A stretch of DNA of 64,000 nucleotides from a virus. Made by a program: the position numbers and the translations under genes. Positions within the stretch are counted from its first letter, which is position 1. The number at the start of each line of letters is the position of its first letter. Positions 1 through 64,000 of the stretch are shown one piece after another. The stretch spans positions 50,833 to 114,832 of IMG/VR virus record IMGVR_UViG_3300035698_017726, one strand, 5' to 3'. The notes below the pieces were generated by a model that was not told the origin of the DNA, ran no database searches, and saw only the letters and a list, made by a program, of their open reading frames with translations.

Positions 1-207
1 GCCGAAGTCTTTGCGCACACCCACGACACCGTTGGTGACGCTACGGCCAAGGCTGTGTGGCCCAATGCCGCTCAGAAGGGCGACATGAAGATCGCCGGTG
101 CCAAGGAAGGATCCCTCTACGAGTTCAGTGAGCTCTTCGACCTCGCCTCAAAGGGTGAGCTTGGTAAGGAAGCTCAGGTCTGGGCCGCGCAAGTAGAGAG
201 TATGTAA
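1..207 (+). CDS. 3' end of a putative virion/internal head protein (partial)
   Basis: Frame 1 open from base 1 to TAA at 205-207; ends ...SLYEFSELFDLASKGELGKEAQVW..., similar to the C-terminus of the next ORF. Confidence 0.7.
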   Translation, partial: AEVFAHTHDTVGDATAKAVWPNAAQKGDMKIAGAKEGSLYEFSELFDLASKGELGKEAQVWAAQVESM

Positions 208-210
208 GAG

Positions 211-1965
211 ATGGCTGCTCCAACCCTTTCAGTTGCCCTACAGCGGGGGAAGAAGACTTTGTTCAAGAAGCCTTCTCCTCAGCAGGGTGAGGTACCTGGA
301 AAGGTTGCGGACATGGCCAATCCGACTACGTCCCAGTTGGACCTGCTGAACACCGTTCCGTCCGCAAGGATGGATCGGTATAAGCAGTACCTTCAGGGAC
401 ACGCAGAGGCTCCGCCTATCGATGTTGTAGAGAAGGCTAGTCCAATTGCCCAAGCCGGAAGAGGCATAGGCACGGTAGCCGGGTCGGTGATTGGGGCCCC
501 CGTCTCTGCCGTTGCTCGTTTGGGTGGTAGAGAGAGAGCACTCAGCGCGTTTAAGTCCACTCAAGGCCTAGGCGCGGATATAGGTGGTCGTCTTGGTGGG
601 TTCGTAGGAACTGAGGCGCTAAAGGCCCAGGAAGCGAAGAGATCTCTTCGTGCCCAAGAAGCTGAGAGAGCTCTAGGGTCAGACGACCTACAAGCGAATA
701 TGGAAAACGCGGTCTGGAGTCAGCAGCTAGGCCAGAACAACACTCGTGGTGCGGCGCAAGACAAGGCTGACCTCGAAAAGGCCCGGATGAGGACCAAGCT
801 TCTCAGCCAGGGGATGAACCTGTATGGTAAGTCTGTAGCCGGCGGTGGCCTACCTTCAGCACCTATAGATTCCGGCCCAGGGATCGGAGAGCAGCTTAAA
901 GACGCATTCAACTCCGTGAGGGGCTCCGTGACTGGAAAAACTGCTGGAATCGGCGAACCTAGTCAAGATCAGTTGGATCTTCTGAATACGCATCCATCCA
1001 TGCGCGCAGATAAGTACAAGCAGCATCTGCAGGGATACGTAGACCGCCCTCAGATTGACCCGGAGTCAGGGGTTGGAACGGGTAGAGTGACCGGCGGTGT
1101 TACCGGTGGGCTACTCGGAGCAGGACTTGGAAGTATTGTTGCTAGCGGCAACCCTTTGGCTGGCGCAGCTGTTGGTGGCGTCGCCGGTGCGGGTCTTGGT
1201 GCTTGGGGCGGCGGGTCTCTGGCGCGCAGTAATGCCCAGAGCACCAATGAAGATAACGCCATGTGGTCCGAGCACGCCAAGGAGCTCCTTGGTAACGAGG
1301 ACCTCACTCCTCACATGGAGAACGCCGTCTGGAGACAACAGCAGCACCAAACCCAGATGCGAGAAGAGCAGGAAGCTGAAGAGCGGCAACGTCGCCAGGA
1401 GATGACGGCTAAGCTAGTCGGCCAGGCCATCGATGCCTATAAGGACCGGGGAACCCCACAGCCCGCTCTGCTACAAGAAGCTGCTCCTGCGCAAGAGCCA
1501 ATGCACGTTGACCCTAGGTCGAGCTTTGGTTCTCCTCCCCCTGATGAACGTGCTCCCAAACTCAAAGAACGAGCACCTAAGCTCAAGGCTAAGGACTCAA
1601 ATCGCCCACTAGGCGATGAGGACATTCCTTCCTGGGCAGAAGACAAAGACGCGTTCCGCGCCGCACAGAAAGAAGTAGAGGGGTACAAGGCTGCGTCTCT
1701 ACGTGACTACGCACAACTTTATGAATTTGCATCTACCGGTGAGCTAGGTAAAGAAGCTCAAGCGTATATCACTGGCTTCGCCCAGCTAGTTGATGGTAAG
1801 CTTGGCAAACCATATCTCACTAAAGTCGCCGATGAAGCTTCAGTCCAAGAGTCTGCAGAGGATGCGAAAAAGCGTAGGCTTTCTTCGCTTCTGAAGAAGC
1901 AGGCACCTTCTGGGACTGTGACAGGATCGGCATCCCCGAACCCACCAATGGGATACCTACAATGA
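211..1965 (+). CDS. Putative internal virion protein with internal duplication and glycine-zipper segments
   Basis: 584-aa ORF; two copies of SQLDLLNTxPS.R.D.YKQ.LQG...MENAVW.QQ; GxxxG-rich stretches; lies upstream of capsid genes. Confidence 0.6.
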   Translation: MAAPTLSVALQRGKKTLFKKPSPQQGEVPGKVADMANPTTSQLDLLNTVPSARMDRYKQYLQGHAEAPPIDVVEKASPIAQAGRGIGTVAGSVIGAPVSAVARLGGRERALSAFKSTQGLGADIGGRLGGFVGTEALKAQEAKRSLRAQEAERALGSDDLQANMENAVWSQQLGQNNTRGAAQDKADLEKARMRTKLLSQGMNLYGKSVAGGGLPSAPIDSGPGIGEQLKDAFNSVRGSVTGKTAGIGEPSQDQLDLLNTHPSMRADKYKQHLQGYVDRPQIDPESGVGTGRVTGGVTGGLLGAGLGSIVASGNPLAGAAVGGVAGAGLGAWGGGSLARSNAQSTNEDNAMWSEHAKELLGNEDLTPHMENAVWRQQQHQTQMREEQEAEERQRRQEMTAKLVGQAIDAYKDRGTPQPALLQEAAPAQEPMHVDPRSSFGSPPPDERAPKLKERAPKLKAKDSNRPLGDEDIPSWAEDKDAFRAAQKEVEGYKAASLRDYAQLYEFASTGELGKEAQAYITGFAQLVDGKLGKPYLTKVADEASVQESAEDAKKRRLSSLLKKQAPSGTVTGSASPNPPMGYLQ

Positions 1966-2330
1966 CTGTAAAGCTAGGATCGACACAGATCTCTGCAGTA
2001 GCTGCTCGGGGTGCCCAGACTATTCGCTCTCTGACAGAGAAGGCAGCTTCTTTGGATTCTGAGAACGACGGTCTGCGTCAGGAACTGGCCGATCTGAGGC
2101 GTGATGCTCGCATCAGCAAGATCGCGTCGGAGATGGACGACAAGGGCCTTCAAGCAGACATGACCTTCGAAGAGAAGGTTGCAGCTCTCCGTGAACATGA
2201 CAATCTCGACCTTGCAGAAGAGGCCGTGAAGTTTGCTTCTTTCGCCGTTCCGCTGGCTACCGTCTCTGAAGATGGGCCTACGGAGAATCAGGGCGGAAGT
2301 CTTCATGGCTATCTTGTGACAGGCGGATAG
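1962..2330 (+). CDS. Coiled-coil protein, possible capsid scaffold
   Basis: 122 aa, helical and charged, several K-x-A-S motifs, two genes upstream of the major capsid gene. Confidence 0.5.
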   Translation: MTVKLGSTQISAVAARGAQTIRSLTEKAASLDSENDGLRQELADLRRDARISKIASEMDDKGLQADMTFEEKVAALREHDNLDLAEEAVKFASFAVPLATVSEDGPTENQGGSLHGYLVTGG

Positions 2331-2396
2331 CAATCCGGCCTTGCATACATGCATCATAGGCCATACCATTCAGGAAGTTAAGGAGGCCCACTTACC

Positions 2397-2960
2397 ATGG
2401 CCGGAACCTATATCTCAATCCTGCAGCCAGGTTACTCCACTCTGTGGACGCGTGACCTGCTGTACACGCCAGGCACCAATGAAAGTGCCTCCATCAACCC
2501 CTTCGATCCCAACGATGATCGACCCCTCGTAGAGGGTGAGTGGCTAGAGCATTCGTCTACGGTACAAAACCGCGTCTCACGCGGCGGCGCCAATGGTGCC
2601 GGTGCTGGAGCATGTACTGCTCCAGGTATCAAAGAAAACGAAGGCATGAACCCCTCGTATATGTACTTCATGGAACAGGGACGGTACGACGCGCAAGCAA
2701 CTAAGCGCGTTCACATGATCTTGGGCCCCTACGGATACGAGTTCCGTACCAAGCTCTGTGACGATACCGTGGCTATTCCGGTGAACACCGCTCTTACCGT
2801 CTGGGACTGGGATGGCCCGGCAGGCGCATGGGGCTTGGTACGTCGTGTTCTTGGAGCTCGCGTAGATGCGGCTTCTTGGACCGTTGGTCGCGTTGTTCGT
2901 GTCTTTGGCACAAACGACGTTAGCGTCATCTTCATGCCTGGTTCCGGCCACGCGGCCTAA
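2397..2960 (+). CDS. Putative head decoration/capsid stabilising protein
   Basis: Strong RBS (AAGGAGG), beta-rich 187 aa, immediately upstream of the major capsid gene. Confidence 0.5.
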   Translation: MAGTYISILQPGYSTLWTRDLLYTPGTNESASINPFDPNDDRPLVEGEWLEHSSTVQNRVSRGGANGAGAGACTAPGIKENEGMNPSYMYFMEQGRYDAQATKRVHMILGPYGYEFRTKLCDDTVAIPVNTALTVWDWDGPAGAWGLVRRVLGARVDAASWTVGRVVRVFGTNDVSVIFMPGSGHAA

Positions 2961-2970
2961 GGAGTACACC

Positions 2971-4128
2971 ATGGATTACACTGCTGAAATGGTCAACTCC
3001 GGCTTCCTAGAGAGACTGGACACCGATGGCCCCACTAAGGTGGCCGCCAACACCCTCAACTACATCAAGGACAGGTTGCGTGAAGCGAGCTTCGCCGACA
3101 TGATCGTCCCCGCTCAACGTGTTGTGCGTGGCGATCTACAGCGTAGTACCGAGCACGACACCATGGTCAAGATCGTGGACATCGAGCCCGGCTCACGCGC
3201 CATGAGCTTGAACTTCCGTGGCCAGCCCGAGGCCGTGTACATCACCGGTAAGCGCTATGCGATCACCTTCTGGACCATCTCGTCCATGAAGTTCGAGATC
3301 GTCGAGCAGGAGCTGATGGCGTACGAGATGCCTGTGACCAAGATCATTGAGGAGAACAGCCTCAAGGATATGGTTGAGGTAAAGGACCGCGAGTTCCTGT
3401 ACCACGTCGAGGCCTGCATCGAAGCTATGCAGAGTGAGGGTAATGCTGGCGCCACCGCGTTCAACACCACGAACGTGAACCTCGGTCCCGCGACCGTGGT
3501 TGGTGTTTCCAAGCTGAAGGGCGAGCTCGCTCTCCAGCAGGTGACTGACGACTTCGTGTCGTACGCCATCTCCCGTCCTGACATCGTCAAGATCAAGAAG
3601 CTGCTCAAGCGTCAGATTCTGGATGCCGCCGGTAACGTCGTGCGCCAGGGACGTCTCAAGCCAGCTCTGATGCTGATGACTGAGTCGGACACCGATGACT
3701 TCGACCAGTGGACCCATGAGGACTTTGGTGACAGGCTCCAGTCTGACACCACTACCGACGGGTACACCTACAACAAGGTCCTAGGTCTGCGCATCATCCG
3801 CACGATCAAGAACGACATCCTTCGTGAAGGCAACGTCTACATCTTCACCAGCCCTGAGTTCTTCGGTAGGAACTACATCCTCAACGATGTGAAGTTCTAT
3901 ATCGACAAGATCGCTAACCGGATCTTCTGGCAGGCCTGGATGGACATTGGTATGGGCTTCGGAAACATCGCTTCCGTAGTCAAGCTTGAGCTCTACTCTG
4001 GCTCCACCATCACTGGTGCTACCGATACCGGCTTTGCGGCTGCCATCCCGGTTGAGGAAGAGGAAATCGGAGCTCAGAACAACAAGGCTGCAGACGGTCT
4101 GACCTTCCCCAGCATCACCGTCTACTAG
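2971..4128 (+). CDS. Major capsid protein (HK97 fold, inferred)
   Basis: AAGGAG RBS then ATG at 2971; 385 aa; strongly biased codon usage typical of high expression; followed by a terminator; position in the head module. Confidence 0.75.
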   Translation: MDYTAEMVNSGFLERLDTDGPTKVAANTLNYIKDRLREASFADMIVPAQRVVRGDLQRSTEHDTMVKIVDIEPGSRAMSLNFRGQPEAVYITGKRYAITFWTISSMKFEIVEQELMAYEMPVTKIIEENSLKDMVEVKDREFLYHVEACIEAMQSEGNAGATAFNTTNVNLGPATVVGVSKLKGELALQQVTDDFVSYAISRPDIVKIKKLLKRQILDAAGNVVRQGRLKPALMLMTESDTDDFDQWTHEDFGDRLQSDTTTDGYTYNKVLGLRIIRTIKNDILREGNVYIFTSPEFFGRNYILNDVKFYIDKIANRIFWQAWMDIGMGFGNIASVVKLELYSGSTITGATDTGFAAAIPVEEEEIGAQNNKAADGLTFPSITVY

Positions 4129-4154
4129 TAGCCGCAAGGCTACCAGAGGCAAAA

Positions 4155-4189
4155 GCGGCCTCGGTCCCTGTGGGGCCGGGGCCGTTTCG
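4155..4189 (+). terminator. Hairpin after the capsid gene
   Basis: GCGGCCTCGGTCC-loop-GGGCCGGGGCCGT followed by TTC. Confidence 0.55.
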
Positions 4190-4202
4190 CCATGGAGCTC
4201 CG

Positions 4203-4925
4203 ATGAGATACCTACTCAGAAACACCATTCGAGACACGCAGTACAAGACGAAGCGTGCTGCGCACCCAGGAAAGGCGAATAGACGGCCGATTATCGGCGG
4301 AAAGCCTCTTCCACCCAGCTCTACCAGAATTCTCCGTCTCCCGCAATTCACCAAGAAGATGCTGGATGAGATCGAGTACCATCAGGAGGTAGGTAACGTC
4401 GTCCTGCTCAGCGTAGGAAAGGCGGGACCCTGTGTAGACATCAACGCACTTAGGAAGCGTCTGGGATTCCCGATTCCAGTGACGCCCGGCCCAGTAGTGA
4501 AGACCGTCAGTGAGCCCGCTCCTGCAGTCTCCATCTCTGAGCCTGTAGAAGAGATTCAGATTCCAGAAGTAGCCCCGGTAGAAGAGGCACCTCTTCCAGT
4601 TCCTGAGCCAGAACCCGAGCCAGAACCCGAGCCCCAGATCGAAGTTCAAGTAGGCGTCGTTACGGCTGTGGTCACCCCCGGAGAAGATGGGGAGTTCGGA
4701 ACTGAGGACGATGTAGTACAGCTAGGCGGCAGCATCATAGATGAGATCACCGAGCCTGATACTCCTGTAGAGGAAGAAGACGCCAAGCCGGTCTATACTG
4801 AGTCTGAGCTCAAGAAGATGAAGAACGACAAGCTCAGAGCAATTCTGTTGATGGAGCACGGAGTGAAGCTCCACGCCAAGAAGGCTGAGCTCGTTTCCAC
4901 GATCCTCGAACTTCAGGAGGACTAA
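4203..4925 (+). CDS. Protein with EP-repeat linker and C-terminal HeH/LEM/Rho-N-like domain
   Basis: PEPEPEPEP tract; C-terminus YTESELKKMKNDKLRAIL...AKKAELVSTIL. Confidence 0.6.
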   Translation: MRYLLRNTIRDTQYKTKRAAHPGKANRRPIIGGKPLPPSSTRILRLPQFTKKMLDEIEYHQEVGNVVLLSVGKAGPCVDINALRKRLGFPIPVTPGPVVKTVSEPAPAVSISEPVEEIQIPEVAPVEEAPLPVPEPEPEPEPEPQIEVQVGVVTAVVTPGEDGEFGTEDDVVQLGGSIIDEITEPDTPVEEEDAKPVYTESELKKMKNDKLRAILLMEHGVKLHAKKAELVSTILELQED

Positions 4926-4930
4926 AGAGC

Positions 4931-5413
4931 ATGGCTCTCGTCCAAGTCCACAACATCTCAGACCGGAATAGCACTAAGTCTCTACCAAAGGCGTTTCGCG
5001 TAGGCGGCATCAAAATCCGTCCTGGCAGCGCCGAGCTGGTAGATGACACTAACATCAACTCAAAGGTTCGTAGACTTCACGGCACACACCTGTGGATCGG
5101 TGCCCTTCCTCCTGCTCTCCTGAAGACCGCCAAGTCGCTCGTCAGAGAAAAGGAAGCTGCCCTCTCCTTGAAGACAGATCCCATGACCATTCAGGAAGCC
5201 AGAGAGTATCTCGGCAGTCTGACGGCCAAGGACATCAGGGTATTGGCAGACGGAATGGTTCCCCCACTGACGTTCAAGCGTGAGCCTCCTGTCCGTCAAC
5301 TAGTCGCCAGAGTAAGCAGAGCCATGTTCAGTGGTACTCGTATCCTGGACCCGTCTGTTTTCTTCTGGTCTCGTAGATGGACTAAGTCAGGATCCGAATA
5401 CGTAGAGAAGTAG
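4931..5413 (+). CDS. Hypothetical protein (head module)
   Basis: 160-aa ORF tightly packed in the operon. Confidence 0.6.
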   Translation: MALVQVHNISDRNSTKSLPKAFRVGGIKIRPGSAELVDDTNINSKVRRLHGTHLWIGALPPALLKTAKSLVREKEAALSLKTDPMTIQEAREYLGSLTAKDIRVLADGMVPPLTFKREPPVRQLVARVSRAMFSGTRILDPSVFFWSRRWTKSGSEYVEK

Positions 5414-5414
5414 A

Positions 5415-5921
5415 ATGCTAGGCTTAGGTCCCACTATTGCGGTTCCTACGGCAAGCGCCCGCATGAACGAGCTGATTGCACGCATTCGGCTCTTCACGCG
5501 GGACTTCCCCGAACTGAACCGACTCATCAAGGGTGAAGAGTCCAGCGACCGTATGATCGCTTGGGCGATCATCGACACCCTTGATGATTGGAACTCCACC
5601 CCTCCATTTCTAAGCATGGCCGCATCCATTTCCAACTTCCCCTCGGAGCACTTGTTGGTCCGAGGGGCAGTCTGCTGTCTCCTAGAGAGTGTCGGTCTTC
5701 TTCAGACCCGGAACCACCTTCAGTTCTCTGATGGTGGCCTGTCTGTGTCGATCTCCGACAAGGCTCCGCTCATCATGAACTGGATTCAGCTCTTCAGAAC
5801 GCAGTACGAGCAGAAGAAGCTCCGCATGAAGACGGCTATCAACATTGAGATGGCCTTCGATGGATCAGGAACCTTCTCAGAGTACTTCGCCGTCAACGGA
5901 ATCTATATGGGAGCGTTCTAA
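5415..5921 (+). CDS. Putative head-tail adaptor
   Basis: 168 aa, helical; position after the capsid gene; FSDGGLSVS motif region. Confidence 0.5.
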   Translation: MLGLGPTIAVPTASARMNELIARIRLFTRDFPELNRLIKGEESSDRMIAWAIIDTLDDWNSTPPFLSMAASISNFPSEHLLVRGAVCCLLESVGLLQTRNHLQFSDGGLSVSISDKAPLIMNWIQLFRTQYEQKKLRMKTAINIEMAFDGSGTFSEYFAVNGIYMGAF

Positions 5922-6490
5922 TGCCCAAAGACATCCCGAACACCATCTGGAAGGCTGATGACCCTCTAGAGCGTAAAGTCCATGCTGCCGAGTATTGGTC
6001 CGAGCTCACAGGTAGAGATGAGTCCGCTAAGCGTGAAGCTGAGAGAGTTCCCTCTCCGCACGATGACGCTGAGGTGGAGTACGAGGATGGAGGGCACACC
6101 TTCGAAGATGAGAAGGATGCCTCTGTCCCTGAGGACCTGAAGGCACCGCTAGTTGGTGGAGCTATTGGGGGCACACTCGGTGCTGCTTCTGGGGCTGCTC
6201 TCGGCTACCACAATAGCCGTCCCGGTGCCGACGGTAAGAGCCGCTCCGAGATAGGAAGAGAGCGGAAGCTCAGGGATCATCTCGAAGACAAAGAGCGGGC
6301 CGGTAAGGCTCCAGGGCTTCGGGCCAAGTATCACCAGATGATGCTGAACGAGGCCGTCAAGAACAGGAAGTCTCCTCTTCGCGGAGCTCTAGGCACTGCC
6401 GTAGGAGTAGGAACTGTAGGAGCACTCAGCGGAGCTGGAGTCGGCGCTGAGTATCAAGGGGCTAAGAGTGATCACGCTTCGGAACTGTAG
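5921..6490 (+). CDS. Glycine-zipper virion protein
   Basis: GGAIGGTLGAASGAALG and GALGTAVGVGTVGALSGAGVG segments. Confidence 0.55.
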   Translation: MPKDIPNTIWKADDPLERKVHAAEYWSELTGRDESAKREAERVPSPHDDAEVEYEDGGHTFEDEKDASVPEDLKAPLVGGAIGGTLGAASGAALGYHNSRPGADGKSRSEIGRERKLRDHLEDKERAGKAPGLRAKYHQMMLNEAVKNRKSPLRGALGTAVGVGTVGALSGAGVGAEYQGAKSDHASEL

Positions 6491-7337
6491 GGTCGTCTCC
6501 TTTAGCAGGGAGTACATGGATATCTTCTGGGAGGTTGAACCTACCAACGAGGATATCCAGGCCTTCGAGTTTTACGTGGAGCGGTCAGAAGCGGAAGCCG
6601 GACCTTGGCAGCAGATTGCGGGTCCCCTTATCGACAGGTACTACGTCAGAGACGACAGCGCGCCACAGCTCTACGTCGCTAGAAGGATGTTCTACCGAGT
6701 AAAGGTACGGAATACGCTACAGGGTTGGGAGTCTTACTCCGACGTCCTCATTCGTGAGGGAGAACGTGACCTTATCTCTGAAGAGATTGTGCGCGCTGAA
6801 GCCGTCCTCTTCAGAGAGTTCGTAGGCCGCAAGTGTTGGATGTTCCCCGTACGCACCTTCGGCCAGAGATGCCCTCAGTGCTACGACAAGGTGATGCAGA
6901 AGGCTACTGACGACAGATGCCCCACATGTTGGGGTACTGGCTACTCCGGAGGCTATCACTACCCTATCGCCTTCTGGGCGCAGCTGGATGAGGGAGAGGA
7001 GTCCATCTCGGCTGCCTCCGACCATCACAGCATGATACTGAACTTTACCATCAGAACTGGACCGTCTCCTGGGATGAAGCCAGGGGACCTGATCATCGAT
7101 AATCTCAATAGACGGTCTAGAGTGCTTTCTTACTCCAGTACTCGCCGTTTAGGAGTACCTGTTAGGCAGGAATGCCGTATGGTTATGGTTCAGCCCAACA
7201 GCGTAGAAGACGCCATTCCTCTGCGCGTAGACCACGAAGACGAGGTGTTGGTGCCGCCTAGGAACTTTACGAATCCCCAGTGTCTAGAAAGCGCTGACTC
7301 AAGCGTAGACGATATACTCGATAAGTATGGGTACTGA
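6468..7337 (+). CDS. Putative head closure/neck protein with FN3-like N-terminus and Zn finger
   Basis: F.VERSE...YRVKV FN3-like pattern; RCPQC...CPTCWGTGYSGGY. Confidence 0.6.
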   Translation: MITLRNCRVVSFSREYMDIFWEVEPTNEDIQAFEFYVERSEAEAGPWQQIAGPLIDRYYVRDDSAPQLYVARRMFYRVKVRNTLQGWESYSDVLIREGERDLISEEIVRAEAVLFREFVGRKCWMFPVRTFGQRCPQCYDKVMQKATDDRCPTCWGTGYSGGYHYPIAFWAQLDEGEESISAASDHHSMILNFTIRTGPSPGMKPGDLIIDNLNRRSRVLSYSSTRRLGVPVRQECRMVMVQPNSVEDAIPLRVDHEDEVLVPPRNFTNPQCLESADSSVDDILDKYGY

Positions 7338-7338
7338 G

Positions 7339-8055
7339 ATGTCTGAAGAGCCTAAGACCAAGATTCAGATTCCATGGAAGACTCATCTGACCAACGCCGG
7401 TTTGGTGGGCCTCAGCATGGGTGGTGGCTATGCTGCCGGATCCTTGGCTGGGTACGGACTGGCTAAGATTCCTGCGGTTCGTGACCAGTGGCACAGCATG
7501 ACGCCCAAGGAAAGAGCGACGTTCAAGGGAGTAGCTCTAGCGGGTCTTTCTACTGCAGCAGGTACCGCTGCAGGTTTAAGGCGTATGGGCACCAATGCTC
7601 GCATCAAGAAGTCCATGCTGGAGATGGAGAAGGCTGACAGGGAAAAGGATAGCCTCCAGAAGGAAGCTGGGGCCGTCTTCACTCAGGCATTCATCTCTGA
7701 AGTAGAGAAGATCGCAGAGCGCGAGCTCTCTGAGATGGAGAAAGAGGCCATTGTCCAGGCCGTCAAAGACATAGCAAGTAGGGGCAAGCCCCTCTTAGCG
7801 GCAGGCATGAAGGCTGTAACAAAGGCCGCTCCAAACCTAGTCCAAGGAAGCGCCTCCAGTCCTGCCGAGGCCATATCAGGCGGGATAAAGGACGTAGCCT
7901 CTCGACTTACCCATACTGCTCCCCGTCCTCATGGAGGAGTAACCCAGTTAGCCTCTCGTCAGCTAGCTAAGAAGGGCCCAGTAGCTGGAATCGGCAAGGC
8001 CCTGAATTGGAGTGCTCCCGCATTCGGGCGCTTTGCGATGGAAGCCGCTACATGA
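7339..8055 (+). CDS. Putative internal virion protein (K-x-A motifs, hydrophobic Gly-rich segments)
   Basis: LQKEAG, AFISEVEKIA and EMEKEAI motifs. Confidence 0.5.
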   Translation: MSEEPKTKIQIPWKTHLTNAGLVGLSMGGGYAAGSLAGYGLAKIPAVRDQWHSMTPKERATFKGVALAGLSTAAGTAAGLRRMGTNARIKKSMLEMEKADREKDSLQKEAGAVFTQAFISEVEKIAERELSEMEKEAIVQAVKDIASRGKPLLAAGMKAVTKAAPNLVQGSASSPAEAISGGIKDVASRLTHTAPRPHGGVTQLASRQLAKKGPVAGIGKALNWSAPAFGRFAMEAAT

Positions 8056-8864
8056 CTCAAGTTCCCGCCAGACACTCGAGTATTGATCAAGGAGTAGGAG
8101 AGGACCCCTCATTCTATATCCTTAGGCTCTACACTCAGTTTCTGCAGGGACTCTTCAACTTCATGCCCACTGGGCACTTCCACTGGGAGCCTAGTCAGGA
8201 GCACAGTGAGATCCTTATTCGTGCAGAGGCTCCCACAGACCCAGAAGTTCTAGGTAAGCTCCCAGCCATCGCAGTGACTATGGGTCCGTACCAGTCCTCG
8301 GGTTTGGGCATCGACAACATGCTCAGTTTCAATATGTGGACCAATGAGCGCACGAGATCTGATCTGATGAATGGGCATCTGGTGGTATACTGCCTCGCGT
8401 CTAACGACAGAGTAGCAATGCGCCTGGCCCACATAGTTTCCCATTACACCCGAGTGCATCAGAGATTGCTGGAGTCCCCAGGGGGATTCCATGCTATTGC
8501 TCGACCCTCTCCAATGGTGAACTCTCCTAGTCCTCCAGGGGCCTTGGTTCCTGGTGACCAGAGAGGCACAGTAATGGTACAAGTAAATGTCCCATTCGCC
8601 TTTCAGTGGACGTGGTCTACAATTCCATTGCGGCAGTCCCCACAAGACCGTTCTTTGGATATGATTACGCAAGAAGATAGAGCATCAGACTACCCTTACA
8701 CTTCCCCTTCCAGGCTTGAAAAGGTAAGGTTAGCTATGTCGACTTCTGACGTCACCGTTAGAAGAATCCGAGGTAGCTACGCTGTCCGCCCTGAGTTCGT
8801 AGAAATCGCCGTAGGACAGGATCCATTCCAGGAGTCCTGGGTGAGTTCCAGCGAGGAGTCATAA
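8052..8864 (+). CDS. Putative tail terminator/completion protein
   Basis: KLPAIAVT motif; directly upstream of the sheath gene. Confidence 0.5.
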   Translation: MTQVPARHSSIDQGVGEDPSFYILRLYTQFLQGLFNFMPTGHFHWEPSQEHSEILIRAEAPTDPEVLGKLPAIAVTMGPYQSSGLGIDNMLSFNMWTNERTRSDLMNGHLVVYCLASNDRVAMRLAHIVSHYTRVHQRLLESPGGFHAIARPSPMVNSPSPPGALVPGDQRGTVMVQVNVPFAFQWTWSTIPLRQSPQDRSLDMITQEDRASDYPYTSPSRLEKVRLAMSTSDVTVRRIRGSYAVRPEFVEIAVGQDPFQESWVSSSEES

Positions 8865-8867
8865 TCA

Positions 8868-11800
8868 ATGTCCGATACCCGCCCCGGCGTAACCGTCGTC
8901 CAAGCACTTACCGAAACTCCGGTAGTTGCCTCGTCTCCTACGCTCGTTCCTTGCATCGTCGGCGTATGCCGTCAGATCATTGAAGAGACCGAGGATGATG
9001 GGACCCCCAATTCGGACGCTCTCTACTCAGAGGACTCGTACCAGCAGTCCGAGATGTACATCCCACAGGCGTCCTTCCCGGACCCACGGGACAACATCGA
9101 CGAGTTGGACATCGAAGAAGCAGAAATCGAAGTATTCCTGCGTCCAGTAGGCGGTTCGCAGGTGGAGCTTCCCCGAGGCTCTGGCGGCTCCTACGGAACC
9201 AGCTTCCTGAAGCTGATGAACCGAAGCCGTGCGACGGCTATCCGGTCCACCATTGGCGCGAACGGTATCGCAGCCACTCTGACGTTCAGTAATGACGTCC
9301 TGCTCATCGCCTTCGACCTGATCAACTCGGCGATCACCACTAGCGATATCACTGTGTCCCTAGACGGGGCCCTGACCATCACCGAAATCGCCACTGCGAT
9401 CAACACGGCTGCGGGCACCACTGTCGCCACCGCATGGCTGGATGCAGACGACGAGATGGGCGCCGGCGCTACGTTCTACTACCTGCAGATTCAGTCCACT
9501 GCTTATGGGGCTACTTCCAGCCTCACTCTCAGAAGCTGCAGCGCCATCCCTGTCCTCTGGGGTACGCTGACTGAGACCAGTGAGTACCGGGTAGATGGTT
9601 CTGGGTTCTGGGGCCAGGACGATGTAGACAGTGACCTCGTCACCCCATGGATCGAATTCTCCAGGGGCTCCGCGACCGTTACCACCGTTCTTGGGGTAAC
9701 TACGGACATCACACTGGCGCCACATGTTGTCAATGAGTTGTGGGTAGGTTGGCTAGATGTCGATGACACCTGGATTGAGTCTGTAGCCGCCGCCGTTACT
9801 TTCACCGGAACCAGTCCAACTATCCCTCTGGTGGCCGCAACTTCTACGGTGCCTGGTGACCAGTTCTGGGCCACTGGCGTACAGGTAGGTAGCGGAGAAA
9901 TCACTAAGGTCGAGACCTCCCGCTTCAAGATTGGAGTTCTCAGTACATCCCTCTCTACCTACGATGATGACGGTGAGCCCACTACACGCGTATACACCAC
10001 CTACGAAGTCAACACTCCAAGCCACCAGACTCCTTTTGCTCCTAAGTATGCTTACTTTGTCGCTGACGGCCTGGTGTACGGCGAGGTCATTCCGGCTGGT
10101 GAGCAGGCCACTATTACCGGTACTACGGCGGGCCTCCCGGCTAGGCCTGCGTACGTACAGGCACCTATCGACGTAGTCTTCCCGGCTGCTCCAGGACTGA
10201 ACCTGGCGGGTATGACGCTCATCTACCAGATCACCACTGATGGTGTTGCTGCTGCGGAAGTGACCTACACCTTCCCCGGTGGGTCCACCGCTGTGGATAT
10301 CGCAGCGCTGCTCGTACTGATGACTGCTGTCGGTATCACTGGAGTCACCGTCACCAATACCGGTGACCGGCTGCTTCTCACTACCACAGCTACTGGCGCA
10401 GACCAGACCATCAGCATCAAGAGCACCGGTACGGTAAACGCTGAGCTCGGCTTCTCCGCTGTTGCAGCCACCACTGGCAGCGGCAAGGACGTCGAGTTTG
10501 CTACCCAGGCCGCATTCGAGACTCAAGCGTTCACTCTGCCTCTGACCTACCTAAATCCCGTCACGCTAGACATGACGGTCGTCGACTCCATGGGTACCCA
10601 TGACCTGTCAGCTACAGGTATTGACCTTTCCGCAGACGCTACTCTCACCGACCTAATCGCGGCTATCTCCACCGCATTCGATGGCGACGGTGTCTCTACC
10701 ATCAACGACGTCGGGATCCCGGTAGCTACGTTGAGCGCGACTGCTTTCGACGCCAATGACATCTCCGGTACGATTACCTTCACCACCGTTGAAGGCGGAT
10801 CTGCGGTCTCTGTTGCGCTCCAGGCTATCGATGAAACGGACGGTTTCAGATACTTCGGTACTTACGATGACCAGGTAGGCGCGTACGCTTTCGTGCCAGC
10901 CATCAACATCATGGCGGACTTCATCTGGCTACGCGGTAGGCTAGCTGTTGATGCTGGTCCAGATGGTTTCGACATTACCATCACCAACTTTGCCAATGCG
11001 CTAGCGGTCACCAACCTCATTCTGACGGTATCTGCTGGGGCCAGTGTAGACGAACTGGCTATAGATATTGCTGCAGCAATCAACACCGCTATCGGTGGAC
11101 CACCTGCAAATCCGGTCACCTGTGTCTTCAACAGAACCACCGGCGTCTTTGACCTCGTAGACCCTGAGGGCGGTACCATCCTCATTGCGGCACGTACGGG
11201 CGGTACCGACCTATCTACTGAGCTGTTTGGCATTGCTTTCACTGCCTCTCAGATTGGCGCATGGTCCGGTAACGCTCCCGACCTCGCCAATGGCGGAATT
11301 GGCGGATCTGGTTGGGACACCATCACCCTTACCGTGGATGACGGCACCGGTCCTCTGGCTGTCTCCAAGGATGCGGATCTCACCTTCTTGCTGACTGACC
11401 CCGAAGAGCTGGTGCAGCTCTTGAACGCAGACACCGAGTTCAATGGGTTTACTGACTTCGGCTACGAAGCAGTGCAGTGGTACATGGTGGATGCGGCCGG
11501 ACATATCGGCGTGCGTACCGTTCCTGGCGGAGTTGTCGCGGCCATCACCATCGGTGCGGCGCAGCAGGGCATGGTAGATATTGGCTTCGACCCAGCAGGA
11601 AACGCGGTTATCGGAACCATTGTGGGCCGTTACGACGATGACGGAGCCAACTTGCTGCTAGGTACCGCCCTTCAGTTCATGTTGGACGACAACCCTTACG
11701 TCTACACCGTCACGGCTTCCGAGAACTCTCTGGCTACCTTCATCGCGGAAATCAACACCGAGGTGGACGGTTCCTCTGATGTAGCGTCCGAGACCGCAGC

Positions 11801-13433
11801 CAAGATGACCTTGACGTCCATGCTGTATGGCGCGGCCTCCAAGGTCGAAATCGACGACACCGGTACCGCTGACGACATCCTAGGCCTGACGGGTCTGTCG
11901 GATGAGGGCGCTGGTCGCCCCAACCCTGACTTCTACCTCGATGCCGTCGGTGCCATCACCATTGGCCCCAGCGTTCTGCGTAACGGCAGCTCCGGAATCC
12001 CTTACACGATTTCATCTGCCTATGCCGAGGTCTACATCGCCTACACGGCTATCCGTGAGGACGTGACCGCTTCCGCTGAAGAGCCGGCTCTGCTCACCTT
12101 CGACAATGTCACGGACATGGAAGCGGCTATCGGCCCCATCAGTACCAACAACCCGTTGGCGCTCGGAGTCTACCTGGCTCTCCTCAACAGCCCGACACAG
12201 AGTGTCTCCGCCCTAGGTGTTGATGAGGTCAATGCGGCTGCCCCCGAAGGTACGTTGGACGGCTGGGCCAGAGCTATCGAGTATCTCGAGGCCAAGGAAG
12301 TCTACGCCATCGCGCCTATGACCGAGGACGAGTACGTACAGCAAGTACTGTCCACTCACGTCCAGGCCATGAGTGAGCCCGCAGAGCGTGGAGAGCGTAT
12401 CGCCGTCATGTGGCGTTCTCTCCCCGATAGGGCATCGGCCATTACGGTCGGCTCCGGCGAAGACGCAGAGAGCACGGGTACTGATGACACTATCGACCTG
12501 GGTACCAACCTCGAGCCCAACCTCATTGCCTACGGCATCGATCCTACAGATCCAATCGACTACGACGAGGAGCTCTACGTCGAGGTCCTCATCACCGAAG
12601 TCGGTTCTTCTACGCTCCGCAAGTACAGTGTCTCTGAGGTCAACGGAGTCATCCTGACCTTCAGGACCACTTTCTTGGCCACTGAGAACACCGATGGGTT
12701 CTACACCACATCTACTCTGGATGAGGACGTCACCGGACAGAGCTGGGCGCTGAAGATCCGTGGCGCCGAGTTGGTCATCACCGGTACTACCCGGCCGGAC
12801 CTAGGCTCCATCGCTGACGCGGCTGCTGATGCTGGCGAAGGCTTTGCCCATCGTCGTGTCTTCCTTCTTGCCTGCAACAACGTGAATACTTCTATCGATG
12901 GCCTCACCGCCAATGTAGAGGGCTTCTACGCTGCTGCTGCTGTTGCCGGAATGGTAGGCGAGCAGCTTCCCCAGCAGTCCTTCACCAATGTAGGCATCAC
13001 TGGCTTCAGCAAGGTCTACGGAACCGATGACACCTTCAGCGAGGACCAGCTCGATACGGTAGCTGACGGTGGACGTTACCTCCTGATCAATAACGGAAGT
13101 CTGGTCATGTCCAGGCATTCGAGATCCACAGCCGTTCTTACCATCGAAAGCCGCGAGCTCTCGATCACGAAGGCTATCGACTACCTGGCTAAGGGCCTCC
13201 GCCTGACGAACCGCGTCTTCATCGGCCGCTTTGTCATCAACTCTGGCTTCCTGGACCAGCTGACCATGGCTAACGAGGGATTCCTCGCCTACGTGGTTAG
13301 TCTGGGCATCGTAAATGCAGCAGCGCTGAACAGCCTGCTACAGGATGAAGACAGTCCTGATACTATTCTGATTGAGGTCGAGGTCGTTCCGGCCTATCCT
13401 TGCAACAAGATTCGCATCACCATCGTGTCCTAG
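8868..13433 (+). CDS. Contractile tail sheath protein (very large)
   Basis: N-terminal RPGVTVVQ; C-terminal sheath-like domain (ERIAV, AAAAVAG, RELSITKAIDY, PAYPCNKIRITI); 1521 aa. Confidence 0.85.
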   Translation: MSDTRPGVTVVQALTETPVVASSPTLVPCIVGVCRQIIEETEDDGTPNSDALYSEDSYQQSEMYIPQASFPDPRDNIDELDIEEAEIEVFLRPVGGSQVELPRGSGGSYGTSFLKLMNRSRATAIRSTIGANGIAATLTFSNDVLLIAFDLINSAITTSDITVSLDGALTITEIATAINTAAGTTVATAWLDADDEMGAGATFYYLQIQSTAYGATSSLTLRSCSAIPVLWGTLTETSEYRVDGSGFWGQDDVDSDLVTPWIEFSRGSATVTTVLGVTTDITLAPHVVNELWVGWLDVDDTWIESVAAAVTFTGTSPTIPLVAATSTVPGDQFWATGVQVGSGEITKVETSRFKIGVLSTSLSTYDDDGEPTTRVYTTYEVNTPSHQTPFAPKYAYFVADGLVYGEVIPAGEQATITGTTAGLPARPAYVQAPIDVVFPAAPGLNLAGMTLIYQITTDGVAAAEVTYTFPGGSTAVDIAALLVLMTAVGITGVTVTNTGDRLLLTTTATGADQTISIKSTGTVNAELGFSAVAATTGSGKDVEFATQAAFETQAFTLPLTYLNPVTLDMTVVDSMGTHDLSATGIDLSADATLTDLIAAISTAFDGDGVSTINDVGIPVATLSATAFDANDISGTITFTTVEGGSAVSVALQAIDETDGFRYFGTYDDQVGAYAFVPAINIMADFIWLRGRLAVDAGPDGFDITITNFANALAVTNLILTVSAGASVDELAIDIAAAINTAIGGPPANPVTCVFNRTTGVFDLVDPEGGTILIAARTGGTDLSTELFGIAFTASQIGAWSGNAPDLANGGIGGSGWDTITLTVDDGTGPLAVSKDADLTFLLTDPEELVQLLNADTEFNGFTDFGYEAVQWYMVDAAGHIGVRTVPGGVVAAITIGAAQQGMVDIGFDPAGNAVIGTIVGRYDDDGANLLLGTALQFMLDDNPYVYTVTASENSLATFIAEINTEVDGSSDVASETAAKMTLTSMLYGAASKVEIDDTGTADDILGLTGLSDEGAGRPNPDFYLDAVGAITIGPSVLRNGSSGIPYTISSAYAEVYIAYTAIREDVTASAEEPALLTFDNVTDMEAAIGPISTNNPLALGVYLALLNSPTQSVSALGVDEVNAAAPEGTLDGWARAIEYLEAKEVYAIAPMTEDEYVQQVLSTHVQAMSEPAERGERIAVMWRSLPDRASAITVGSGEDAESTGTDDTIDLGTNLEPNLIAYGIDPTDPIDYDEELYVEVLITEVGSSTLRKYSVSEVNGVILTFRTTFLATENTDGFYTTSTLDEDVTGQSWALKIRGAELVITGTTRPDLGSIADAAADAGEGFAHRRVFLLACNNVNTSIDGLTANVEGFYAAAAVAGMVGEQLPQQSFTNVGITGFSKVYGTDDTFSEDQLDTVADGGRYLLINNGSLVMSRHSRSTAVLTIESRELSITKAIDYLAKGLRLTNRVFIGRFVINSGFLDQLTMANEGFLAYVVSLGIVNAAALNSLLQDEDSPDTILIEVEVVPAYPCNKIRITIVS

Positions 13434-13445
13434 AGGAGCGAAACC

Positions 13446-14831
13446 ATGAGCACCTACCCAAAGAGTGCCGCCAACACTATCAAGTTCTCCGAGCGTTGGA
13501 TCACTCAGCGCATGCACCGTAAGTACGACGACAAGTTCGACGTGCTCATGGAGTCGCTGAAGGCCATCGAAACGTACGATGAGGCTACCTACCCGTACAT
13601 CACTGCTCTGAGTGATGGCCTTGCCGGCCTGACCCTAGCGGTGAACACCGATGAGACCATCGATGGCGGAAACCTTATGGGTGACGCTACTCAGGGCTAT
13701 TCGGACCTGGCAGTGGCCGCCGGTACTGATACCATCACCTTCAAGTCCGTTATGCCTGGGGCGCACACCATCACGCTCACCCTTGTGCATGTGGCTGCGC
13801 CCGCAGCAGTTACTGCTGCGGATCCAGCTCTCGGAACCCTGACTGTAGCCTTCCAGACAGCAGTTACCACTACGACTCAGCTTATTGCGGCCATCGCCGC
13901 AGATGCCGTCGCCAAGTACATGGTCATCGGTACCGTAGTTGGTGGTGGTGCAGCGGTCATGACCACTGTTGGAGATGCAGGTGCCTACACGCTCCTGGGT
14001 ACTGGCGAGGTCTGCGCTGTGCAGATTGGTACCTACGGTCTCAGCGTACCTGGCGTAGCCACCGTCCCCGGTGTCGGTGTCACCGATTGGACCGCTTCTA
14101 CCATCACCTTGGACGTTGATGCTACTGATATCGACGGTCTCGGTACTCCTCTGGTAGCAGGTATCGGCTACATGTTGGCTGTCCGCGCTGATGGCGTACT
14201 GACTATGCCGGTGCAGCTGGTCTGTGACGCGACCAACATCTCCACCAGTGAGCTGGCCGTAGGAGTCCTGGCGGCAAGTGTTGCCGGTAGAGCGTTGATG
14301 GCTACAGGTTACTTCGATGCCCCCACCGTAGCAGATAAGTTCCTGCAAGGGACTATTGCAGGATCTCTTCTGGCTCCCGAAGTTCGCGCGACTCGTAAAG
14401 TGATCATCCCTGGCGGTAACGGCGTGGGAAATGTTGGCGATTTGAACAGTAGTGCTGTTCAAGTTGTCCCGGCTCCTGGTGCCGGTTTTGCCGTTATCGT
14501 CGATGAGGTCTTCTACAAGTTCGGTGACGATAGCGCCACCGTGTGGGTTGCTTACGACGTAGTTGGTGCGGGTGAAGATCTAGTGCTCCGGTACGTTGGT
14601 GGAGCCGCAGCCGAACTGACTGCCGATGTGGACAACGGCAACGGCGCGGGTGTCCGCCTCGCTCGCGTAGGAGCTGGCACGGATCTAGCCGTCGCTGGCA
14701 GGCTAGTAGCGGATACTATTCCCCAGGAAGATACCGCCGTTGAGCTATTCGTCCGCGCTAACGACCCCTTCGCCGCTGCAGGTGACATGCCCATGACCGT
14801 TACAGTCACCTACCACGTAATCACGGTGTAG
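13446..14831 (+). CDS. Putative virion structural protein
   Basis: 461 aa, Ala/Gly/Val/Thr-rich beta protein between sheath and tube genes. Confidence 0.55.
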   Translation: MSTYPKSAANTIKFSERWITQRMHRKYDDKFDVLMESLKAIETYDEATYPYITALSDGLAGLTLAVNTDETIDGGNLMGDATQGYSDLAVAAGTDTITFKSVMPGAHTITLTLVHVAAPAAVTAADPALGTLTVAFQTAVTTTTQLIAAIAADAVAKYMVIGTVVGGGAAVMTTVGDAGAYTLLGTGEVCAVQIGTYGLSVPGVATVPGVGVTDWTASTITLDVDATDIDGLGTPLVAGIGYMLAVRADGVLTMPVQLVCDATNISTSELAVGVLAASVAGRALMATGYFDAPTVADKFLQGTIAGSLLAPEVRATRKVIIPGGNGVGNVGDLNSSAVQVVPAPGAGFAVIVDEVFYKFGDDSATVWVAYDVVGAGEDLVLRYVGGAAAELTADVDNGNGAGVRLARVGAGTDLAVAGRLVADTIPQEDTAVELFVRANDPFAAAGDMPMTVTVTYHVITV

Positions 14832-14838
14832 TGCTACT

Positions 14839-14868
14839 GAAGGCGCCAGTAGGTACTGGCGCCTTCTT
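14839..14868 (+). terminator. Inverted repeat/terminator
   Basis: GAAGGCGCCAGTA-GG-TACTGGCGCCTTC-TT. Confidence 0.6.
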
Positions 14869-14906
14869 GGCCGCCCCCCATTTCTCTCGCACTGAAGGTA
14901 CCCATC

Positions 14907-15614
14907 ATGGCCACACTTAGCCAATGGTCCCCCTACGACGACTATGTTCAGGGTGGCCTGGTAGACGGGCGGTTCATGAACTCCGCCTATACGCTGATTG
15001 CAGCAGGGCCTCCCAGACTCTCCAACATCGGCGGTCCCAGCTTCTTTGCTGCGGCTCTTGGTGCTGGCAGTGGCGCAGAGGACCAGATTGCGTATCCCAT
15101 CGGCGTAGTTCAGAACTTCTCTCTCGGGCACAACACGAACCTGTCTCGTATCTGGGAAATCGGTTCTGTACGTAGTTACTTCATCCCAGGAAGGACCATT
15201 GGTCAGCTCGGCCTCAGCCGCGTCATGTACCACGGTCCCTCACTACTGCGGGTGCTGTATGCGTACTACCAGGACTTGATCGCTCCCACGCTGGTTAGCT
15301 CGGTGTTCACGAACATCGGTTCTGCCACGGTAGCCAACCCCCATGACGTAGTTATTCCTCCAGGGTACGAGAACATCTTCCTCAACCTGGCGTCTGACCT
15401 CTTCACTCAGCCCATCGGCCTCCTCCTGATGTTCAAGGATAGCAACGAGGATACTATGGGCGCCGGCTATCTTGAGTCTGCCTATGTCCCGAACCATTCT
15501 CTGGCTACGGACGCAATGGGCACGATCATTCAGGAAACAGCAGCAGTTCAGTTCGAACGCCTGGTTCCTATCGCTACGCAGGTAGTGGGACTAGTGAGCG
15601 GTCTGACAGCGTAG
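14907..15614 (+). CDS. Tail tube protein
   Basis: PIGVVQNFSL...RIWEIGS..SYFIPG...GYLESAYV..HSL...IIQETAAVQFERLVP, a T4 gp19-like pattern, downstream of the sheath. Confidence 0.75.
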   Translation: MATLSQWSPYDDYVQGGLVDGRFMNSAYTLIAAGPPRLSNIGGPSFFAAALGAGSGAEDQIAYPIGVVQNFSLGHNTNLSRIWEIGSVRSYFIPGRTIGQLGLSRVMYHGPSLLRVLYAYYQDLIAPTLVSSVFTNIGSATVANPHDVVIPPGYENIFLNLASDLFTQPIGLLLMFKDSNEDTMGAGYLESAYVPNHSLATDAMGTIIQETAAVQFERLVPIATQVVGLVSGLTA

Positions 15615-15621
15615 GTACTGC

Positions 15622-16008
15622 ATGGGACCTCTACGTCAGAAGATAGAAAGTATGTCGAAGCAGGCTCACGCTAACCGTGAGCCTGCTCTGGTGCGTACTA
15701 TTCTCTCTGCCGAAAAGGTGGCCTCTGCTGTGACCACAGCTAGAGAAATGATGGAGAAGAGTGCCAAGCCTCTTTACGGCACCAAAGGAATCATTGTTGG
15801 TGGTGCCATGGACAGAGCTCTGCAGCAGCATGAGTACGCTAAGGGCAGAACTCTCAGACTAGCCAAGAGCAAGATGTACCGGGCCCAGAACAAGTTGAAG
15901 ATTCAGAGGCACAAAAAGAGGTATGCTGCGCAGGTAGACATGGGAGTACGAAGACAGCAGAACAGAGAACGCGTAGGCACGAGCTACGTCTCCACAGGAA
16001 TGCAATGA
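15622..16008 (+). CDS. Hypothetical basic virion protein (K-x-A motifs)
   Basis: SKQAH, EKVAS, EKSAK. Confidence 0.5.
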   Translation: MGPLRQKIESMSKQAHANREPALVRTILSAEKVASAVTTAREMMEKSAKPLYGTKGIIVGGAMDRALQQHEYAKGRTLRLAKSKMYRAQNKLKIQRHKKRYAAQVDMGVRRQQNRERVGTSYVSTGMQ

Positions 16009-16430
16009 TCTCGGCCTTCTTTAAGGAGATGGATAAGCTGGCCAACGTCCTTATGGATGAGGCGCATGCTCCCCGAGTAAATGGGCTGGTCACCAATAGG
16101 ATAGCTACTACCAGTGCCGCTAGAGGCGCCTCGGCAGGAGTAGCTCCAAAGGGCAGGCCCAATGCGATCAACCTGGGTAGCGGTAACTGGGCCAAGATCG
16201 GCAACCTATCTTCCATGGACACACAAGGAATGATGGCCACTACGCTTGGAGCAGCTGCGCTTACTGCCGGGGCTATTCAGGCTCCTCGAATGATCCGGTC
16301 GATTCAGAAGAACTACCAGGGAGATCCTGAGGCTGAGGGTGTCTCTCCTGCGACACTTTATATGTCAGGGCAGGTAGCCCAAGGCGCGTCGAAAGCCCTT
16401 CAGCCTGCGCTACGAAGAGTTCTCTCCTAG
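16005..16430 (+). CDS. Hypothetical virion protein
   Basis: Starts SAFFKEMDKLA; overlaps the previous stop codon. Confidence 0.5.
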   Translation: MISAFFKEMDKLANVLMDEAHAPRVNGLVTNRIATTSAARGASAGVAPKGRPNAINLGSGNWAKIGNLSSMDTQGMMATTLGAAALTAGAIQAPRMIRSIQKNYQGDPEAEGVSPATLYMSGQVAQGASKALQPALRRVLS

Positions 16431-16602
16431 TTGGGGATAGAGGGCTCTCTAGATCTTCGGGGTCAAAGAGGCCTTCGTCCTCTATGGCCATGTCGAGCAG
16501 TACGTGTAGTACGTTTGCCGCTGTTACTCGTCGTCCAGCCGCTATGGACAGCGTTCTCGCCGTCCTTTCTAGGTAGCTGCGATGGTGGTCGAGTAGTTTC
16601 AT
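16273..16602 (-). CDS. Hypothetical, possible ribbon-helix-helix DNA-binding protein
   Basis: MKLLDHHRSYLERTARTLS..GRRVTAANVLHVLLD; converges on and overlaps the previous gene. Confidence 0.4.
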   Translation of the reverse strand: MKLLDHHRSYLERTARTLSIAAGRRVTAANVLHVLLDMAIEDEGLFDPEDLESPLSPTRRELFVAQAEGLSTRLGLPALTYKVSQERHPQPQDLPGSSSESTGSFEEPE

Positions 16603-16621
16603 GGCTAAGAGGGAAGCCCCT

Positions 16622-16963
16622 TTAGGCTTCCGGCATGGTGTTAACGGAGGAGAGGATTGACCGCAGCTCTTGCTGCCCTTTGACCTCTTCGTAGGCCACG
16701 TCAATCAGTGCGTGTGTGGCCCCGGCGGCCATTTCTGGGGTCAGGCCGTTGTACTGCCGCAGCATGTTGAGGATCATCACCTCCATCTGCTGGCAAAGCA
16801 CTCTGGCCGCCACCTGAGGATTGGTGGTGGCTGCCGCAGTGAAGTTGGCCTTCGTTTCGCCCATATCCTCGTAGATAGTGAGGAACATGAAGTCGTCGAT
16901 ACCATATTCCTTGGACATTTTCTGCAGCTTGTCCAGGAATTCCATGACTCGGGGTTCCTTCAT
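16622..16963 (-). CDS. Hypothetical protein
   Basis: ATG at 16963 overlapping the VWA stop codon. Confidence 0.55.
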   Translation of the reverse strand: MKEPRVMEFLDKLQKMSKEYGIDDFMFLTIYEDMGETKANFTAAATTNPQVAARVLCQQMEVMILNMLRQYNGLTPEMAAGATHALIDVAYEEVKGQQELRSILSSVNTMPEA

Positions 16964-18951
16964 CGTGTTCCCTTCTCTATGTGTGCCCGCACGAGAACCT
17001 TGGCCGCCTCGGGCAGGGCTGTTGCCAGTCCTCTGATGTCTTCTACGTTCCCATAACGGGCCTTTCCGAAAGTGGCTTCGAACATGGCCTGGTAGGCCTT
17101 CGGTCCGATGCCCAGTACGGAGAGCACTACACCGTCCTTCCACATCTCGTCGATGACGTTATTCAGGTCCTCGTTGGCGTTGCCCGTGGACTTACGAGCT
17201 CTCAGCGTATTGGGGAGGCCGTCGGTGATGAGGAGCACCGCTCTGGTCGTCTTGGAGTTCCTTGCCCACTCCAGCGCCACGTCCATGGCCTGCACGGTAG
17301 CCGTGTAGTTCATGCTGACGCCCTTGGCTTCTCTGGGACTCCCGACCTTTTTGAAGAAGTACATGCAGGAGCTGTAGCCCCAGAGATGGAGCTGTACCTG
17401 CTTGCTCTTACAGGCCACCATCGTGTCAGCGATAGCCTGCTCGGCAATCTCCACGCCCTTACCCGACATGGATCCGCTGAGGTCCACCAGCATGAGGAGC
17501 TCCATTCCTGACTCTCTCTTCAAGGAGACGAAGAGAGGGTCCTCGTCGAGCGTGCCGTTGAGCTTGGCCGAGATGAAGGCTTCGACATCCAGTTCATCTC
17601 CCTCTTCTACGAGCTTTCTGCGCTTCTTCATGCGGATCTTGTCTAGCTCGTGCTGGATGTTCCACGCAGCAGCCGTGGGTGGGGGCAGGGCACGCGTTGC
17701 CTCTACGAAGAACCCAGGGATGCCTGCAACCTTACAGGCGCCTGAGAGCGTGTCCTGGGCCTGCTCCTTCGATGTCTTGTCAGGCATGGCCATAGCGGTG
17801 CGCGCTTGGTCCAGCTTGTCCTCAGCTGCCCTGGCGCCTTCGTCTAAGAGCTGAGACATCGAGCTCTTACCGCTGTCGTCGAAGTCATTGTCCTTGGCTG
17901 TCAGCAGCCTACGAATCCTAGCCAGGTCCTTAGCGTTGGGCGCCTTTGATTTGGGACCCTTCTGGAGATCGTTCTTCCCCATCATCCTCTGCTTGCTGTT
18001 CCCGTGGGCTGGGCTCGATTGGGGCCGTCTTACTGCGTTGGTAAGCGCCTCTAATTTTTGCTGTGCATTCTGCTGCCCGTTCGAAGGCTTCTTGCGCTTC
18101 TTGGGAGGCGGCTTCGAACCCGAGCTCCCTGAAGATCCTGGCTTGCTCGTCGAAGAGCTCGAGCTCTGCTTCGAACCACCAGATTGTGAGGGCTGCTGCT
18201 GGGAGGCCCCTCCCTGACCAGAGGTCTTCGCCGGTTTCGGAGGGGGCTCCAGCAGGGCATCCGCTATATCGTCCACAAGTCTTGCAGTGATTGCTAGGCA
18301 TGCTGCTGCGTCTACTCCTTCTACGAGGTTCTTAGAGGCCACCATGTATGGCGCACAGGCCTTGAACTTATCCGGCGCCGTATGTGTCTGGATTCCTGAG
18401 GCCACTCTACAGAGGTAAGCGAGCAGGTCCTTGCGTGCATCCTCTCCGAGCTCAAACTCGGCGATACCTCTCCACTGCTCTTCTTGAAGCTGTCCTCCGC
18501 CCGGATAGAGCTGCTCCCAGAGGTACCGCACCCGGTGATCCTCGAGGATGTTCCAGATCTGATGGGTCAGGAGGTCCAGCTTCTCCTTGTAGGGCAGGGC
18601 ATCCTTGTGCGTCGCAGGAATCTTGGCCCTACGTAGTAGCCGTTCTACTGCCTGCTTCCTGAAGGCCTCGGTCATGGCCAGGTCAGTACCGAAGAGACAG
18701 TGGGATACCTCGTGCTCTACTACCAGGTACCCTTCTTTGTCGCTCATCGGCGCCTTGATGTAGGTCTCACAGTCTGTGGACCCACCTGGGTCGTCGATGA
18801 GAGCGAAGTCTCTGCCTAGGAGTGAGCCAAAAGTGGAGATGAGGTTCTCCGAGCGAGCTCGGATATACTCGGCGTCTCCAGACATTGGGCCTAGGTCTAG
18901 TTCTGGTCTAGTTCTCTGGGGCACTAGGCCCAATGGATTTGGCTGTGACAT
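16960..18951 (-). CDS. VWA-domain protein with N-terminal HExxH (CobT-like MoxR partner)
   Basis: HEVSH, NILEDHRV; MIDAS DLSGS...T...ITDG. Confidence 0.85.
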   Translation of the reverse strand: MSQPNPLGLVPQRTRPELDLGPMSGDAEYIRARSENLISTFGSLLGRDFALIDDPGGSTDCETYIKAPMSDKEGYLVVEHEVSHCLFGTDLAMTEAFRKQAVERLLRRAKIPATHKDALPYKEKLDLLTHQIWNILEDHRVRYLWEQLYPGGGQLQEEQWRGIAEFELGEDARKDLLAYLCRVASGIQTHTAPDKFKACAPYMVASKNLVEGVDAAACLAITARLVDDIADALLEPPPKPAKTSGQGGASQQQPSQSGGSKQSSSSSTSKPGSSGSSGSKPPPKKRKKPSNGQQNAQQKLEALTNAVRRPQSSPAHGNSKQRMMGKNDLQKGPKSKAPNAKDLARIRRLLTAKDNDFDDSGKSSMSQLLDEGARAAEDKLDQARTAMAMPDKTSKEQAQDTLSGACKVAGIPGFFVEATRALPPPTAAAWNIQHELDKIRMKKRRKLVEEGDELDVEAFISAKLNGTLDEDPLFVSLKRESGMELLMLVDLSGSMSGKGVEIAEQAIADTMVACKSKQVQLHLWGYSSCMYFFKKVGSPREAKGVSMNYTATVQAMDVALEWARNSKTTRAVLLITDGLPNTLRARKSTGNANEDLNNVIDEMWKDGVVLSVLGIGPKAYQAMFEATFGKARYGNVEDIRGLATALPEAAKVLVRAHIEKGTR

Positions 18952-19823
18952 CAGTACAGGACCACCTTGGTCAAGTCAGTCTTGAACGTGGACTTGACGC
19001 GTGCTTGGAAGTTCTTGATGTGCTCTCCCTCGTACTTACCTTCAAGCAGCTTTAGGGCCATATTCAGGTCTCCCATTAGCGCCCAGTTATCCATGAACTG
19101 GACGAGGTCACGAGTAGAGAGGGCATACTCCATCTGCTGGCCTCTAGTTTCCTTGGCTAGATTGAGAAGGCAGGCCAGCTTGTTTCGTTCTGCCGCGCTG
19201 GGCGGGCTGGAGAAGCGAGCCTGCAGAATCTCCAGTTCGTCCTTGGCGTCCATGTAGTTTACGTCGATGAACTGAAATCTGCTTCGCATGTCTTCGTTCA
19301 GGTTGTAGGTACCGCCGTAGTTCGGGTTCATGGTCCCTACCAACCAGATTTTCGCCCCCTCATTCACTCTGAACACCCTGCCGATCTTGGGGACAGAGAT
19401 CTCCTGCCTGTAGTCGGCTACAGGGTTGAGGATCTTCTGTGCCGTCGGCGGCAGTACGTTGATCTCCTCGAGCACTAGTAGACAGCCGCCCATCTCATTG
19501 GCGATCTCCACTGCCGCAGTCAGCGTTCCCAGCATAAAGAAGACGTCGTCTCCTTGCAGCGAGAAGGTACCGATGAGGTCCCTGACTGATGTCTCTTCGG
19601 TACAGTCCTGGCGGAGTAGCGGAACTCCCTTGTCCGCTGCCCACTGCTCCAGAGCCAAAGTCTTGCCCGACCCCTTAGGACCTCTAAGAATGAGGTTCGG
19701 ACCCCACGCCAGAGTCTCCAAAAGAGGAAGTAGCCCTACATCTCGATAGTCTGCGTGACTACGGGGAACCAAGTACTTGGTGTCAATCCGTCTCTGTTCA
19801 ATCGATCCTACTACTGTGCTCAT
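18951..19823 (-). CDS. MoxR-family AAA+ ATPase (CbbQ/NirQ/NorQ-like)
   Basis: Walker A GPKGSGKT, Walker B LVLEEIN, TMNP, RSRF, STRDL. Confidence 0.9.
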   Translation of the reverse strand: MSTVVGSIEQRRIDTKYLVPRSHADYRDVGLLPLLETLAWGPNLILRGPKGSGKTLALEQWAADKGVPLLRQDCTEETSVRDLIGTFSLQGDDVFFMLGTLTAAVEIANEMGGCLLVLEEINVLPPTAQKILNPVADYRQEISVPKIGRVFRVNEGAKIWLVGTMNPNYGGTYNLNEDMRSRFQFIDVNYMDAKDELEILQARFSSPPSAAERNKLACLLNLAKETRGQQMEYALSTRDLVQFMDNWALMGDLNMALKLLEGKYEGEHIKNFQARVKSTFKTDLTKVVLY

Positions 19824-19907
19824 GTAAGCCTCCTTTGAGCTGTATTCTTGTGACAGATAAACTAACCCCCTGTACTCACGATAGCACTTGCACTGTGCTC
19901 ACAAAAG

Positions 19908-20177
19908 ATGGTAAGACCCCTCATGAGCTCCCCAATCGATCTATCGCAGTCCGATTTCAAAGAACTTCAGATGCAGCTCGGTCAGCTACTCTGGATGTGC
20001 CTAAAGAAGAGCAAGACCGCTGCGGTCTTTGTACTGAGGGAAGATGACCACATCACCATTCTCGATCCATCCATTCTGGCTAGTGTGGGAGATGAGCAGA
20101 TGGCTATCCAGTTGCTTGAAGCTGGATGGACCGGTGACCAGATCGAAGAGTTCTTCGAAAGGAGAGACAGTGCGTGA
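19908..20177 (+). CDS. Hypothetical protein
   Basis: Short ORF leading a + strand operon. Confidence 0.45.
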   Translation: MVRPLMSSPIDLSQSDFKELQMQLGQLLWMCLKKSKTAAVFVLREDDHITILDPSILASVGDEQMAIQLLEAGWTGDQIEEFFERRDSA

Positions 20178-20552
20178 AGCTTCCGTGATCCCTTTTAGTT
20201 CCGTAGCCCCAAGACCCAGAGACCTGCCGTCGAGCGGTGACTTCCGGATGTCGTCGTCGTTCGTTGACATGGGGAAACTACAGTCTCGAGCTTGTCGGCT
20301 GAGCAAGAAGTGGACTGAGTGGAGAGGAGAAGAACTGTTTCCGCCAGGGTACCTAGAGGATGTGGGAAAGATGGTGAAGGCCTCCGTCAGAGAGGTGAGC
20401 CGCGTAGAGATTGACCCTACAGGCAAGGTTCAGTTCTCCACCTGCGATAGATGGGGCTCTTACGAGTACTCATTCCAGCTGAACCCTCTTTGGGTAAACT
20501 TGAGGGTGTTTTCGGCCAAAAGAAAGAGTCGAGGACCCAAATAGGAGCCAGT

Positions 20553-21377
20553 ATGGCAAAACCGTTTGTGAAGTGGATTGGAGGTAAAGGCCGCTCACTG
20601 GGGCACCTATTGCCCCTATTCCCAAATGAAATCACGAACTACCACGAGCCTTTCGTAGGCGGTGGCGCCCTTTTTCTATCTATGGCTGATAGGATCAAGG
20701 GACAGACTTTCCTGGCTGACGCCAATGGAAAGCTCATAGTCGTCTGGGAAGAGGTATGGACGCATCCAGAGAAGGTGATAGCCTTCTTGACGATGATGGA
20801 GGCAGAAGACAGCAAAGAGTTCTTCCTGGCTATGCGCAGGAAGTACAACCTGGGGACCCACGCGTTCCCCATGTCTGGAGAGTTCGCAGCGGCCTTTATC
20901 TACCTGAATAGGGCCACATATAACGGTCTGTACCGGGAGAATCTGAGTGGCGGCTTCAACGCTCCATTCAGTGCGGCGAGAAAGATAGGCAAGGGAATCT
21001 GCCTACCTGACCGCATCTGGGGCGCTTCAGTAGCGATGACACAGTGTAACGAGCTCTACCTGATAGGCATGGATTTCCGGGAGACGCTCAAACTAGTAGT
21101 AGCTGGCGACGTGGTGTACTTGGACCCTCCCTACGACGGAACATACGCCCAGTATACGACGCCAAAGTTCACCGAGGATGACCAGCGAGACCTGGCGACG
21201 ATAGCAGAAGTTCTTGCCGACGCTAACGTCACGGTTATTGCTTCAAACGCGGATACACCTCTCATCAGGGAGCTCTATAAGGACTTCGACATTTATGAGA
21301 CTCAAAGGGTGAACTCCGTAAACTCCAACGCAGAAGATAGGGCCCCGAAGAAGGACCTTACCATCTGCTCTTTCTGA
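20553..21377 (+). CDS. dam: DNA adenine methyltransferase (D12 class)
   Basis: KPFVKWIGGK, EPFVGGGALF, YLNR..YNGLYR, YLDPPY; AGGAG RBS. Confidence 0.92.
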   Translation: MAKPFVKWIGGKGRSLGHLLPLFPNEITNYHEPFVGGGALFLSMADRIKGQTFLADANGKLIVVWEEVWTHPEKVIAFLTMMEAEDSKEFFLAMRRKYNLGTHAFPMSGEFAAAFIYLNRATYNGLYRENLSGGFNAPFSAARKIGKGICLPDRIWGASVAMTQCNELYLIGMDFRETLKLVVAGDVVYLDPPYDGTYAQYTTPKFTEDDQRDLATIAEVLADANVTVIASNADTPLIRELYKDFDIYETQRVNSVNSNAEDRAPKKDLTICSF

Positions 21378-21383
21378 GGAACC

Positions 21384-22214
21384 ATGTCAGGTAACGTAGA
21401 CACCACCACTATCGAGATCCCCATCGAGGACATCCACACCAAGGTCAATGTGGATAACATCCGGACGCACTTCGACTCTCGCCGTATCGAAGAGCTCGCC
21501 GACTCCATCTACGAGAACGGACTGCTACAGCCAATCCTGGTCATGCAGTCCGAGGATGACGACGGCAGCGACATCGTTGAGCTGATTGCTGGTGAGCGCC
21601 GTCTCAGGGCCATCCAGTACATCCGCGCTACCATTGATGAGGACTTCATGGATACGGGCGTGCCCTGTGTCTCATGGGTCGGCGCAATCGAGGACGCAGA
21701 ATACGCCAACGCTATCGAGAACATCGAGCGCGAAGAGGTCGACGAAGTCGATACCTCGGCTTGGATCGTACGCCAGCTAGACAAGGGCGTCACCCAGGAC
21801 CACCTGGCCAAGAAGGTCCATAAGTCCCCGCAGTGGATTAGCTTCCGCAAGGTCTTCCACGAGCGGGCCTGTGACGAGCTGAAGGATGCTCTCCGTGAGG
21901 GCCTCATCCACTTCTCGGCTGCTTACGAGCTGGCCAAGAGGAAGGACCACGATGAGCAGAGGAAGATGATCGAGAACTTCCGCAAGCTCGGGAAGAAGAT
22001 CTCCCTGGAAGACGCACAGAACGTCAACCAGCCCGACAAGAGTTCCAAGCCCAGCAAGAAGGCTAGGCAGAAGATGGAAGCTGTCGCTCAGAAGGTCGCT
22101 GAGGACCAAGGCAGTGAAACCGCTAGGGGCGTTTCTTTCGGGCTCCGATACTGCGACGGCCTCTTGACCGAGGCGGAGATGTTGGAGATTTTGGAGATGG
22201 AGAAGCAGAAATAG
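21384..22214 (+). CDS. parB: ParB/Spo0J-family protein
   Basis: IEELADSI..GLLQPILV...IAGERRLRA; ENIERE; downstream HTH. Confidence 0.88.
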   Translation: MSGNVDTTTIEIPIEDIHTKVNVDNIRTHFDSRRIEELADSIYENGLLQPILVMQSEDDDGSDIVELIAGERRLRAIQYIRATIDEDFMDTGVPCVSWVGAIEDAEYANAIENIEREEVDEVDTSAWIVRQLDKGVTQDHLAKKVHKSPQWISFRKVFHERACDELKDALREGLIHFSAAYELAKRKDHDEQRKMIENFRKLGKKISLEDAQNVNQPDKSSKPSKKARQKMEAVAQKVAEDQGSETARGVSFGLRYCDGLLTEAEMLEILEMEKQK

Positions 22215-22539
22215 ACCTGCCGCCGTCTATTACCTCAAGGCTCTCTTCGTCCTTCTCTTGGGCGAGGAGGGCCTTGTACTCTTTCAGGCTCTGCCCGCGT
22301 TTCCATCCCCAGAGAATCTCTTTCTTTAGCCCAGAGCTGCTTTCTCTAATGAGGTCCAGAGACCCGTCTTCCCATTCCCCGAACACGATCCAGGATGCCC
22401 TGTCTCCAGGCACCTTGACTACTTGGCCCATCGGAAAATCGATACCTAAAGAAGAGAGTATCTTCAAGGCGGAGGTTGCCTTAGCCTTATTCAGGCCTTC
22501 TAGGTCGGCTTCGATTAGTGCTTGAAGATACGCCAGCAT
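22123..22539 (-). CDS. Hypothetical protein
   Basis: 138-aa ORF converging on parB. Confidence 0.4.
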   Translation of the reverse strand: MLAYLQALIEADLEGLNKAKATSALKILSSLGIDFPMGQVVKVPGDRASWIVFGEWEDGSLDLIRESSSGLKKEILWGWKRGQSLKEYKALLAQEKDEESLEVIDGGRSISASPSPKSPTSPPRSRGRRSIGARKKRP

Positions 22540-22738
22540 TCTGGTCTATCTATAGCACTTTAGTGAGGAGGCCGGGCCACTTAGGCCGCGAAACCCAGCC
22601 TCCTCAGGCTTTCTTCCATTTAACCAGTACCGCCCCACATGGGGTCGGGGAGCCGCAGGGAGGTCGACTCCTTTGTCGCTTGTGCGACCGGCCTAAAAGG
22701 CCCCAGATAACCAATGGCTAGTCTCTGGTTCAAAACAC

Positions 22739-23164
22739 TTATAGCAGCTTGATGATCAAATTTGCTGCAACAGCTATCACTGTGCCACCAAGAGCTATGA
22801 AACTAGTAACCAGTGCGAGGTGCACAGTCTGCTTATTCTTCCGGTCTTCCTTGATCCGCTCGTCTCTATTCTCTTGGCACTTCTTCAGATTCTTGGACTG
22901 GTTCTCTCTATGCGTCTTAGCGTCCTCTAGATGTTGTTCCGTCATCCTCATGCGTGTAACTAGCGAGTCACCATTGGACCCCGTCAGGAGCTTATTCTGT
23001 GTTTCCACAGCAGTAGCTAGCCTACACAGTTCGCCTGTAGATACCCGTTGCTCCGTGATTACCCCCTGAATACTCTTTTCGAGGGACACGGAAGATTCCT
23101 CCTGCTTATCCATACGCCTTTTGAGCTCATGGACGTCAGACAGAGTGGCCGGATCAACGGTCAT
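22739..23164 (-). CDS. Coiled-coil membrane protein (XhlA/holin-like)
   Basis: Coiled coil plus a single C-terminal transmembrane helix. Confidence 0.5.
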   Translation of the reverse strand: MTVDPATLSDVHELKRRMDKQEESSVSLEKSIQGVITEQRVSTGELCRLATAVETQNKLLTGSNGDSLVTRMRMTEQHLEDAKTHRENQSKNLKKCQENRDERIKEDRKNKQTVHLALVTSFIALGGTVIAVAANLIIKLL

Positions 23165-23271
23165 TGCGCTTCCTCTCTACTGTATCAACTGCACGGGGTC
23201 TGAACGCAGTAGAATTTTATAACTATTACAAGAGAAGTATACTAAAGCCCCTATAACAGCGTCAACTACGT

Positions 23272-25119
23272 CTATCCGAAGATCCTGGAAACGGTCAGCC
23301 TCTGTGCGGTGAATTTCTTGGAGACGCCATTCAAAGTCTCACTTCCCATGAAGGGCTGCCAAGAAACTGCAGCAGTGACGATGGGAGTGGTATGGACTAC
23401 GACGCCATCGATAAAGCACTGACAGGTCCCGCCAGCCTGCATGTCCAGGCCGAACTGATGGCGGCCAGGTGCTACCGCGATTCCGGTGTCGAAGTTGGTA
23501 GAGACGCCTGCGATTCTTACTACGACGTACCAGTTGGGGTTAGCGCCGTAACGGGCATCTGTGGAGTAGCCAAAGAAAACCTGGTCATTGTCGGTGACGT
23601 TGTCCAGAAGAGTGGCTCCAGCGTTTAGCGTCTCCTTGAAGCCGCAGGCCAGAACCATAAGCGCTGCGTCGACTACCTTCAGGTTCGCCTTCATCATGAG
23701 GCGAGTAGCCCCTGTGGTCAGCCAGGTTGTGCTCTCTAGAGGAGACTGATCGGCTACAGCCGCTGCACCCTTGACGAGCATCTGGTCATTGGCCACGTCG
23801 CCAGTAGCTACAGCGATTCCTCCTCCTGCGTCGAAGGTAGCCAGAGCACTGGTGGAGTTCGTGCCTATGACTTCAACACGCTTGGAGGCGTTGTCGTTGG
23901 CGATATCTGCCGCGACACCTGGACGCTGACTGAAGTCCTCGGTAACTACCCAGCGGGGTCCATGGTCGATACCGTCGGTACGGATGGGGCCCATGGTGTC
24001 GAGGAAGATAGAGGGGTTGGTAGTCTTGTTACCGATGACCTCTACTTCGGCTCCATTGACCGTGGAGACGCTGAAGTAGCTATTGGCGCCCTGCGCTAGG
24101 ACGTAAGCTGCCGCATTATTGTCCATGATGGACAGCGCCACGGGGCCCAGAGACGTCAGGTTGTACCCGAAGGTACCCGCGTCCAGGTCGAATCCACCGA
24201 GGGCTCCAACATCCACACTGAACGAGTCGATGAGGCCGTCGCTGAGAATAACCGTGGCGCGACTAGCGGTGATGGCGTAGGCCGAGCCCGCTACGTTGAA
24301 CTTATATGGGCCGACGGTCTGGTTGTAGGAGCCACCCGCACCGATGGTGAAGGCACCACCGGTGACGTCCAACCCGCCAGTGACGTCGAGATTACCGGCC
24401 ATGATCTTTTGGCCGGTACCCAGCCAGTTCATAGCAGGATTGGTGACCGCGTTACCCCAGCTCTGTACTTCTACACCAGTGGTGGTGTCCAGCAGGTAGT
24501 AGTTATCCGCAGCTACGGACTGTCTGTACGCGGTAGCCGAGTTGGCCATCATGGCCCAGGTGATGTCGCCTGTGATGCAAGAAAGGTTCAGACCCGCAGA
24601 ACCCGCGATGAGGTTCAGCTGAGTGGTTCCTGCGCCAGTACCGATGTCGATTACCCTGTCTCCGCCGGTACCGATGTTGATGTTGAAGTTGTCGGCGTCG
24701 TTACCCATGCTGATGGCGCCACCAGAGGAGTTGAGCTCCAGGGTGGTGTCGGCATCGAGCTCAATCGCGGCCAAGGAGTCCAGGAAGAGGCCTCTGTTAC
24801 CTCCTCGCAGGAAGGTTCTCAGCGTGAGAAGTCCCGTGTTGAAGCCGAGCTCCAGATCTTCGAGAGTATCGGTCGTAGTGAAGGCTGCATACTCATTGGT
24901 GCCCTCACGGATACGCCACGCATTGACCGTGTTGTCTACCAGGAGCTTGTCGGTGACCGGAGTGCCACTGGTGACAATGGCCTGGACCGTACCGTCATCC
25001 AGGATGGTGTACAGGACGTCATCGGTGCCGAACCAGACTGCTTGCTCTCCCGCTGAGGGAGTAGCTGGGGTGGCGCCTTGGCGACCAGTAAATACGTCAG
25101 ACTTGATGTTTCCGCTCAT
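23272..25119 (-). CDS. Putative tail fibre/receptor-binding protein
   Basis: Gly/Thr/Asn-rich repeats (NEYAAFTTTDTLE, DNYYLLDTTTGVE, NSYFSVSTVNGAE); C-terminal lectin-like beta sandwich (CQCFIDGVVV). Confidence 0.6.
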   Translation of the reverse strand: MSGNIKSDVFTGRQGATPATPSAGEQAVWFGTDDVLYTILDDGTVQAIVTSGTPVTDKLLVDNTVNAWRIREGTNEYAAFTTTDTLEDLELGFNTGLLTLRTFLRGGNRGLFLDSLAAIELDADTTLELNSSGGAISMGNDADNFNINIGTGGDRVIDIGTGAGTTQLNLIAGSAGLNLSCITGDITWAMMANSATAYRQSVAADNYYLLDTTTGVEVQSWGNAVTNPAMNWLGTGQKIMAGNLDVTGGLDVTGGAFTIGAGGSYNQTVGPYKFNVAGSAYAITASRATVILSDGLIDSFSVDVGALGGFDLDAGTFGYNLTSLGPVALSIMDNNAAAYVLAQGANSYFSVSTVNGAEVEVIGNKTTNPSIFLDTMGPIRTDGIDHGPRWVVTEDFSQRPGVAADIANDNASKRVEVIGTNSTSALATFDAGGGIAVATGDVANDQMLVKGAAAVADQSPLESTTWLTTGATRLMMKANLKVVDAALMVLACGFKETLNAGATLLDNVTDNDQVFFGYSTDARYGANPNWYVVVRIAGVSTNFDTGIAVAPGRHQFGLDMQAGGTCQCFIDGVVVHTTPIVTAAVSWQPFMGSETLNGVSKKFTAQRLTVSRIFG

Positions 25120-25169
25120 TTTGGGCTCCTGAGAGTGTCCTTAGGCTACCTCATCCGAGGTATCGCGGG

Positions 25170-25514
25170 CTAAGAGATTTCGTAGACGATGTCGATGACT
25201 ATGCGGCCGTCGACGTTGGCAAGGTTGGAGTTGCACCTAGCCGTAATAGGCTCGTTCCCTGGGATGGCGCTGCTCACGTCTATTTCGGTGAATCCGTTTG
25301 TCGCCTTGAACACACTTACTTTGGCGATTTGGGCGTCACCTTGCTCTAAATACAGCTTCTTGCTGGTGCTCTTGGAGCCCTCATTAGGCAACCAAAGCAT
25401 AGTACATTTAGTGGCACAGATAAGATTATCGTCAGAGGCGGCAACTATTGAGACCTCGTGCATCTTCGATAGCTGGTCGGTCTGTATTTCGATGATGAGT
25501 TGCCCCTGCATCAA
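25170..25514 (-). CDS. Hypothetical beta-rich structural protein
   Basis: Within the fibre gene cluster. Confidence 0.45.
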   Translation of the reverse strand: MMQGQLIIEIQTDQLSKMHEVSIVAASDDNLICATKCTMLWLPNEGSKSTSKKLYLEQGDAQIAKVSVFKATNGFTEIDVSSAIPGNEPITARCNSNLANVDGRIVIDIVYEIS

Positions 25515-26374
25515 GATACCTTCATACGTACGGTGATTTCGTAGGTGTAGGCGCTCGCGTCATTTGTGACTCTACCTACCCAAAGCCCAAAGTCCTTTTG
25601 GGTGGAGAACCCGAGCCCACCGTGTCCGTAGGCAGTGGATCCTTGCCACACTCCCGCGTCGTTGAGCGATTGGATAAATGAGCCAGGAGAACGGCTGTTC
25701 TGTTCGAGGGCCCAGTTACTGCGGCACCGTCGCACAACCGCGTTGGTAGGCCCAACGGCAGCGACAGTAGCGTCCTTAACACGTAAAGCTGTCTGTGTTG
25801 CTGCTGTGTCCTGCTGCATCCCATGGCCGGTGCGGGCAAAAGCTAAACTTGTCACATCGTTAGTCGCTTGGACTAAGTTTATCGCTGTGTGATCGTCACC
25901 AGAGATAGTCGAGACGTATACCTCAGTCTCCAGACTCAGGCCGGCAGGAAGGTCGAGCTTTCTGTGGAGAACATCCATAAGCTCGGGGTTGGTAACGGCT
26001 ACGGTATCGAGGGTAATGGTCTTGCCGCTTCGAGCGGTGATGACCCCACCAGCCTGAACCCGTAGAGTCCAGCCCGCATCGTCCCAGTCAGGGAGGTCCA
26101 TCCAGCCGGTCGCGTCGCCGAGCTGGATTTCGTGGGTGTGGACAGACTTACCTGCGCCGTCCAGCCCCTTGACCTTCCATACTCCGGAGTGGAAAGTGGG
26201 GGTGAATGTCCGCACAGTGGAGCTGACGACGGCGAGCATCCCCGACTGGTCTTGGCCCTTCGGGTCCTCAAGGACCCAGGTTGTGGGCACTACAACGGTG
26301 GCCGTGGATGTGACTAGTCCTGGCCAGGTCAATACCGTCTTCTTCGCGAGTACAGCTGGCTGGATGAAGCCCAT
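25511..26374 (-). CDS. Putative tail-associated protein
   Basis: 287 aa, beta-rich, in the fibre cluster. Confidence 0.5.
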   Translation of the reverse strand: MGFIQPAVLAKKTVLTWPGLVTSTATVVVPTTWVLEDPKGQDQSGMLAVVSSTVRTFTPTFHSGVWKVKGLDGAGKSVHTHEIQLGDATGWMDLPDWDDAGWTLRVQAGGVITARSGKTITLDTVAVTNPELMDVLHRKLDLPAGLSLETEVYVSTISGDDHTAINLVQATNDVTSLAFARTGHGMQQDTAATQTALRVKDATVAAVGPTNAVVRRCRSNWALEQNSRSPGSFIQSLNDAGVWQGSTAYGHGGLGFSTQKDFGLWVGRVTNDASAYTYEITVRMKVS

Positions 26375-27768
26375 TAGATTCTCTCCCAGCCTGTGGGAGG
26401 AACTGCCTCATTCTGTACAAAGCCGACAGTATCTCCGGCAGAGGAAAAGACGTGGCTGGCGACGAGACCATTATCTAGAGTGTCTGCGCCTGCGGGAGTA
26501 ACATCTACTAGGTTGGCGATGTTCCGAGCCTTCACCCAGATGACTCCTCCAGAGAAGGAAGCTGCGTCTGGGAGAGTAAAGGGAACAACAGCTCCAGTGC
26601 CGTCTCCAATAAAGAACAGAGAGGTTTCTAGACCCGTGATGGGGTACGCAGCAACCTTGACGCTGGGAGCTCCAAACTCTAGCGCTCTGTATGGGTGAGC
26701 TGCGAAGTCGTCTCTATTGGCCGTCGAATTGTGTACTGTTGGGGATGCCGATGCCCCCGCCTTCTGGGTATAGCGATAATCCAGGACCCCTTTGAGTACA
26801 GCTTCGGGGGCGTTAGTGAACGCCGTTTTAGTCTGGAAGGTCAGTCGGTACAGAACTACTATTTCGGCTACCGGGATTCCGGTTAGATCCAGCGTAGAGT
26901 ACTCTTCCGCTTCTGCTGCAGAGAGAGATGGGTACTCTCCCTGTCCCAGAATGACCATGACGGGTGCGAGTCCATTGTTCGTGGCGAGGACAAAAGCGTT
27001 GAAGTAATAGTTGTTCGTTACTTCGGTGAGCACCCAGTTCGGGCCAGTGAATTGGTTGTACGATGGCCGATTGGGGTTGTCGTCGTAGAAGGGGTAGGTA
27101 GTAGCTGCTCGCCCTCGCCATATCCCCGTAGTTCCCAGTTGATAGAAGATCGGAAGCTCTGCGGGCACAGCAAGAATTTGTTCGAAGATATTGGCTGGAG
27201 CAGCAGAGTGCGTGATCTCAATCTCGATGTCCGCATCGTGGAAGTCTCCATTAGAGATTGAACATTGAGCGTGAGAGTTAGCGCTTCCGTCACCGATAAG
27301 GGTGTAGTCCCCAAGGGATAGGCCACTGTCGTACGCTGCGCCTCGGGTGTGGTGCAGGTAGTGGTGGATGTTTGGGTCAATCAGTCCGTGGCGTTCTTCT
27401 GCGATATAGAACGCAGTCTTGTTCACCGCATCCCAGTAGATGATGGATACACCCGCCTCTGTGAAGAAGTTGAACGTCGTCTGTGTCGCGGTAAGTACTC
27501 CAGCGTTGTTGTAGTAGAACCACCAAATGCCTTCGGTGTCGGTGATGACTACTGTTTCTGGAGCGGCAACGTTGTACTTGGCTCCCTCCAGATAGATGTC
27601 GAAGCTCACGGCTGGAGCTAGAGGACCGATGGTAAGGGTACGTGAAAGGTCATCCCAGGAAACGATGCTGTCTGCACGGTTTACGAATCCGTGAGGAAGG
27701 CCCAGATCAACGAACCCAGTACTAGAGGAAGCGGGTACGGGCCCGCCTCTCATTACGCGGATGGCCAT
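26374..27768 (-). CDS. Putative tail fibre protein
   Basis: HGFVNR, EERHG..H.YLH.T.GA.Y.SG and FTLPDAA..G..IWVK motifs typical of phage fibres. Confidence 0.6.
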   Translation of the reverse strand: MAIRVMRGGPVPASSSTGFVDLGLPHGFVNRADSIVSWDDLSRTLTIGPLAPAVSFDIYLEGAKYNVAAPETVVITDTEGIWWFYYNNAGVLTATQTTFNFFTEAGVSIIYWDAVNKTAFYIAEERHGLIDPNIHHYLHHTRGAAYDSGLSLGDYTLIGDGSANSHAQCSISNGDFHDADIEIEITHSAAPANIFEQILAVPAELPIFYQLGTTGIWRGRAATTYPFYDDNPNRPSYNQFTGPNWVLTEVTNNYYFNAFVLATNNGLAPVMVILGQGEYPSLSAAEAEEYSTLDLTGIPVAEIVVLYRLTFQTKTAFTNAPEAVLKGVLDYRYTQKAGASASPTVHNSTANRDDFAAHPYRALEFGAPSVKVAAYPITGLETSLFFIGDGTGAVVPFTLPDAASFSGGVIWVKARNIANLVDVTPAGADTLDNGLVASHVFSSAGDTVGFVQNEAVPPTGWERI

Positions 27769-28943
27769 GTTGCCTCCCTATACGTGATGTGGGCGCCAAA
27801 GAACTTGAGAACGGAGCCCGCACCAGGAGTGATGTCGACCCGTAGCCTGTAGGACTCTCGGTCGTCCAGCATAGGAGGAGTAGCTAGAGTATGGGTAACT
27901 GCGTGGAGATCGACGGTGCTACGCTTTACAGCGGTGTTGTGCTGAGTCACAAATGTCTGTCCACCGCTGATATCCGTGACCGTAGGAAGAGCGCCTACTC
28001 CGAGAGTATCGACAGCTGGAGGAGACACCAGGAAGAGTGTCCCCTCAATATCGGTCAGGATTGCCGTCTCTACCCGGTAGAGAAGTGTAAAGGCCACCGG
28101 CTGCGTTCTGGCGACAGCGGTTCCTGCCTTCTCCGAGTAGTCAGCCACTAGAATGGCGGCTCCCGCACCTAGAGGCTTTTCGTAGTAGATCTCATTGGTC
28201 ACTGTGTTGAAGTTCAGGACCCACAGAAGGCCATCTCCCGGCTCGAAGTACTGAGCTGAGATGAACTTCGAGGAAAGCCGCATTCCTGGGTCGAAGTCGT
28301 TGACGATGAGCGTGCCCTGAACGTCCAGAGTTCCGGTGACGTTCAGAACGTCATGCATGAGCAGTTGACTGCCTGCCGGGATGATCGTGTACTCGTACAC
28401 CGTCTCGGGCTGGCTGAATTCGGGGCGCCAGGGGCGGTCATCTATAACAAAGAGATCGCCAAGCACATTGAGGGTGCCTTGGATATCCAGAGTGCCTGCG
28501 ATGATCAGCTCTTCATCGACGGGAATGGTAGCCGTCTCTGTCGGAGTGACGATGAGTTCCTGGCTCCACTTCTTCCTGAACCCACCGCCAACTACGGCAG
28601 CTGCTACCGCAGTCCATTCAGCTAGGGTCAGGTGGTAGTACTCACCTGCAGCTCCTCCCTGAATCGCAGAGAGGGAGTTGTGGGAACCAAGGAAGGGAGA
28701 GAAGAGACCTACAGCAATCCAGCGCCCGACTCCTACGGTTGGGGCGAGGATAGAGACTCCATCGTCGGCAAGGACGCTGTCGTAGTCATACGCGAAGATC
28801 TGAGTGGTGGAGTCCATATAGACAAGGACTCTGTCTGCTGAGTCCCCTGTAGGAAGCAGCCTCAGTTCTGCAATGTCTTCAACAGCAATGGCAATCCTGT
28901 CCTGAAAGGACCGCCCCTGGATAGTTCCTTTCCACCTACTCAT
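27753..28943 (-). CDS. Putative tail fibre/structural protein
   Basis: DDGVSILAP..GRW and HNSLSAIQGG..GEYYHLT motifs; internal repeat GTLDxQGTL. Confidence 0.55.
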   Translation of the reverse strand: MSRWKGTIQGRSFQDRIAIAVEDIAELRLLPTGDSADRVLVYMDSTTQIFAYDYDSVLADDGVSILAPTVGVGRWIAVGLFSPFLGSHNSLSAIQGGAAGEYYHLTLAEWTAVAAAVVGGGFRKKWSQELIVTPTETATIPVDEELIIAGTLDIQGTLNVLGDLFVIDDRPWRPEFSQPETVYEYTIIPAGSQLLMHDVLNVTGTLDVQGTLIVNDFDPGMRLSSKFISAQYFEPGDGLLWVLNFNTVTNEIYYEKPLGAGAAILVADYSEKAGTAVARTQPVAFTLLYRVETAILTDIEGTLFLVSPPAVDTLGVGALPTVTDISGGQTFVTQHNTAVKRSTVDLHAVTHTLATPPMLDDRESYRLRVDITPGAGSVLKFFGAHITYREATWPSA

Positions 28944-29311
28944 GAGGGAATCACTAGGGCCAACCAGGCCTCAAGAGTTGGGGTAGCTGCTCCAGCAATC
29001 TGGGTCACTTCGAGAGCTACTCGGTTCAGTCCCTGGACTTCCATGGAGACTACGTCGTCATCGTTGACCGTAAGGACTTCTCCCTTATGCCATTCCATGC
29101 TGATGGAGCTGTACCACCAGACTTGGATACGGAAGACCGGAGAGGTACCCGCCGTCTTGAACAGGAAGTGGATATACTCGTTCCGGGTGAGAAGATATCC
29201 ATCAGAGGCTACGGTGGGAGCAGCGGTGATGGCCACGATTCCAGCCAGGATCTTCCTGGCCTGTGCCGTTGACCCACTTTTCCCTGTAGTTGTAGTCACA
29301 TGTCGGGGCAT
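28940..29311 (-). CDS. Hypothetical structural protein
   Basis: GGAGG RBS then MPRHV. Confidence 0.5.
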   Translation of the reverse strand: MPRHVTTTTGKSGSTAQARKILAGIVAITAAPTVASDGYLLTRNEYIHFLFKTAGTSPVFRIQVWWYSSISMEWHKGEVLTVNDDDVVSMEVQGLNRVALEVTQIAGAATPTLEAWLALVIPS

Positions 29312-29422
29312 GAAGGCCTCCTTCAGACAGAGAATATCACGCCAATAGCTAAAAAGAGGAGCCATAGCTCCTCCGCTGGGCGTTGCATCAACTGCAAGCA
29401 GTGTAGACGCTACCCAGCTCAA

Positions 29423-29695
29423 CTACCAGGGGAGTTCTTCCCTAGGCGGCCTAGTCCACTTTTTGCTCTTTGCGTAGAGCTTCATTCCTTCCCATATGAC
29501 CCATGGAATCCGCTGTCTCCCCTTACTCTTGGTCTTGAACATTCCCTTGTTCTCGTAGATGAGCTTCACATCTACGGTGATGGATTTCTTCCCGCGCACT
29601 CCTACTACTGTGTACTTCAGCCTTCCTCCCGGCTGGGGTTGCCAGAATTGCCTGCCTACCTCGGGAGGGCTGTCTTTTGTTCCACCAGTGCTCAT
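29423..29695 (-). CDS. Hypothetical basic protein
   Basis: 90-aa ORF. Confidence 0.4.
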   Translation of the reverse strand: MSTGGTKDSPPEVGRQFWQPQPGGRLKYTVVGVRGKKSITVDVKLIYENKGMFKTKSKGRQRIPWVIWEGMKLYAKSKKWTRPPREELPW

Positions 29696-29917
29696 TTTGT
29701 TCCCCTGAAGCCTATGAAGAAAATGCTTCCTCCTGAAGTAAATTCTTCATAGTAAGTGTTCTTATCGGTTCCTATTCTATGTCGTCTACTCCTAGAGCTT
29801 GTAGCAGATCTTAACGTTTTCTTCTGCGAAACCCTAGGGGTAATTCATTGCTGGCACCCTGTTAGTACGAGAGCTATGCTGATGGGGCCATATCGAAACA
29901 CCATCCAGGAGGATCCC

Positions 29918-30373
29918 ATGGCCTTTTTGACCAAAGAAGAGCGTCAGTCTCTCACCCGTACTGAGCGTCGGGAGCTTCGTCAGAAGCTTCGTCAGGAGCG
30001 TCGTGCTGAGAAGAAGGCAGCCGGTGGCGGCCCCAAGTTCAACATCGACTGGAAGAAGGTCGACGAGCTGGCCACTGAGCTCATCCTCGATATGGCCGGC
30101 ATTGCCATGCCCGCTGAAGAGAAGATGCAGGCTGTGCTAGATGAGCTCGTCGAGCAGCTCGATGAGTTCTGCACCTGGACCGGCGTAGGCACCACTCTCG
30201 GTGGTATCTTTGGTGGGTCCATCGGTGCGCTCATCGGTGGCCTCGCTGCTGCAGGTCTGGAGCAGGTTGACGGTATCGCCCTCAAGGCTATCGCCGACAA
30301 GTTTATCGAGCCCCAGGTCCAGCGCGTCTATGACCGTCTGAAGGCCGAGGGTAAGGTCGAAGAGTCCGCCTAA
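29918..30373 (+). CDS. Glycine-zipper membrane-associated protein
   Basis: AGGAGG RBS; GTTLGGIFGGSIGALIGGLAAAG. Confidence 0.6.
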   Translation: MAFLTKEERQSLTRTERRELRQKLRQERRAEKKAAGGGPKFNIDWKKVDELATELILDMAGIAMPAEEKMQAVLDELVEQLDEFCTWTGVGTTLGGIFGGSIGALIGGLAAAGLEQVDGIALKAIADKFIEPQVQRVYDRLKAEGKVEESA

Positions 30374-30446
30374 CCAGTTCGTAGTTCCTGCTGACCTGAA
30401 GGCGCCTCCGGCGCCCGTTAGCAAGTCGCCATGGAAGTCCAAGAAG

Positions 30447-30668
30447 ATGTGGGCCTTCATGGTGGCAGAGCTGACTTGGAAGCTCATCGTCCTCGTCATG
30501 ATCTGGAAGCTAGTGAACGGCACCGATCTCTCTATTGTAGAGGGATCGGTGATGTCCATTGTGATCGTGACCACTGGCGTCCTAGAGGTGGGGTACCTCT
30601 TGGGCCAGGCCGCCTTGGACCGCTACACGTCGCTGGACTTCTTCAGCATGCTCAAGCCGGGGCCTTGA
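30447..30668 (+). CDS. Putative holin
   Basis: Two transmembrane helices preceded in frame by KSKK; near the endolysin. Confidence 0.45.
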   Translation: MWAFMVAELTWKLIVLVMIWKLVNGTDLSIVEGSVMSIVIVTTGVLEVGYLLGQAALDRYTSLDFFSMLKPGP

Positions 30669-31347
30669 CCGTTACTCCGCCTGGGAGAACGTACTGAATC
30701 GAGCCCACAGCGCCCTTGGCCTTTTCGGCCTTGAACGCCCATAGTCGGTCGAAGAGCTCGAGCTGATCCTTGGCGTCCTGAAGTGCATCGTGAGCGGGCC
30801 CCGACGTAGGTGATACCCATTCGCGTATAGAGTTCCTTCTCCTCGAAGGCCCACTCCAGGTCCGGCAAGAGGCCCAGCGCAAAAGCTGCGATGTCGATGG
30901 CCTCATAGTGGAAAGGATTCACTAAGCCGGCGGCTCCGAAGAGCTTGCTGATGAACGCCCAGTCCAGTCCAGTGGCGTAGCCTACAAAGACGCACTCGAA
31001 GTTCTGGCCGCGCACAGGGACATTGAGCCCCAAGACTGTCGTGACCTGTTTCATGATCCAGTCATGGAAGCAGAGTGCGTGGTCGTAGACCCAGCCCCTG
31101 ATCTCCCCGTGCTTGCCTAGACTCAGGTTGGCGCCGGGGTACAGCGCTCCGAAGACGAGGCCTTCTTCAATCAGCTTTGGTAGGTTCTCCAACGACCAAA
31201 GCTGATTCGGGCATCCTGCGAGATGGGCAAGTCTGCCTTGTACTCTTCGCCCGTTTCTCTACACACCGCTCCAATCTGCAGTAGCTGCCCGTACGCTGGA
31301 TTCGTGTCGGTTGCCTCTACATCTACTGAGAAGAAGATCTTTTTCAC
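30652..31347 (-). pseudogene. DEDDh 3'-5' exonuclease interrupted by two frameshifts (pseudogene or assembly error)
   Basis: ExoI SVDVEAT from GTG 31347, ExoII LDWAFI and ExoIII AHDALQDA lie in different frames; shifts near 31198 and 30800. Confidence 0.75.
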
Positions 31348-32235
31348 TTACCACCACCATGAGAAAATGCGTACCGAGGAGAGCTTCCTGTTTACGCTGG
31401 TTACCTTGTCACTGGCGTTTCCCTCGATGCTATCGAAGGTGCCGTCGTCCTTTACTCTCAATACGAAACCGGTATGTGCGGCGCCCATTGGGTCACCTCT
31501 ATCTGCATGGACCCAGTCCTTACCCAGTGTGAAGATCATGCCGGGCACAATGTCGTCCGAGGACGGAGTCACGAAGGTCTTGCGTTTACGGGCCCACGGC
31601 TCAAGATGGTGAGAGCAGGAACCGAACCATGCTCCGAAGGGCGTCTCTTCCCATGAGACCCGATAGCCAAAGGCCGCAGATAGTCCCTCTTTCAGCGACC
31701 AAGACACGAAGATGCAGCACCATGGGGGCATCTTGGAGGTGTCCGCCCACCTGAAGTGGATGCAGTAGTCGCTGGGGAGCTTACCTCTAGTCGAAGGGCT
31801 GACGATGTGGCCGATTTCTGGCCCACCATTGGAGCCCTTGGGGACTTCTCGCAGGCCGTACTGCATCACGGCAGAAGTCAGCACGCACACTACCTCGGCT
31901 ACGTCGTCTTCCTTCATCTCTTTGGGGAAGGCTCCGTCAACGCCGAGGTAGTGCTTCTGCTTCAGGTCGTCGAGGTAAGTGAGGTGCTCGCTGATCCATG
32001 CAGCGTCGAGGTCAGCAGGAACAGCTACTTCCGTATCGACCAGTAGTGCTGTCCAGGTCTGCGCACCCACAATGCCGTCGGCACTGAGAGCTCGAGAGAT
32101 CTGGAATGTCACCACAGCGGTTTCGGTCTTGGCGCCGAAGGCACCATCTTCGCCGACGTGGAAGCCAAAGGTGTTGAGCCTCTGTTGGAGGAACTTGACC
32201 TCTTTGCCCTTACTGCCTTCTCTGAGAACCTTCAT
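31348..32235 (-). CDS. Endolysin: peptidoglycan-binding domain + CHAP amidase
   Basis: LREGSKG.EV..LQ..L...DGAFG..TE.AV..FQ...DGIVG..TW; WCCIFVSW, HTGFV, IEGN. Confidence 0.88.
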   Translation of the reverse strand: MKVLREGSKGKEVKFLQQRLNTFGFHVGEDGAFGAKTETAVVTFQISRALSADGIVGAQTWTALLVDTEVAVPADLDAAWISEHLTYLDDLKQKHYLGVDGAFPKEMKEDDVAEVVCVLTSAVMQYGLREVPKGSNGGPEIGHIVSPSTRGKLPSDYCIHFRWADTSKMPPWCCIFVSWSLKEGLSAAFGYRVSWEETPFGAWFGSCSHHLEPWARKRKTFVTPSSDDIVPGMIFTLGKDWVHADRGDPMGAAHTGFVLRVKDDGTFDSIEGNASDKVTSVNRKLSSVRIFSWWW

Positions 32236-34118
32236 GAGACTACCTCGACATCCGTCATGTCCATTAGAAGAGATGCTCGTGCTTCTGCTTCTTTGCCGAG
32301 CATCTCTACCAAGGTAGCCTCTGTGACCATCTCCGTGCCATCAGGAATGGTGACTAGTTCCAGCACTCGTCCACGAGGACTCATCGTGGTCCGATACAGC
32401 ACCTTAGCTGGCATCTCACCGAGTCCCTTGAACCTGGTGATGTCCCCCTTGGGCCACTTCTTCATGAGCTTCTCCAGCTCAGCATCGTCGTGAGCCCAAT
32501 GGATGGCTTTGCGTACGGTGACTCTGTAGAGCGGAGGCTTGGCCAAGTACAGACGTCCCTCAGTGATGAGACCGGGAAGGTACCTATAGAAGAACGCCAG
32601 CAGCAGAGTAGCGATATGGTGACCGTCGATGTCGGCATCGGTCATGATGATGATCTTGCCGTATCTCAGGTTGCCGGAGTTGTAGTGAGGCCCAATGCCG
32701 CAACCCAATGCCTCGACGATATCCCGTAGCTCTGCGTTCTTGGTCACCTTGGAGAAGGTGTTCTGCATCGCGTTGAGTACCTTGCCTCTGAGCGGAAGGA
32801 TGGCCTGGGTATTCCTGTCCCTTCCCTGCTTGGCGGAGCCGCCGGCGGAGTCTCCTTCTACCAAGAACAGCTCAGTCTCCTCCAGATCATTGGAGCTGCA
32901 GTCGGCTAACTTTCCGGGGAGAGTAAGCCTCTTGACTACACTCTTTCGGGCTACGGTGGTCGCCGCAGCTCTGGAGGCCGTCCTTGCTCTGGCTGCCTGG
33001 ATGATGCGGTCCACCAGCTTCTTGCTCTGTGTGGCGTTCTTCACCAGCCAGTCTTCCAGGTCCGCCTGGAAGCGAGAGACCAGGTCCTTGGCTTCCGGGT
33101 TGTTTAGCCTGTGCTTGGTCTGCCCCTGGAACTGGGGGTTCAGCAAGTAGAGGGAAAGTACTCCTACTGCGCCTTCTCTGATGTCATCGGGGGAGATCTT
33201 CAGCCGCTTTGGGACGTCCTTGTGCCCGTGAAGCAGCTTCCGAACTGCTGCGACGATGCAGTCCTTCAACGCTTGATGGTGAGTCCCTCCATCCTTGGTG
33301 GGGATGCCATTGGCGAAAGACTTGAGCTCCTCGGTAGCCTCATATGTCCAAGTAAGTAGGACCTGTACCCGTCCATCTCCCACCTGCTCGTCGAACAGGA
33401 AGGGGAACTCCGTGACCATATCGGCGTCGGCCAAGAGAGAAGTCAGATAGTCCTGCAGCCCGCCACCGAACTTGAAGACTTCTCTGATGCTGCCGCCCAA
33501 GTCGTCGAAGGTGAGCTCCACTCCGGCATTCAAGTAAGCCTTGAGTCTCAACCGATTGAGGATGAGCTCGACGTCGAACTTCTGTTTCCCGAAGGTATCG
33601 ACGTCGGGGAGGAAGCGTACGTAGGTACCCGTCCACTTCTTCTTGTCCACCTGTTTCCTCTTGGAGATCCGGCCCTTGGGGACTCCGCCCACGTACTTCC
33701 TGGTCCAGCAGTGACCGTCACGGTTGACTGCTACCTCCATCCAAGTACTTAGCGCGTTGGCTACTGCCGCTCCCACTCCATGTAGCCCGCCTGCGCTTCC
33801 ATACGCTCCGCTCCCGAATTTGCCGCCGGCGTGGAGCTCGGTGAAGACGACGTCTATCGTCGACTTCTTCTTCGTGGGATGCATTCCGGTTGGAATACCT
33901 CGACCGTCGTCACTAACGGAGATGCTTCCGTCCGGCCATAGTTGGACGACGATAGCCTTGGCATGTCCGCCAATAGCTTCGTCGATGGAGTTGTCGAGGA
34001 TCTCCCAGAGCAGGTGGTGATAACCGTCCTTCCCTGTTCCTCCGACGTACATTCCGGGCCGAGCTCGGACCGCTTCAAGACCCTCGAGGACTCTGATGTC
34101 TTTCTCGTCATAACTCAC
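32232..34118 (-). CDS. Type IIA DNA topoisomerase subunit B (GyrB/ParE family)
   Basis: GLEAVRARPGMYVG, EILDNSIDE, DDGRGIP, LHAGGKF, EGDSAGGS, PLRGK, TDADIDG, RFKGLGEM. Confidence 0.97.
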   Translation of the reverse strand: MSYDEKDIRVLEGLEAVRARPGMYVGGTGKDGYHHLLWEILDNSIDEAIGGHAKAIVVQLWPDGSISVSDDGRGIPTGMHPTKKKSTIDVVFTELHAGGKFGSGAYGSAGGLHGVGAAVANALSTWMEVAVNRDGHCWTRKYVGGVPKGRISKRKQVDKKKWTGTYVRFLPDVDTFGKQKFDVELILNRLRLKAYLNAGVELTFDDLGGSIREVFKFGGGLQDYLTSLLADADMVTEFPFLFDEQVGDGRVQVLLTWTYEATEELKSFANGIPTKDGGTHHQALKDCIVAAVRKLLHGHKDVPKRLKISPDDIREGAVGVLSLYLLNPQFQGQTKHRLNNPEAKDLVSRFQADLEDWLVKNATQSKKLVDRIIQAARARTASRAAATTVARKSVVKRLTLPGKLADCSSNDLEETELFLVEGDSAGGSAKQGRDRNTQAILPLRGKVLNAMQNTFSKVTKNAELRDIVEALGCGIGPHYNSGNLRYGKIIIMTDADIDGHHIATLLLAFFYRYLPGLITEGRLYLAKPPLYRVTVRKAIHWAHDDAELEKLMKKWPKGDITRFKGLGEMPAKVLYRTTMSPRGRVLELVTIPDGTEMVTEATLVEMLGKEAEARASLLMDMTDVEVVS

Positions 34119-34546
34119 AAACTCTCCCAGTCCCTACGACTGTTGTATGCCGCGACCTCTTCGATAGAGGCTCTGCGGGTAACGACTAGAACCGTATCTC
34201 CGGGCAGCGGAGGGTCCATAGTCTTGTAGACCCACTTCTTCCCGATGACACGTCGAGGCACCCCGTCCACCACCACGATCTCTCCTAGCCAGGGAACTCG
34301 TGAGCTATTCCTCACGGAGTAGCTGTCGCCTATCTTGTCCTCGTACTCTAGGGCTCCGACTCCCTGCGGTCGGTCGGATTCCTGAGACTTGGCCAGCTTC
34401 TCGAGACTCTTGGCTATGGATACCAGAGCCCCTGCGATCTTGGGGACGGTTCCTTGGTAAAAGCGAGCACCCATCTGTGACTGAAAGAACTCCACTCCCA
34501 TTCTTCTCTCCCTATTTGTATCTTTGTTACACAAAGGACAACGCAT
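34115..34546 (-). CDS. Hypothetical protein
   Basis: 143-aa ORF in the operon. Confidence 0.5.
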   Translation of the reverse strand: MRCPLCNKDTNRERRMGVEFFQSQMGARFYQGTVPKIAGALVSIAKSLEKLAKSQESDRPQGVGALEYEDKIGDSYSVRNSSRVPWLGEIVVVDGVPRRVIGKKWVYKTMDPPLPGDTVLVVTRRASIEEVAAYNSRRDWESL

Positions 34547-34547
34547 A

Positions 34548-35348
34548 TTAGTTTTCCTCTGGAGTTCTTATGCCAAGCTTTAGGCGAAGCTTTGTCATCG
34601 CCTTTTTCAAGATCTGTCGAGCCCGTTCTCGAGTGACCGTCTTCCCCTCCTTGACGTGTTTCCCCAGCTCCCGCAGAGACATGGCTTCCCCGCCGTCCAG
34701 TCCGTAGTAGAGGACCAGCGCTAGGTACTCGTCATCATCCAGGTCGCCTGCCTTGTTCATGGCGGAGAGGCAGGAGCACGAGATCATGGCCAGCTGCTCG
34801 GGGTTGGGGTCCTTGGACGGACCCCACTGGTCAAAGTTCTCGCAATCCGGAGACCCTTGGTAGTATGCGCCGTTAGTGCCGTCGCCGTAACAGCCACACA
34901 TGAACGCTACAGTAAAGACAGAGATATTCTCATTGTCGGGGCACAGCTCCACCAGCGTGGGGATTCTCCCCTCCCTAAGAATCTCTTGTTCTCTCCTGTA
35001 AGCGTCCCTCTTCATCTGCTCCATGTAGAGAGGGACTCTGATCCCAAAAGTACCTGTTCTATTCTGAAGCTCTCGCTGGATGAACCAGCCAGCTACCGTC
35101 CCCAGCTTTCCCTTGTCCGGCTTCCAGTACTTTACGGCCTTGTAGAGGCCAAGCATCGCTACTTGGAAGTCGTCATCACTGCCGTAGCCTTTCTTCCGCG
35201 TGATGGCGTACGCCAGTAGCTTATTGAACATGACCACTTCCCAGAGAAGCTCTGGAGGGTCACCAGCAGCTCTGGCCTCTTCTCTCAGTCGGATGGACTT
35301 TTCTAAAAATAGCTCTTTGGAGCGTTTGGCTTGTTTGGGCATGTCCAA
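34548..35348 (-). CDS. Phage RNA polymerase sigma-70 family factor
   Basis: Region 2 DDFQVAMLGLYKAV..W.PDKG....A.W.I; region 4 YGLDGG..SLRELG...VTRERARQI..KAM.KLR. Confidence 0.9.
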   Translation of the reverse strand: MDMPKQAKRSKELFLEKSIRLREEARAAGDPPELLWEVVMFNKLLAYAITRKKGYGSDDDFQVAMLGLYKAVKYWKPDKGKLGTVAGWFIQRELQNRTGTFGIRVPLYMEQMKRDAYRREQEILREGRIPTLVELCPDNENISVFTVAFMCGCYGDGTNGAYYQGSPDCENFDQWGPSKDPNPEQLAMISCSCLSAMNKAGDLDDDEYLALVLYYGLDGGEAMSLRELGKHVKEGKTVTRERARQILKKAMTKLRLKLGIRTPEEN

Positions 35349-35418
35349 TATCTAATAGGTGTGCTTATCAGATGCACGAACGCCCCAGAACCTAAGCTCT
35401 GGGGCGTGTGCTGTGGAG

Positions 35419-36021
35419 CTACCGCAACCACTCCTTGGGTACGAAGTCTCTCCACTCATCTGGCATGTGGCGTAGCCGGGATAGGTTCATCCTGACGATG
35501 TCCCAGGCCTTCGGCTGGTAGGGACGTCTCTTCAGCCTAAGGACCTTACGGTCCGGACCCCTTGCGGTACCTAGGGGATCTGAGCCCTTGCAGTTGTTGC
35601 AGGGCTTACAAGATGTAGTGACGTTCAGCCAGCTATGGACGGGAACCACTAGACCGCTCCAAGGGAGAGTAACCATCCCCTCCTTGGCGTGGGCCTTAGC
35701 GACTACGTGGTCAATCGAGAGCTCGTCGAAGACGTTCTTCTCCGGCTTGTAGCTACAGTACTGGCAGGTGTGTCTGTCTCTGGCAAAGATCGGACCTCTC
35801 TTCAAACGTACCTTCTGGTGATAGATGGGCACGAATGTCTTGTAGGCGATGACTGCTGGCCAGGGGAATTCCCTGGAAGGGGACCTGAGCACACGGCCTT
35901 CATAGTTGGACAGGGTGTAGGCGACCTCCTTCTGGAGGAGCTCGAATGCCTTCCACCACGATACAATCCTGAAGGGCTTTGAGTCTGGGTGTGCGTTTAG
36001 AACAAGAACTGAAGCAGTCAC
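35419..36021 (-). CDS. HNH endonuclease
   Basis: VLVLNA, IFARD.HTCQYC, SIDHVV, NVTTSCKPCNNCKG. Confidence 0.9.
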   Translation of the reverse strand: MTASVLVLNAHPDSKPFRIVSWWKAFELLQKEVAYTLSNYEGRVLRSPSREFPWPAVIAYKTFVPIYHQKVRLKRGPIFARDRHTCQYCSYKPEKNVFDELSIDHVVAKAHAKEGMVTLPWSGLVVPVHSWLNVTTSCKPCNNCKGSDPLGTARGPDRKVLRLKRRPYQPKAWDIVRMNLSRLRHMPDEWRDFVPKEWLR

Positions 36022-36035
36022 AACGACCTCCTTTT

Positions 36036-36245
36036 TTAGTCGCCTAACTTGGGTTTGGGGTCCACTACGGCGCCGTACTGCCCAACGATGACATTCTCCT
36101 CATCGTCTTCGATTACGTAGATATGATCGGGTTGGAGTAATTCCATCTGTGTCCTCTCGTCCATGGCGTCAGCCACGAGATTGTGGTCCGGAGCAATTTC
36201 GGTGTCTGGAGGGATTCGGATAAACGCTATCACTCGGAAGGGCAT
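36036..36245 (-). CDS. Hypothetical protein
   Basis: 69-aa ORF. Confidence 0.4.
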   Translation of the reverse strand: MPFRVIAFIRIPPDTEIAPDHNLVADAMDERTQMELLQPDHIYVIEDDEENVIVGQYGAVVDPKPKLGD

Positions 36246-36504
36246 ATTTCAGTGTTCCTGGGCTTTCGATGTAAAAAGTCTTCTGGCGTCTTCTCAACTT
36301 TTTGAAGAGTCTTTCCGCCATTAGCGCATAGCTTTGATTGGTCATGATCCACTGCGCTGCTACCTTCCAAGGCCGGCGACTGCGCGTGAATCTAGCGCCG
36401 CCCGCCAGCTCCCCATTGTGCTGACGTAAGCGTCTCTTGAGATCTGTCGTGATCCCCGTGTAGTAGGTTCCATCCACGCCCTCTAAGACGTAAAGAGTCC
36501 ACAT
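36169..36504 (-). CDS. GIY-YIG nuclease (UPF0213/SLX1-like)
   Basis: LYVL...YYTGITTDLKRRLRQHN..GGARFTR.RRPW. Confidence 0.88.
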   Translation of the reverse strand: MWTLYVLEGVDGTYYTGITTDLKRRLRQHNGELAGGARFTRSRRPWKVAAQWIMTNQSYALMAERLFKKLRRRQKTFYIESPGTLKYALPSDSVYPNPSRHRNCSGPQSRG

Positions 36505-36520
36505 AACTATCCCCTAAAAA

Positions 36521-36597
36521 TGGCACCCCGTAGAGGACTCGAACCTCTTACCCTCGGTTTAGAAGACCGATGCTCTATCCAGATGAGCTAACGGGGC
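36521..36597 (-). tRNA. tRNA-Arg(TCT)
   Basis: Cloverleaf, loop CT-TCT-AA, CCA. Confidence 0.93.
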
Positions 36598-36601
36598 ATA
36601 A

Positions 36602-36677
36602 TGGTGAGCGGTACTGGGTTCGAACCAGCGACCCGCAGCTTGTAAGGCTACTGCTCTTCCAACTGAGCTAACCGCCC
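36602..36677 (-). tRNA. tRNA-Val(TAC)
   Basis: Loop CT-TAC-AA, CCA. Confidence 0.93.
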
Positions 36678-36717
36678 GAGTGGCCTCGGACGCCGAAGCA
36701 CCCGAGGCCTAGTGGAG

Positions 36718-37107
36718 CTAGATGCCCCATTCCTGCATCTTGACCATCAGGCTCATGTCGATGGACACGGCCTTGGCCTTGATGTTCGCCAAGAGCTTGC
36801 GCTCGAGGTCGCTGATGATGCCGTCGCCTTCGATGTGGCTGATGAGGAACGCTGCCTCGGCGGGGTCGACCACGCCGGGGGTGTTCTCGTCGGCCAGGAC
36901 ATAGTCGGACAGAGCTTCGACGAACAGGTCGTCCCAGCTGCTGTCGTTCTCGTTGCCCTCGGTGGCATCGGCGAGCTCGAAGAGGACCGCAGCCTCCTCG
37001 GTATCGATGACGCCGTCCTCGTAGATGGCGGCCTTGAGGGCCACGACTTCATCGGAGTCGATGATGCCGTCTTCGAGGATGTCGGTCTTGAGCTGCTGCA
37101 GTGACAT
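36718..37107 (-). CDS. TerB-like acidic helical protein
   Basis: Repeated DG.ID..E motifs; next to a TerD-type gene. Confidence 0.55.
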   Translation of the reverse strand: MSLQQLKTDILEDGIIDSDEVVALKAAIYEDGVIDTEEAAVLFELADATEGNENDSSWDDLFVEALSDYVLADENTPGVVDPAEAAFLISHIEGDGIISDLERKLLANIKAKAVSIDMSLMVKMQEWGI

Positions 37108-37179
37108 GGTACCTCCCTGGTACTCTCGAGGATGTGGAACTTTGGGGCCCCACGGGTAGTCTGGATAGTCCGGCGAGGA

Positions 37180-37713
37180 CTAGGAGTTGATGACGGCCCA
37201 GAGGTCGTCGAGCTTGGAGAGGCCCTTGAGGGTGCCGCCCTTGGAGACGTTGACCAACTGCGCGCCCATGGGGCTCGAGTTGTCGATGGTGGCGATGACG
37301 CAGACGTTGCCGGTTGCGCCGGCGTCGAGGGTCACGGCGTGGTCGGTGCCGGAGTCGTCCATGAAGGACAGCTTGACGTCGCTGGAGTCGAAGCGAGCGG
37401 GGGCGCCGCTCTTCACCTGGCCGTAGTCCCAGACCAGGATGTGGACCTTCTCCATCTCGTCGATGTTGGCGATCCGCATCTGTTCCTGGTTGTCGCCGCC
37501 GCTGTCGCCGACGCCTTCGTCACCGGACAGCTCCATAAAGGGGAAGGCGTTCATGTCGCCCTTGTCGCCGAAGTACGCCAGGCCCTTACGGCCGTCCTTG
37601 GCCTCGTAGAGCGCTGCGAGGTCGAAGTCGGCGGCGGTGGTCCACTTCATGGTGATGAGAGCTTGCTTGAGGGTGGGCAGCTGTGCGGTCGCGCCCTTCT
37701 GTACGAGTTCCAT
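37180..37713 (-). CDS. TerD/TerA-family stress protein
   Basis: W..A.DFDLAALY, LSGDEG.G..GGDN.E.MRI. Confidence 0.75.
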   Translation of the reverse strand: MELVQKGATAQLPTLKQALITMKWTTAADFDLAALYEAKDGRKGLAYFGDKGDMNAFPFMELSGDEGVGDSGGDNQEQMRIANIDEMEKVHILVWDYGQVKSGAPARFDSSDVKLSFMDDSGTDHAVTLDAGATGNVCVIATIDNSSPMGAQLVNVSKGGTLKGLSKLDDLWAVINS

Positions 37714-37828
37714 GTGTTTCCCCTAGAGGAGTTTGAGGTTCGTCCCGGTCTCTCTTGGAGTCAAAGAAGAGAGCCCCAGAAATCCCAGGACATTCTTCTT
37801 ATGTCAGAAAACACAGTTAAAAAGAGGG

Positions 37829-37902
37829 TGGGCGAATTCGGACTTGAACCGAAGACCCTCTGGTTATGAGCCAGGTGCTCTAACCTACTGAGCTATTCGC
37901 CC
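37829..37902 (-). tRNA. tRNA-CAT (likely Ile2/lysidine type)
   Basis: Loop CT-CAT-AA, GGGC start; 3' end ACCC rather than ACCA. Confidence 0.8.
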
Positions 37903-38022
37903 TAAAACCTCTATCTCTCTTTGAGCTCGAACTTCTCGAAGAAGGGAGCGGCGTCCTTGCGGTTTCCGCTGATCCACATATCGTGAATCCTATGGACGAT
38001 GTACATCACTTTTCTCCCGAGA

Positions 38023-38099
38023 TGGTGGACCGGACGGGAATCGAACCCGCGACCTTCGCCTTGCAAGGGCGTTGCTCTCCCGGACTGAGCTACCAGCCC
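38023..38099 (-). tRNA. tRNA-Ala(TGC)
   Basis: Loop CT-TGC-AA, G3.U70, CCA. Confidence 0.93.
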
Positions 38100-38112
38100 A
38101 CATCTCTGTTCT

Positions 38113-39033
38113 CTAATCGATCCAGCCCACTCCTTCCATCCTGGCGGTGCCCTGATCGGTGGTTTCCGTGTTGCCCAGGATCTTCATCCACTTGGCGCAT
38201 TTCACGGTCTTGTGGTCGACGTGACGGACCTTGCCGCGTACGAAGACTTCGTCACGTCCTCTCACGGAGTGCCCGTGCTCCAGCTGCGCACCCGGCATCG
38301 TGATGAGCTCGTCGGCTACGTGCGGGTTGCCTCCGGGCCTGCCGAGGAAGGAACCGATGTTGACTCCCTTTTTGACGGCGTTCTTGGTCTTGGCCAGCGC
38401 AGTCTCGATAGCCTTGAGCTCTTCGTCGCTAGCCCGAAGGAAGAACCACTCACCCTGGCGGCGGGACAAGCGGTGCTTGCCTTCGGCCGTGTGGATAGTG
38501 GGGTGCTTCAAGCTATCGTGCGCCTGCTGGATGCTGGTGCAGGACCTGCTGAGCTCGGTGATGAAGAGCTGGCGCTCATCCAGACCCATGAGGAAGTACC
38601 GGCTACGGCCAGCGGTGGTCTGGAGCACCCAGATACCGTCTTTGCGGAGCTCCACGTTCTTGCGGACTGCGAAGCTCTGCTGCGTTTTCCAGGCCTCGAA
38701 CCAGTTGTTGGCGGTCTTGAACTGCTTCTTGAGCCTGTCGATGCCGTATCGGCCTACTACGACCCTTTCCCAGAACTCACGCTTGGGCTCGCGGACCCGC
38801 AGGATGACCTGCTTGCGCCTGTCGTCGGTGGCGGCGATGTCCGCCACGTTGCTGTCGTTGCCCCAGAAGATCTCGAACCACTCGTTGCGAGAGTTGCCCT
38901 TGGTCTTCCGGCAGATGTCCATGCCGAAGATCTCCGAGTTGCTCACGAAGGAGAACTGCTTCTCCCGAATCTTGATGACCAGTCCTGCCTTCAAGAACTT
39001 CTTCTGCAGATTCTGTGCTTTCTGGTGTGCCAT
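38113..39033 (-). CDS. Phage-type hypothetical protein
   Basis: 306 aa; RQGEWFF, GNPH and RHVDH motifs. Confidence 0.65.
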   Translation of the reverse strand: MAHQKAQNLQKKFLKAGLVIKIREKQFSFVSNSEIFGMDICRKTKGNSRNEWFEIFWGNDSNVADIAATDDRRKQVILRVREPKREFWERVVVGRYGIDRLKKQFKTANNWFEAWKTQQSFAVRKNVELRKDGIWVLQTTAGRSRYFLMGLDERQLFITELSRSCTSIQQAHDSLKHPTIHTAEGKHRLSRRQGEWFFLRASDEELKAIETALAKTKNAVKKGVNIGSFLGRPGGNPHVADELITMPGAQLEHGHSVRGRDEVFVRGKVRHVDHKTVKCAKWMKILGNTETTDQGTARMEGVGWID

Positions 39034-39087
39034 GCTTTCTCCCTAAGAAATGGCTGTAAGCTTTCGCTCACACTTCTTATAACTGAA

Positions 39088-39163
39088 TGGTGGAATAGAT
39101 GGGACTCGAACCCACAACCTACGACTTGCGAAGCCGTTGCTCTCCCAGTTGAGCTACTACCCC
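39088..39163 (-). tRNA. tRNA-Ala(CGC)
   Basis: Loop TT-CGC-AA, G3.U70. Confidence 0.9.
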
Positions 39164-39168
39164 AAAGA

Positions 39169-39244
39169 TGGTGGGCAAGACTGGACTCGAACCAGCGACT
39201 TCCTCCATGTCACGGAGACACTCTTCCATCTGAGTTACTCGCCC
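39169..39244 (-). tRNA. tRNA-Val(GAC)
   Basis: Loop GT-GAC-AT, CCA. Confidence 0.9.
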
Positions 39245-39262
39245 ATCTTTTTCTAACTAACC

Positions 39263-39324
39263 CTTGCCGGTCTTTCCGAACTGATTACCTTCATTACATG
39301 ATGAATCGCTCCCGACGACGATGA
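39263..39324 (+). promoter_or_regulatory. Putative promoter plus leaderless mini-ORF MMNRSRRR
   Basis: TTGCCG-16nt-TACCTT, ATG at 39298 seven nt after the -10; ATG ATG AAT CGC TCC CGA CGA CGA TGA. Confidence 0.45.
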
Positions 39325-39389
39325 CAGCCCCACCCCGGAAAGCGGGGTCCACGAACACCGGGCCATAAGTACGTCCAGCGACTCACTAC

Positions 39390-39467
39390 ACTCCCTTAGC
39401 TCAGTCGGCAGAGCACCGAGGTTATCGACCTTGGGGGCCGCAGGTTCAATCCCTGTAGGGAGTACCA
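39390..39467 (+). ncRNA. Atypical tRNA-like RNA (6-bp anticodon stem, loop TTATCGA)
   Basis: Acceptor ACTCCCT/AGGGAGT-ACCA, normal D and T arms. Confidence 0.7.
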
Positions 39468-39472
39468 TTTTT

Positions 39473-39578
39473 GCGTGGGTAGCTCAAGGAGGCGCCAGGC
39501 TTCGGGCCTGGATTGCCGTGGTAGAGCGCTCGACTGACCGTCGAGAGGTTGGGGGTTCGAACCCTTCCCCACGCACCA
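39473..39578 (+). ncRNA. Atypical tRNA-like RNA with ~30-nt D-loop hairpin insertion
   Basis: GCGTGGG/CCCACGC-ACCA; insert CCAGGC-TTCG-GGCCTGG; loop CTGACCG. Confidence 0.7.
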
Positions 39579-39584
39579 TTTTCT

Positions 39585-39669
39585 GCGCCGGTAGCTCAGT
39601 GGCTAGAGCACCAGTCGTCCTTCGGGGCTTGGCTGGAGGGCGGGGGTTCGAATCCTCCCCGGCGCACCA
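39585..39669 (+). ncRNA. Anticodon-less tRNA-like RNA (arm capped by UUCG)
   Basis: GCGCCGG/CCGGCGC-ACCA; arm CCAGTC GTCC TTCG GGGC TT GGCTGG. Confidence 0.7.
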
Positions 39670-39671
39670 TT

Positions 39672-39917
39672 TCAGAGAAGAACGAGTTTGCCCTCTTTCA
39701 CGAGGTCCCGTTCTCGAATCTCTGCGAGCTCCAGCTGTACTCTCTTCCCGACCAGCGCCGTTTGTGTGCCTGCCAAATGGTCCTCCAGTCGCCTAATGTC
39801 GCCCTTCAGTCGCTCATTGGGCGCGATGAAGTCCGCTGCTCGGAGGCTCGTGAACTTGCTCCCCGGCAAAGGCGTTCTGAGGGACTCTACGGAAACGCTA
39901 CCTATTTTCGCCATCAA
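39672..39917 (-). CDS. Hypothetical protein
   Basis: GGAGGA RBS, 81 aa. Confidence 0.45.
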   Translation of the reverse strand: MMAKIGSVSVESLRTPLPGSKFTSLRAADFIAPNERLKGDIRRLEDHLAGTQTALVGKRVQLELAEIRERDLVKEGKLVLL

Positions 39918-39934
39918 TCCTCCAGAGGCACTCT

Positions 39935-40312
39935 ATGGATAAGCTCTACATCGTAGTGAAGGAATCTCTCCACCCCGGTCTCAAGATTGCTCAGGCCTGT
40001 CATGGTCTTAGGCTCTTCGGCGACCGCTATCCCGACATCGATGCAAAGTGGTACGAGGAGTCCAACAACCTCGTCATCCTCCAGGCCACTGACATCGGGG
40101 AGCTCGCTGACTCTCTCGAAGGTAGGGGCCTGAAGGTCTCCAGGTTCTTCGAACCCGACCTAAAGAACGCGCTGACGGCTATCGCTGTTGAGCCTAGTGG
40201 CGGTAGGTATCTCTCCCACCTGCCCCTGGCATCCAACAAGATGGTCGTTCAGTCCAAGCCTGCTGTGCCTCTTTCGTTTTCGGGCAGAGTGGCTTGGCTT
40301 TTCGGAATGTAA
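39935..40312 (+). CDS. Peptidyl-tRNA hydrolase, PTH2-like
   Basis: KLYIVV...L.PG.KIAQACH...W......VIL...F.EPDL...LTAIA....LS.LPL. Confidence 0.85.
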   Translation: MDKLYIVVKESLHPGLKIAQACHGLRLFGDRYPDIDAKWYEESNNLVILQATDIGELADSLEGRGLKVSRFFEPDLKNALTAIAVEPSGGRYLSHLPLASNKMVVQSKPAVPLSFSGRVAWLFGM

Positions 40313-40313
40313 A

Positions 40314-40387
40314 TGGAGCGGGTAGTCAGACTCGAACTGACTTCTCCAGCTTGGAAGGCTGGGGCACAACCCATATACCATACCCGC
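40314..40387 (-). tRNA. tRNA-Gly(TCC)
   Basis: Loop CT-TCC-AA, U73. Confidence 0.9.
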
Positions 40388-40417
40388 TCGGGTAGTCTAT
40401 TTGGCTTAACGCTATGA

Positions 40418-40494
40418 TGGAGCCCACGCTCGGATTCAAACCGAGGACCTATGGTTTACAAAACCAGTGCTCTGATCAACTGAGCTACGCGGGC
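40418..40494 (-). tRNA. tRNA-Thr(TGT)
   Basis: Loop TT-TGT-AA. Confidence 0.88.
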
Positions 40495-40499
40495 TAAAG

Positions 40500-40574
40500 T
40501 GGAGCCGAAGGTCAGATTTGAACTGACGACCTCTTCCTTACCAAGGAAGCGCTCTACCCCTGAGCTACGACGGC
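40500..40574 (-). tRNA. tRNA-Thr(GGT)
   Basis: Loop TT-GGT-AA. Confidence 0.92.
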
Positions 40575-40730
40575 TTATCTTCTCCCTAAGATCTCTATAG
40601 CCTTTCTTCGCATCAGTTCCGCTTTGCAGAGCAGGAAAAGGGCAGTCATCCGGCCATGGTCTGGAATGGCGGCGGTATGTATCCCTCTGAACGCGTTCAG
40701 GGCGTTTACTACTCGTTCTGCCTCTTATGA

Positions 40731-40806
40731 TGGAGCCCCGAGTCAGATTTGAACTGACGGCCCGCTGCTTACGAAGCAGCCACTCTGACCACTGAGTTAC
40801 CGGGGC
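40731..40806 (-). tRNA. tRNA-Thr(CGT)
   Basis: Loop TT-CGT-AA. Confidence 0.92.
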
Positions 40807-40813
40807 CTAATCG

Positions 40814-41089
40814 TCAGTAGGGCAGATCTTCTCTATCGAACTCTTCCTGCGGCGTCCCTTCTCTCTGATAAGAGGTATCTTGCCGTGGAGCTGCTGGCGT
40901 AATATTGCCGAGAAGTCGATTCAGAAGCCTGTTATCACTGACCATGAAGATGTTGAGTCTGCTCTGGTCAGTCTTATCGGGCCCCATGTGGATCTTAATG
41001 CTGCCTAGCAGTCCAAATTCCAAGTAGCCCGAGTATCCACCCCGTTTAGTCTTCCACATTGCGCCCACACGGGCCCATTTCGTTGCCAT
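40814..41089 (-). CDS. Hypothetical protein (OB-like start, acidic ...DLPY tail)
   Basis: VGAMWK...YSGYLE; acidic C-terminus. Confidence 0.5.
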   Translation of the reverse strand: MATKWARVGAMWKTKRGGYSGYLEFGLLGSIKIHMGPDKTDQSRLNIFMVSDNRLLNRLLGNITPAAPRQDTSYQREGTPQEEFDREDLPY

Positions 41090-41098
41090 GTTTCTCCC

Positions 41099-41169
41099 TG
41101 GAGCGGCCGAAGGGCGACGATCCCTCTACCTCGGCAAGGCGGCGCTCTACCAGCGTGAGCTACGGCCGC
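41099..41169 (-). pseudogene. Degenerate/short tRNA-Gly(GCC)
   Basis: GCGGCCG/CGGCCGC-TCCA, TTGCC present but about 5-6 nt missing from the anticodon 3' strand/variable loop; atypical T loop. Confidence 0.65.
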
Positions 41170-41180
41170 TCAAAGTAAGA

Positions 41181-41254
41181 TGGTTGCGGGAGCGAGATTT
41201 GAACTCGCGTACCAAGGGTATGAGCCTCGTGAGTGGCCACTACTCTATCCCGCG
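41181..41254 (-). tRNA. tRNA-fMet(CAT), initiator-like
   Basis: C1:A72 mismatch, CGCGGG start, loop CT-CAT-AC. Confidence 0.85.
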
Positions 41255-41313
41255 ACACATCTAAAATGGGAGCACTCCAGTAAAGGTACAGCTCCCGTAG
41301 GTTTCTGTCAAAT

Positions 41314-41395
41314 TGGTGGGAAGAGGCAGCGGTAAAACTGCCCCAGGTCGCTGTCGACTTAGCGCCTGTCGACATATAGCGCCTGTTTTCTTCCC
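41314..41395 (-). ncRNA. D-armless tRNA-like RNA with CCA end
   Basis: GGGAAGA/TCTTCCC-ACCA; T-like arm GGCAG/CTGCC; one long irregular stem in place of the D and anticodon arms. Confidence 0.55.
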
Positions 41396-41400
41396 ATAAA

Positions 41401-41477
41401 TGGTCGGGGCGACTGGATTCGAACCAGCGACCACCTGACCCCCAGTCAGGTGCGCTACCAAACTGCGCCACGCCCCG
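41401..41477 (-). tRNA. tRNA-Pro(GGG)
   Basis: Loop CT-GGG-GG. Confidence 0.93.
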
Positions 41478-41478
41478 A

Positions 41479-41820
41479 TTATCTCTCGTAAAGAATCCCT
41501 ATGGTCTCGCAGATACGCTGGAGCTTCTGCTCGTTACCTTCTCTCTGGTGCTGAATCCATACCGCGTCAATCTTACCGCAGTGAGATGAATCACTCCGAT
41601 AGCGGTAGTGGTCTTCCTTTGCGACTCCGTCTTCGTCCATGATGCGCTGGTACTCGATGATCGAGTTGAACTCGTCTCCGACCTTTGCATTTGTCTTCCA
41701 GCCAGGAAGTTGCGCTTGATTGCCGTAGTATCTGCTCTCAATGCCGGTAACTCTGTGGAACCCTGGGTAGAAGGCGACGATGATGTCGCCTTCTACCAGG
41801 TCCTGATCGAACTCACTCAC
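41479..41820 (-). CDS. Hypothetical protein
   Basis: 113-aa ORF. Confidence 0.5.
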   Translation of the reverse strand: MSEFDQDLVEGDIIVAFYPGFHRVTGIESRYYGNQAQLPGWKTNAKVGDEFNSIIEYQRIMDEDGVAKEDHYRYRSDSSHCGKIDAVWIQHQREGNEQKLQRICETIGILYER

Positions 41821-41823
41821 TCA

Positions 41824-42639
41824 CTAGAACTTCACCTTCTTGATGAGCTCTATGGTGTAGCCAGCCTCGTCGAGGACGAAGCGCGAGAAGACTTCGTCTT
41901 CAATCAGCTGCCTGCCGACGGCGATGTAGTCCTCGAGGGTGAGCTCGCTGTCGGGGATGATCCTGACTGTCGGAGCCTCGAGGGCCAGTTCCGCAATCTT
42001 CTCCAACCGGGCCAGTGCGTCGACAGGCACGAGCTTGAAGCCTTTGGGAACGACCGAAGCACCTTCGGACGGAGAGGCTGTACTGTCCAGCTTGGCCCTG
42101 AGGGCCAAGATCTCTTCGTTCGCCAGCTCGACCTCCTTTCTGGGCTCCGCCTTCGAACGCCGGGACTTGGCGGTCTTCTTCTTGGGAGGAACCGGAGGCG
42201 GAACCTTGCCCGCTGCCTGGCTCGCTCTCTTCTCGTCTTCCTGGGCATGACGGGCAGCACTGAGACGTGCCCGACGGCTCTTCCACTTCTCGAGGTCAGC
42301 CTTGGAGACGCCCTGCATCCCCATGGCGCTTAGTTCCTTCTCTTCGTGGAAGGTTTTCTTGCCTTCGCTGACGCAGAAGGCCTTGAAGGTCGGGTAGTGA
42401 ACGCCTAGAAGCTTGGTGTTCACGGGAACGATGCCCAGCATCTCCCAGGCGTCCGGCCTCAGACGCTCGAAGCGGCTGTACGAGCACGTCACCGGGTCTT
42501 CGGGATTGTGCTCGTTCCTGTTGAGGAGGTGACGCGTCAGCGCGCCGTAGAGGTGCTGTCCCTTGAGCCAGGGCCACTTCATCAGTACTTCGGTCAGATG
42601 GACGAGAGTCTCGTCCGGAGTCAAGTTTCTTGGCTTCAC
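41824..42639 (-). CDS. Hypothetical protein
   Basis: GTG start after AGGGAG; biased codon usage. Confidence 0.6.
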   Translation of the reverse strand: MKPRNLTPDETLVHLTEVLMKWPWLKGQHLYGALTRHLLNRNEHNPEDPVTCSYSRFERLRPDAWEMLGIVPVNTKLLGVHYPTFKAFCVSEGKKTFHEEKELSAMGMQGVSKADLEKWKSRRARLSAARHAQEDEKRASQAAGKVPPPVPPKKKTAKSRRSKAEPRKEVELANEEILALRAKLDSTASPSEGASVVPKGFKLVPVDALARLEKIAELALEAPTVRIIPDSELTLEDYIAVGRQLIEDEVFSRFVLDEAGYTIELIKKVKF

Positions 42640-42658
42640 AGTATCTCCCTTGTGAAGT

Positions 42659-42735
42659 TGGTGGCTGCAGGCAGAATTGAACTGCCGACCTGCGGGGTAT
42701 GAGTCCGCCGCTCTATCCAACTGAGCTACACAGCC
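42659..42735 (-). tRNA. tRNA-Met(CAT), elongator
   Basis: GGCT start, loop CT-CAT-AC. Confidence 0.85.
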
Positions 42736-43445
42736 GTGGTTTCCGCATGCCACATGACCTTCTGGCCACAGCACACAAACTTGGTACCTTGTATGTTCCA
42801 GGAGCCCAGGAGGTGATGATGTCCGAACGCCCACAGCCTTGGTACGTGGCTGGAGTTCCTGACGACATTATCGAACATCCGGGGTACTGGTTCTGATTCT
42901 CTGCTGGAGTTGTTGTACTTCAGCGGTACTATCAGTGGGCAGTCATGGGTGACGACTACTTCTGGCTTCAGTTTGTCGTAGAGCTGAAAGAACTCATCCC
43001 ACTCTGCATGGGTAGGTTGCTCATACGCCCACCAGCTTTGCCCCTCGACTCTGTACATCTTGTCGATGCTTCTGGCTCCTCCGAAGAAGAGATGAGAGAC
43101 GCCACAGATATACAGTGGCGTAGGGCGCGTAGCCCATTCACATCCGGGAGCGAGTACCACGAGACCGTCATCTTCCTCTGGCGGTTTCTGCTGTTCATCT
43201 CTGAGTCTGCACCAGACGTCGTAGTTTTCGTGATTGCCTCCGCATGTAGTCCAGGTTGGGCCGTCTCGACCTTGCCGAGCTCGCTTGATGAAGTACCTCT
43301 TCAGCTTGTCGGAGGGATTCCAGTGGATGCCTAGGTCCCCGACCTGAACGATGTGCTTCACTCCTTCTCGGGTAGCGAGCTCATCGATCTTTGCCAGGTC
43401 CTCTATGTCCCCATGAATGTCCCCCACGTACCAGATGGTTTCCAT
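42726..43445 (-). CDS. Metallophosphoesterase (calcineurin-like)
   Basis: GDIHG, GD, GNHE, THD, GHHH. Confidence 0.9.
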   Translation of the reverse strand: METIWYVGDIHGDIEDLAKIDELATREGVKHIVQVGDLGIHWNPSDKLKRYFIKRARQGRDGPTWTTCGGNHENYDVWCRLRDEQQKPPEEDDGLVVLAPGCEWATRPTPLYICGVSHLFFGGARSIDKMYRVEGQSWWAYEQPTHAEWDEFFQLYDKLKPEVVVTHDCPLIVPLKYNNSSRESEPVPRMFDNVVRNSSHVPRLWAFGHHHLLGSWNIQGTKFVCCGQKVMWHAETTAV

Positions 43446-43459
43446 TGTCCGCTCCTAAA

Positions 43460-43534
43460 TGGTTGGGGTGGTAGGATTCGAACCCACGAATAGCGGGACC
43501 AAAACCCGCCGGCTTACCACTTGCCGACACCCCA
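43460..43534 (-). tRNA. tRNA-Gln(TTG)
   Basis: Loop TT-TTG-GT, U1-A72. Confidence 0.9.
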
Positions 43535-43541
43535 AAAGTAA

Positions 43542-43701
43542 AGTCTCCCGCGACCAGTGTGCGTCTTGCCTAAGGACGCGAGAGCAGCAGTTCTCCAGGC
43601 CCTACTCCGGACATAGGACGAGGTCCGTCGTGCCGCTTCGCTTGTGTCCGCTCTTTCAAGGATGGCTGCATCGGCCTACCTCCTCGCCGCAGACGGAGAC
43701 T
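43542..43701 (-). ncRNA. Structured ncRNA resembling the 23S rRNA GTPase-associated centre (H42-H44)
   Basis: Terminal stem AGTCTCC/GGAGACT; core GCGAGGAGGTAGGC-CGATGCA-GCCATCCTTGAAAGAG...CACTGGTCG. Confidence 0.6.
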
Positions 43702-43702
43702 A

Positions 43703-43778
43703 TGGTGATCCCAGGGGGAATTGAACCCACCATTGTCGAGATGAAAGCCCGATGTCCTGTCCGTTAGACGATGGGACC
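43703..43778 (-). tRNA. tRNA-Glu(TTC)
   Basis: Loop CT-TTC-AT. Confidence 0.9.
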
Positions 43779-43785
43779 ACAGTTC

Positions 43786-44049
43786 TTATGTCTGTTTCGA
43801 CGCGCCGATGAAGTCCTTGAGGATCTCAGCGTGCGTCTTCTCCTTGCTGAAGTTGGGCAGCTTCCGGATGTCGAACTCTTGTAGGGAGTTCACGCCTTCT
43901 GGGTCATCTGTGTAGAACCATATCGAAGGCCACTGCTGTGCCGAGTGGTAGATCGGGGCATGTCCCCGGAGGCTCACTGCCATCTCCGGCTTCTCCGGCT
44001 TCTTGTATGGGATCTGTTTGCCTCGGTAGCTCAAGCTGTACCTCGTCAT
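43786..44049 (-). CDS. Hypothetical protein
   Basis: 87-aa ORF. Confidence 0.45.
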   Translation of the reverse strand: MTRYSLSYRGKQIPYKKPEKPEMAVSLRGHAPIYHSAQQWPSIWFYTDDPEGVNSLQEFDIRKLPNFSKEKTHAEILKDFIGASKQT

Positions 44050-44178
44050 GGATGATGTTGAGTAGGCTGTGCTCCCTGCCTACGCGTTCTACTAAGCCAG
44101 CGAGCTCGAGGTCGCTGATGGTGGATGCTGCCAGGCTCTGGGGAGCCCAATAGACTCTGTTCCCCTTGCTGTGGATGA

Positions 44179-44367
44179 TCACAGGTTCACCTTTCTCGGC
44201 GCCTTGTTGGGGTGAATCTGCTGCAGATTGAAGTTGATGTCGTCGCTGAGTCCCCACGCTCCAGCCAGCGCTGCCTTGACGCCTCTGGCGATCATCCTGG
44301 CCGCTACGTCATCTACCGCTGGGAACCTAAAGCGTACGCTCAGGAGGTAGGATCTTTTGCCGGACAT
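44179..44367 (-). CDS. Hypothetical protein
   Basis: 62-aa ORF with RBS. Confidence 0.4.
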   Translation of the reverse strand: MSGKRSYLLSVRFRFPAVDDVAARMIARGVKAALAGAWGLSDDINFNLQQIHPNKAPRKVNL

Positions 44368-44540
44368 ATAGTCAGCCTCTCCTGCAGTGCTTGGTCTAGG
44401 AGTTCCTCGGACAGCCCCATAACCAGTACCAGTTTCCGGAGGATGATGTTCTGCCTCCTGAGGTCGGGCACATAGCTGAAGTCCCCTGGGAACTGGTCTC
44501 CGTTGTAGACTTCCTCGAACTCTTCTTCAGTGACTATCAT
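44340..44540 (-). CDS. Hypothetical protein
   Basis: GGGAGAG RBS, 66 aa. Confidence 0.45.
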   Translation of the reverse strand: MIVTEEEFEEVYNGDQFPGDFSYVPDLRRQNIILRKLVLVMGLSEELLDQALQERLTICPAKDPTS

Positions 44541-44558
44541 GTTCTCTCCCGTAAATAA

Positions 44559-44635
44559 TGGCACCCCAGAGAGGACTTGAACCTCTGGCCTACTGATTAG
44601 GAATCAGTTGCTCTATCCAACTGAGCTACTGGGGC
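44559..44635 (-). tRNA. tRNA-Arg(CCT)
   Basis: Loop TT-CCT-AA. Confidence 0.93.
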
Positions 44636-44644
44636 ACACTGTCC

Positions 44645-44857
44645 TTATGACAGGTCTTCTTCCCCCTCGCTGTCGAGCTCTACGTTGTCGTAGCAGAACT
44701 CGAGGCCCTCAGCGAGGTGAAAGGCATCCGCCTTGCGACGGGCTATCCGGAGCATCTTCCGCCTTGCGGAGGAACCGGGGGGTGGAGCACAGCATGGACA
44801 TTTCATTCCACCTGGGCCAGTGAGGATTAGCTTCTTAGCTACGTCATAGTTCGTCAT
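44645..44857 (-). CDS. Small hypothetical protein (GPGG.KCPCC motif)
   Basis: 70-aa ORF. Confidence 0.5.
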   Translation of the reverse strand: MTNYDVAKKLILTGPGGMKCPCCAPPPGSSARRKMLRIARRKADAFHLAEGLEFCYDNVELDSEGEEDLS

Positions 44858-44927
44858 GTTAGGTATTACCGTCGGTAGGCGGAAGTGCCTTCAAAGTCGG
44901 TAAAAGTACTGATGCACCCTCATGATT

Positions 44928-45425
44928 TCATTCTCCCGTATCTTCCTCCACTTCTTGTGGAGGGAGTCTCATGATTAGCGGCCTTGGAAGCATGATAGAA
45001 GGATAAGTCTCTTCATGCATCGTGCCAGTATCCACGGGGACCACAAAGTCAGGCGCTGGAGTTGGTGCCGGTGTCGATTCGGGCTGGGGAGCGGACCAAG
45101 CTGGTTGAGCTGCTGTCGTTGATGGCGACGAGCCTATCGCGGGTATGACAGGAGCTTCCACTGTTTCCACTGCCTCTGCCGGAACGTCCATCGGTATGCC
45201 CTCCGTAGAGCCTCCGAAGACCCCGAAGAAGTCGAGTTTCATACTGATGCCGAGCACTCCGGCAAAGAGAAGGAAGAGTCCACCTAAGACGCAGGCAAAG
45301 AGCCTGATCGGGGACTTCTTCTCTTGCGAAGAGTTCGACTGCTGTTCTTTGATGACGTCCAGAAGCTCCCGTACTGGGTCGTGTCCCTCACTGTGGGCTT
45401 CTGGGTCTTTGATATCCTTAGGCAT
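44928..45425 (-). CDS. Membrane protein with Pro/Thr-rich tail
   Basis: AAGGAGG RBS; single transmembrane helix. Confidence 0.6.
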   Translation of the reverse strand: MPKDIKDPEAHSEGHDPVRELLDVIKEQQSNSSQEKKSPIRLFACVLGGLFLLFAGVLGISMKLDFFGVFGGSTEGIPMDVPAEAVETVEAPVIPAIGSSPSTTAAQPAWSAPQPESTPAPTPAPDFVVPVDTGTMHEETYPSIMLPRPLIMRLPPQEVEEDTGE

Positions 45426-45452
45426 GATACCTCCTTGAAGGAGTATATCTGA

Positions 45453-45529
45453 TGGTCCGGGTAACAGGACTTGAACCTGTGGCCTCCTGCTCCCGAAGCA
45501 GGCGCTCTACCTGACTGAGCTACACCCGG
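45453..45529 (-). tRNA. tRNA-Pro(CGG)
   Basis: Loop TT-CGG-GA. Confidence 0.92.
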
Positions 45530-45532
45530 AAA

Positions 45533-45610
45533 TGGTTGAGACGCTAGGATTCGAACCTAGGAATAACGGGATCAGAACCCGCTGGCTTAACCGGACTTGC
45601 CTACGTCTCA
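45533..45610 (-). tRNA. tRNA-Gln(CTG)
   Basis: Loop TT-CTG-AT. Confidence 0.9.
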
Positions 45611-45640
45611 ATAATGGTCCTTACCTCTCAAAGCCTAAGA

Positions 45641-45717
45641 TGGTGGGACTGAGTAGATTTGAACTACCGACTTCCTGCTTATCAGGCAAGCGCTCTAACC
45701 AACTGAGCTACAGTCCC
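45641..45717 (-). tRNA. tRNA-Ile(GAT)
   Basis: Loop CT-GAT-AA. Confidence 0.93.
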
Positions 45718-45776
45718 GAGTTGCCGGGGTTTAAGGTCCTTTGCCGGAAGGACATAGCACAGGTTTGACGCTGTGA

Positions 45777-45854
45777 TGGGGTGAGTAGGGGGATTCGAAC
45801 CCCTCAGCCTCTCGGACCACAACCGAGCGCTCTACCTAATGAGCTTTACCCACC
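45777..45854 (-). tRNA. tRNA-His(GTG)
   Basis: Loop TT-GTG-GT, G-1:C73. Confidence 0.9.
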
Positions 45855-45862
45855 ATAGTTAA

Positions 45863-45937
45863 AGGATGACCGGTAGGTTTCGAAGCCTACATTGTACCGG
45901 CGACGGCCGGGTGCTTTGCGCTATTAAGCTACGGTCA
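45863..45937 (-). pseudogene. Degenerate tRNA-like element (4-nt anticodon loop CGTC)
   Basis: TGACCG/CGGTCA, D stem GCTT/AAGC, CCGGC/GCCGG, GTAGG/CCTAC; no CCA. Confidence 0.5.
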
Positions 45938-45938
45938 A

Positions 45939-46014
45939 TGGCTGGACCTCTCGGACTTGAACCGAGGACAAACGGATTAACAGTCCGCTACTCTGCCAAC
46001 TGAGTTAAGGTCCA
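45939..46014 (-). tRNA. tRNA-Asn(GTT)
   Basis: Loop CT-GTT-AA, G73. Confidence 0.92.
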
Positions 46015-46027
46015 ACAAGAAAAGGGA

Positions 46028-46194
46028 TGAGGGAAACACGAGTTACGTACACGGCATTTGGCGTTGCGGAGGCACGAACGCTAATGTTCTCCGTGTACTC
46101 AGTAGCGGCAGGAAACTTTGGCCTCTCTGGCGCCCTGCTTCGCTCTTTGTTTACTCGCGCTCTTTACTCGGGGCTGCATACCCAAAGTCCCTCA
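46028..46194 (-). ncRNA. Unknown multi-stem structured RNA candidate
   Basis: TGAGGGA/TCCCTCA closing stem, GCGAGT/ACTCGT, GTACACGG/CCGTGTAC, GCAGG/CCTGC; lies between tRNAs. Confidence 0.45.
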
Positions 46195-46195
46195 A

Positions 46196-46272
46196 TGGTA
46201 CTCCCGACGGGACTCGAACCCGCAGCCTTCGGCGTGAGAGGCCGACGATCTAGCCGATTAATCTACAGGAGC
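46196..46272 (-). tRNA. tRNA-Glu(CTC)
   Basis: Loop CT-CTC-AC. Confidence 0.9.
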
Positions 46273-46279
46273 ACGCTGT

Positions 46280-47050
46280 CTATCCTTCGAGCAGTTTCAC
46301 TCTTCCCTGGAGTGCGCCCGCTACGGAGGCGAGGTGGGCCTGGAGCTCGGAGCTCGAGGTCAGCGCCTGCTTGGTGAGCTCGACGGTGACAACCCTGGAG
46401 ATCTCATCTGGGTCGTCGATGAGCTTGTTCAGTTTGCTTTTCTTCGTGAAGAGCTCTTCGAGGTGCTCGGTTCTCCAGTCGATGAGCGCCTGGGCCTCTT
46501 TTTGCTCTTCCGGTGTGACGGGCATCTTGAGCGAGCGAAGAACGCACTCAGGCAGCAAGGCCCCGAGATGAGGGACGGTCACGTTTTCGTCCTCGTCCTC
46601 GCCCTCTATCTCGCTGATAGAGATCGTCCATACCTTCGGAATTCCCCACCTCAGCCCATCGCTGATATGTCTTCTGTGGGTCCCGAAGGTGTGAACGAAC
46701 CAGTACTGGGGCCCAACGTAGTACCTGTTGTCGTCGTCCTGGTCCACGTACGAGGTACAGAGTGCGCGCTCCATGTTCGTGGTCCAGGTAGGAGTCTTGA
46801 ACTTCTTCTCGATGGAGAGGGACAAGACAACGGTGTAGGCTTTGATCAGATCGTTGATGGGGCCACGGTACTCCTCGTCAGCCCGATTCTTGAGCTTCTT
46901 CATGAGGGCCCTGATGCGGTTGAACAGCTCCCTGTCTTTCACATCGATCTGAGCTTTGACGTCGACGAGCTCAGCTTTGAGCTGAATCATGTACTGGTCG
47001 GCCAGTAAAGTCGCTACATCGCTATTGCTGATGACAATCTTCGTGTCCAT
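46280..47050 (-). CDS. Hypothetical coiled-coil protein
   Basis: 256-aa ORF. Confidence 0.6.
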   Translation of the reverse strand: MDTKIVISNSDVATLLADQYMIQLKAELVDVKAQIDVKDRELFNRIRALMKKLKNRADEEYRGPINDLIKAYTVVLSLSIEKKFKTPTWTTNMERALCTSYVDQDDDNRYYVGPQYWFVHTFGTHRRHISDGLRWGIPKVWTISISEIEGEDEDENVTVPHLGALLPECVLRSLKMPVTPEEQKEAQALIDWRTEHLEELFTKKSKLNKLIDDPDEISRVVTVELTKQALTSSSELQAHLASVAGALQGRVKLLEG

Positions 47051-47839
47051 TTATCGGTTTCTCCGGCGAGCCTTACGGTCGCCCGGTGAGTGTGTTCTGA
47101 AGCTGTGCTTGTCGAAGCCCTTGGAGTGCGCTTTCAGCTCATCGCTGATGGGCGCTGGAGGGTCGACCTGCCTAGCCATGTTGTTTCCGAGGAACATGTC
47201 CAGTTCCTGGAAGGTAGCCCACGTATCCACCTCTGCTTGGAACCCCAGCGGCTTGAGCGGAGGGTTCAGGATGATGGTGGGCCCACTGTGGTCACGGCTT
47301 ACCTGGATTACGGGCGCTTCAAACTCCCTGAAGAGCTCGTCAGGTACTTGCTGTGACTGATACTTCTCTACCCATCTGTTCCAGCCCGCAGCGTTGAAAG
47401 GGTACTCCCTCCAGCTGTTGGGCGTCTTTTCTCTCTGACTTTCGAACCACTTCTTACCCAGTGGCCGACGTCCCCATCGGTTGACCAGTCCGTGTTCCTG
47501 GGCGGTGTCGAGGATGAGCTCCGGTGAGGCACTGGCCAAAGAGATAGGAGTCTGTCTGCAGTCTACTTCCTGGTTGGCCTCGAAGGAGTACCAGCCGTAG
47601 ATTCTGCCGCAGAAGAGGACCAGTCTCCGTCTACACACTCCGGTCAGGTCGTTGGGGAATCCCGGCATAGCGCCGAACATGTCGTGGTAGGGCTTGAGCA
47701 TTGGCCAAATCTTCCGGAGGGCCGGGCCATCATTGGCGTCGCCAGCGCTGATGATTTTCTTGTGTCTCAGGTACACCAGCCGGTCAGTGGGGTCCTGGCA
47801 TCCGTCGTAGAAGTCTCTGTGCTTGCTAATGATCCTCAT
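47051..47839 (-). CDS. Phage-type hypothetical protein
   Basis: MRIISK.RDFYDG start, KGFDK.SFR end. Confidence 0.65.
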   Translation of the reverse strand: MRIISKHRDFYDGCQDPTDRLVYLRHKKIISAGDANDGPALRKIWPMLKPYHDMFGAMPGFPNDLTGVCRRRLVLFCGRIYGWYSFEANQEVDCRQTPISLASASPELILDTAQEHGLVNRWGRRPLGKKWFESQREKTPNSWREYPFNAAGWNRWVEKYQSQQVPDELFREFEAPVIQVSRDHSGPTIILNPPLKPLGFQAEVDTWATFQELDMFLGNNMARQVDPPAPISDELKAHSKGFDKHSFRTHSPGDRKARRRNR

Positions 47840-47854
47840 GCTGTCCTCATTGAA

Positions 47855-47930
47855 TGGTCGGGGTGACTGGATTCGAACCAGCGACCCCCTGCTCCCAAAG
47901 CAGGTGCGCTACCAACTGCGCCACACCCCG
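47855..47930 (-). tRNA. tRNA-Pro(TGG)
   Basis: Loop TT-TGG-GA. Confidence 0.94.
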
Positions 47931-48148
47931 ACAAAGTGCAGGAGATGAAGAACCTTTTCAGGCAGGTTCTCTTTTCGCCTTCTCCTGCAGAAGGCTAGCC
48001 CAACCGCTACGCTCCCTATGATCCAATGGCAGACCAATGTCGAACATCTTGCGATGCACCTACGACATACAGAAGCTCGAAAGCGAAGAATGGGTCTTGA
48101 AGGAGTGAGCTTCTGCTCGACCACGCAGCAACGCTCCGCGACGAACTG

Positions 48149-48225
48149 TGGTGAGACGACCCGGAATCGAACCGGGGACCCACGGCTTAAAAGGCCGGTG
48201 CTACTACCAACTGAGCTATCGTCCC
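48149..48225 (-). tRNA. tRNA-Lys(TTT)
   Basis: Loop CT-TTT-AA. Confidence 0.9.
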
Positions 48226-48229
48226 TAAA

Positions 48230-48451
48230 TGGTGGAACCGCTCGGACTCGAACCGAGAACCTCTACAACCAAATTGTATCGCTCTACCTGTCGCCCCTAC
48301 TGCTTTGGGGTTTGCCAAAATTCAGTGCTCCTCTCCAGCCCCCGCCACGGTATATGTGGTTTGGGTGCGGGTTCGGTCACGATCTCCCTCATGGCCAAAG
48401 GGTAACTTATTCGTTGGTAGCAGTAGAGGACTGTGATTGAGCTACGGTCCC
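48230..48451 (-). ncRNA. tRNA-like RNA with ~145-nt structured D-loop insertion and G3.U70 acceptor
   Basis: GGGACCG-TA-GCTC-AA[insert]GGTA-GAGC...CTCGG-TTCGAGT-CCGAG-CGGTTCC-ACCA. Confidence 0.7.
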
Positions 48452-48462
48452 AAAAGTGAAAA

Positions 48463-48542
48463 TGGCGAAGCGTACGGGATTCGAACCCGTCTGAATGTCC
48501 GGCGTGACAGGCCGGTGTCCACACCTAGCAGACCCACGCTCC
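48463..48542 (-). tRNA. tRNA-Asp(GTC)
   Basis: Loop CT-GTC-AC, G73. Confidence 0.88.
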
Positions 48543-48553
48543 TGAATAAAGGG

Positions 48554-48627
48554 TACCCCCTCTCGGGATCGAACCGAGGACCTATGGATTAAGAGTCCAG
48601 CGCTCTAGCCAGCTGAGCTAAGGGGGC
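48554..48627 (-). tRNA. tRNA-Lys(CTT)
   Basis: Loop CT-CTT-AA; 3' end ACCC. Confidence 0.88.
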
Positions 48628-48694
48628 ACAAATAGGCCAAATGTTTGAAGAGCAAAGCTCTCCTTGCATCCTTCTTATGTCAGTTCTCCCTGAA

Positions 48695-48871
48695 CTATTC
48701 TTCGAGCTCCACCTCTAGTTCTCCGGGGTCGTCAGAGCTATCGTCTTTGGCGTCTAAGTCGAAGGTCTCAACCTGCTCTTCCGCCACGATCTTTGCTTCT
48801 GCCTGAGTATCGGCCTCGACGTCGAAGTTTACGCGCTGTTCTCTTCGGTACTGACATCGATATGTATGCAT
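48695..48871 (-). CDS. Small acidic hypothetical protein
   Basis: 58 aa MHTYRCQYRREQRVNFDVEADTQAEAK...; GGGAGAG RBS. Confidence 0.5.
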   Translation of the reverse strand: MHTYRCQYRREQRVNFDVEADTQAEAKIVAEEQVETFDLDAKDDSSDDPGELEVELEE

Positions 48872-48887
48872 AGTCTCTCCCTTTAAG

Positions 48888-48964
48888 TGGCGACCCCAGC
48901 AGGATTCGAACCTGCGGCCTTACGCTCCGGAGGCGTACGCTCTATCCAGTTGAGCTATGGGGCC
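48888..48964 (-). tRNA. tRNA-Arg(CCG)
   Basis: Loop CT-CCG-GA. Confidence 0.93.
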
Positions 48965-49029
48965 GGAGTGGGAGCTCGCGATGGCCTATTAAGGCACGCT
49001 CCCAACCAATCATATTCGTGTTTCAAAGA

Positions 49030-49106
49030 TGGCATGCCCGGAGGGAGTCGAACCCACGACAACTCGGTTCGTAGCCGAGTGCTCTGTCCAGCTGAGCTAC
49101 GGGCAC
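49030..49106 (-). tRNA. tRNA-Arg(ACG)
   Basis: Loop CT-ACG-AA. Confidence 0.92.
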
Positions 49107-49117
49107 ACATACTTCTC

Positions 49118-49180
49118 AAAGAAAAAGGCCCCAGGAGAAAACTCCTGGGGCCTTTTAGCGTCGTCCTAAAGGACCCCAGG
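49118..49180 (-). terminator. Attenuator B: intrinsic terminator with competing antiterminator
   Basis: Terminator AAAAGGCCCCAGGAG-TTTT-CTCCTGGGGCC-TTTTTCTTT; CCTGGGGTCCTTTAG right after the leader stop is complementary to its left arm. Confidence 0.85.
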
Positions 49181-49270
49181 TCAGCTCGGCTCGTCATTGC
49201 GCACGATACCTTCTTGCTGCCGCTTAGCTGCGGTTACATGAGGCATCGTGGTTGGTCTGACGTCGAGCAT
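49181..49270 (-). CDS. Leader peptide B (29 aa, MLDVRPTTMPHVTAAKRQQEGIVRNDEPS)
   Basis: GAGGA RBS; 26 distinct codons in 29, almost all cognate to downstream tRNAs. Confidence 0.8.
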   Translation of the reverse strand: MLDVRPTTMPHVTAAKRQQEGIVRNDEPS

Positions 49271-49300
49271 CTGCGGGGTGTTCCTCTTGGTGACTCTATG

Positions 49301-49329
49301 GTTGTATAGAATCCTGGGATTCATGTCAA
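49301..49329 (-). promoter_or_regulatory. Sigma70-like promoter of tRNA operon B
   Basis: TTGACA-17nt-TACAAC. Confidence 0.7.
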
Positions 49330-49348
49330 CCATTCTGCAAGAATTCTT

Positions 49349-49894
49349 CTAGGTGCTGATGCGAGGCCTTCGTTCGTCCTGGGTAATCTTCTCTCTACGC
49401 CTAGATGGTTGCGTGACCTCGTAGACACCAGGTGTTCGAACCAAGATGATCCTCGGCTGAGCTTCTACAGCCTCCATGAGGAGCGGCATCATCATGGCCA
49501 TAGGGAAGCCGTCGGTTTCGGTGCAGCCGAGAATAGGAAGCATGATCTTCCCGCCCAGCAGCTTGGGCATCATTCTCACCAGCTCTGTGAGCCCGAACTT
49601 GATGAGTCTAGAGGAGACGTAGCTTCTCCAAGAGAGATGGGGCTTGGCGTTATTCCTTTCCCGCGTAGGAAAGAGGATCAGCCTGCCGTCCTCCCACTCC
49701 ATCGGTACCGCATCTCCCATGAGCTGGCATTGCTGCCCGTACCATTGAGGGAGCTCTGGGAAGAGAGCAGCGGCCTGTGCTGCGATGGTCAGGCCGCCCA
49801 TGACAGCTTCTCCGCGTTTGTTCCACCCTGCATTCGTGGGAACTACGATCCAGTCTTCTGGGTACGCCATTCTCCAGATGTTGCCTTCAAGCAT
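49349..49894 (-). CDS. Macro-domain (ADP-ribose-binding)-like protein
   Basis: IVVPTN...G.AVMGG..IA.QAA..FP, ILFPT, LPILGC. Confidence 0.65.
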   Translation of the reverse strand: MLEGNIWRMAYPEDWIVVPTNAGWNKRGEAVMGGLTIAAQAAALFPELPQWYGQQCQLMGDAVPMEWEDGRLILFPTRERNNAKPHLSWRSYVSSRLIKFGLTELVRMMPKLLGGKIMLPILGCTETDGFPMAMMMPLLMEAVEAQPRIILVRTPGVYEVTQPSRRREKITQDERRPRIST

Positions 49895-49908
49895 GTGGCC
49901 TCGGAGGT

Positions 49909-50312
49909 AAAAAGGGAAGGGGTCCGGAAGCTATTGCCCATCGTCCGGACCCCAGTTTGTTTATCGCGATTTCAACGCCTCACGGCTTTCGTCTCGGTTT
50001 AAGTTGACCATGACCGCTCTTTCGCTGAGCTACCGGGCCATAATGGAGGCCCGGACGGGATTCAAACCCGTGACTGTCTTGTTTAATCCGAGCACTGTGA
50101 TTGAGGCGACACGACGAATACTCAACTTGTCAGAGTTAGCTTGAACTTCATTGCCGTCTGTCCGATGGGCCCGATGCTCTACCGTTGAGCTACCCCGGCA
50201 TAGAATGGTGCCGGGGGACGGAATTGAACTCGCCTACCTTCGGGAGTATGGTGGACAGATTTTTGTGGCGTCAGATTCAGGTTCAGTTTCAGCTTGTCTG
50301 ATACGTTGATTC
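49909..50312 (-). ncRNA. ~400-nt RNA with two circularly permuted tRNA modules, hexamer repeats and a terminator
   Basis: T arm-CCCCGGC-ACCA-ttctat-GCCGGGG-D arm; T arm-CCGGGCC-TCCA-ttat-GGCCCGG-D arm; ends in a GGGGTCCGGA/TCCGGACCCC hairpin plus T tract. Confidence 0.75.
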
Positions 50313-50313
50313 T

Positions 50314-51054
50314 CTAAGAAAGGATGAACTCGAAGAGGGGCTTACCGACAGCCTGGGCGGGGGCTGGGGAGCTGTTGGCCTCTTCTCTGGCGATGTGGAC
50401 AGCCTGGCGCAGCTTGTTGACCTTCTCCAGCATGGCCTTCTTCTTCGAGGCGCTCATGCAGCCAGAGAGGTTGGTCGTGACCCAAGTGCCTTCGATGATG
50501 TCCTCGGTGAGCTCAGTCCACTGGGCTGGGTGCTTCTCAGTGGCTTCGACGACTACGCGAGGGGTCTTCACCTTCTTGGACTTGTAGGTCTCGGTGGGCT
50601 TGCCCCGATACATCCGAGTACCGTCGTCGTACGCCCAAGGCTCCGAGGGGTCCAGCTCTGGGATGCGGGCCAGTACGCCGGCCATGTCCTTCAGCTGCTT
50701 CTCGAGGGAGAGCAGGAAAGGAACAGGGGCGTCCGCCAGGAGGATGACGCCATCCACTTCGACGCTGGCGAAAGCACCCATGTTGGCGAAGTCCCTGGTG
50801 GCTTCGGCATCCATCAGGTTGGTCCACTGAAGGACGCACTGGTCCAGTACGTCGTCGGTGCGCTTCTGCACCAGGATGTCCTTTTCCTGGTACTTGATGC
50901 CGTCTTCCTCTGCGGGCGTCCAGGCCTTGGTCTGCCCCTTGAAGAGGTCAGCCTTTGCCAGTGCCTTGTAGAGCTTGCTCAGCTCGGAGTTCGCTGCGGT
51001 CTTCACGTCCTTCGTGATGGCGATGACGTGAGAAAGTCTGCTTTTCTTGGCCAT
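50314..51054 (-). CDS. Conserved hypothetical protein (resembles the DUF7873-type family, from memory)
   Basis: VPFLLSLEKQL, EATEKHPAQ and AREEAN motifs. Confidence 0.65.
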   Translation of the reverse strand: MAKKSRLSHVIAITKDVKTAANSELSKLYKALAKADLFKGQTKAWTPAEEDGIKYQEKDILVQKRTDDVLDQCVLQWTNLMDAEATRDFANMGAFASVEVDGVILLADAPVPFLLSLEKQLKDMAGVLARIPELDPSEPWAYDDGTRMYRGKPTETYKSKKVKTPRVVVEATEKHPAQWTELTEDIIEGTWVTTNLSGCMSASKKKAMLEKVNKLRQAVHIAREEANSSPAPAQAVGKPLFEFILS

Positions 51055-51102
51055 GAAATGCTCCCTTATTTGTAGGCTAAGTACTCTACTTGTAGCCGGA
51101 AA

Positions 51103-51294
51103 TCATGGTTTTTTTACATCTTCAGGAATAGAGGCCGGAAGTTCGTCTAGCTGTTGCCGCTCATCTTCGACAGCTTTCCGCTCCTGAACTATCTGCTGCT
51201 TGAGGCTACCCTTAGCTCCATTGACCTTGTGGGGCTTGCACATAAGACAGCCTGAGCGTCTATTCTTCGGTCTACCGCGTTTATGGTGGCCCAT
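51103..51294 (-). CDS. Small basic protein (GCLMCKPHK motif)
   Basis: 63 aa with a CxxC..H pattern. Confidence 0.55.
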   Translation of the reverse strand: MGHHKRGRPKNRRSGCLMCKPHKVNGAKGSLKQQIVQERKAVEDERQQLDELPASIPEDVKKP

Positions 51295-51600
51295 TTATAT
51301 CCTGCAGAATCGAATACCGAAGTTCTTGCCTTTCTTCGTGAATGTCCATGTTCCTGTAACCAGTCCGTCCTTGAATAGATACATGACAGAGTCCAGATTA
51401 GAGAGGAACATCGTGAACTCTTTCTGGGTGAGCACGTCCTGGAAGACGGCGTAAGCCGCGCTCCGTCCTCGGTTGAACCTCAAGAATCGCAGAGTAGCGT
51501 CGAACTCGTAGATATCGATCCACTGCGAGCTGTTGTAGAGGCTCGGGTAGTGCTCTTGGTTCCCGTTCTTGTCGAAGGGTACTTTTCTGTCCCAGACCAT
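51295..51600 (-). CDS. Hypothetical protein
   Basis: RGRSAA and WTF.KKG.NFGI motifs. Confidence 0.55.
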   Translation of the reverse strand: MVWDRKVPFDKNGNQEHYPSLYNSSQWIDIYEFDATLRFLRFNRGRSAAYAVFQDVLTQKEFTMFLSNLDSVMYLFKDGLVTGTWTFTKKGKNFGIRFCRI

Positions 51601-51621
51601 TCTGGCTCCGATGGTAGTTGG

Positions 51622-51707
51622 TGGCGGAGGGAGAGGGAGTCGAACCCTCAAGGCTTGCGCTCGGCTGATTTCGAATCAACTGCAGTCACCTATCTGCTTG
51701 CCCCTCC
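51622..51707 (-). tRNA. tRNA-Ser(CGA)
   Basis: Loop TT-CGA-AA, long variable arm, G73. Confidence 0.9.
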
Positions 51708-51940
51708 ACATGCTTTCATCAGCTCTTCTATCTCCCTAAGGAACCTAGAGTCCAGAGCTGCCATAGTCTCGTCGGACATCATGTTCGTATAGGCAGCAGC
51801 GAACTTCTGGTTCTTCATGAAGTCTCTGCCGTCCAAGAGATCCTGCTTGGTGAAGACCAAGGGCTCGACGGTCCAGATAGGAAACTGCGGCCATGCTCTG
51901 ACCGACCCATCGTTCCAGGACCATCTCTCGACCATGTAGA

Positions 51941-52261
51941 TCATGGGTCCGGGATCGTGATCTGAGAGTTGTCCTTGTTACAGGGGTGGCGCAGAGCTTG
52001 GGCCATCAGAGCGATGATGTGGTCCTTAGCGAAGTCACTGACATCAGTGCTCCAGATAGGGGCGTCCATTGAGTCCTGTCCCTCTCTCATCTCTACTATA
52101 GGTCGTACCTCCCCAGTAGTTGCCCCACGTTTAGATAGGGCCAACACTACCCGGTAGATGTTGCAAAGACTGTCCCGTGGGGCGTCCAAGTCTATTTCTG
52201 CGATGACTCTGGGAAAGGTTGTGTCATCTGGTAGGGCGCAACCAATTTGTCCTGAGAACAT
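51941..52261 (-). CDS. Hypothetical protein
   Basis: 106-aa ORF, translationally coupled to neighbours. Confidence 0.45.
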   Translation of the reverse strand: MFSGQIGCALPDDTTFPRVIAEIDLDAPRDSLCNIYRVVLALSKRGATTGEVRPIVEMREGQDSMDAPIWSTDVSDFAKDHIIALMAQALRHPCNKDNSQITIPDP

Positions 52262-52545
52262 TACCAGGTCTCGTAGTCGGTGAAGTCCAACACTTTGCCG
52301 GATTGGAGATGGGTCGCGGTCTTGACGAGGCCTATCCCCGTGGGGACGAACATGAAGGCTACTCCCGCAATCCCTTTACCAGCGATGATTGATTCCTCAT
52401 CGCTGAGCTCCGCCCACCTCTTGACTCTTGCGCACTCTTCTGGCGTAAGCTCGAAGCGCACTCTCCAGGTTCCTTGGTGCGAGAAACAGGCACTTCCGTC
52501 GCTACTATCGTCTAGTTTGCTCTGTACAATTTTTTCGTCTTCCAC
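52261..52545 (-). CDS. Hypothetical protein
   Basis: AAGGAG RBS; F.PTGIG...LDFTDYE.W motif. Confidence 0.55.
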   Translation of the reverse strand: MEDEKIVQSKLDDSSDGSACFSHQGTWRVRFELTPEECARVKRWAELSDEESIIAGKGIAGVAFMFVPTGIGLVKTATHLQSGKVLDFTDYETW

Positions 52546-52558
52546 TTTCGCTCCTTGT

Positions 52559-52644
52559 TGGCGGAGAGCAGGGGAGTCGAACCCCTAAGGCTTTCGCTCG
52601 ACTGATTTCAAATCAGCTGCCGTCACCCATCGGCTTGGCTCTCC
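52559..52644 (-). tRNA. tRNA-Ser(TGA)
   Basis: Loop TT-TGA-AA, long variable arm. Confidence 0.9.
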
Positions 52645-52649
52645 AAGAT

Positions 52650-52733
52650 TGGTGCCTAGGAAGGGACTCGAACCCTCACGGCCGAAGCCACCCAGTTTTA
52701 AGCCAGGCATGTCTGCCATTCCATCACCTAGGC
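52650..52733 (-). tRNA. tRNA-Leu(TAA)
   Basis: Loop CT-TAA-AA. Confidence 0.9.
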
Positions 52734-52777
52734 AGTGTGATGTTTGTACTGTGTACCCATTATCTGGATACTGAATG

Positions 52778-52865
52778 TGGCGGAGAGTGAGGGATTCGAA
52801 CCCTCGTACCTTACGGCGCACCGCTTAGCAGGCGGGCCTCTTTGTCCTATCTCGAGCAACTCTCC
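52778..52865 (-). tRNA. tRNA-Ser(GCT)
   Basis: Loop CT-GCT-AA. Confidence 0.9.
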
Positions 52866-53167
52866 TAATTTCCGTCTTTTGGGAACTCTTCGACTACCCC
52901 TCCGATGGGGGTGCGGGTACCAAACATCTCCTCCATCTTGTCGTTGTCCACATACATCTTGGTGATGGTACCTGCGACGCCTCTTTTTCCTTCATCAAAG
53001 AGGATAACTGGTGCCTGTTCCCCGTTTCTTTTGTGCGCCTCAATCACAGCTTTGTCGTAGTAGTTCGTGCCCTTCATGCGGACAGGACCCATGTTCTTAG
53101 CCCTCTCTCCGGGGCAGACGATGTACCAGTGGTCCCCGCGTGCTTCGACGGTCCACTTCTTATCCAT
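52865..53167 (-). CDS. Hypothetical protein
   Basis: 100-aa ORF. Confidence 0.45.
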   Translation of the reverse strand: MDKKWTVEARGDHWYIVCPGERAKNMGPVRMKGTNYYDKAVIEAHKRNGEQAPVILFDEGKRGVAGTITKMYVDNDKMEEMFGTRTPIGGVVEEFPKDGN

Positions 53168-53296
53168 TGAGCTTCTCCAGCTCAGCGTCCTTGCGCATGA
53201 TGACCTCGGCTAGGTCTCTGATGGCGCTGTTGTACCTGTTCATGATTGCCGTCTCCATAGCAATTCTGTCGGCTACCCACAGCTACGGCCTATAAA

Positions 53297-53373
53297 TGGC
53301 ATGTCTGGGAGGAATTGAACCTCCAACCTTCGGATTTGGAATCCGGTGCTCTGCCTAATTGAGCTACAGACAT
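53297..53373 (-). tRNA. tRNA-Trp(CCA)
   Basis: Loop TT-CCA-AA, G73. Confidence 0.9.
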
Positions 53374-53379
53374 ACAATG

Positions 53380-53487
53380 TGGTGGAGAACAGAGGGACTC
53401 GAACTCCTCATTCACCGGCCAAGCTACCTCACAGGAAAACCTGGGTAGCTTCGCTACGTGCTCTTTCCGATTAGAAGGATGCTCCCC
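53380..53487 (-). ncRNA. Anticodon-less tRNA-like RNA with Ala-type acceptor (G3.U70)
   Basis: GGGGAGC/GTTCTCC-ACCA; TTCGAGT loop; long hairpin AAGCTACC-CAGG-TTTT-CCTG-GGTAGCTT replaces the anticodon arm. Confidence 0.65.
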
Positions 53488-53491
53488 ACAA

Positions 53492-53575
53492 TGGTGTGCA
53501 TGGAGGGACTTGAACCCTCATGTCCTAAGACACGAGGCCCTCGACCTCGCGCGTCTGCCATTCCGCCACACGCAC
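53492..53575 (-). tRNA. tRNA-Leu(GAG)
   Basis: Loop TC-GAG-GG (unusual C33), long variable arm. Confidence 0.85.
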
Positions 53576-53580
53576 ACAAA

Positions 53581-53778
53581 CTATCCAGGTACTGCGAACT
53601 TTCTTACGGTTCGCCTACCCAATTGGACCTCATCGCCAGGCTTTACGTCGGCCATGATGTCCTTCACTACCTTGCCATTGATCTTGACCCATCCCGAGGC
53701 CAACAGTCTGCGGGCCTGAGAATGGGACTGTACTACTCCGGCGTCACCCATGGCCTTGACGGCTTTGATGAACTCCAT
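53581..53778 (-). CDS. Stand-alone S4 RNA-binding domain (TyrRS C-terminal-like)
   Basis: GVVQSHSQARRLLASGWVKINGKVVKD...GDEVQLGRR; GGGAGAG RBS. Confidence 0.8.
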   Translation of the reverse strand: MEFIKAVKAMGDAGVVQSHSQARRLLASGWVKINGKVVKDIMADVKPGDEVQLGRRTVRKFAVPG

Positions 53779-53798
53779 AATCTCTCCCGTTGAAATGC

Positions 53799-53889
53799 TG
53801 CAGACCACCCACTTCGGAGTGCCCACTCGCCTATGTAGGAAGCCCGCCCCTTGCGGGACAGGGCGGGAGTTGAACCCGCATAGTCTGCA
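53799..53889 (-). ncRNA. Permuted tRNA-like RNA (YrlA/Y-RNA-like topology)
   Basis: TGCAGACT/GGTCTGCA closing stem, T arm GCGGG-TTCAACT-CCCGC, acceptor-like hairpin closed by GCAA. Confidence 0.55.
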
Positions 53890-53893
53890 TTGA

Positions 53894-53982
53894 TGGTGGC
53901 CATGGGGAGACTCGAACTCCCAAGGGGATGCATGCCCCACTGCGCCCTGAACGCAGCGCGTTTACCTTTTCGCCACATGGCC
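53894..53982 (-). tRNA. tRNA-Leu(CAG)
   Basis: Loop TT-CAG-GG. Confidence 0.9.
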
Positions 53983-53987
53983 TAAAA

Positions 53988-54071
53988 TGGTGCGCAGAGA
54001 GGGACTTGAACCCTCACACCCGAAGGCACCGGGTCCTAAACCCGGCGTGTCTGCCATTCCACCACCTGCGC
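53988..54071 (-). tRNA. tRNA-Leu(TAG)
   Basis: Loop TT-TAG-GA. Confidence 0.92.
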
Positions 54072-54187
54072 ATTTTGTCTCTTTCGCCGGCGACGATCCG
54101 GCTAAACACCGTCCCCGCCATCAAGGCTCGCAAACTCCCCGACCCGCCTGGCGTACACCCAAGGCGGCAGAAAGAGATCAGGCGATA

Positions 54188-54262
54188 TGGAGATGACGAT
54201 GGGAATTGAACCCACGCTAATGGGTTTTGCAAACCCATGCCTTACCGCTTGGCTACGTCATC
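54188..54262 (-). tRNA. tRNA-Cys(GCA)
   Basis: Loop TT-GCA-AA, U73. Confidence 0.9.
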
Positions 54263-54265
54263 CAA

Positions 54266-54341
54266 TGGTGGAGCTGGGGGGAATCGAACCCCCGACCCCC
54301 TGAATGCCATTCAGGTGCTCTCCCAACTGAGCTACAGTCCC
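54266..54341 (-). tRNA. tRNA-Ala(GGC)
   Basis: Loop AT-GGC-AT, G3.U70. Confidence 0.92.
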
Positions 54342-54430
54342 ACAATGCTAATTCAAACCTACTCAGTAACTATAGCCTGCTTTCGGTATACATCTATCTT
54401 GTGCCGTTTTGAGCAGGTCTTTTCAAGTAA

Positions 54431-54506
54431 TGGTGGTTAGGGGCGGAGTTGAACCGCCGACATAGGGATTTTCAGTCCCCCGTTCTACCAACTGAACTAC
54501 CCAACC
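54431..54506 (-). tRNA. tRNA-Phe(GAA)
   Basis: Loop CT-GAA-AA. Confidence 0.92.
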
Positions 54507-54653
54507 ACGGCGTCACCAAGGTGGCAGCAAGCCACCTATCTGCCTCACTCTTAGAGCTCTACTCAGGCCTCTTGGGGTCCGGGTAGAGACTCCTACTGGA
54601 GAGGAGATGGATATTTCTCCGCTCGAGAAGTCTATCAACATGTTTCTCCCCAA

Positions 54654-54739
54654 TGGCGGAGACGACAGGATTCGAACCTGCGGAGCTTTCACCCTCCTGC
54701 TTTCCAAGCAGGTGCCATAAGCCTCTCGACCACGTCTCC
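54654..54739 (-). tRNA. tRNA-Ser(GGA)
   Basis: Loop TT-GGA-AA, long variable arm. Confidence 0.92.
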
Positions 54740-54961
54740 TTATTGAAGGCTGAGCTGCCTGTGCCTTTCTTGCTCGTAAGCCATGAAGATCCCATCCAGT
54801 ACTGATGGGCACATCTCCAGTTGCTGCTCAGCTATCTTGAACTCGATATTCCCTGGTCCTCTGAAGTAGAGCTGGTCGGCGACCTTCTTCAGCATCCTGA
54901 CTCCCATCTGGTACTCTTCCAGAATGCTGTTCGTCCCTTCAACGGTGAGTTCAGAGGCCAT
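54740..54961 (-). CDS. Hypothetical protein
   Basis: AGGAG RBS, 73 aa. Confidence 0.5.
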   Translation of the reverse strand: MASELTVEGTNSILEEYQMGVRMLKKVADQLYFRGPGNIEFKIAEQQLEMCPSVLDGIFMAYEQERHRQLSLQ

Positions 54962-55002
54962 GGAATCTCCTAGAGCGTCCGTCCAGTCTACCGTGTAGCG
55001 GA

Positions 55003-55091
55003 TGGTGGGGGTAGAGGGAATCGAACCCACTCGGGACTTTAAGCCACCGGCTTTACAGGCCAGCCCGTCTTCCTTAGCGGTCTACACCCCC
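55003..55091 (-). tRNA. tRNA-Tyr(GTA)
   Basis: Loop CT-GTA-AA, long variable arm. Confidence 0.88.
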
Positions 55092-55099
55092 ACAGTAAA

Positions 55100-55184
55100 T
55101 GGTGCGCGAGGAGGGATTCGAACCCTCACGACTCTAGGCCACTGGAATTTGAACCCAGCGCGTCTGCCATTCCGCCACTCGCGC
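55100..55184 (-). tRNA. tRNA-Leu(CAA)
   Basis: Loop TT-CAA-AT, long variable arm. Confidence 0.9.
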
Positions 55185-55211
55185 GAAAACTACCATCGTA
55201 TTCAGAATGTC

Positions 55212-55246
55212 AAAGAAAAAGGCCCGCCTGGAGGGGCGGGCCTTTT
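55212..55246 (-). terminator. Attenuator A terminator
   Basis: AAAAGGCCCGCC-CCTCCA-GGCGGGCC-TTTTTCTTT; left arm complementary to the leader 3' end GAGGGCGGGCCT. Confidence 0.85.
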
Positions 55247-55269
55247 CATGTCGCGGTTCGCGTTGAGAG

Positions 55270-55347
55270 CTAGGCCCGCCCTCGGATCTCGGCCAGGAGG
55301 CTCGAGGCCCAATAGGAAAAGCAGGACAATGACATTACGCGGTTCAT
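55270..55347 (-). CDS. Leader peptide A (25 aa, MNRVMSLSCFSYWASSLLAEIRGRA)
   Basis: Codons 6-19 all cognate to the 14 downstream tRNAs; likely leaderless mRNA. Confidence 0.8.
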   Translation of the reverse strand: MNRVMSLSCFSYWASSLLAEIRGRA

Positions 55348-55353
55348 GCTCTT

Positions 55354-55383
55354 ACCCTAATGAGGTTCGTCTTCAGGTGTCAA
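55354..55383 (-). promoter_or_regulatory. Sigma70-like promoter of tRNA operon A
   Basis: TTGACA-18nt-TAGGGT; ATG 7 nt downstream. Confidence 0.7.
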
Positions 55384-55593
55384 CAAGGTCGGCGAACTTT
55401 TCTCGCGAACTACGACGCGTGCTCCAGACCAGTCTTCACTGCTAATCGTCCAGAACACGCGTATAACCTCGTATCTACTCTCTCCGACTTCTATCTCTTC
55501 GCCCTCTCTGGGAACCATGCCGGTGAAGTAAACCTTCACGGCTCCGAACTCACTCAGTATCGCGTGGCGCGTTTTTCGGGATGATGTCTTCAA
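55357..55593 (-). CDS. Hypothetical protein
   Basis: VPREGEEI....RYEV.RVFW, similar to the C-terminal part of 34115-34546. Confidence 0.45.
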   Translation of the reverse strand: MKTSSRKTRHAILSEFGAVKVYFTGMVPREGEEIEVGESRYEVIRVFWTISSEDWSGARVVVREKSSPTLLTPEDEPH

Positions 55594-56434
55594 ATCTCAC
55601 CTCATCTACTAAGTAGCCTGACGCACGTTCGTGACCTCCGCCTCCTCTTTGAAGGGCCAAGGCCCCGACGTCGAAGCCATTGGACCTGAGCTCCACCTTC
55701 CCGAACTCAGGAAGATAGACGGCTCCGTAGTTGGCTCCCGCTTCGTTGGCGAGCTGATGTCCTAGCTGAGAAGTATGCCTGGAGGCGATTACCCATGCGA
55801 AGGTGTCACCGTTCTCGTCCACGCCCAGTGTGGCCCGATGCATCTTGGCCCTGATGTAGCCTCTCTCCTGCCTGACAAGGTTGGCGACTACCAACGATTC
55901 TTCTGACGTCAGGAGAGGGGTCGGCTCTCTGTTCAAGAAGTACTTCCGCCCGAAGAATGCCCTCAGCCTGTCCAGGCCATCGCCCACCAGCCAGAGGTCG
56001 GCGTCTTCTCTCAACCATAGGTCTCTGGCATTAACGGCCATCACCCATTCTGGCAGGTGGGGGTACTTCCCCTTCAGCTCCAAGAACGAAGGGAACCAGT
56101 GCTGGAACACCAGAGCTGTACCGCTCATGGAGTCGTCGTAGACGACGGTAGCATGCTCCCACAGGTTCTCTAGCGCCTTCAGCGCAGATCTCTTGTGGTG
56201 GTCAATGATGGTGACTTTCGCTCCCTTGAAGAGAAGTAGCTCGGTCAGCACTTTCTTCCCTGGGACGATATCCGTAAGGATGATCTCGTCGTAGTCCTCC
56301 ATGCATTTCTCGACGGTCCGGTCGATGTCGTTGTACCCGCAGAAGAAAGTCTTTCTCTGCGGGTGAACCATGCCTACCAGTACAGAGCACCCGAAGCCGT
56401 CCAAGTCACTGTGCGTGATGTGCGCTATCTTCAT
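55550..56434 (-). CDS. DHH-family phosphoesterase (NrnB/oligoribonuclease-like)
   Basis: HSDLDG, TD, IDHH, LRS, GGGH..ASG. Confidence 0.9.
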   Translation of the reverse strand: MKIAHITHSDLDGFGCSVLVGMVHPQRKTFFCGYNDIDRTVEKCMEDYDEIILTDIVPGKKVLTELLLFKGAKVTIIDHHKRSALKALENLWEHATVVYDDSMSGTALVFQHWFPSFLELKGKYPHLPEWVMAVNARDLWLREDADLWLVGDGLDRLRAFFGRKYFLNREPTPLLTSEESLVVANLVRQERGYIRAKMHRATLGVDENGDTFAWVIASRHTSQLGHQLANEAGANYGAVYLPEFGKVELRSNGFDVGALALQRGGGGHERASGYLVDEVRFEDIIPKNAPRDTE

Positions 56435-57297
56435 CTACGGATTCCTGGGGGTGGTGGGCAGAAGAACGCTGAGCTCTCTCCAGGGAACGCACCAGAGGTG
56501 GACTCGACCATCGGTACTCCCCAGCCCTTGAGCTGGCTGGTGGTGCCATAGCGGAGCTCCATCACCTGGTCAGGGGAGTCACCGGCTTTCTTGAACTCGA
56601 CCTGCACCGTGTTCATAGCCACGGACTCTCCATAGCCAGTGCCCACGCTCTTTGTGCGCTGGCTCGCCTGGGTTCTACGGCTTCGAGCGATGCCTTTGGC
56701 TGTCCTAGTGGGCGGAGTAGATAGGCTATTTACGGTACAGCCTCTGGAGGTGTCTTCAGCAGAATAGGCTGGACTGGCGGCACAGATCGGCTCGACCACG
56801 TCCATGAAGTCGAGACAGGCGTCGTCACCTTTTGCCTGGGTGTCATCGCATGAGCTGCGGGGGATGCCATTCGAGTCTCCGCTCCTCCACTGAGGAGCAT
56901 ACTCGCGCTCCTTCTCCTTGAAGACCGCAGCGCCGATGTAGCCGACGAAGCTCTTGCCTGCGCCCATCTTTGCGCTGTAGGAGTCATCCTTCGCGCTGAA
57001 CTCGAAGGCAGCAGCTCTGTCATTGCTCTGCAGCCAGCCCTTGATGGTGACTGTAGCGTATGCATCGATGACGTAGCCGGAGCCGTTGAACGTGGCCGGC
57101 TTGATGTCTCCGCTGGTATCTACCGACTTGACGATGTTGATGCCGTCTACGGTGAGCACGGCGAGAATCCTGCCGTGGTGCCTGTTTCTGACTCTAATGG
57201 TGTACTCGCCGGATTCGGGAGCATGGAAGTAGGTCTTTCCGCCATGGGAGATGACTGGAAGGTTCTTGCCATCATGAATGAGGCTCAGTTCGATCAT
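56431..57297 (-). CDS. Phage-type hypothetical protein
   Basis: EYTIRVRN...VLTVDGINI...GYVI...IKGW...F.F; GTGYGE; FCPPPP. Confidence 0.65.
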   Translation of the reverse strand: MIELSLIHDGKNLPVISHGGKTYFHAPESGEYTIRVRNRHHGRILAVLTVDGINIVKSVDTSGDIKPATFNGSGYVIDAYATVTIKGWLQSNDRAAAFEFSAKDDSYSAKMGAGKSFVGYIGAAVFKEKEREYAPQWRSGDSNGIPRSSCDDTQAKGDDACLDFMDVVEPICAASPAYSAEDTSRGCTVNSLSTPPTRTAKGIARSRRTQASQRTKSVGTGYGESVAMNTVQVEFKKAGDSPDQVMELRYGTTSQLKGWGVPMVESTSGAFPGESSAFFCPPPPGIRR

Positions 57298-57475
57298 CTG
57301 GGTGCCACACCTGTAGCTGAGGTTTGCGTGGAAAAATCTTCAATCTGTTCTCCACGATGGCGTTGAACAGCTCAGTCACTAAGCTTGTGCGGTTCAGTCC
57401 TTGGATACGCGCCCAGTGGTCGATGTAGTCCAGCAGGTCCTGATCCAATCGCATAGATATGAGTGTCTTAGCCAT
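57272..57475 (-). CDS. Ribbon-helix-helix (CopG-like) regulator
   Basis: LISMRLDQDLLDYID..A...GLNRTSLV. Confidence 0.7.
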   Translation of the reverse strand: MAKTLISMRLDQDLLDYIDHWARIQGLNRTSLVTELFNAIVENRLKIFPRKPQLQVWHPDDRTEPHS

Positions 57476-57510
57476 GGTTAATGTATATCCTCTGTATATA
57501 CAGGACGCAA

Positions 57511-57537
57511 GGTCGGTGGACACGATGTCCACCGACC
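57511..57537. repeat. Perfect 12-bp inverted repeat (terminator or operator)
   Basis: GGTCGGTGGACA-CGA-TGTCCACCGACC. Confidence 0.6.
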
Positions 57538-57545
57538 GGTCAGTC

Positions 57546-58019
57546 CTAGTTCATGGTCTCGGGGCTGACGAGCCGAGAGAATAGGTCTGCAAGCTCTTCT
57601 GCACGCTCTTCGCCCAAAGCGCTATTCTTCTCGCCGGCATCTTCGATAGAATCACCGGCGAGAACGCGCTGCGCTTCTTCAGCCATTGTCGACGCCGCCA
57701 TCCCCAGAGTGATGGAGAGGATGTCGCCCCCCCACATGCACTTCTGGCTGGCCGTGCTACGGACGAAGTCCATGAAAACCCCGTAGTCCTCTTCGAAGAT
57801 GCCTTCCAGCATGGACAGGATCCTCGGGAAGTGGCGGTCTGCCGAAGAGTTGATCGCTTGCCGCATCTCTTCCTCGGTGCCCTCGACCTTCAGTTCCTTG
57901 AACATCGCTATGGTGAACGCGATGAACTTTTCCCTGTCCGCGAAGATGTTAGCCATAGCGAAGAGTTCAGCGTTGATTTTATGGTCTTGTTCGCTCATTG
58001 TTTGGCTCCTTTCCACCAT
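57546..58019 (-). CDS. Hypothetical protein
   Basis: 157-aa ORF. Confidence 0.55.
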   Translation of the reverse strand: MVERSQTMSEQDHKINAELFAMANIFADREKFIAFTIAMFKELKVEGTEEEMRQAINSSADRHFPRILSMLEGIFEEDYGVFMDFVRSTASQKCMWGGDILSITLGMAASTMAEEAQRVLAGDSIEDAGEKNSALGEERAEELADLFSRLVSPETMN

Positions 58020-58125
58020 CTCTTAATGCGTCCCCGCATGATGGCGTCTTTCTTATAGCGTTCCCAAAGAATGCCTCCTATTACCCCGAGGGAGAATAGG
58101 AGGCAGGTAGAGACGGCTAAGATCA

Positions 58126-58878
58126 CTACTGGATCCAGCCCTTGGCCTTCACGATCTTGACCCAGCCGGGGAACTCGTTGAGGAGCTGCTTGTAGAAGTC
58201 TTCATCGGAGAGGCCCTTCACGCTGCGAGCTTCGAAGAAGCCGGCGGAGTCGATGGCGAACCGCTTGTCTGTGTTGCCGATGTCGTCGAGGTCCTCGAGG
58301 AACGTGAACTTGGCTCCGCCCACTCCGCAGAACTGGATGAACATGGGGAGCTGGTTCAGCTTGGCCAACGCCTCGATGGTCTTCGCACGGTCTCCGCAGT
58401 TGCCGTCGGTCACGAAGAGGACGAACACGGGGTGCTTGCGGGGAGCCTTGACCTGGGGAGCCTTCTTGCCTCTGCCGGAGTAGCCGCCCTTGGCTGCGCC
58501 CAGCTCTGCCGCGAAGTAGCGTTCGCCTATCAGTTCGATGACGGTCGCGTAGTTGGTACCGTACTCGTAGTTGGTAGTACGCATGTGCTTCTTGACATAG
58601 CCGTCGATGTCGTCGATGCCCACATCACCGACGAAGGTGGCGCGCTCGCCGAAGTCGAAGTGCTGGATGGCGCCGTCGTCATCCATGGCCAGGCCGAGGC
58701 CGAGGCCGCGTTCGACGATATCCTGGACCTCGCCACTGCTGAAGCGGCCAGACATGCTGCCGCTGATGTCCATGACCAGCACGACTTCAGCCGTCACGCC
58801 GAAGAGGTCGAGGGTCATTTTCATGGTGCTGAGCTTCTGGCCCAGCTGCTGTACACGTTCTTTGCTTTTGAGCTGCAA
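58126..58878 (-). CDS. vWA-domain protein, TerF/Ter-operon type
   Basis: VLVMDISGSM, MDDDG, GTNYA, FVTDG, F.FLE.LDD, D.AGFF, LLNEFPGW. Confidence 0.85.
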   Translation of the reverse strand: MQLKSKERVQQLGQKLSTMKMTLDLFGVTAEVVLVMDISGSMSGRFSSGEVQDIVERGLGLGLAMDDDGAIQHFDFGERATFVGDVGIDDIDGYVKKHMRTTNYEYGTNYATVIELIGERYFAAELGAAKGGYSGRGKKAPQVKAPRKHPVFVLFVTDGNCGDRAKTIEALAKLNQLPMFIQFCGVGGAKFTFLEDLDDIGNTDKRFAIDSAGFFEARSVKGLSDEDFYKQLLNEFPGWVKIVKAKGWIQ

Positions 58879-59041
58879 AACTTATCCTCCCTGAGGAAAG
58901 TTAAGGGTTTATGGAGACTGGCTCCACGTTTCTTATGACTCCAATGCTGCTGTCATTGTCGAAAGGTCAATGTCATACGCAGGGGAGCGACTAGCTTGCG
59001 AAGCTTCTCCAGCTCTTTGGTGAGCTCTTCAACAGTGGCCA

Positions 59042-59293
59042 TTACTTGTTCCTGTAGTGAGGCCCAATCCTCATTTCTTTGGTTGTTCCGCTGTTTACGG
59101 TCTGTACCCACCATCCTGCTGCGGAGAAGATGGTTTGCAGTGACCCTACCAAGTCCGGAGGCGGAGAGATGACTCGGTACTTTGTATTGGGCTCCCACAG
59201 AGGACGGAGAAGTCTATTGGTAGCGGCTACCCACTTATCTATTAGGCTGTCCGCCAACTCTACGTCTCCCGGTCTAAGGGCGTTTACGCTCAT
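59042..59293 (-). CDS. Hypothetical protein
   Basis: 83-aa ORF. Confidence 0.4.
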   Translation of the reverse strand: MSVNALRPGDVELADSLIDKWVAATNRLLRPLWEPNTKYRVISPPPDLVGSLQTIFSAAGWWVQTVNSGTTKEMRIGPHYRNK

Positions 59294-60143
59294 AGCAGTG
59301 GGCAGCCTTCCCAGCCGACGTGGATGAAGCCGTCGGGCTGGAGTACTAGACTACGGAGCTCTTCGCTTGGTTCTACCTCCAGGGCCATGCAGGTAGCCAT
59401 AGACACCGATAGGCCTTTGTACGCATAAACGATGTCTCCATGCTCCAGCTTGTAACGAGCGTAGCCACCATCCCTGAGTAGGTACTCCAGCATGCCCACA
59501 GAGTCGTGATAGTCCGCCCCATGCTCTTGTACCCAGTCTTTGGCTCTATCGTCTTTGCTCTCGTGGGGAATACCCAACCGACGGCAAGTCAGCTGCTGTA
59601 TTCCTAGTCTGCTTAGTGCGGAGACATAGCCTTCGAACCTTTCCTTATTCTTGGGCCCCTCACCAAGCTTGAAATCGTCTCCGGTCATGTTGAGGCTGAT
59701 ACGACACAACATGCCCGCCTTCACTATTCTACTAGCTACCTCGTAGTAGTCATGGTCATGCCCCATTATTGAGCAGTTGGTCTCTGGGTCCATCGATGAC
59801 GCAGAGATAGATACGCAGGTTACCCCCAGTTCCCTGAACCCCAGAAGAACTGGGTCCAACAGCTGTGTCCCATTGGTCTGGATCTCTACCCGAGGGAATT
59901 CTGGGCCCAGCTGCTCCAAGATGACGTGAAGGTCGGTGTATTGGAGAGTTGGCTCCCCTCTTCCAGTAATCAACAGGGTCTCGCAGTTGATCGTCCTATT
60001 TAGCTTCTTTACCTTCCAAAGACTCTTCAAGATGCGCCCATTGGAGGCACCGCCTTGCCGACGAGTCATTCGTGTCATGCAGAAGCCGCAGTTACCGTGT
60101 TACATCCACCCGCCAAGTTGACACTAATACTGGAGGCCTTCAC
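59290..60143 (-). pseudogene. Radical SAM protein with a frameshift in the CxxxCxxC motif
   Basis: GTG 60143 MKASSISVNLAGGCN + extra AC + GNCGFCM...; ITGRGEP, IQTNG. Confidence 0.75.
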
Positions 60144-60391
60144 TTTGTTCTCGATGATGAGCTGATGACGCCCAACTCAGCGAGTCCACAGATGAAGAAG
60201 AGGATGACCCAGAAGAGATCTGCCTGGTTGAAGTGGGCATAGTAGGCGATGAGGAACCTAGGCGCGCAGATAGCGCAGAGGACATCTGCCCAGTACGGAA
60301 CGTCGTTGGCCGGGATGAGGCCATGACTGTTGCTCCAAAGGAGCGTGCATCTTGGGAATAGTAGGGCTGCGAACAGCCAACCAGTGGTCAA
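60140..60391 (-). CDS. Small membrane protein
   Basis: Hydrophobic 83 aa with repeated FPR/APR. Confidence 0.55.
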   Translation of the reverse strand: MTTGWLFAALLFPRCTLLWSNSHGLIPANDVPYWADVLCAICAPRFLIAYYAHFNQADLFWVILFFICGLAELGVISSSSRTK

Positions 60392-60723
60392 TGTACTGTC
60401 TCCTCTTTGTCGTAAGACAGAAGGACGTTGCCTTCAGTGTCTTCGTCGGTGATTTGTGTTTCTTTCTCCAGCCACAGTGCTTCGATAACGAAGTTATCTG
60501 CGAGCGCGCTCAAAAGCAGGTTGTACGCTGCTCGTCCTTCAGTCTCTGTGTCATAGATGTAGTCGACGTCCCTGCAGCCAAAGCCTGTTCCCGAACTGGC
60601 CCAGTTCTCGTCCCCCAATGTTGCGGTGATGGTGTCGTTGACTAGCCTCCAGTACTCCATGGAGTTGCCGAAGGCTTGGCCGCCCAACTGGACGCTGATG
60701 CCTACTCGATATTTGGTACCCAT
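60388..60723 (-). CDS. Hypothetical protein
   Basis: GTGFGCRD motif. Confidence 0.5.
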   Translation of the reverse strand: MGTKYRVGISVQLGGQAFGNSMEYWRLVNDTITATLGDENWASSGTGFGCRDVDYIYDTETEGRAAYNLLLSALADNFVIEALWLEKETQITDEDTEGNVLLSYDKEETVH

Positions 60724-60992
60724 CCGGTGTCCTCCAAGAGCATCACGCGCTCTTCTAGTAGTTCGATGTAGCCCTCTTGGAGTTCTTGTTTGTCTGAGGA
60801 GGAACAGCCATGGCCGATCAGAGCGCCAACGGCGCAGAAGAGAGCCATTCTGCTGATGATCTCAACTGGATGAGGTCGGGCCATCTTTAGAAGATGGCCC
60901 AGTAGCATCGTAATGGATTCTTGTGTTTCGTTGATGCGCGCTGTGTTCCTTTGTACTACTTCTTCGATGGTGCCCGTGAACTTTGTCTTCAT
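60702..60992 (-). CDS. Hypothetical membrane protein
   Basis: One hydrophobic helix. Confidence 0.45.
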   Translation of the reverse strand: MKTKFTGTIEEVVQRNTARINETQESITMLLGHLLKMARPHPVEIISRMALFCAVGALIGHGCSSSDKQELQEGYIELLEERVMLLEDTGWVPNIE

Positions 60993-61076
60993 GGTGTCTC
61001 CGATAGTTTGATTAGGGCCATGCTGCTCATGATGCATAGGTAGAGCACAACGACTGTGACGATGAGCTCCCAGATA

Positions 61077-61406
61077 TCAGGACTCGGCTTTGCCACCAGG
61101 TAACTCCCACGTAGGCTGGCTGGGGCTACTCGAAGGCACCATCTTTAGTTCGAAGGTCCCCACCCCAGGGATGAAAAGAAAATACGGTATTGGCTTGGGC
61201 AGGTTGTCCGTAGTCCAGAAGACCTTGAAGCACAGCTGCGGCATTAGGTCTCTCAAGTGCCTACGTTTCTTGGCCCAGTAGCTCCATACATCGTCCTTCA
61301 CGACCCCCTCCGCCTTGCCGTCACGCAAGGCGGAGGTAGTCATGCCGATGTCCAAGTCAGGGAAGAAGGTCTTGAAGGTCAAGACCAACCTGTTGATGTG
61401 TCTCAC
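61077..61406 (-). CDS. Hypothetical protein
   Basis: 109-aa ORF. Confidence 0.45.
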   Translation of the reverse strand: MRHINRLVLTFKTFFPDLDIGMTTSALRDGKAEGVVKDDVWSYWAKKRRHLRDLMPQLCFKVFWTTDNLPKPIPYFLFIPGVGTFELKMVPSSSPSQPTWELPGGKAES

Positions 61407-61703
61407 TTACTCTACCTTTACGCAGGTGAGCGCGCGGTTAGCATAGACGGAGTAGCAGGTCACTCCATAATCATCTGGGCCAACGCGCCAGAGGTAGGCG
61501 TCGTTGCCGATCTCTGCGATGGGTACGTCGTCGTACTTCTGCGCCCAGCACCTCTGGAATGCCTCCAGGGGCATTCCTTTTGGACAATGCACACTCATCT
61601 CCACTACTGGGACGTCTACGGGCTTATCTTTGGCCCCCAAGAAGATGACCACAAGGCCTGCAGTAGTGACCGCGATAGTCAGCAGCATTCGGTACTCCCT
61701 CAA
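61407..61703 (-). CDS. Hypothetical exported protein
   Basis: N-terminal signal/anchor, four Cys. Confidence 0.45.
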   Translation of the reverse strand: MREYRMLLTIAVTTAGLVVIFLGAKDKPVDVPVVEMSVHCPKGMPLEAFQRCWAQKYDDVPIAEIGNDAYLWRVGPDDYGVTCYSVYANRALTCVKVE

Positions 61704-61855
61704 CCAGTCTCCTATTCCGATGAACTCCTCCCAATAGGTTGGAGTTCGGAAAACTGGCTCTTCTTCAGGTTCAGCAGGTTCAGCGGTGTCAGCTTCAGCG
61801 TCACGGAGCTCGGCTAGGCCATACGCATATACAACGCAGACCTTCTCCGTGAATC

Positions 61856-62068
61856 TTATGACATCCTTTTCCTGAAGAATGCAGCTATTGGCCTAGCGAC
61901 CGTAGAAGTCATGATTTTGCCGCCGTGAAAGTTGACTGCTCGCGTAGCACCACTCTTCTGTACGAAGATTTGCGCCTTGCTGAAGTCCTTCACCCATCTG
62001 ACCGGCCCCGGCCCGTGATTCTTGTAGAAAAGACCGTTTCTCACTACGAAGTATACGTCTCGATGCAT
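61856..62068 (-). CDS. Hypothetical protein
   Basis: WV.D.SKA.IF....A motif. Confidence 0.45.
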   Translation of the reverse strand: MHRDVYFVVRNGLFYKNHGPGPVRWVKDFSKAQIFVQKSGATRAVNFHGGKIMTSTVARPIAAFFRKRMS

Positions 62069-62424
62069 TTATTCCCCAGAAAGGCCCAAAGACGTTCTTC
62101 GGCGCCCATTTTGCATAGGTTGAACACTGGAATATTGCACGCATCAGCCAATCTGATGGCCTGACCCGTACCCCCAGTATGTCTACCGGTCTCTTTTAGT
62201 GTCTCGGCGCCATCAGTGGTCCAACAGACCACGAAAGCCACTGGATCTCGCAGTGAGTCACCAAGTACTTGGTGACTGTTGCGTGCTTGAAGCTTCTTCC
62301 CGCCTTGTTTTAGTGCGTCCAGTCGCGCGCTGCGAAGGAATATCTGGGTCATCGTGACGTTGCTGAAGTCAGTGCCCGTCTCTGCCGCCTTCAACAGCTC
62401 TACTACGTCTTGGTCTTCGGCCAT
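62044..62424 (-). CDS. SLOG/DprA-like phage protein (C-terminal half)
   Basis: ARN.HQVLG..L..PV.FVVCWT.DG...GGTGQAIR.A....IPVFNL. Confidence 0.7.
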   Translation of the reverse strand: MAEDQDVVELLKAAETGTDFSNVTMTQIFLRSARLDALKQGGKKLQARNSHQVLGDSLRDPVAFVVCWTTDGAETLKETGRHTGGTGQAIRLADACNIPVFNLCKMGAEERLWAFLGNKCIETYTS

Positions 62425-62528
62425 TCTTTTGATCTCCTCTATTGTTTTGTCGAGTAACTCCCAGCTGAGATTCTTTCCATTCCCCTAGGGAGTAACTAGG
62501 TCGCTAGAGTAATCAATGATGTCCCACA

Positions 62529-62915
62529 TTAATAATCACTCCCTCCTTGACCATCTCCAGCTCCGTGCATCTTGTCCGGGTCAAGGCAAGGCTTGGGACC
62601 AGGCTCGAACTCTGCTTTGAGTTGGTCGTAGAGCTCACGTCGTGATGCTTGGGACAGCGTCTTCTTATTGGCGGCCTCAGATATCTTCTCGGAGAGTCTC
62701 CATGATTCTACTGGGAGCTCTCTAACGTAAGCCACCGCCAAGATGTCTCCCTCTTCGGGTCCGTTCCAGTGCTCATCGCCAACACCGTCGAAGTGGTTCC
62801 TGGCTTCGGCGATAGCTTCGCTCTGGGTAGTGGCCTTGAGCTCCACCAACAGCTCTCCGCAGCCTACGGTGAAGTCACAGCCTATTGGCTGACGTAGATG
62901 TGCGTAAAACTTCAT
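62529..62915 (-). CDS. Hypothetical protein
   Basis: GCDFTVGCG motif. Confidence 0.55.
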   Translation of the reverse strand: MKFYAHLRQPIGCDFTVGCGELLVELKATTQSEAIAEARNHFDGVGDEHWNGPEEGDILAVAYVRELPVESWRLSEKISEAANKKTLSQASRRELYDQLKAEFEPGPKPCLDPDKMHGAGDGQGGSDY

Positions 62916-63448
62916 AGGTTCAGCGTCCTTTGGTGAGTTGCCTCATCCAGTAGGGTGTAGTCCTCAGCCAGTATCTCGTCTGCCCACGCCATGGCCTCTT
63001 CGCGCAGCTTACGTAGGTTGACGTGCTTGTCTTTCGGGCCCCAGCCCGTCCGACCGCCATTTTTCGAGTTCAGAGTCCACTGCCAGCAGTCGGATAAGAA
63101 TCCCCCATCTCCGGCGCTTTGGCTCATTGGGCGCAGCCAGGCTCGTCTCCACCAGGGTTCTTCGTTACAACCAACCAGATAACGCCGTAAGCTGAAGGGA
63201 AACCCTTCGTCCCACATCCACGGAGCTAGCATCGTCTCGTAGAGCTCGCGTCTTTTTGTTGTTATCTGTTGTTCACGATAGTTCAGGGCATCCACCTGCG
63301 CGTCCAGCACATCCAAGCGGTGTTGGAGCGTCTCCATCTTTCGGTCAAGCTCTTCACGCTCGACCATTTGCTCTTCCATCAGGTCAGCCTGCATCTCGTC
63401 TACCCTGTCCCTCTCCTCTACGAGCTCGAAGTAACGTTTAACGCTCAT
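62912..63448 (-). CDS. Hypothetical coiled-coil protein
   Basis: 178-aa ORF. Confidence 0.55.
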   Translation of the reverse strand: MSVKRYFELVEERDRVDEMQADLMEEQMVEREELDRKMETLQHRLDVLDAQVDALNYREQQITTKRRELYETMLAPWMWDEGFPFSLRRYLVGCNEEPWWRRAWLRPMSQSAGDGGFLSDCWQWTLNSKNGGRTGWGPKDKHVNLRKLREEAMAWADEILAEDYTLLDEATHQRTLNL

Positions 63449-63948
63449 CTGTCCCTCTTGTGTAGGATATGACGAATTGACATGAGCACATTGCCTAGCC
63501 AGTTCTCCCCCTCTATGTCCTTACATTTGTCGCAGGTACAGTTTCCCCAGAAGTTATCGTGCCAGTTGTTACCTTCTACCAACTCAGCATCCATAGTAGA
63601 CAGCAACATGCTTCTGAGTGCCTCATTCTGCTCAAACTTAGCTGTGACAATGTCGGTCAAGATGCCGACCTTTACGTCTTCCCAGTCGTCTCTTAGCTCA
63701 ACCTTACGTCCTAATCTCTTCGCACGTCCAGGAGTGGTCGCCTCGGCGATAGCTGTGTAGTCGTCTGGGTGCTTGGCCTTCGAGGCCTGGAATGCGTGTT
63801 CTACGGTATCCCATAGTCGGCCGTCATACTGAAAGGCATGAACGAAGAAGTTACTGAGCCATCTGTATTTGCCGGAGAAGCCTATATCATTGTGAACGTA
63901 GCCCGTCCGAATGTACAGCTCTACGGGCTTGTAGTCGCGGTCACTCAT
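63445..63948 (-). CDS. NADAR (YbiA-like) family protein
   Basis: LSNF, TVEHAFQASK, AKRLGR..LR.DWE, KFEQN, LVEGN.W.D.FWG, G.N.LG..LM. Confidence 0.93.
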   Translation of the reverse strand: MSDRDYKPVELYIRTGYVHNDIGFSGKYRWLSNFFVHAFQYDGRLWDTVEHAFQASKAKHPDDYTAIAEATTPGRAKRLGRKVELRDDWEDVKVGILTDIVTAKFEQNEALRSMLLSTMDAELVEGNNWHDNFWGNCTCDKCKDIEGENWLGNVLMSIRHILHKRDR

Positions 63949-64000
63949 TTATTGTCCTTGAGGTCAACAGACACCTTTGCGGTGATCTTGTGTGTTGTAC

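Follow-up and report, generated by a model that had tools for sequence, protein, structure and literature searches.

It is likely that leader A, a 25-codon ORF lying upstream of a 14-tRNA operon in the genome of an uncultured phage, acts as a ribosome-mediated transcription attenuator that gates the operon by reading the decoding speed of the operon's own codons. The interpretation goes no further than likely because the steps from promoter to readthrough are all modelled and not measured. It had been proposed in a sequence-only reading of the same DNA, and it is supported by the genome-wide first rank of the leader's codon match, by a second leader (leader B) with a complementary codon set, by the position of the switch point in masked folds, and by the same design in an unrelated phage contig (L051) and in the cultured Caulobacter phage phiCbK. 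The window analyzed is the final 64 kb of a 114,832-bp IMG/VR virus record, i.e., of a 115-kb phage genome. ARAGORN finds 44 tRNA genes in it, of which 42 lie on the minus strand between 36.5 and 55.2 kb in two groups. The features that concern the first group are as follows.

55270 to 55347, minus strand: leader ORF A, 25 codons plus TAG, MNRVMSLSCFSYWASSLLAEIRGRA; translation not shown
55291 to 55332, minus strand: sampler core, codons 6–19 of leader A; 14/14 codons read by array-A tRNAs, 12/14 tRNAs covered
51622 to 55184, minus strand: tRNA array A, 14 tRNAs with small ORFs interspersed (ARAGORN and Rfam)

Array A is composed of five tRNAs for Leu, four for Ser, and one each for Tyr, Phe, Cys, Trp and Ala-GGC, listed as Leu-CAA, Tyr, Ser-GGA, Phe, Ala-GGC, Cys, Leu-UAG, Leu-CAG, Leu-GAG, Trp, Ser-GCU, Leu-UAA, Ser-UGA, and Ser-CGA. 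The 14 tRNAs that had been placed directly downstream of leader A, with their anticodons, are all found by ARAGORN, and Rfam agrees. The leader (55347-55270 on the minus strand) reads exactly as first quoted, i.e., ATG AAC CGC GTA ATG, followed by the 14 core codons TCA TTG TCC TGC TTT TCC TAT TGG GCC TCG AGC CTC CTG GCC and by GAG ATC CGA GGG CGG GCC TAG. An in-frame TAG at 55359-55357 bounds the ORF upstream. There is a second in-frame ATG at 55335, and if translation were to start there the sampler would begin immediately after the start codon.

The match between leader and tRNAs is an observation that can be confirmed as real and far beyond chance. Codons 6–19 had been assigned to the tRNAs downstream, and all 14 do fall among the 21 codons that array A can read; 12 of them are exact Watson-Crick complements of an array anticodon, and TTT and TAT are read through G:U wobble as the partners of Phe-GAA and Tyr-GUA. 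The claimed coverage of 12 of the 14 tRNAs also stands. The core lacks a codon specific to either of the two that are missed, Leu-UAA and Leu-UAG, and the suggestion that they could read TTG and CTG is possible under standard wobble rules. In all six frames of the window the core is the longest run of array-A-readable codons, the runner-up being a run of 13 codons in a hydrophobic stretch at 21964-21926. A score of 14/14 was reached in only 2 of 200,000 dinucleotide shuffles of the 42 nt, and with 29.7% of phage codons readable by array A the expectation from codon usage is 0.297^14 = 4e-8. Given 14 set-A codons, the probability of covering at least 12 distinct tRNAs is 0.002. Among 229,582 windows of 14 codons in six frames of the whole genome, leader A with its 12 tRNAs ranks first; the best unrelated windows reach 11 tRNAs, with an internal stop, and then 10. 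Leader A also takes rare codons where an isoacceptor cannot otherwise be reached (TCA, TTG, TCG, and TTT make up 7, 9, 13, and 14% of their synonymous families, respectively). Codons 2–5 are not array-A codons, which counts against the model, and no obvious link between the order of the leader codons and that of the tRNA genes was seen by eye.

The second group of tRNAs is preceded by a leader of its own.

49181 to 49270, minus strand: leader ORF B, 29 codons plus TGA, directly upstream of array B
49288-49282, minus strand: Shine-Dalgarno-like AAGAGGA of leader B
36521 to 49106, minus strand: tRNA array B, 28 tRNAs with 26 distinct anticodons (ARAGORN)

Array B serves Arg, Lys, Asp, Pro, Glu, Asn, His, Ile, Gln, Met, Thr, Gly, Val, and Ala (UGC and CGC). 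The frame of leader B can also be read from 49333, in a longer form. The 29 codons of leader B take in 21 of the 26 array-B anticodons, a value matched by none of 20,000 windows drawn from long phage ORFs; windows of 29 codons from leader B are the top-scoring ones genome-wide, and only three unrelated windows reach 21. The cross-match is low, leader A covering 8 of the 26 array-B anticodons and leader B 3 of the 14 in array A. Leaders A and B are thus complementary leaders for complementary tRNA sets. Alanine is split by isoacceptor, with GCC in leader A and Ala-GGC in array A, and GCA in leader B and Ala-UGC in array B, which argues for the leaders matching tRNAs rather than amino acids.

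Two simple explanations of the codon match can be weighed at this point. The first is pure chance, i.e., an unselected short ORF that happens to lie beside a terminator. The ORF has only 25 codons and the pattern was spotted after the fact; against this, both leaders rank first genome-wide, the shuffle and codon usage controls are extreme, and the design recurs independently in L051 and phiCbK, so that chance is hardly credible. The second is that ORF A encodes a small hydrophobic peptide, for example a membrane peptide, and that the match in composition is a coincidence. The peptide is moderately hydrophobic, and the 13-codon run at 21964-21926 does lie in an unrelated hydrophobic stretch. 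That run, however, covers only 10 tRNAs whereas the 12 of leader A are the genome maximum, the leaders of array B, L051 and phiCbK are hydrophilic and yet match their arrays, and a peptide function leaves the pairing of the last codons with the terminator (see below) unexplained. This explanation is considered very improbable.

Both leaders are followed by a terminator, found in our own scan of the tRNA strand from 36 to 57 kb.

55211 to 55247, minus strand: intrinsic terminator A, stem AGGCCCGCC / GGCGGGCCT plus A:U pairs, loop CCTCCA, then TTTTTCTTTG
49117 to 49156, minus strand: intrinsic terminator B, 12-bp G+C stem, loop TTTT, then TTTTTCTTTG

These are the only two strong canonical terminators in the region scanned, and each comes directly after a leader. 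The hairpin of terminator A (55247-55216) has a predicted energy of -23.6 kcal/mol and is followed by the T tract, and that of terminator B (49156-49123) has -28.9 kcal/mol. A 15-mer, GGCCTTTTTCTTTGA, is common to the two and absent elsewhere in the genome. The first gene of array A, a tRNA-Leu at 55184, begins 27 nt past the T tract and tRNA-Arg(ACG) begins 11 nt past terminator B, distances that leave scant space for a separate promoter. A consensus promoter and terminator scan called neither terminator on the minus strand; the leader-A hairpin was called on the plus strand only. How efficiently either hairpin terminates transcription is inferred, and the attenuator interpretation carries the assumption that the terminators are recognized should the phage use its own polymerase here.

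Upstream of the leaders lie promoter-like sequences.

55378 to 55383, minus strand: -35-like TTGACA of leader A
55354 to 55359, minus strand: -10-like TAGGGT of leader A, 18 nt past the -35 and 6 nt before the ATG; function inferred
49324 to 49329, minus strand: -35-like TTGACA of leader B

The genome contains 17 TTGACA sites where about 56 are expected, a strong depletion, which suggests that the remaining sites are probably a real host signal. The -10 box of leader A agrees with the consensus at 3 of 6 positions only, and its TAG is at the same time the stop of the upstream ORF. No good Shine-Dalgarno sequence is found at the leader A ATG, a weakness that would not apply to a leaderless mRNA. 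In Caulobacter, mRNAs of this kind are common. As the layout (TTGACA-N18-TAGGGT-6 nt-ATG) fits as well, a leaderless start is plausible; it is unproven in the absence of transcript data, and promoter, start site and translation of the leader are likewise inferences without experimental support.

A second TTGACA at 55213-55208 (N15-TAGTTT) overlaps the tail of terminator A. It could drive the downstream tRNAs constitutively, though transcription would then start inside tRNA-Leu. This brings in the alternative that the terminators merely close or insulate the transcription units upstream and that the small ORFs have no regulatory role, the tRNAs being expressed from the site at 55213, from an unrecognized phage promoter, or by a phage polymerase that ignores the hairpins. 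The overlap just mentioned speaks for it, as do the weak -10 boxes and the fact that terminator B also ends the protein genes that follow array A. On the other hand 115–200 nt, including a TTGACA, separate the terminators from the stop codons upstream, and the first tRNAs are only 27 and 11 nt away from them. The site at 55213 has a 15-nt spacer in addition to its start inside a tRNA, and neither the codon match nor the antiterminator pairing would be explained. The insulator explanation is therefore judged quite unlikely.

The pairing on which attenuation would depend involves the end of each leader.

55272 to 55283, minus strand: antiterminator strand A (segment 2), GAGGGCGGGCCT; last leader codons and first base of the stop codon
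49170 to 49180, minus strand: antiterminator strand B, CCTGGGGTCCT, directly after the stop codon

It had been noticed that the last leader codons can pair with the left arm of terminator A, and folding reproduces this. In transcripts cut before the right arm, GAGGGCGGGCCT pairs with the left arm; with the 3' arm withheld, to represent the point in transcription at which the outcome is decided, the 5' arm pairs with GGGCGGGCC, which lies within the last leader codons. Codons 20–25 are in this way constrained to encode the antiterminator strand. Folding with segments masked as by a stalled ribosome, which the sequence-only reading had put forward as a check, was carried out with a mask of about 28 nt. 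The antiterminator is kept with the A site at codons 2–19 and lost from codon 20 to the stop, so that in the model the switch point of leader A falls at the exact end of the 14 matched codons. In leader B the pairing with the left arm of terminator B is kept at codons 2–27 and lost from codon 28 to the stop. Leader A at full length keeps its terminator when folded (z = -3.4); leader B is unusually structured (z = -8.6). In the full-length minimum-energy fold of leader A the terminator has an advantage of 9.7 kcal/mol over the antiterminated state, and readthrough would therefore depend on the order of folding. The same dependence on folding order holds for readthrough in classical attenuators.

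A classical 1:2 / 2:3 / 3:4 layout had also been claimed for leader A, with the last codons pairing alternatively with the upstream GGCCTCG..CCTC. The alternatives 2:3 and 3:4 do appear in the folds. The 1:2 pairing, on the other hand, is absent from every one of them, the upstream stretch making a hairpin of its own, and the classical layout is unsupported for this reason. In leader B a pairing between the Shine-Dalgarno region and segment 2 is present in the minimum-energy fold. As modelled, leader A behaves as a three-part switch of 2:3 against 3:4, in which a ribosome at the stop codon masks segment 2. A consequence of a three-part switch is that an untranslated leader A would read through and not terminate.

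Put together, attenuation of array A may be pictured as follows. First, the leader would be transcribed from the host-type promoter TTGACA-N18-TAGGGT, with a start probably at or near the ATG. Second, a ribosome would translate the 25 codons of the leader. Third, GAGGGCGGGCCT, being complementary to the 5' arm of the terminator, would be transcribed ahead of the 3' arm. Fourth, if the ribosome were delayed within codons 6–19, which sample four Ser and three Leu isoacceptors together with Cys, Phe, Tyr, Trp, and Ala-GGC, with one codon per isoacceptor and two repeats, GAGGGCGGGCCT would remain free to pair with the 5' arm, the terminator would be blocked and RNA polymerase would continue into the tRNA genes. 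Fifth, if decoding were fast, the ribosome at codons 20–25 and the stop would cover GAGGGCGGGCCT, the terminator would form and the transcript would stop 27 nt short of the first tRNA. Leader B would be the equivalent switch for the other 28 tRNAs, with the complementary codon set. The net effect would be a negative feedback on tRNA supply; the phage probably makes each tRNA block only when the codons of that block are read slowly. The physiological trigger can only be inferred, and it is conceivable that host tRNAs become scarce, are cleaved or are outcompeted.

A related possibility is that the leaders work as general translation-coupled attenuators that respond to ribosome speed or availability or to amino-acid starvation, the codon match being secondary. 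A three-part design would indeed give readthrough on any stall as well as in the absence of translation, stalling cannot discriminate between a missing and an uncharged tRNA, and leaders of the kind found in L041 (see below) share the layout without a significant codon match. A general sensor, however, needs neither two complementary leaders nor one codon per isoacceptor, rare codons or a split of alanine, and it gives no reason for both leaders being the genome-wide best match to their own array. It is regarded as an unlikely explanation. Isoacceptor-resolved attenuation remains the preferred interpretation, and it is the one that is compared with known systems in the following.

Leader-peptide attenuators of amino-acid operons include trpL, hisL, leuL, and pheL (PMC3082878) as well as the multivalent thrL and ilvGMEDA leaders. 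What leader A would share with these is a short translated leader with regulatory codons, release of the antiterminator strand by a stalled ribosome, an intrinsic terminator ahead of the first gene under control, and termination when the ribosome is at the stop codon. As far as the modelling goes it would work like a trp/his-type attenuator and be most like the multivalent ilv and thr leaders. The membership tests for such an attenuator are met in that a short ORF, whose translation has not been shown, lies in the 5' leader between a putative promoter and array A; that this ORF is enriched in codons reporting on the regulated genes (14/14, rank 1 genome-wide) and beats the coding windows of the same genome for its own downstream tRNA block; that an intrinsic terminator lies between it and the first tRNA; and that, in the model only, an antiterminator excludes the terminator and forms depending on ribosome position. 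The test for an anti-antiterminator (1:2) or a pause hairpin is not met in any of the leader A folds. The amino-acid operon attenuators have no relationship to leader A in sequence and differ from it in this 1:2 pairing, in controlling biosynthetic enzymes whereas leader A would control tRNAs, and in repeating one or a few codons whereas leader A samples about a dozen isoacceptors once each.

In pheST, with its pheM leader, and in T-box systems the expression of a decoding component depends on whether transcription terminates in the 5' leader, in response to tRNA charging or availability, as it would here. pheM contains Phe codons only and controls a synthetase, and in a T-box the RNA itself binds a single uncharged tRNA with no ribosome involved. 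Rfam matched neither a T-box nor a specifier structure in the leaders. Nor did any Rfam leader family reach its gathering score, Thr_leader giving 24.1 bits (threshold 55, E 0.45) and the best match to Leu_leader 21.9 bits, on the other strand.

Among published cases, the closest is the trn operon of Anabaena sp. PCC 7120, a long tRNA array that is silent until translation is impaired and is controlled at its promoter, where direct repeats are bound by the repressor TrcR (PMC8421152, PMC10272220). The two have in common a supernumerary, horizontally mobile tRNA array that is, or would be, turned on when translation is in trouble. They differ in that the Anabaena operon relies on a promoter-bound repressor; the papers on it mention no leader, terminator, or attenuation (PMC8421152, PMC10272220). 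Leader-peptide attenuation of tRNA genes was not described in any paper found by full-text literature searches, and the phiCbK genome paper annotates terminators without discussing attenuation. Leader A belongs to no family described so far, its novel features being the regulated product, i.e., tRNAs, the sampling of one codon per isoacceptor, and the missing 1:2 element.

Other phages allow the design to be followed further. No close cultured relative of the phage was present in the phage collection by DNA or protein searches. At 51054-50314 the window encodes a DUF7873 (PF25283) protein, a protein associated with phage tRNA arrays, through which 160 related loci were obtained. Alignment of this protein against viral and metagenome contigs gave only relatives of at most 42% identity; proteins of 54–56% identity do exist according to a protein search in which their genomic context was not placed. 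The DHH protein encoded upstream of leader A returned no relatives when used as the query for related loci. One of the contigs recovered, L051, is a 198-kb contig of an unrelated phage with 36% identity in the DUF7873 protein, and its own DUF7873 protein as query returned only L051 itself. It contains, in this order, a TTGACA site, a 44-codon ORF, a terminator, and an array of 38 tRNAs. The ORF includes all 20 amino acids and 36 distinct codons and covers 33 of the 38 downstream tRNAs, a value reached by none of 30,000 null windows (maximum 31). Its last codons and stop pair with the 5' arm of its terminator.

The cultured Caulobacter phage phiCbK (JX100813) has terminators annotated in GenBank directly before its tRNA blocks. 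Its gp083 covers 10 of the 10 anticodons of its own block (P = 0.006) and its 32-codon block-3 leader covers 8 of 8 (P = 0.003). A Glu/Asp mini-ORF was not significant as a sampler, so that two of the three phiCbK leaders are significant. phiCbK, Rogue, Colossus, and Bajun have homologous peptides as their block-3 leaders. Leaders in this family have 7 nt between the -10 box (TAGGGT in phiCbK, TAGCTT in Rogue, and TAGACA in Bajun) and the ATG, the phiCbK block-3 layout being TTGACA-N17-TAGGGT-7 nt-ATG. In the two phages of the family that have a tRNA-Asn the Asn codons of the block-3 leader rise from one to three. The block-2 leader of CcrRogue retains its Ser codons with no Ser tRNA found in the block, and covariation between leader and tRNAs is for this reason only partial.

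The codon-matched leader design thus recurs independently in L051 and phiCbK. Common to the window, L051, and the phiCbK-like Caulobacter/Brevundimonas phages are a promoter-like site, a tRNA-matched mini-ORF, a terminator and tRNAs, and a sequence, in the last codons or close to them, that pairs with the 5' arm of the terminator. The leader peptides, on the other hand, are unrelated, and the tRNA sets and block boundaries differ. phiCbK block 3 shares with leader A the TTGACA..TAGGGT arrangement, the near-leaderless ATG and the stem AGGCCCGCC/GGCGGGCC, in which terminator A and the phiCbK-family block-3 terminators are identical. This identity is suggestive of common descent, although short G+C-rich stems can also converge. 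In five further loci (L033, L041, L060, L061, and L068) a unit of ORF, antiterminator and terminator lies within the array and encodes a conserved peptide of 51–58 residues, which was not significant as a sampler (P = 0.008–0.7). An Rfam scan of seven relatives at gathering score gave tRNAs and tmRNAs only.

Why phages carry tRNAs and when these are used has been debated for decades. Current proposals include codon compensation and escape from tRNA-cleaving defences (PMC10264068, PMC11464382). The evidence is evenly poised on whether there is a widespread and hitherto undescribed class of isoacceptor-resolved decoding-speed sensors in large phages, in which a mini-gene lists the tRNAs behind it and a terminator is opened by slow codons. 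Should this be the case, phage tRNA arrays would be a feedback-controlled reserve turned on by slow decoding, each block being brought into use as needed, for instance after depletion of host tRNAs or their cleavage by anti-phage nucleases, and silenced again when the supply has recovered. It would also extend leader-peptide attenuation from amino-acid metabolism to tRNA genes and provide a natural multiplexed sensor with about a dozen isoacceptors on one switch. The shared architecture in the cultured phiCbK makes the idea directly testable in Caulobacter, and the window carries a built-in control in its two operons with complementary tRNA sets and complementary leaders. With a near-complete tRNA set in two halves behind these two leaders, it is also the cleanest case examined.

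Array A, the 14 minus-strand tRNAs at 51622-55184, contains all ten tRNAs with a long variable arm (five Leu, four Ser and one Tyr) as well as every tRNA for codons that start with U. The tRNAs reading U-starting codons are the class in which A37 is normally isopentenylated by MiaA. It may be that a common maturation need, or a common vulnerability, is the cause of the split of the tRNAs between two operons. Protein genes are also embedded in or adjoin this array, at 53581-53940 (-) and 55550-56434 (-). One of the two encodes an S4-domain protein (PF01479, E 1.3e-7) that resembles the C-terminal domain of Tyr-tRNA ligase; the other, directly 5' of leader A, the short codon-matched ORF proposed to attenuate transcription of array A, is a weak match to a DHH/DHHA1 phosphoesterase. 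A DHH phosphoesterase is also encoded by the cultured Caulobacter phage phiCbK (gp060).

Within array B (28 minus-strand tRNAs) an apparent tRNA gene at 48450-48232 (-), flanked by tRNA-Asp and tRNA-Lys(UUU), carries an insertion of about 150-190 nt; its 5' half starts with GGGACCGTAGCTCAAT and its 3' half ends with GGTTCGAGTCCGAGCGGTTCCACCA. Inside the insertion lies a 31-codon ORF at 48392-48297. Its codons cover 17 of the 22 downstream tRNAs, a coverage matched by none of the 600 null windows that served as chance control. About 25 nt 5' of a tRNA-Met in the same array, the sequence TTGACA-N17-TACCTT is present at 41311-41254 (-). This is a possible internal promoter, and array B may therefore comprise more than one transcription unit; genome-wide, TTGACA is depleted, with 17 sites vs. 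approximately 56 expected. The only plus-strand ARAGORN calls in the tRNA island, a tRNA-Asp with anticodon AUC and a tRNA-Lys(CUU) of 85 nt at 39390-39669 (+), are oriented opposite to all other tRNAs and are unusual in anticodon or length.

Directly 3' of the DUF7873 gene (51054-50314), two tRNA-like modules of permuted order are found at 49988-50245 (-). Each runs from a T arm and 3' acceptor strand with CCA through a short linker to a 5' acceptor strand and D arm, and ARAGORN calls no tRNA in this interval. The Rfam YrlA (Y RNA-like) family matches twice below its threshold of 69 bits, at 49988-50094 (36.9 bits, E 2.5e-5) and at 50172-50242 (21.2 bits).

Five of the related loci from the DUF7873 (PF25283) search have a conserved ORF of 51-58 residues inside the tRNA array, at 6565-6771 in L041 and at the equivalent position in L033, L060, L061, and L068. 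The encoded peptide has repeated (T/S)ENxRI motifs and is conserved in amino acid sequence, with synonymous codon changes. The 3' end of the ORF, its final codons, can base-pair with the strong terminator that lies 8-12 nt 5' of tRNA-Gln. A separate promoter, TTGACA-N17-TACAAT, lies immediately next to tRNA-Trp and belongs to the first block of the array (Trp, Pro, Gly, Thr, Phe). Two further loci, L051 (a 198-kb phage contig) and L053, carry tmRNA genes, which adjoin the DUF7873 gene and tRNA arrays:

Phage-encoded tmRNA genes in related loci
L051, 9561-9899: tmRNA gene, Rfam 112.8 bits
L053, 7375-7903: tmRNA gene, Rfam 90.3 bits
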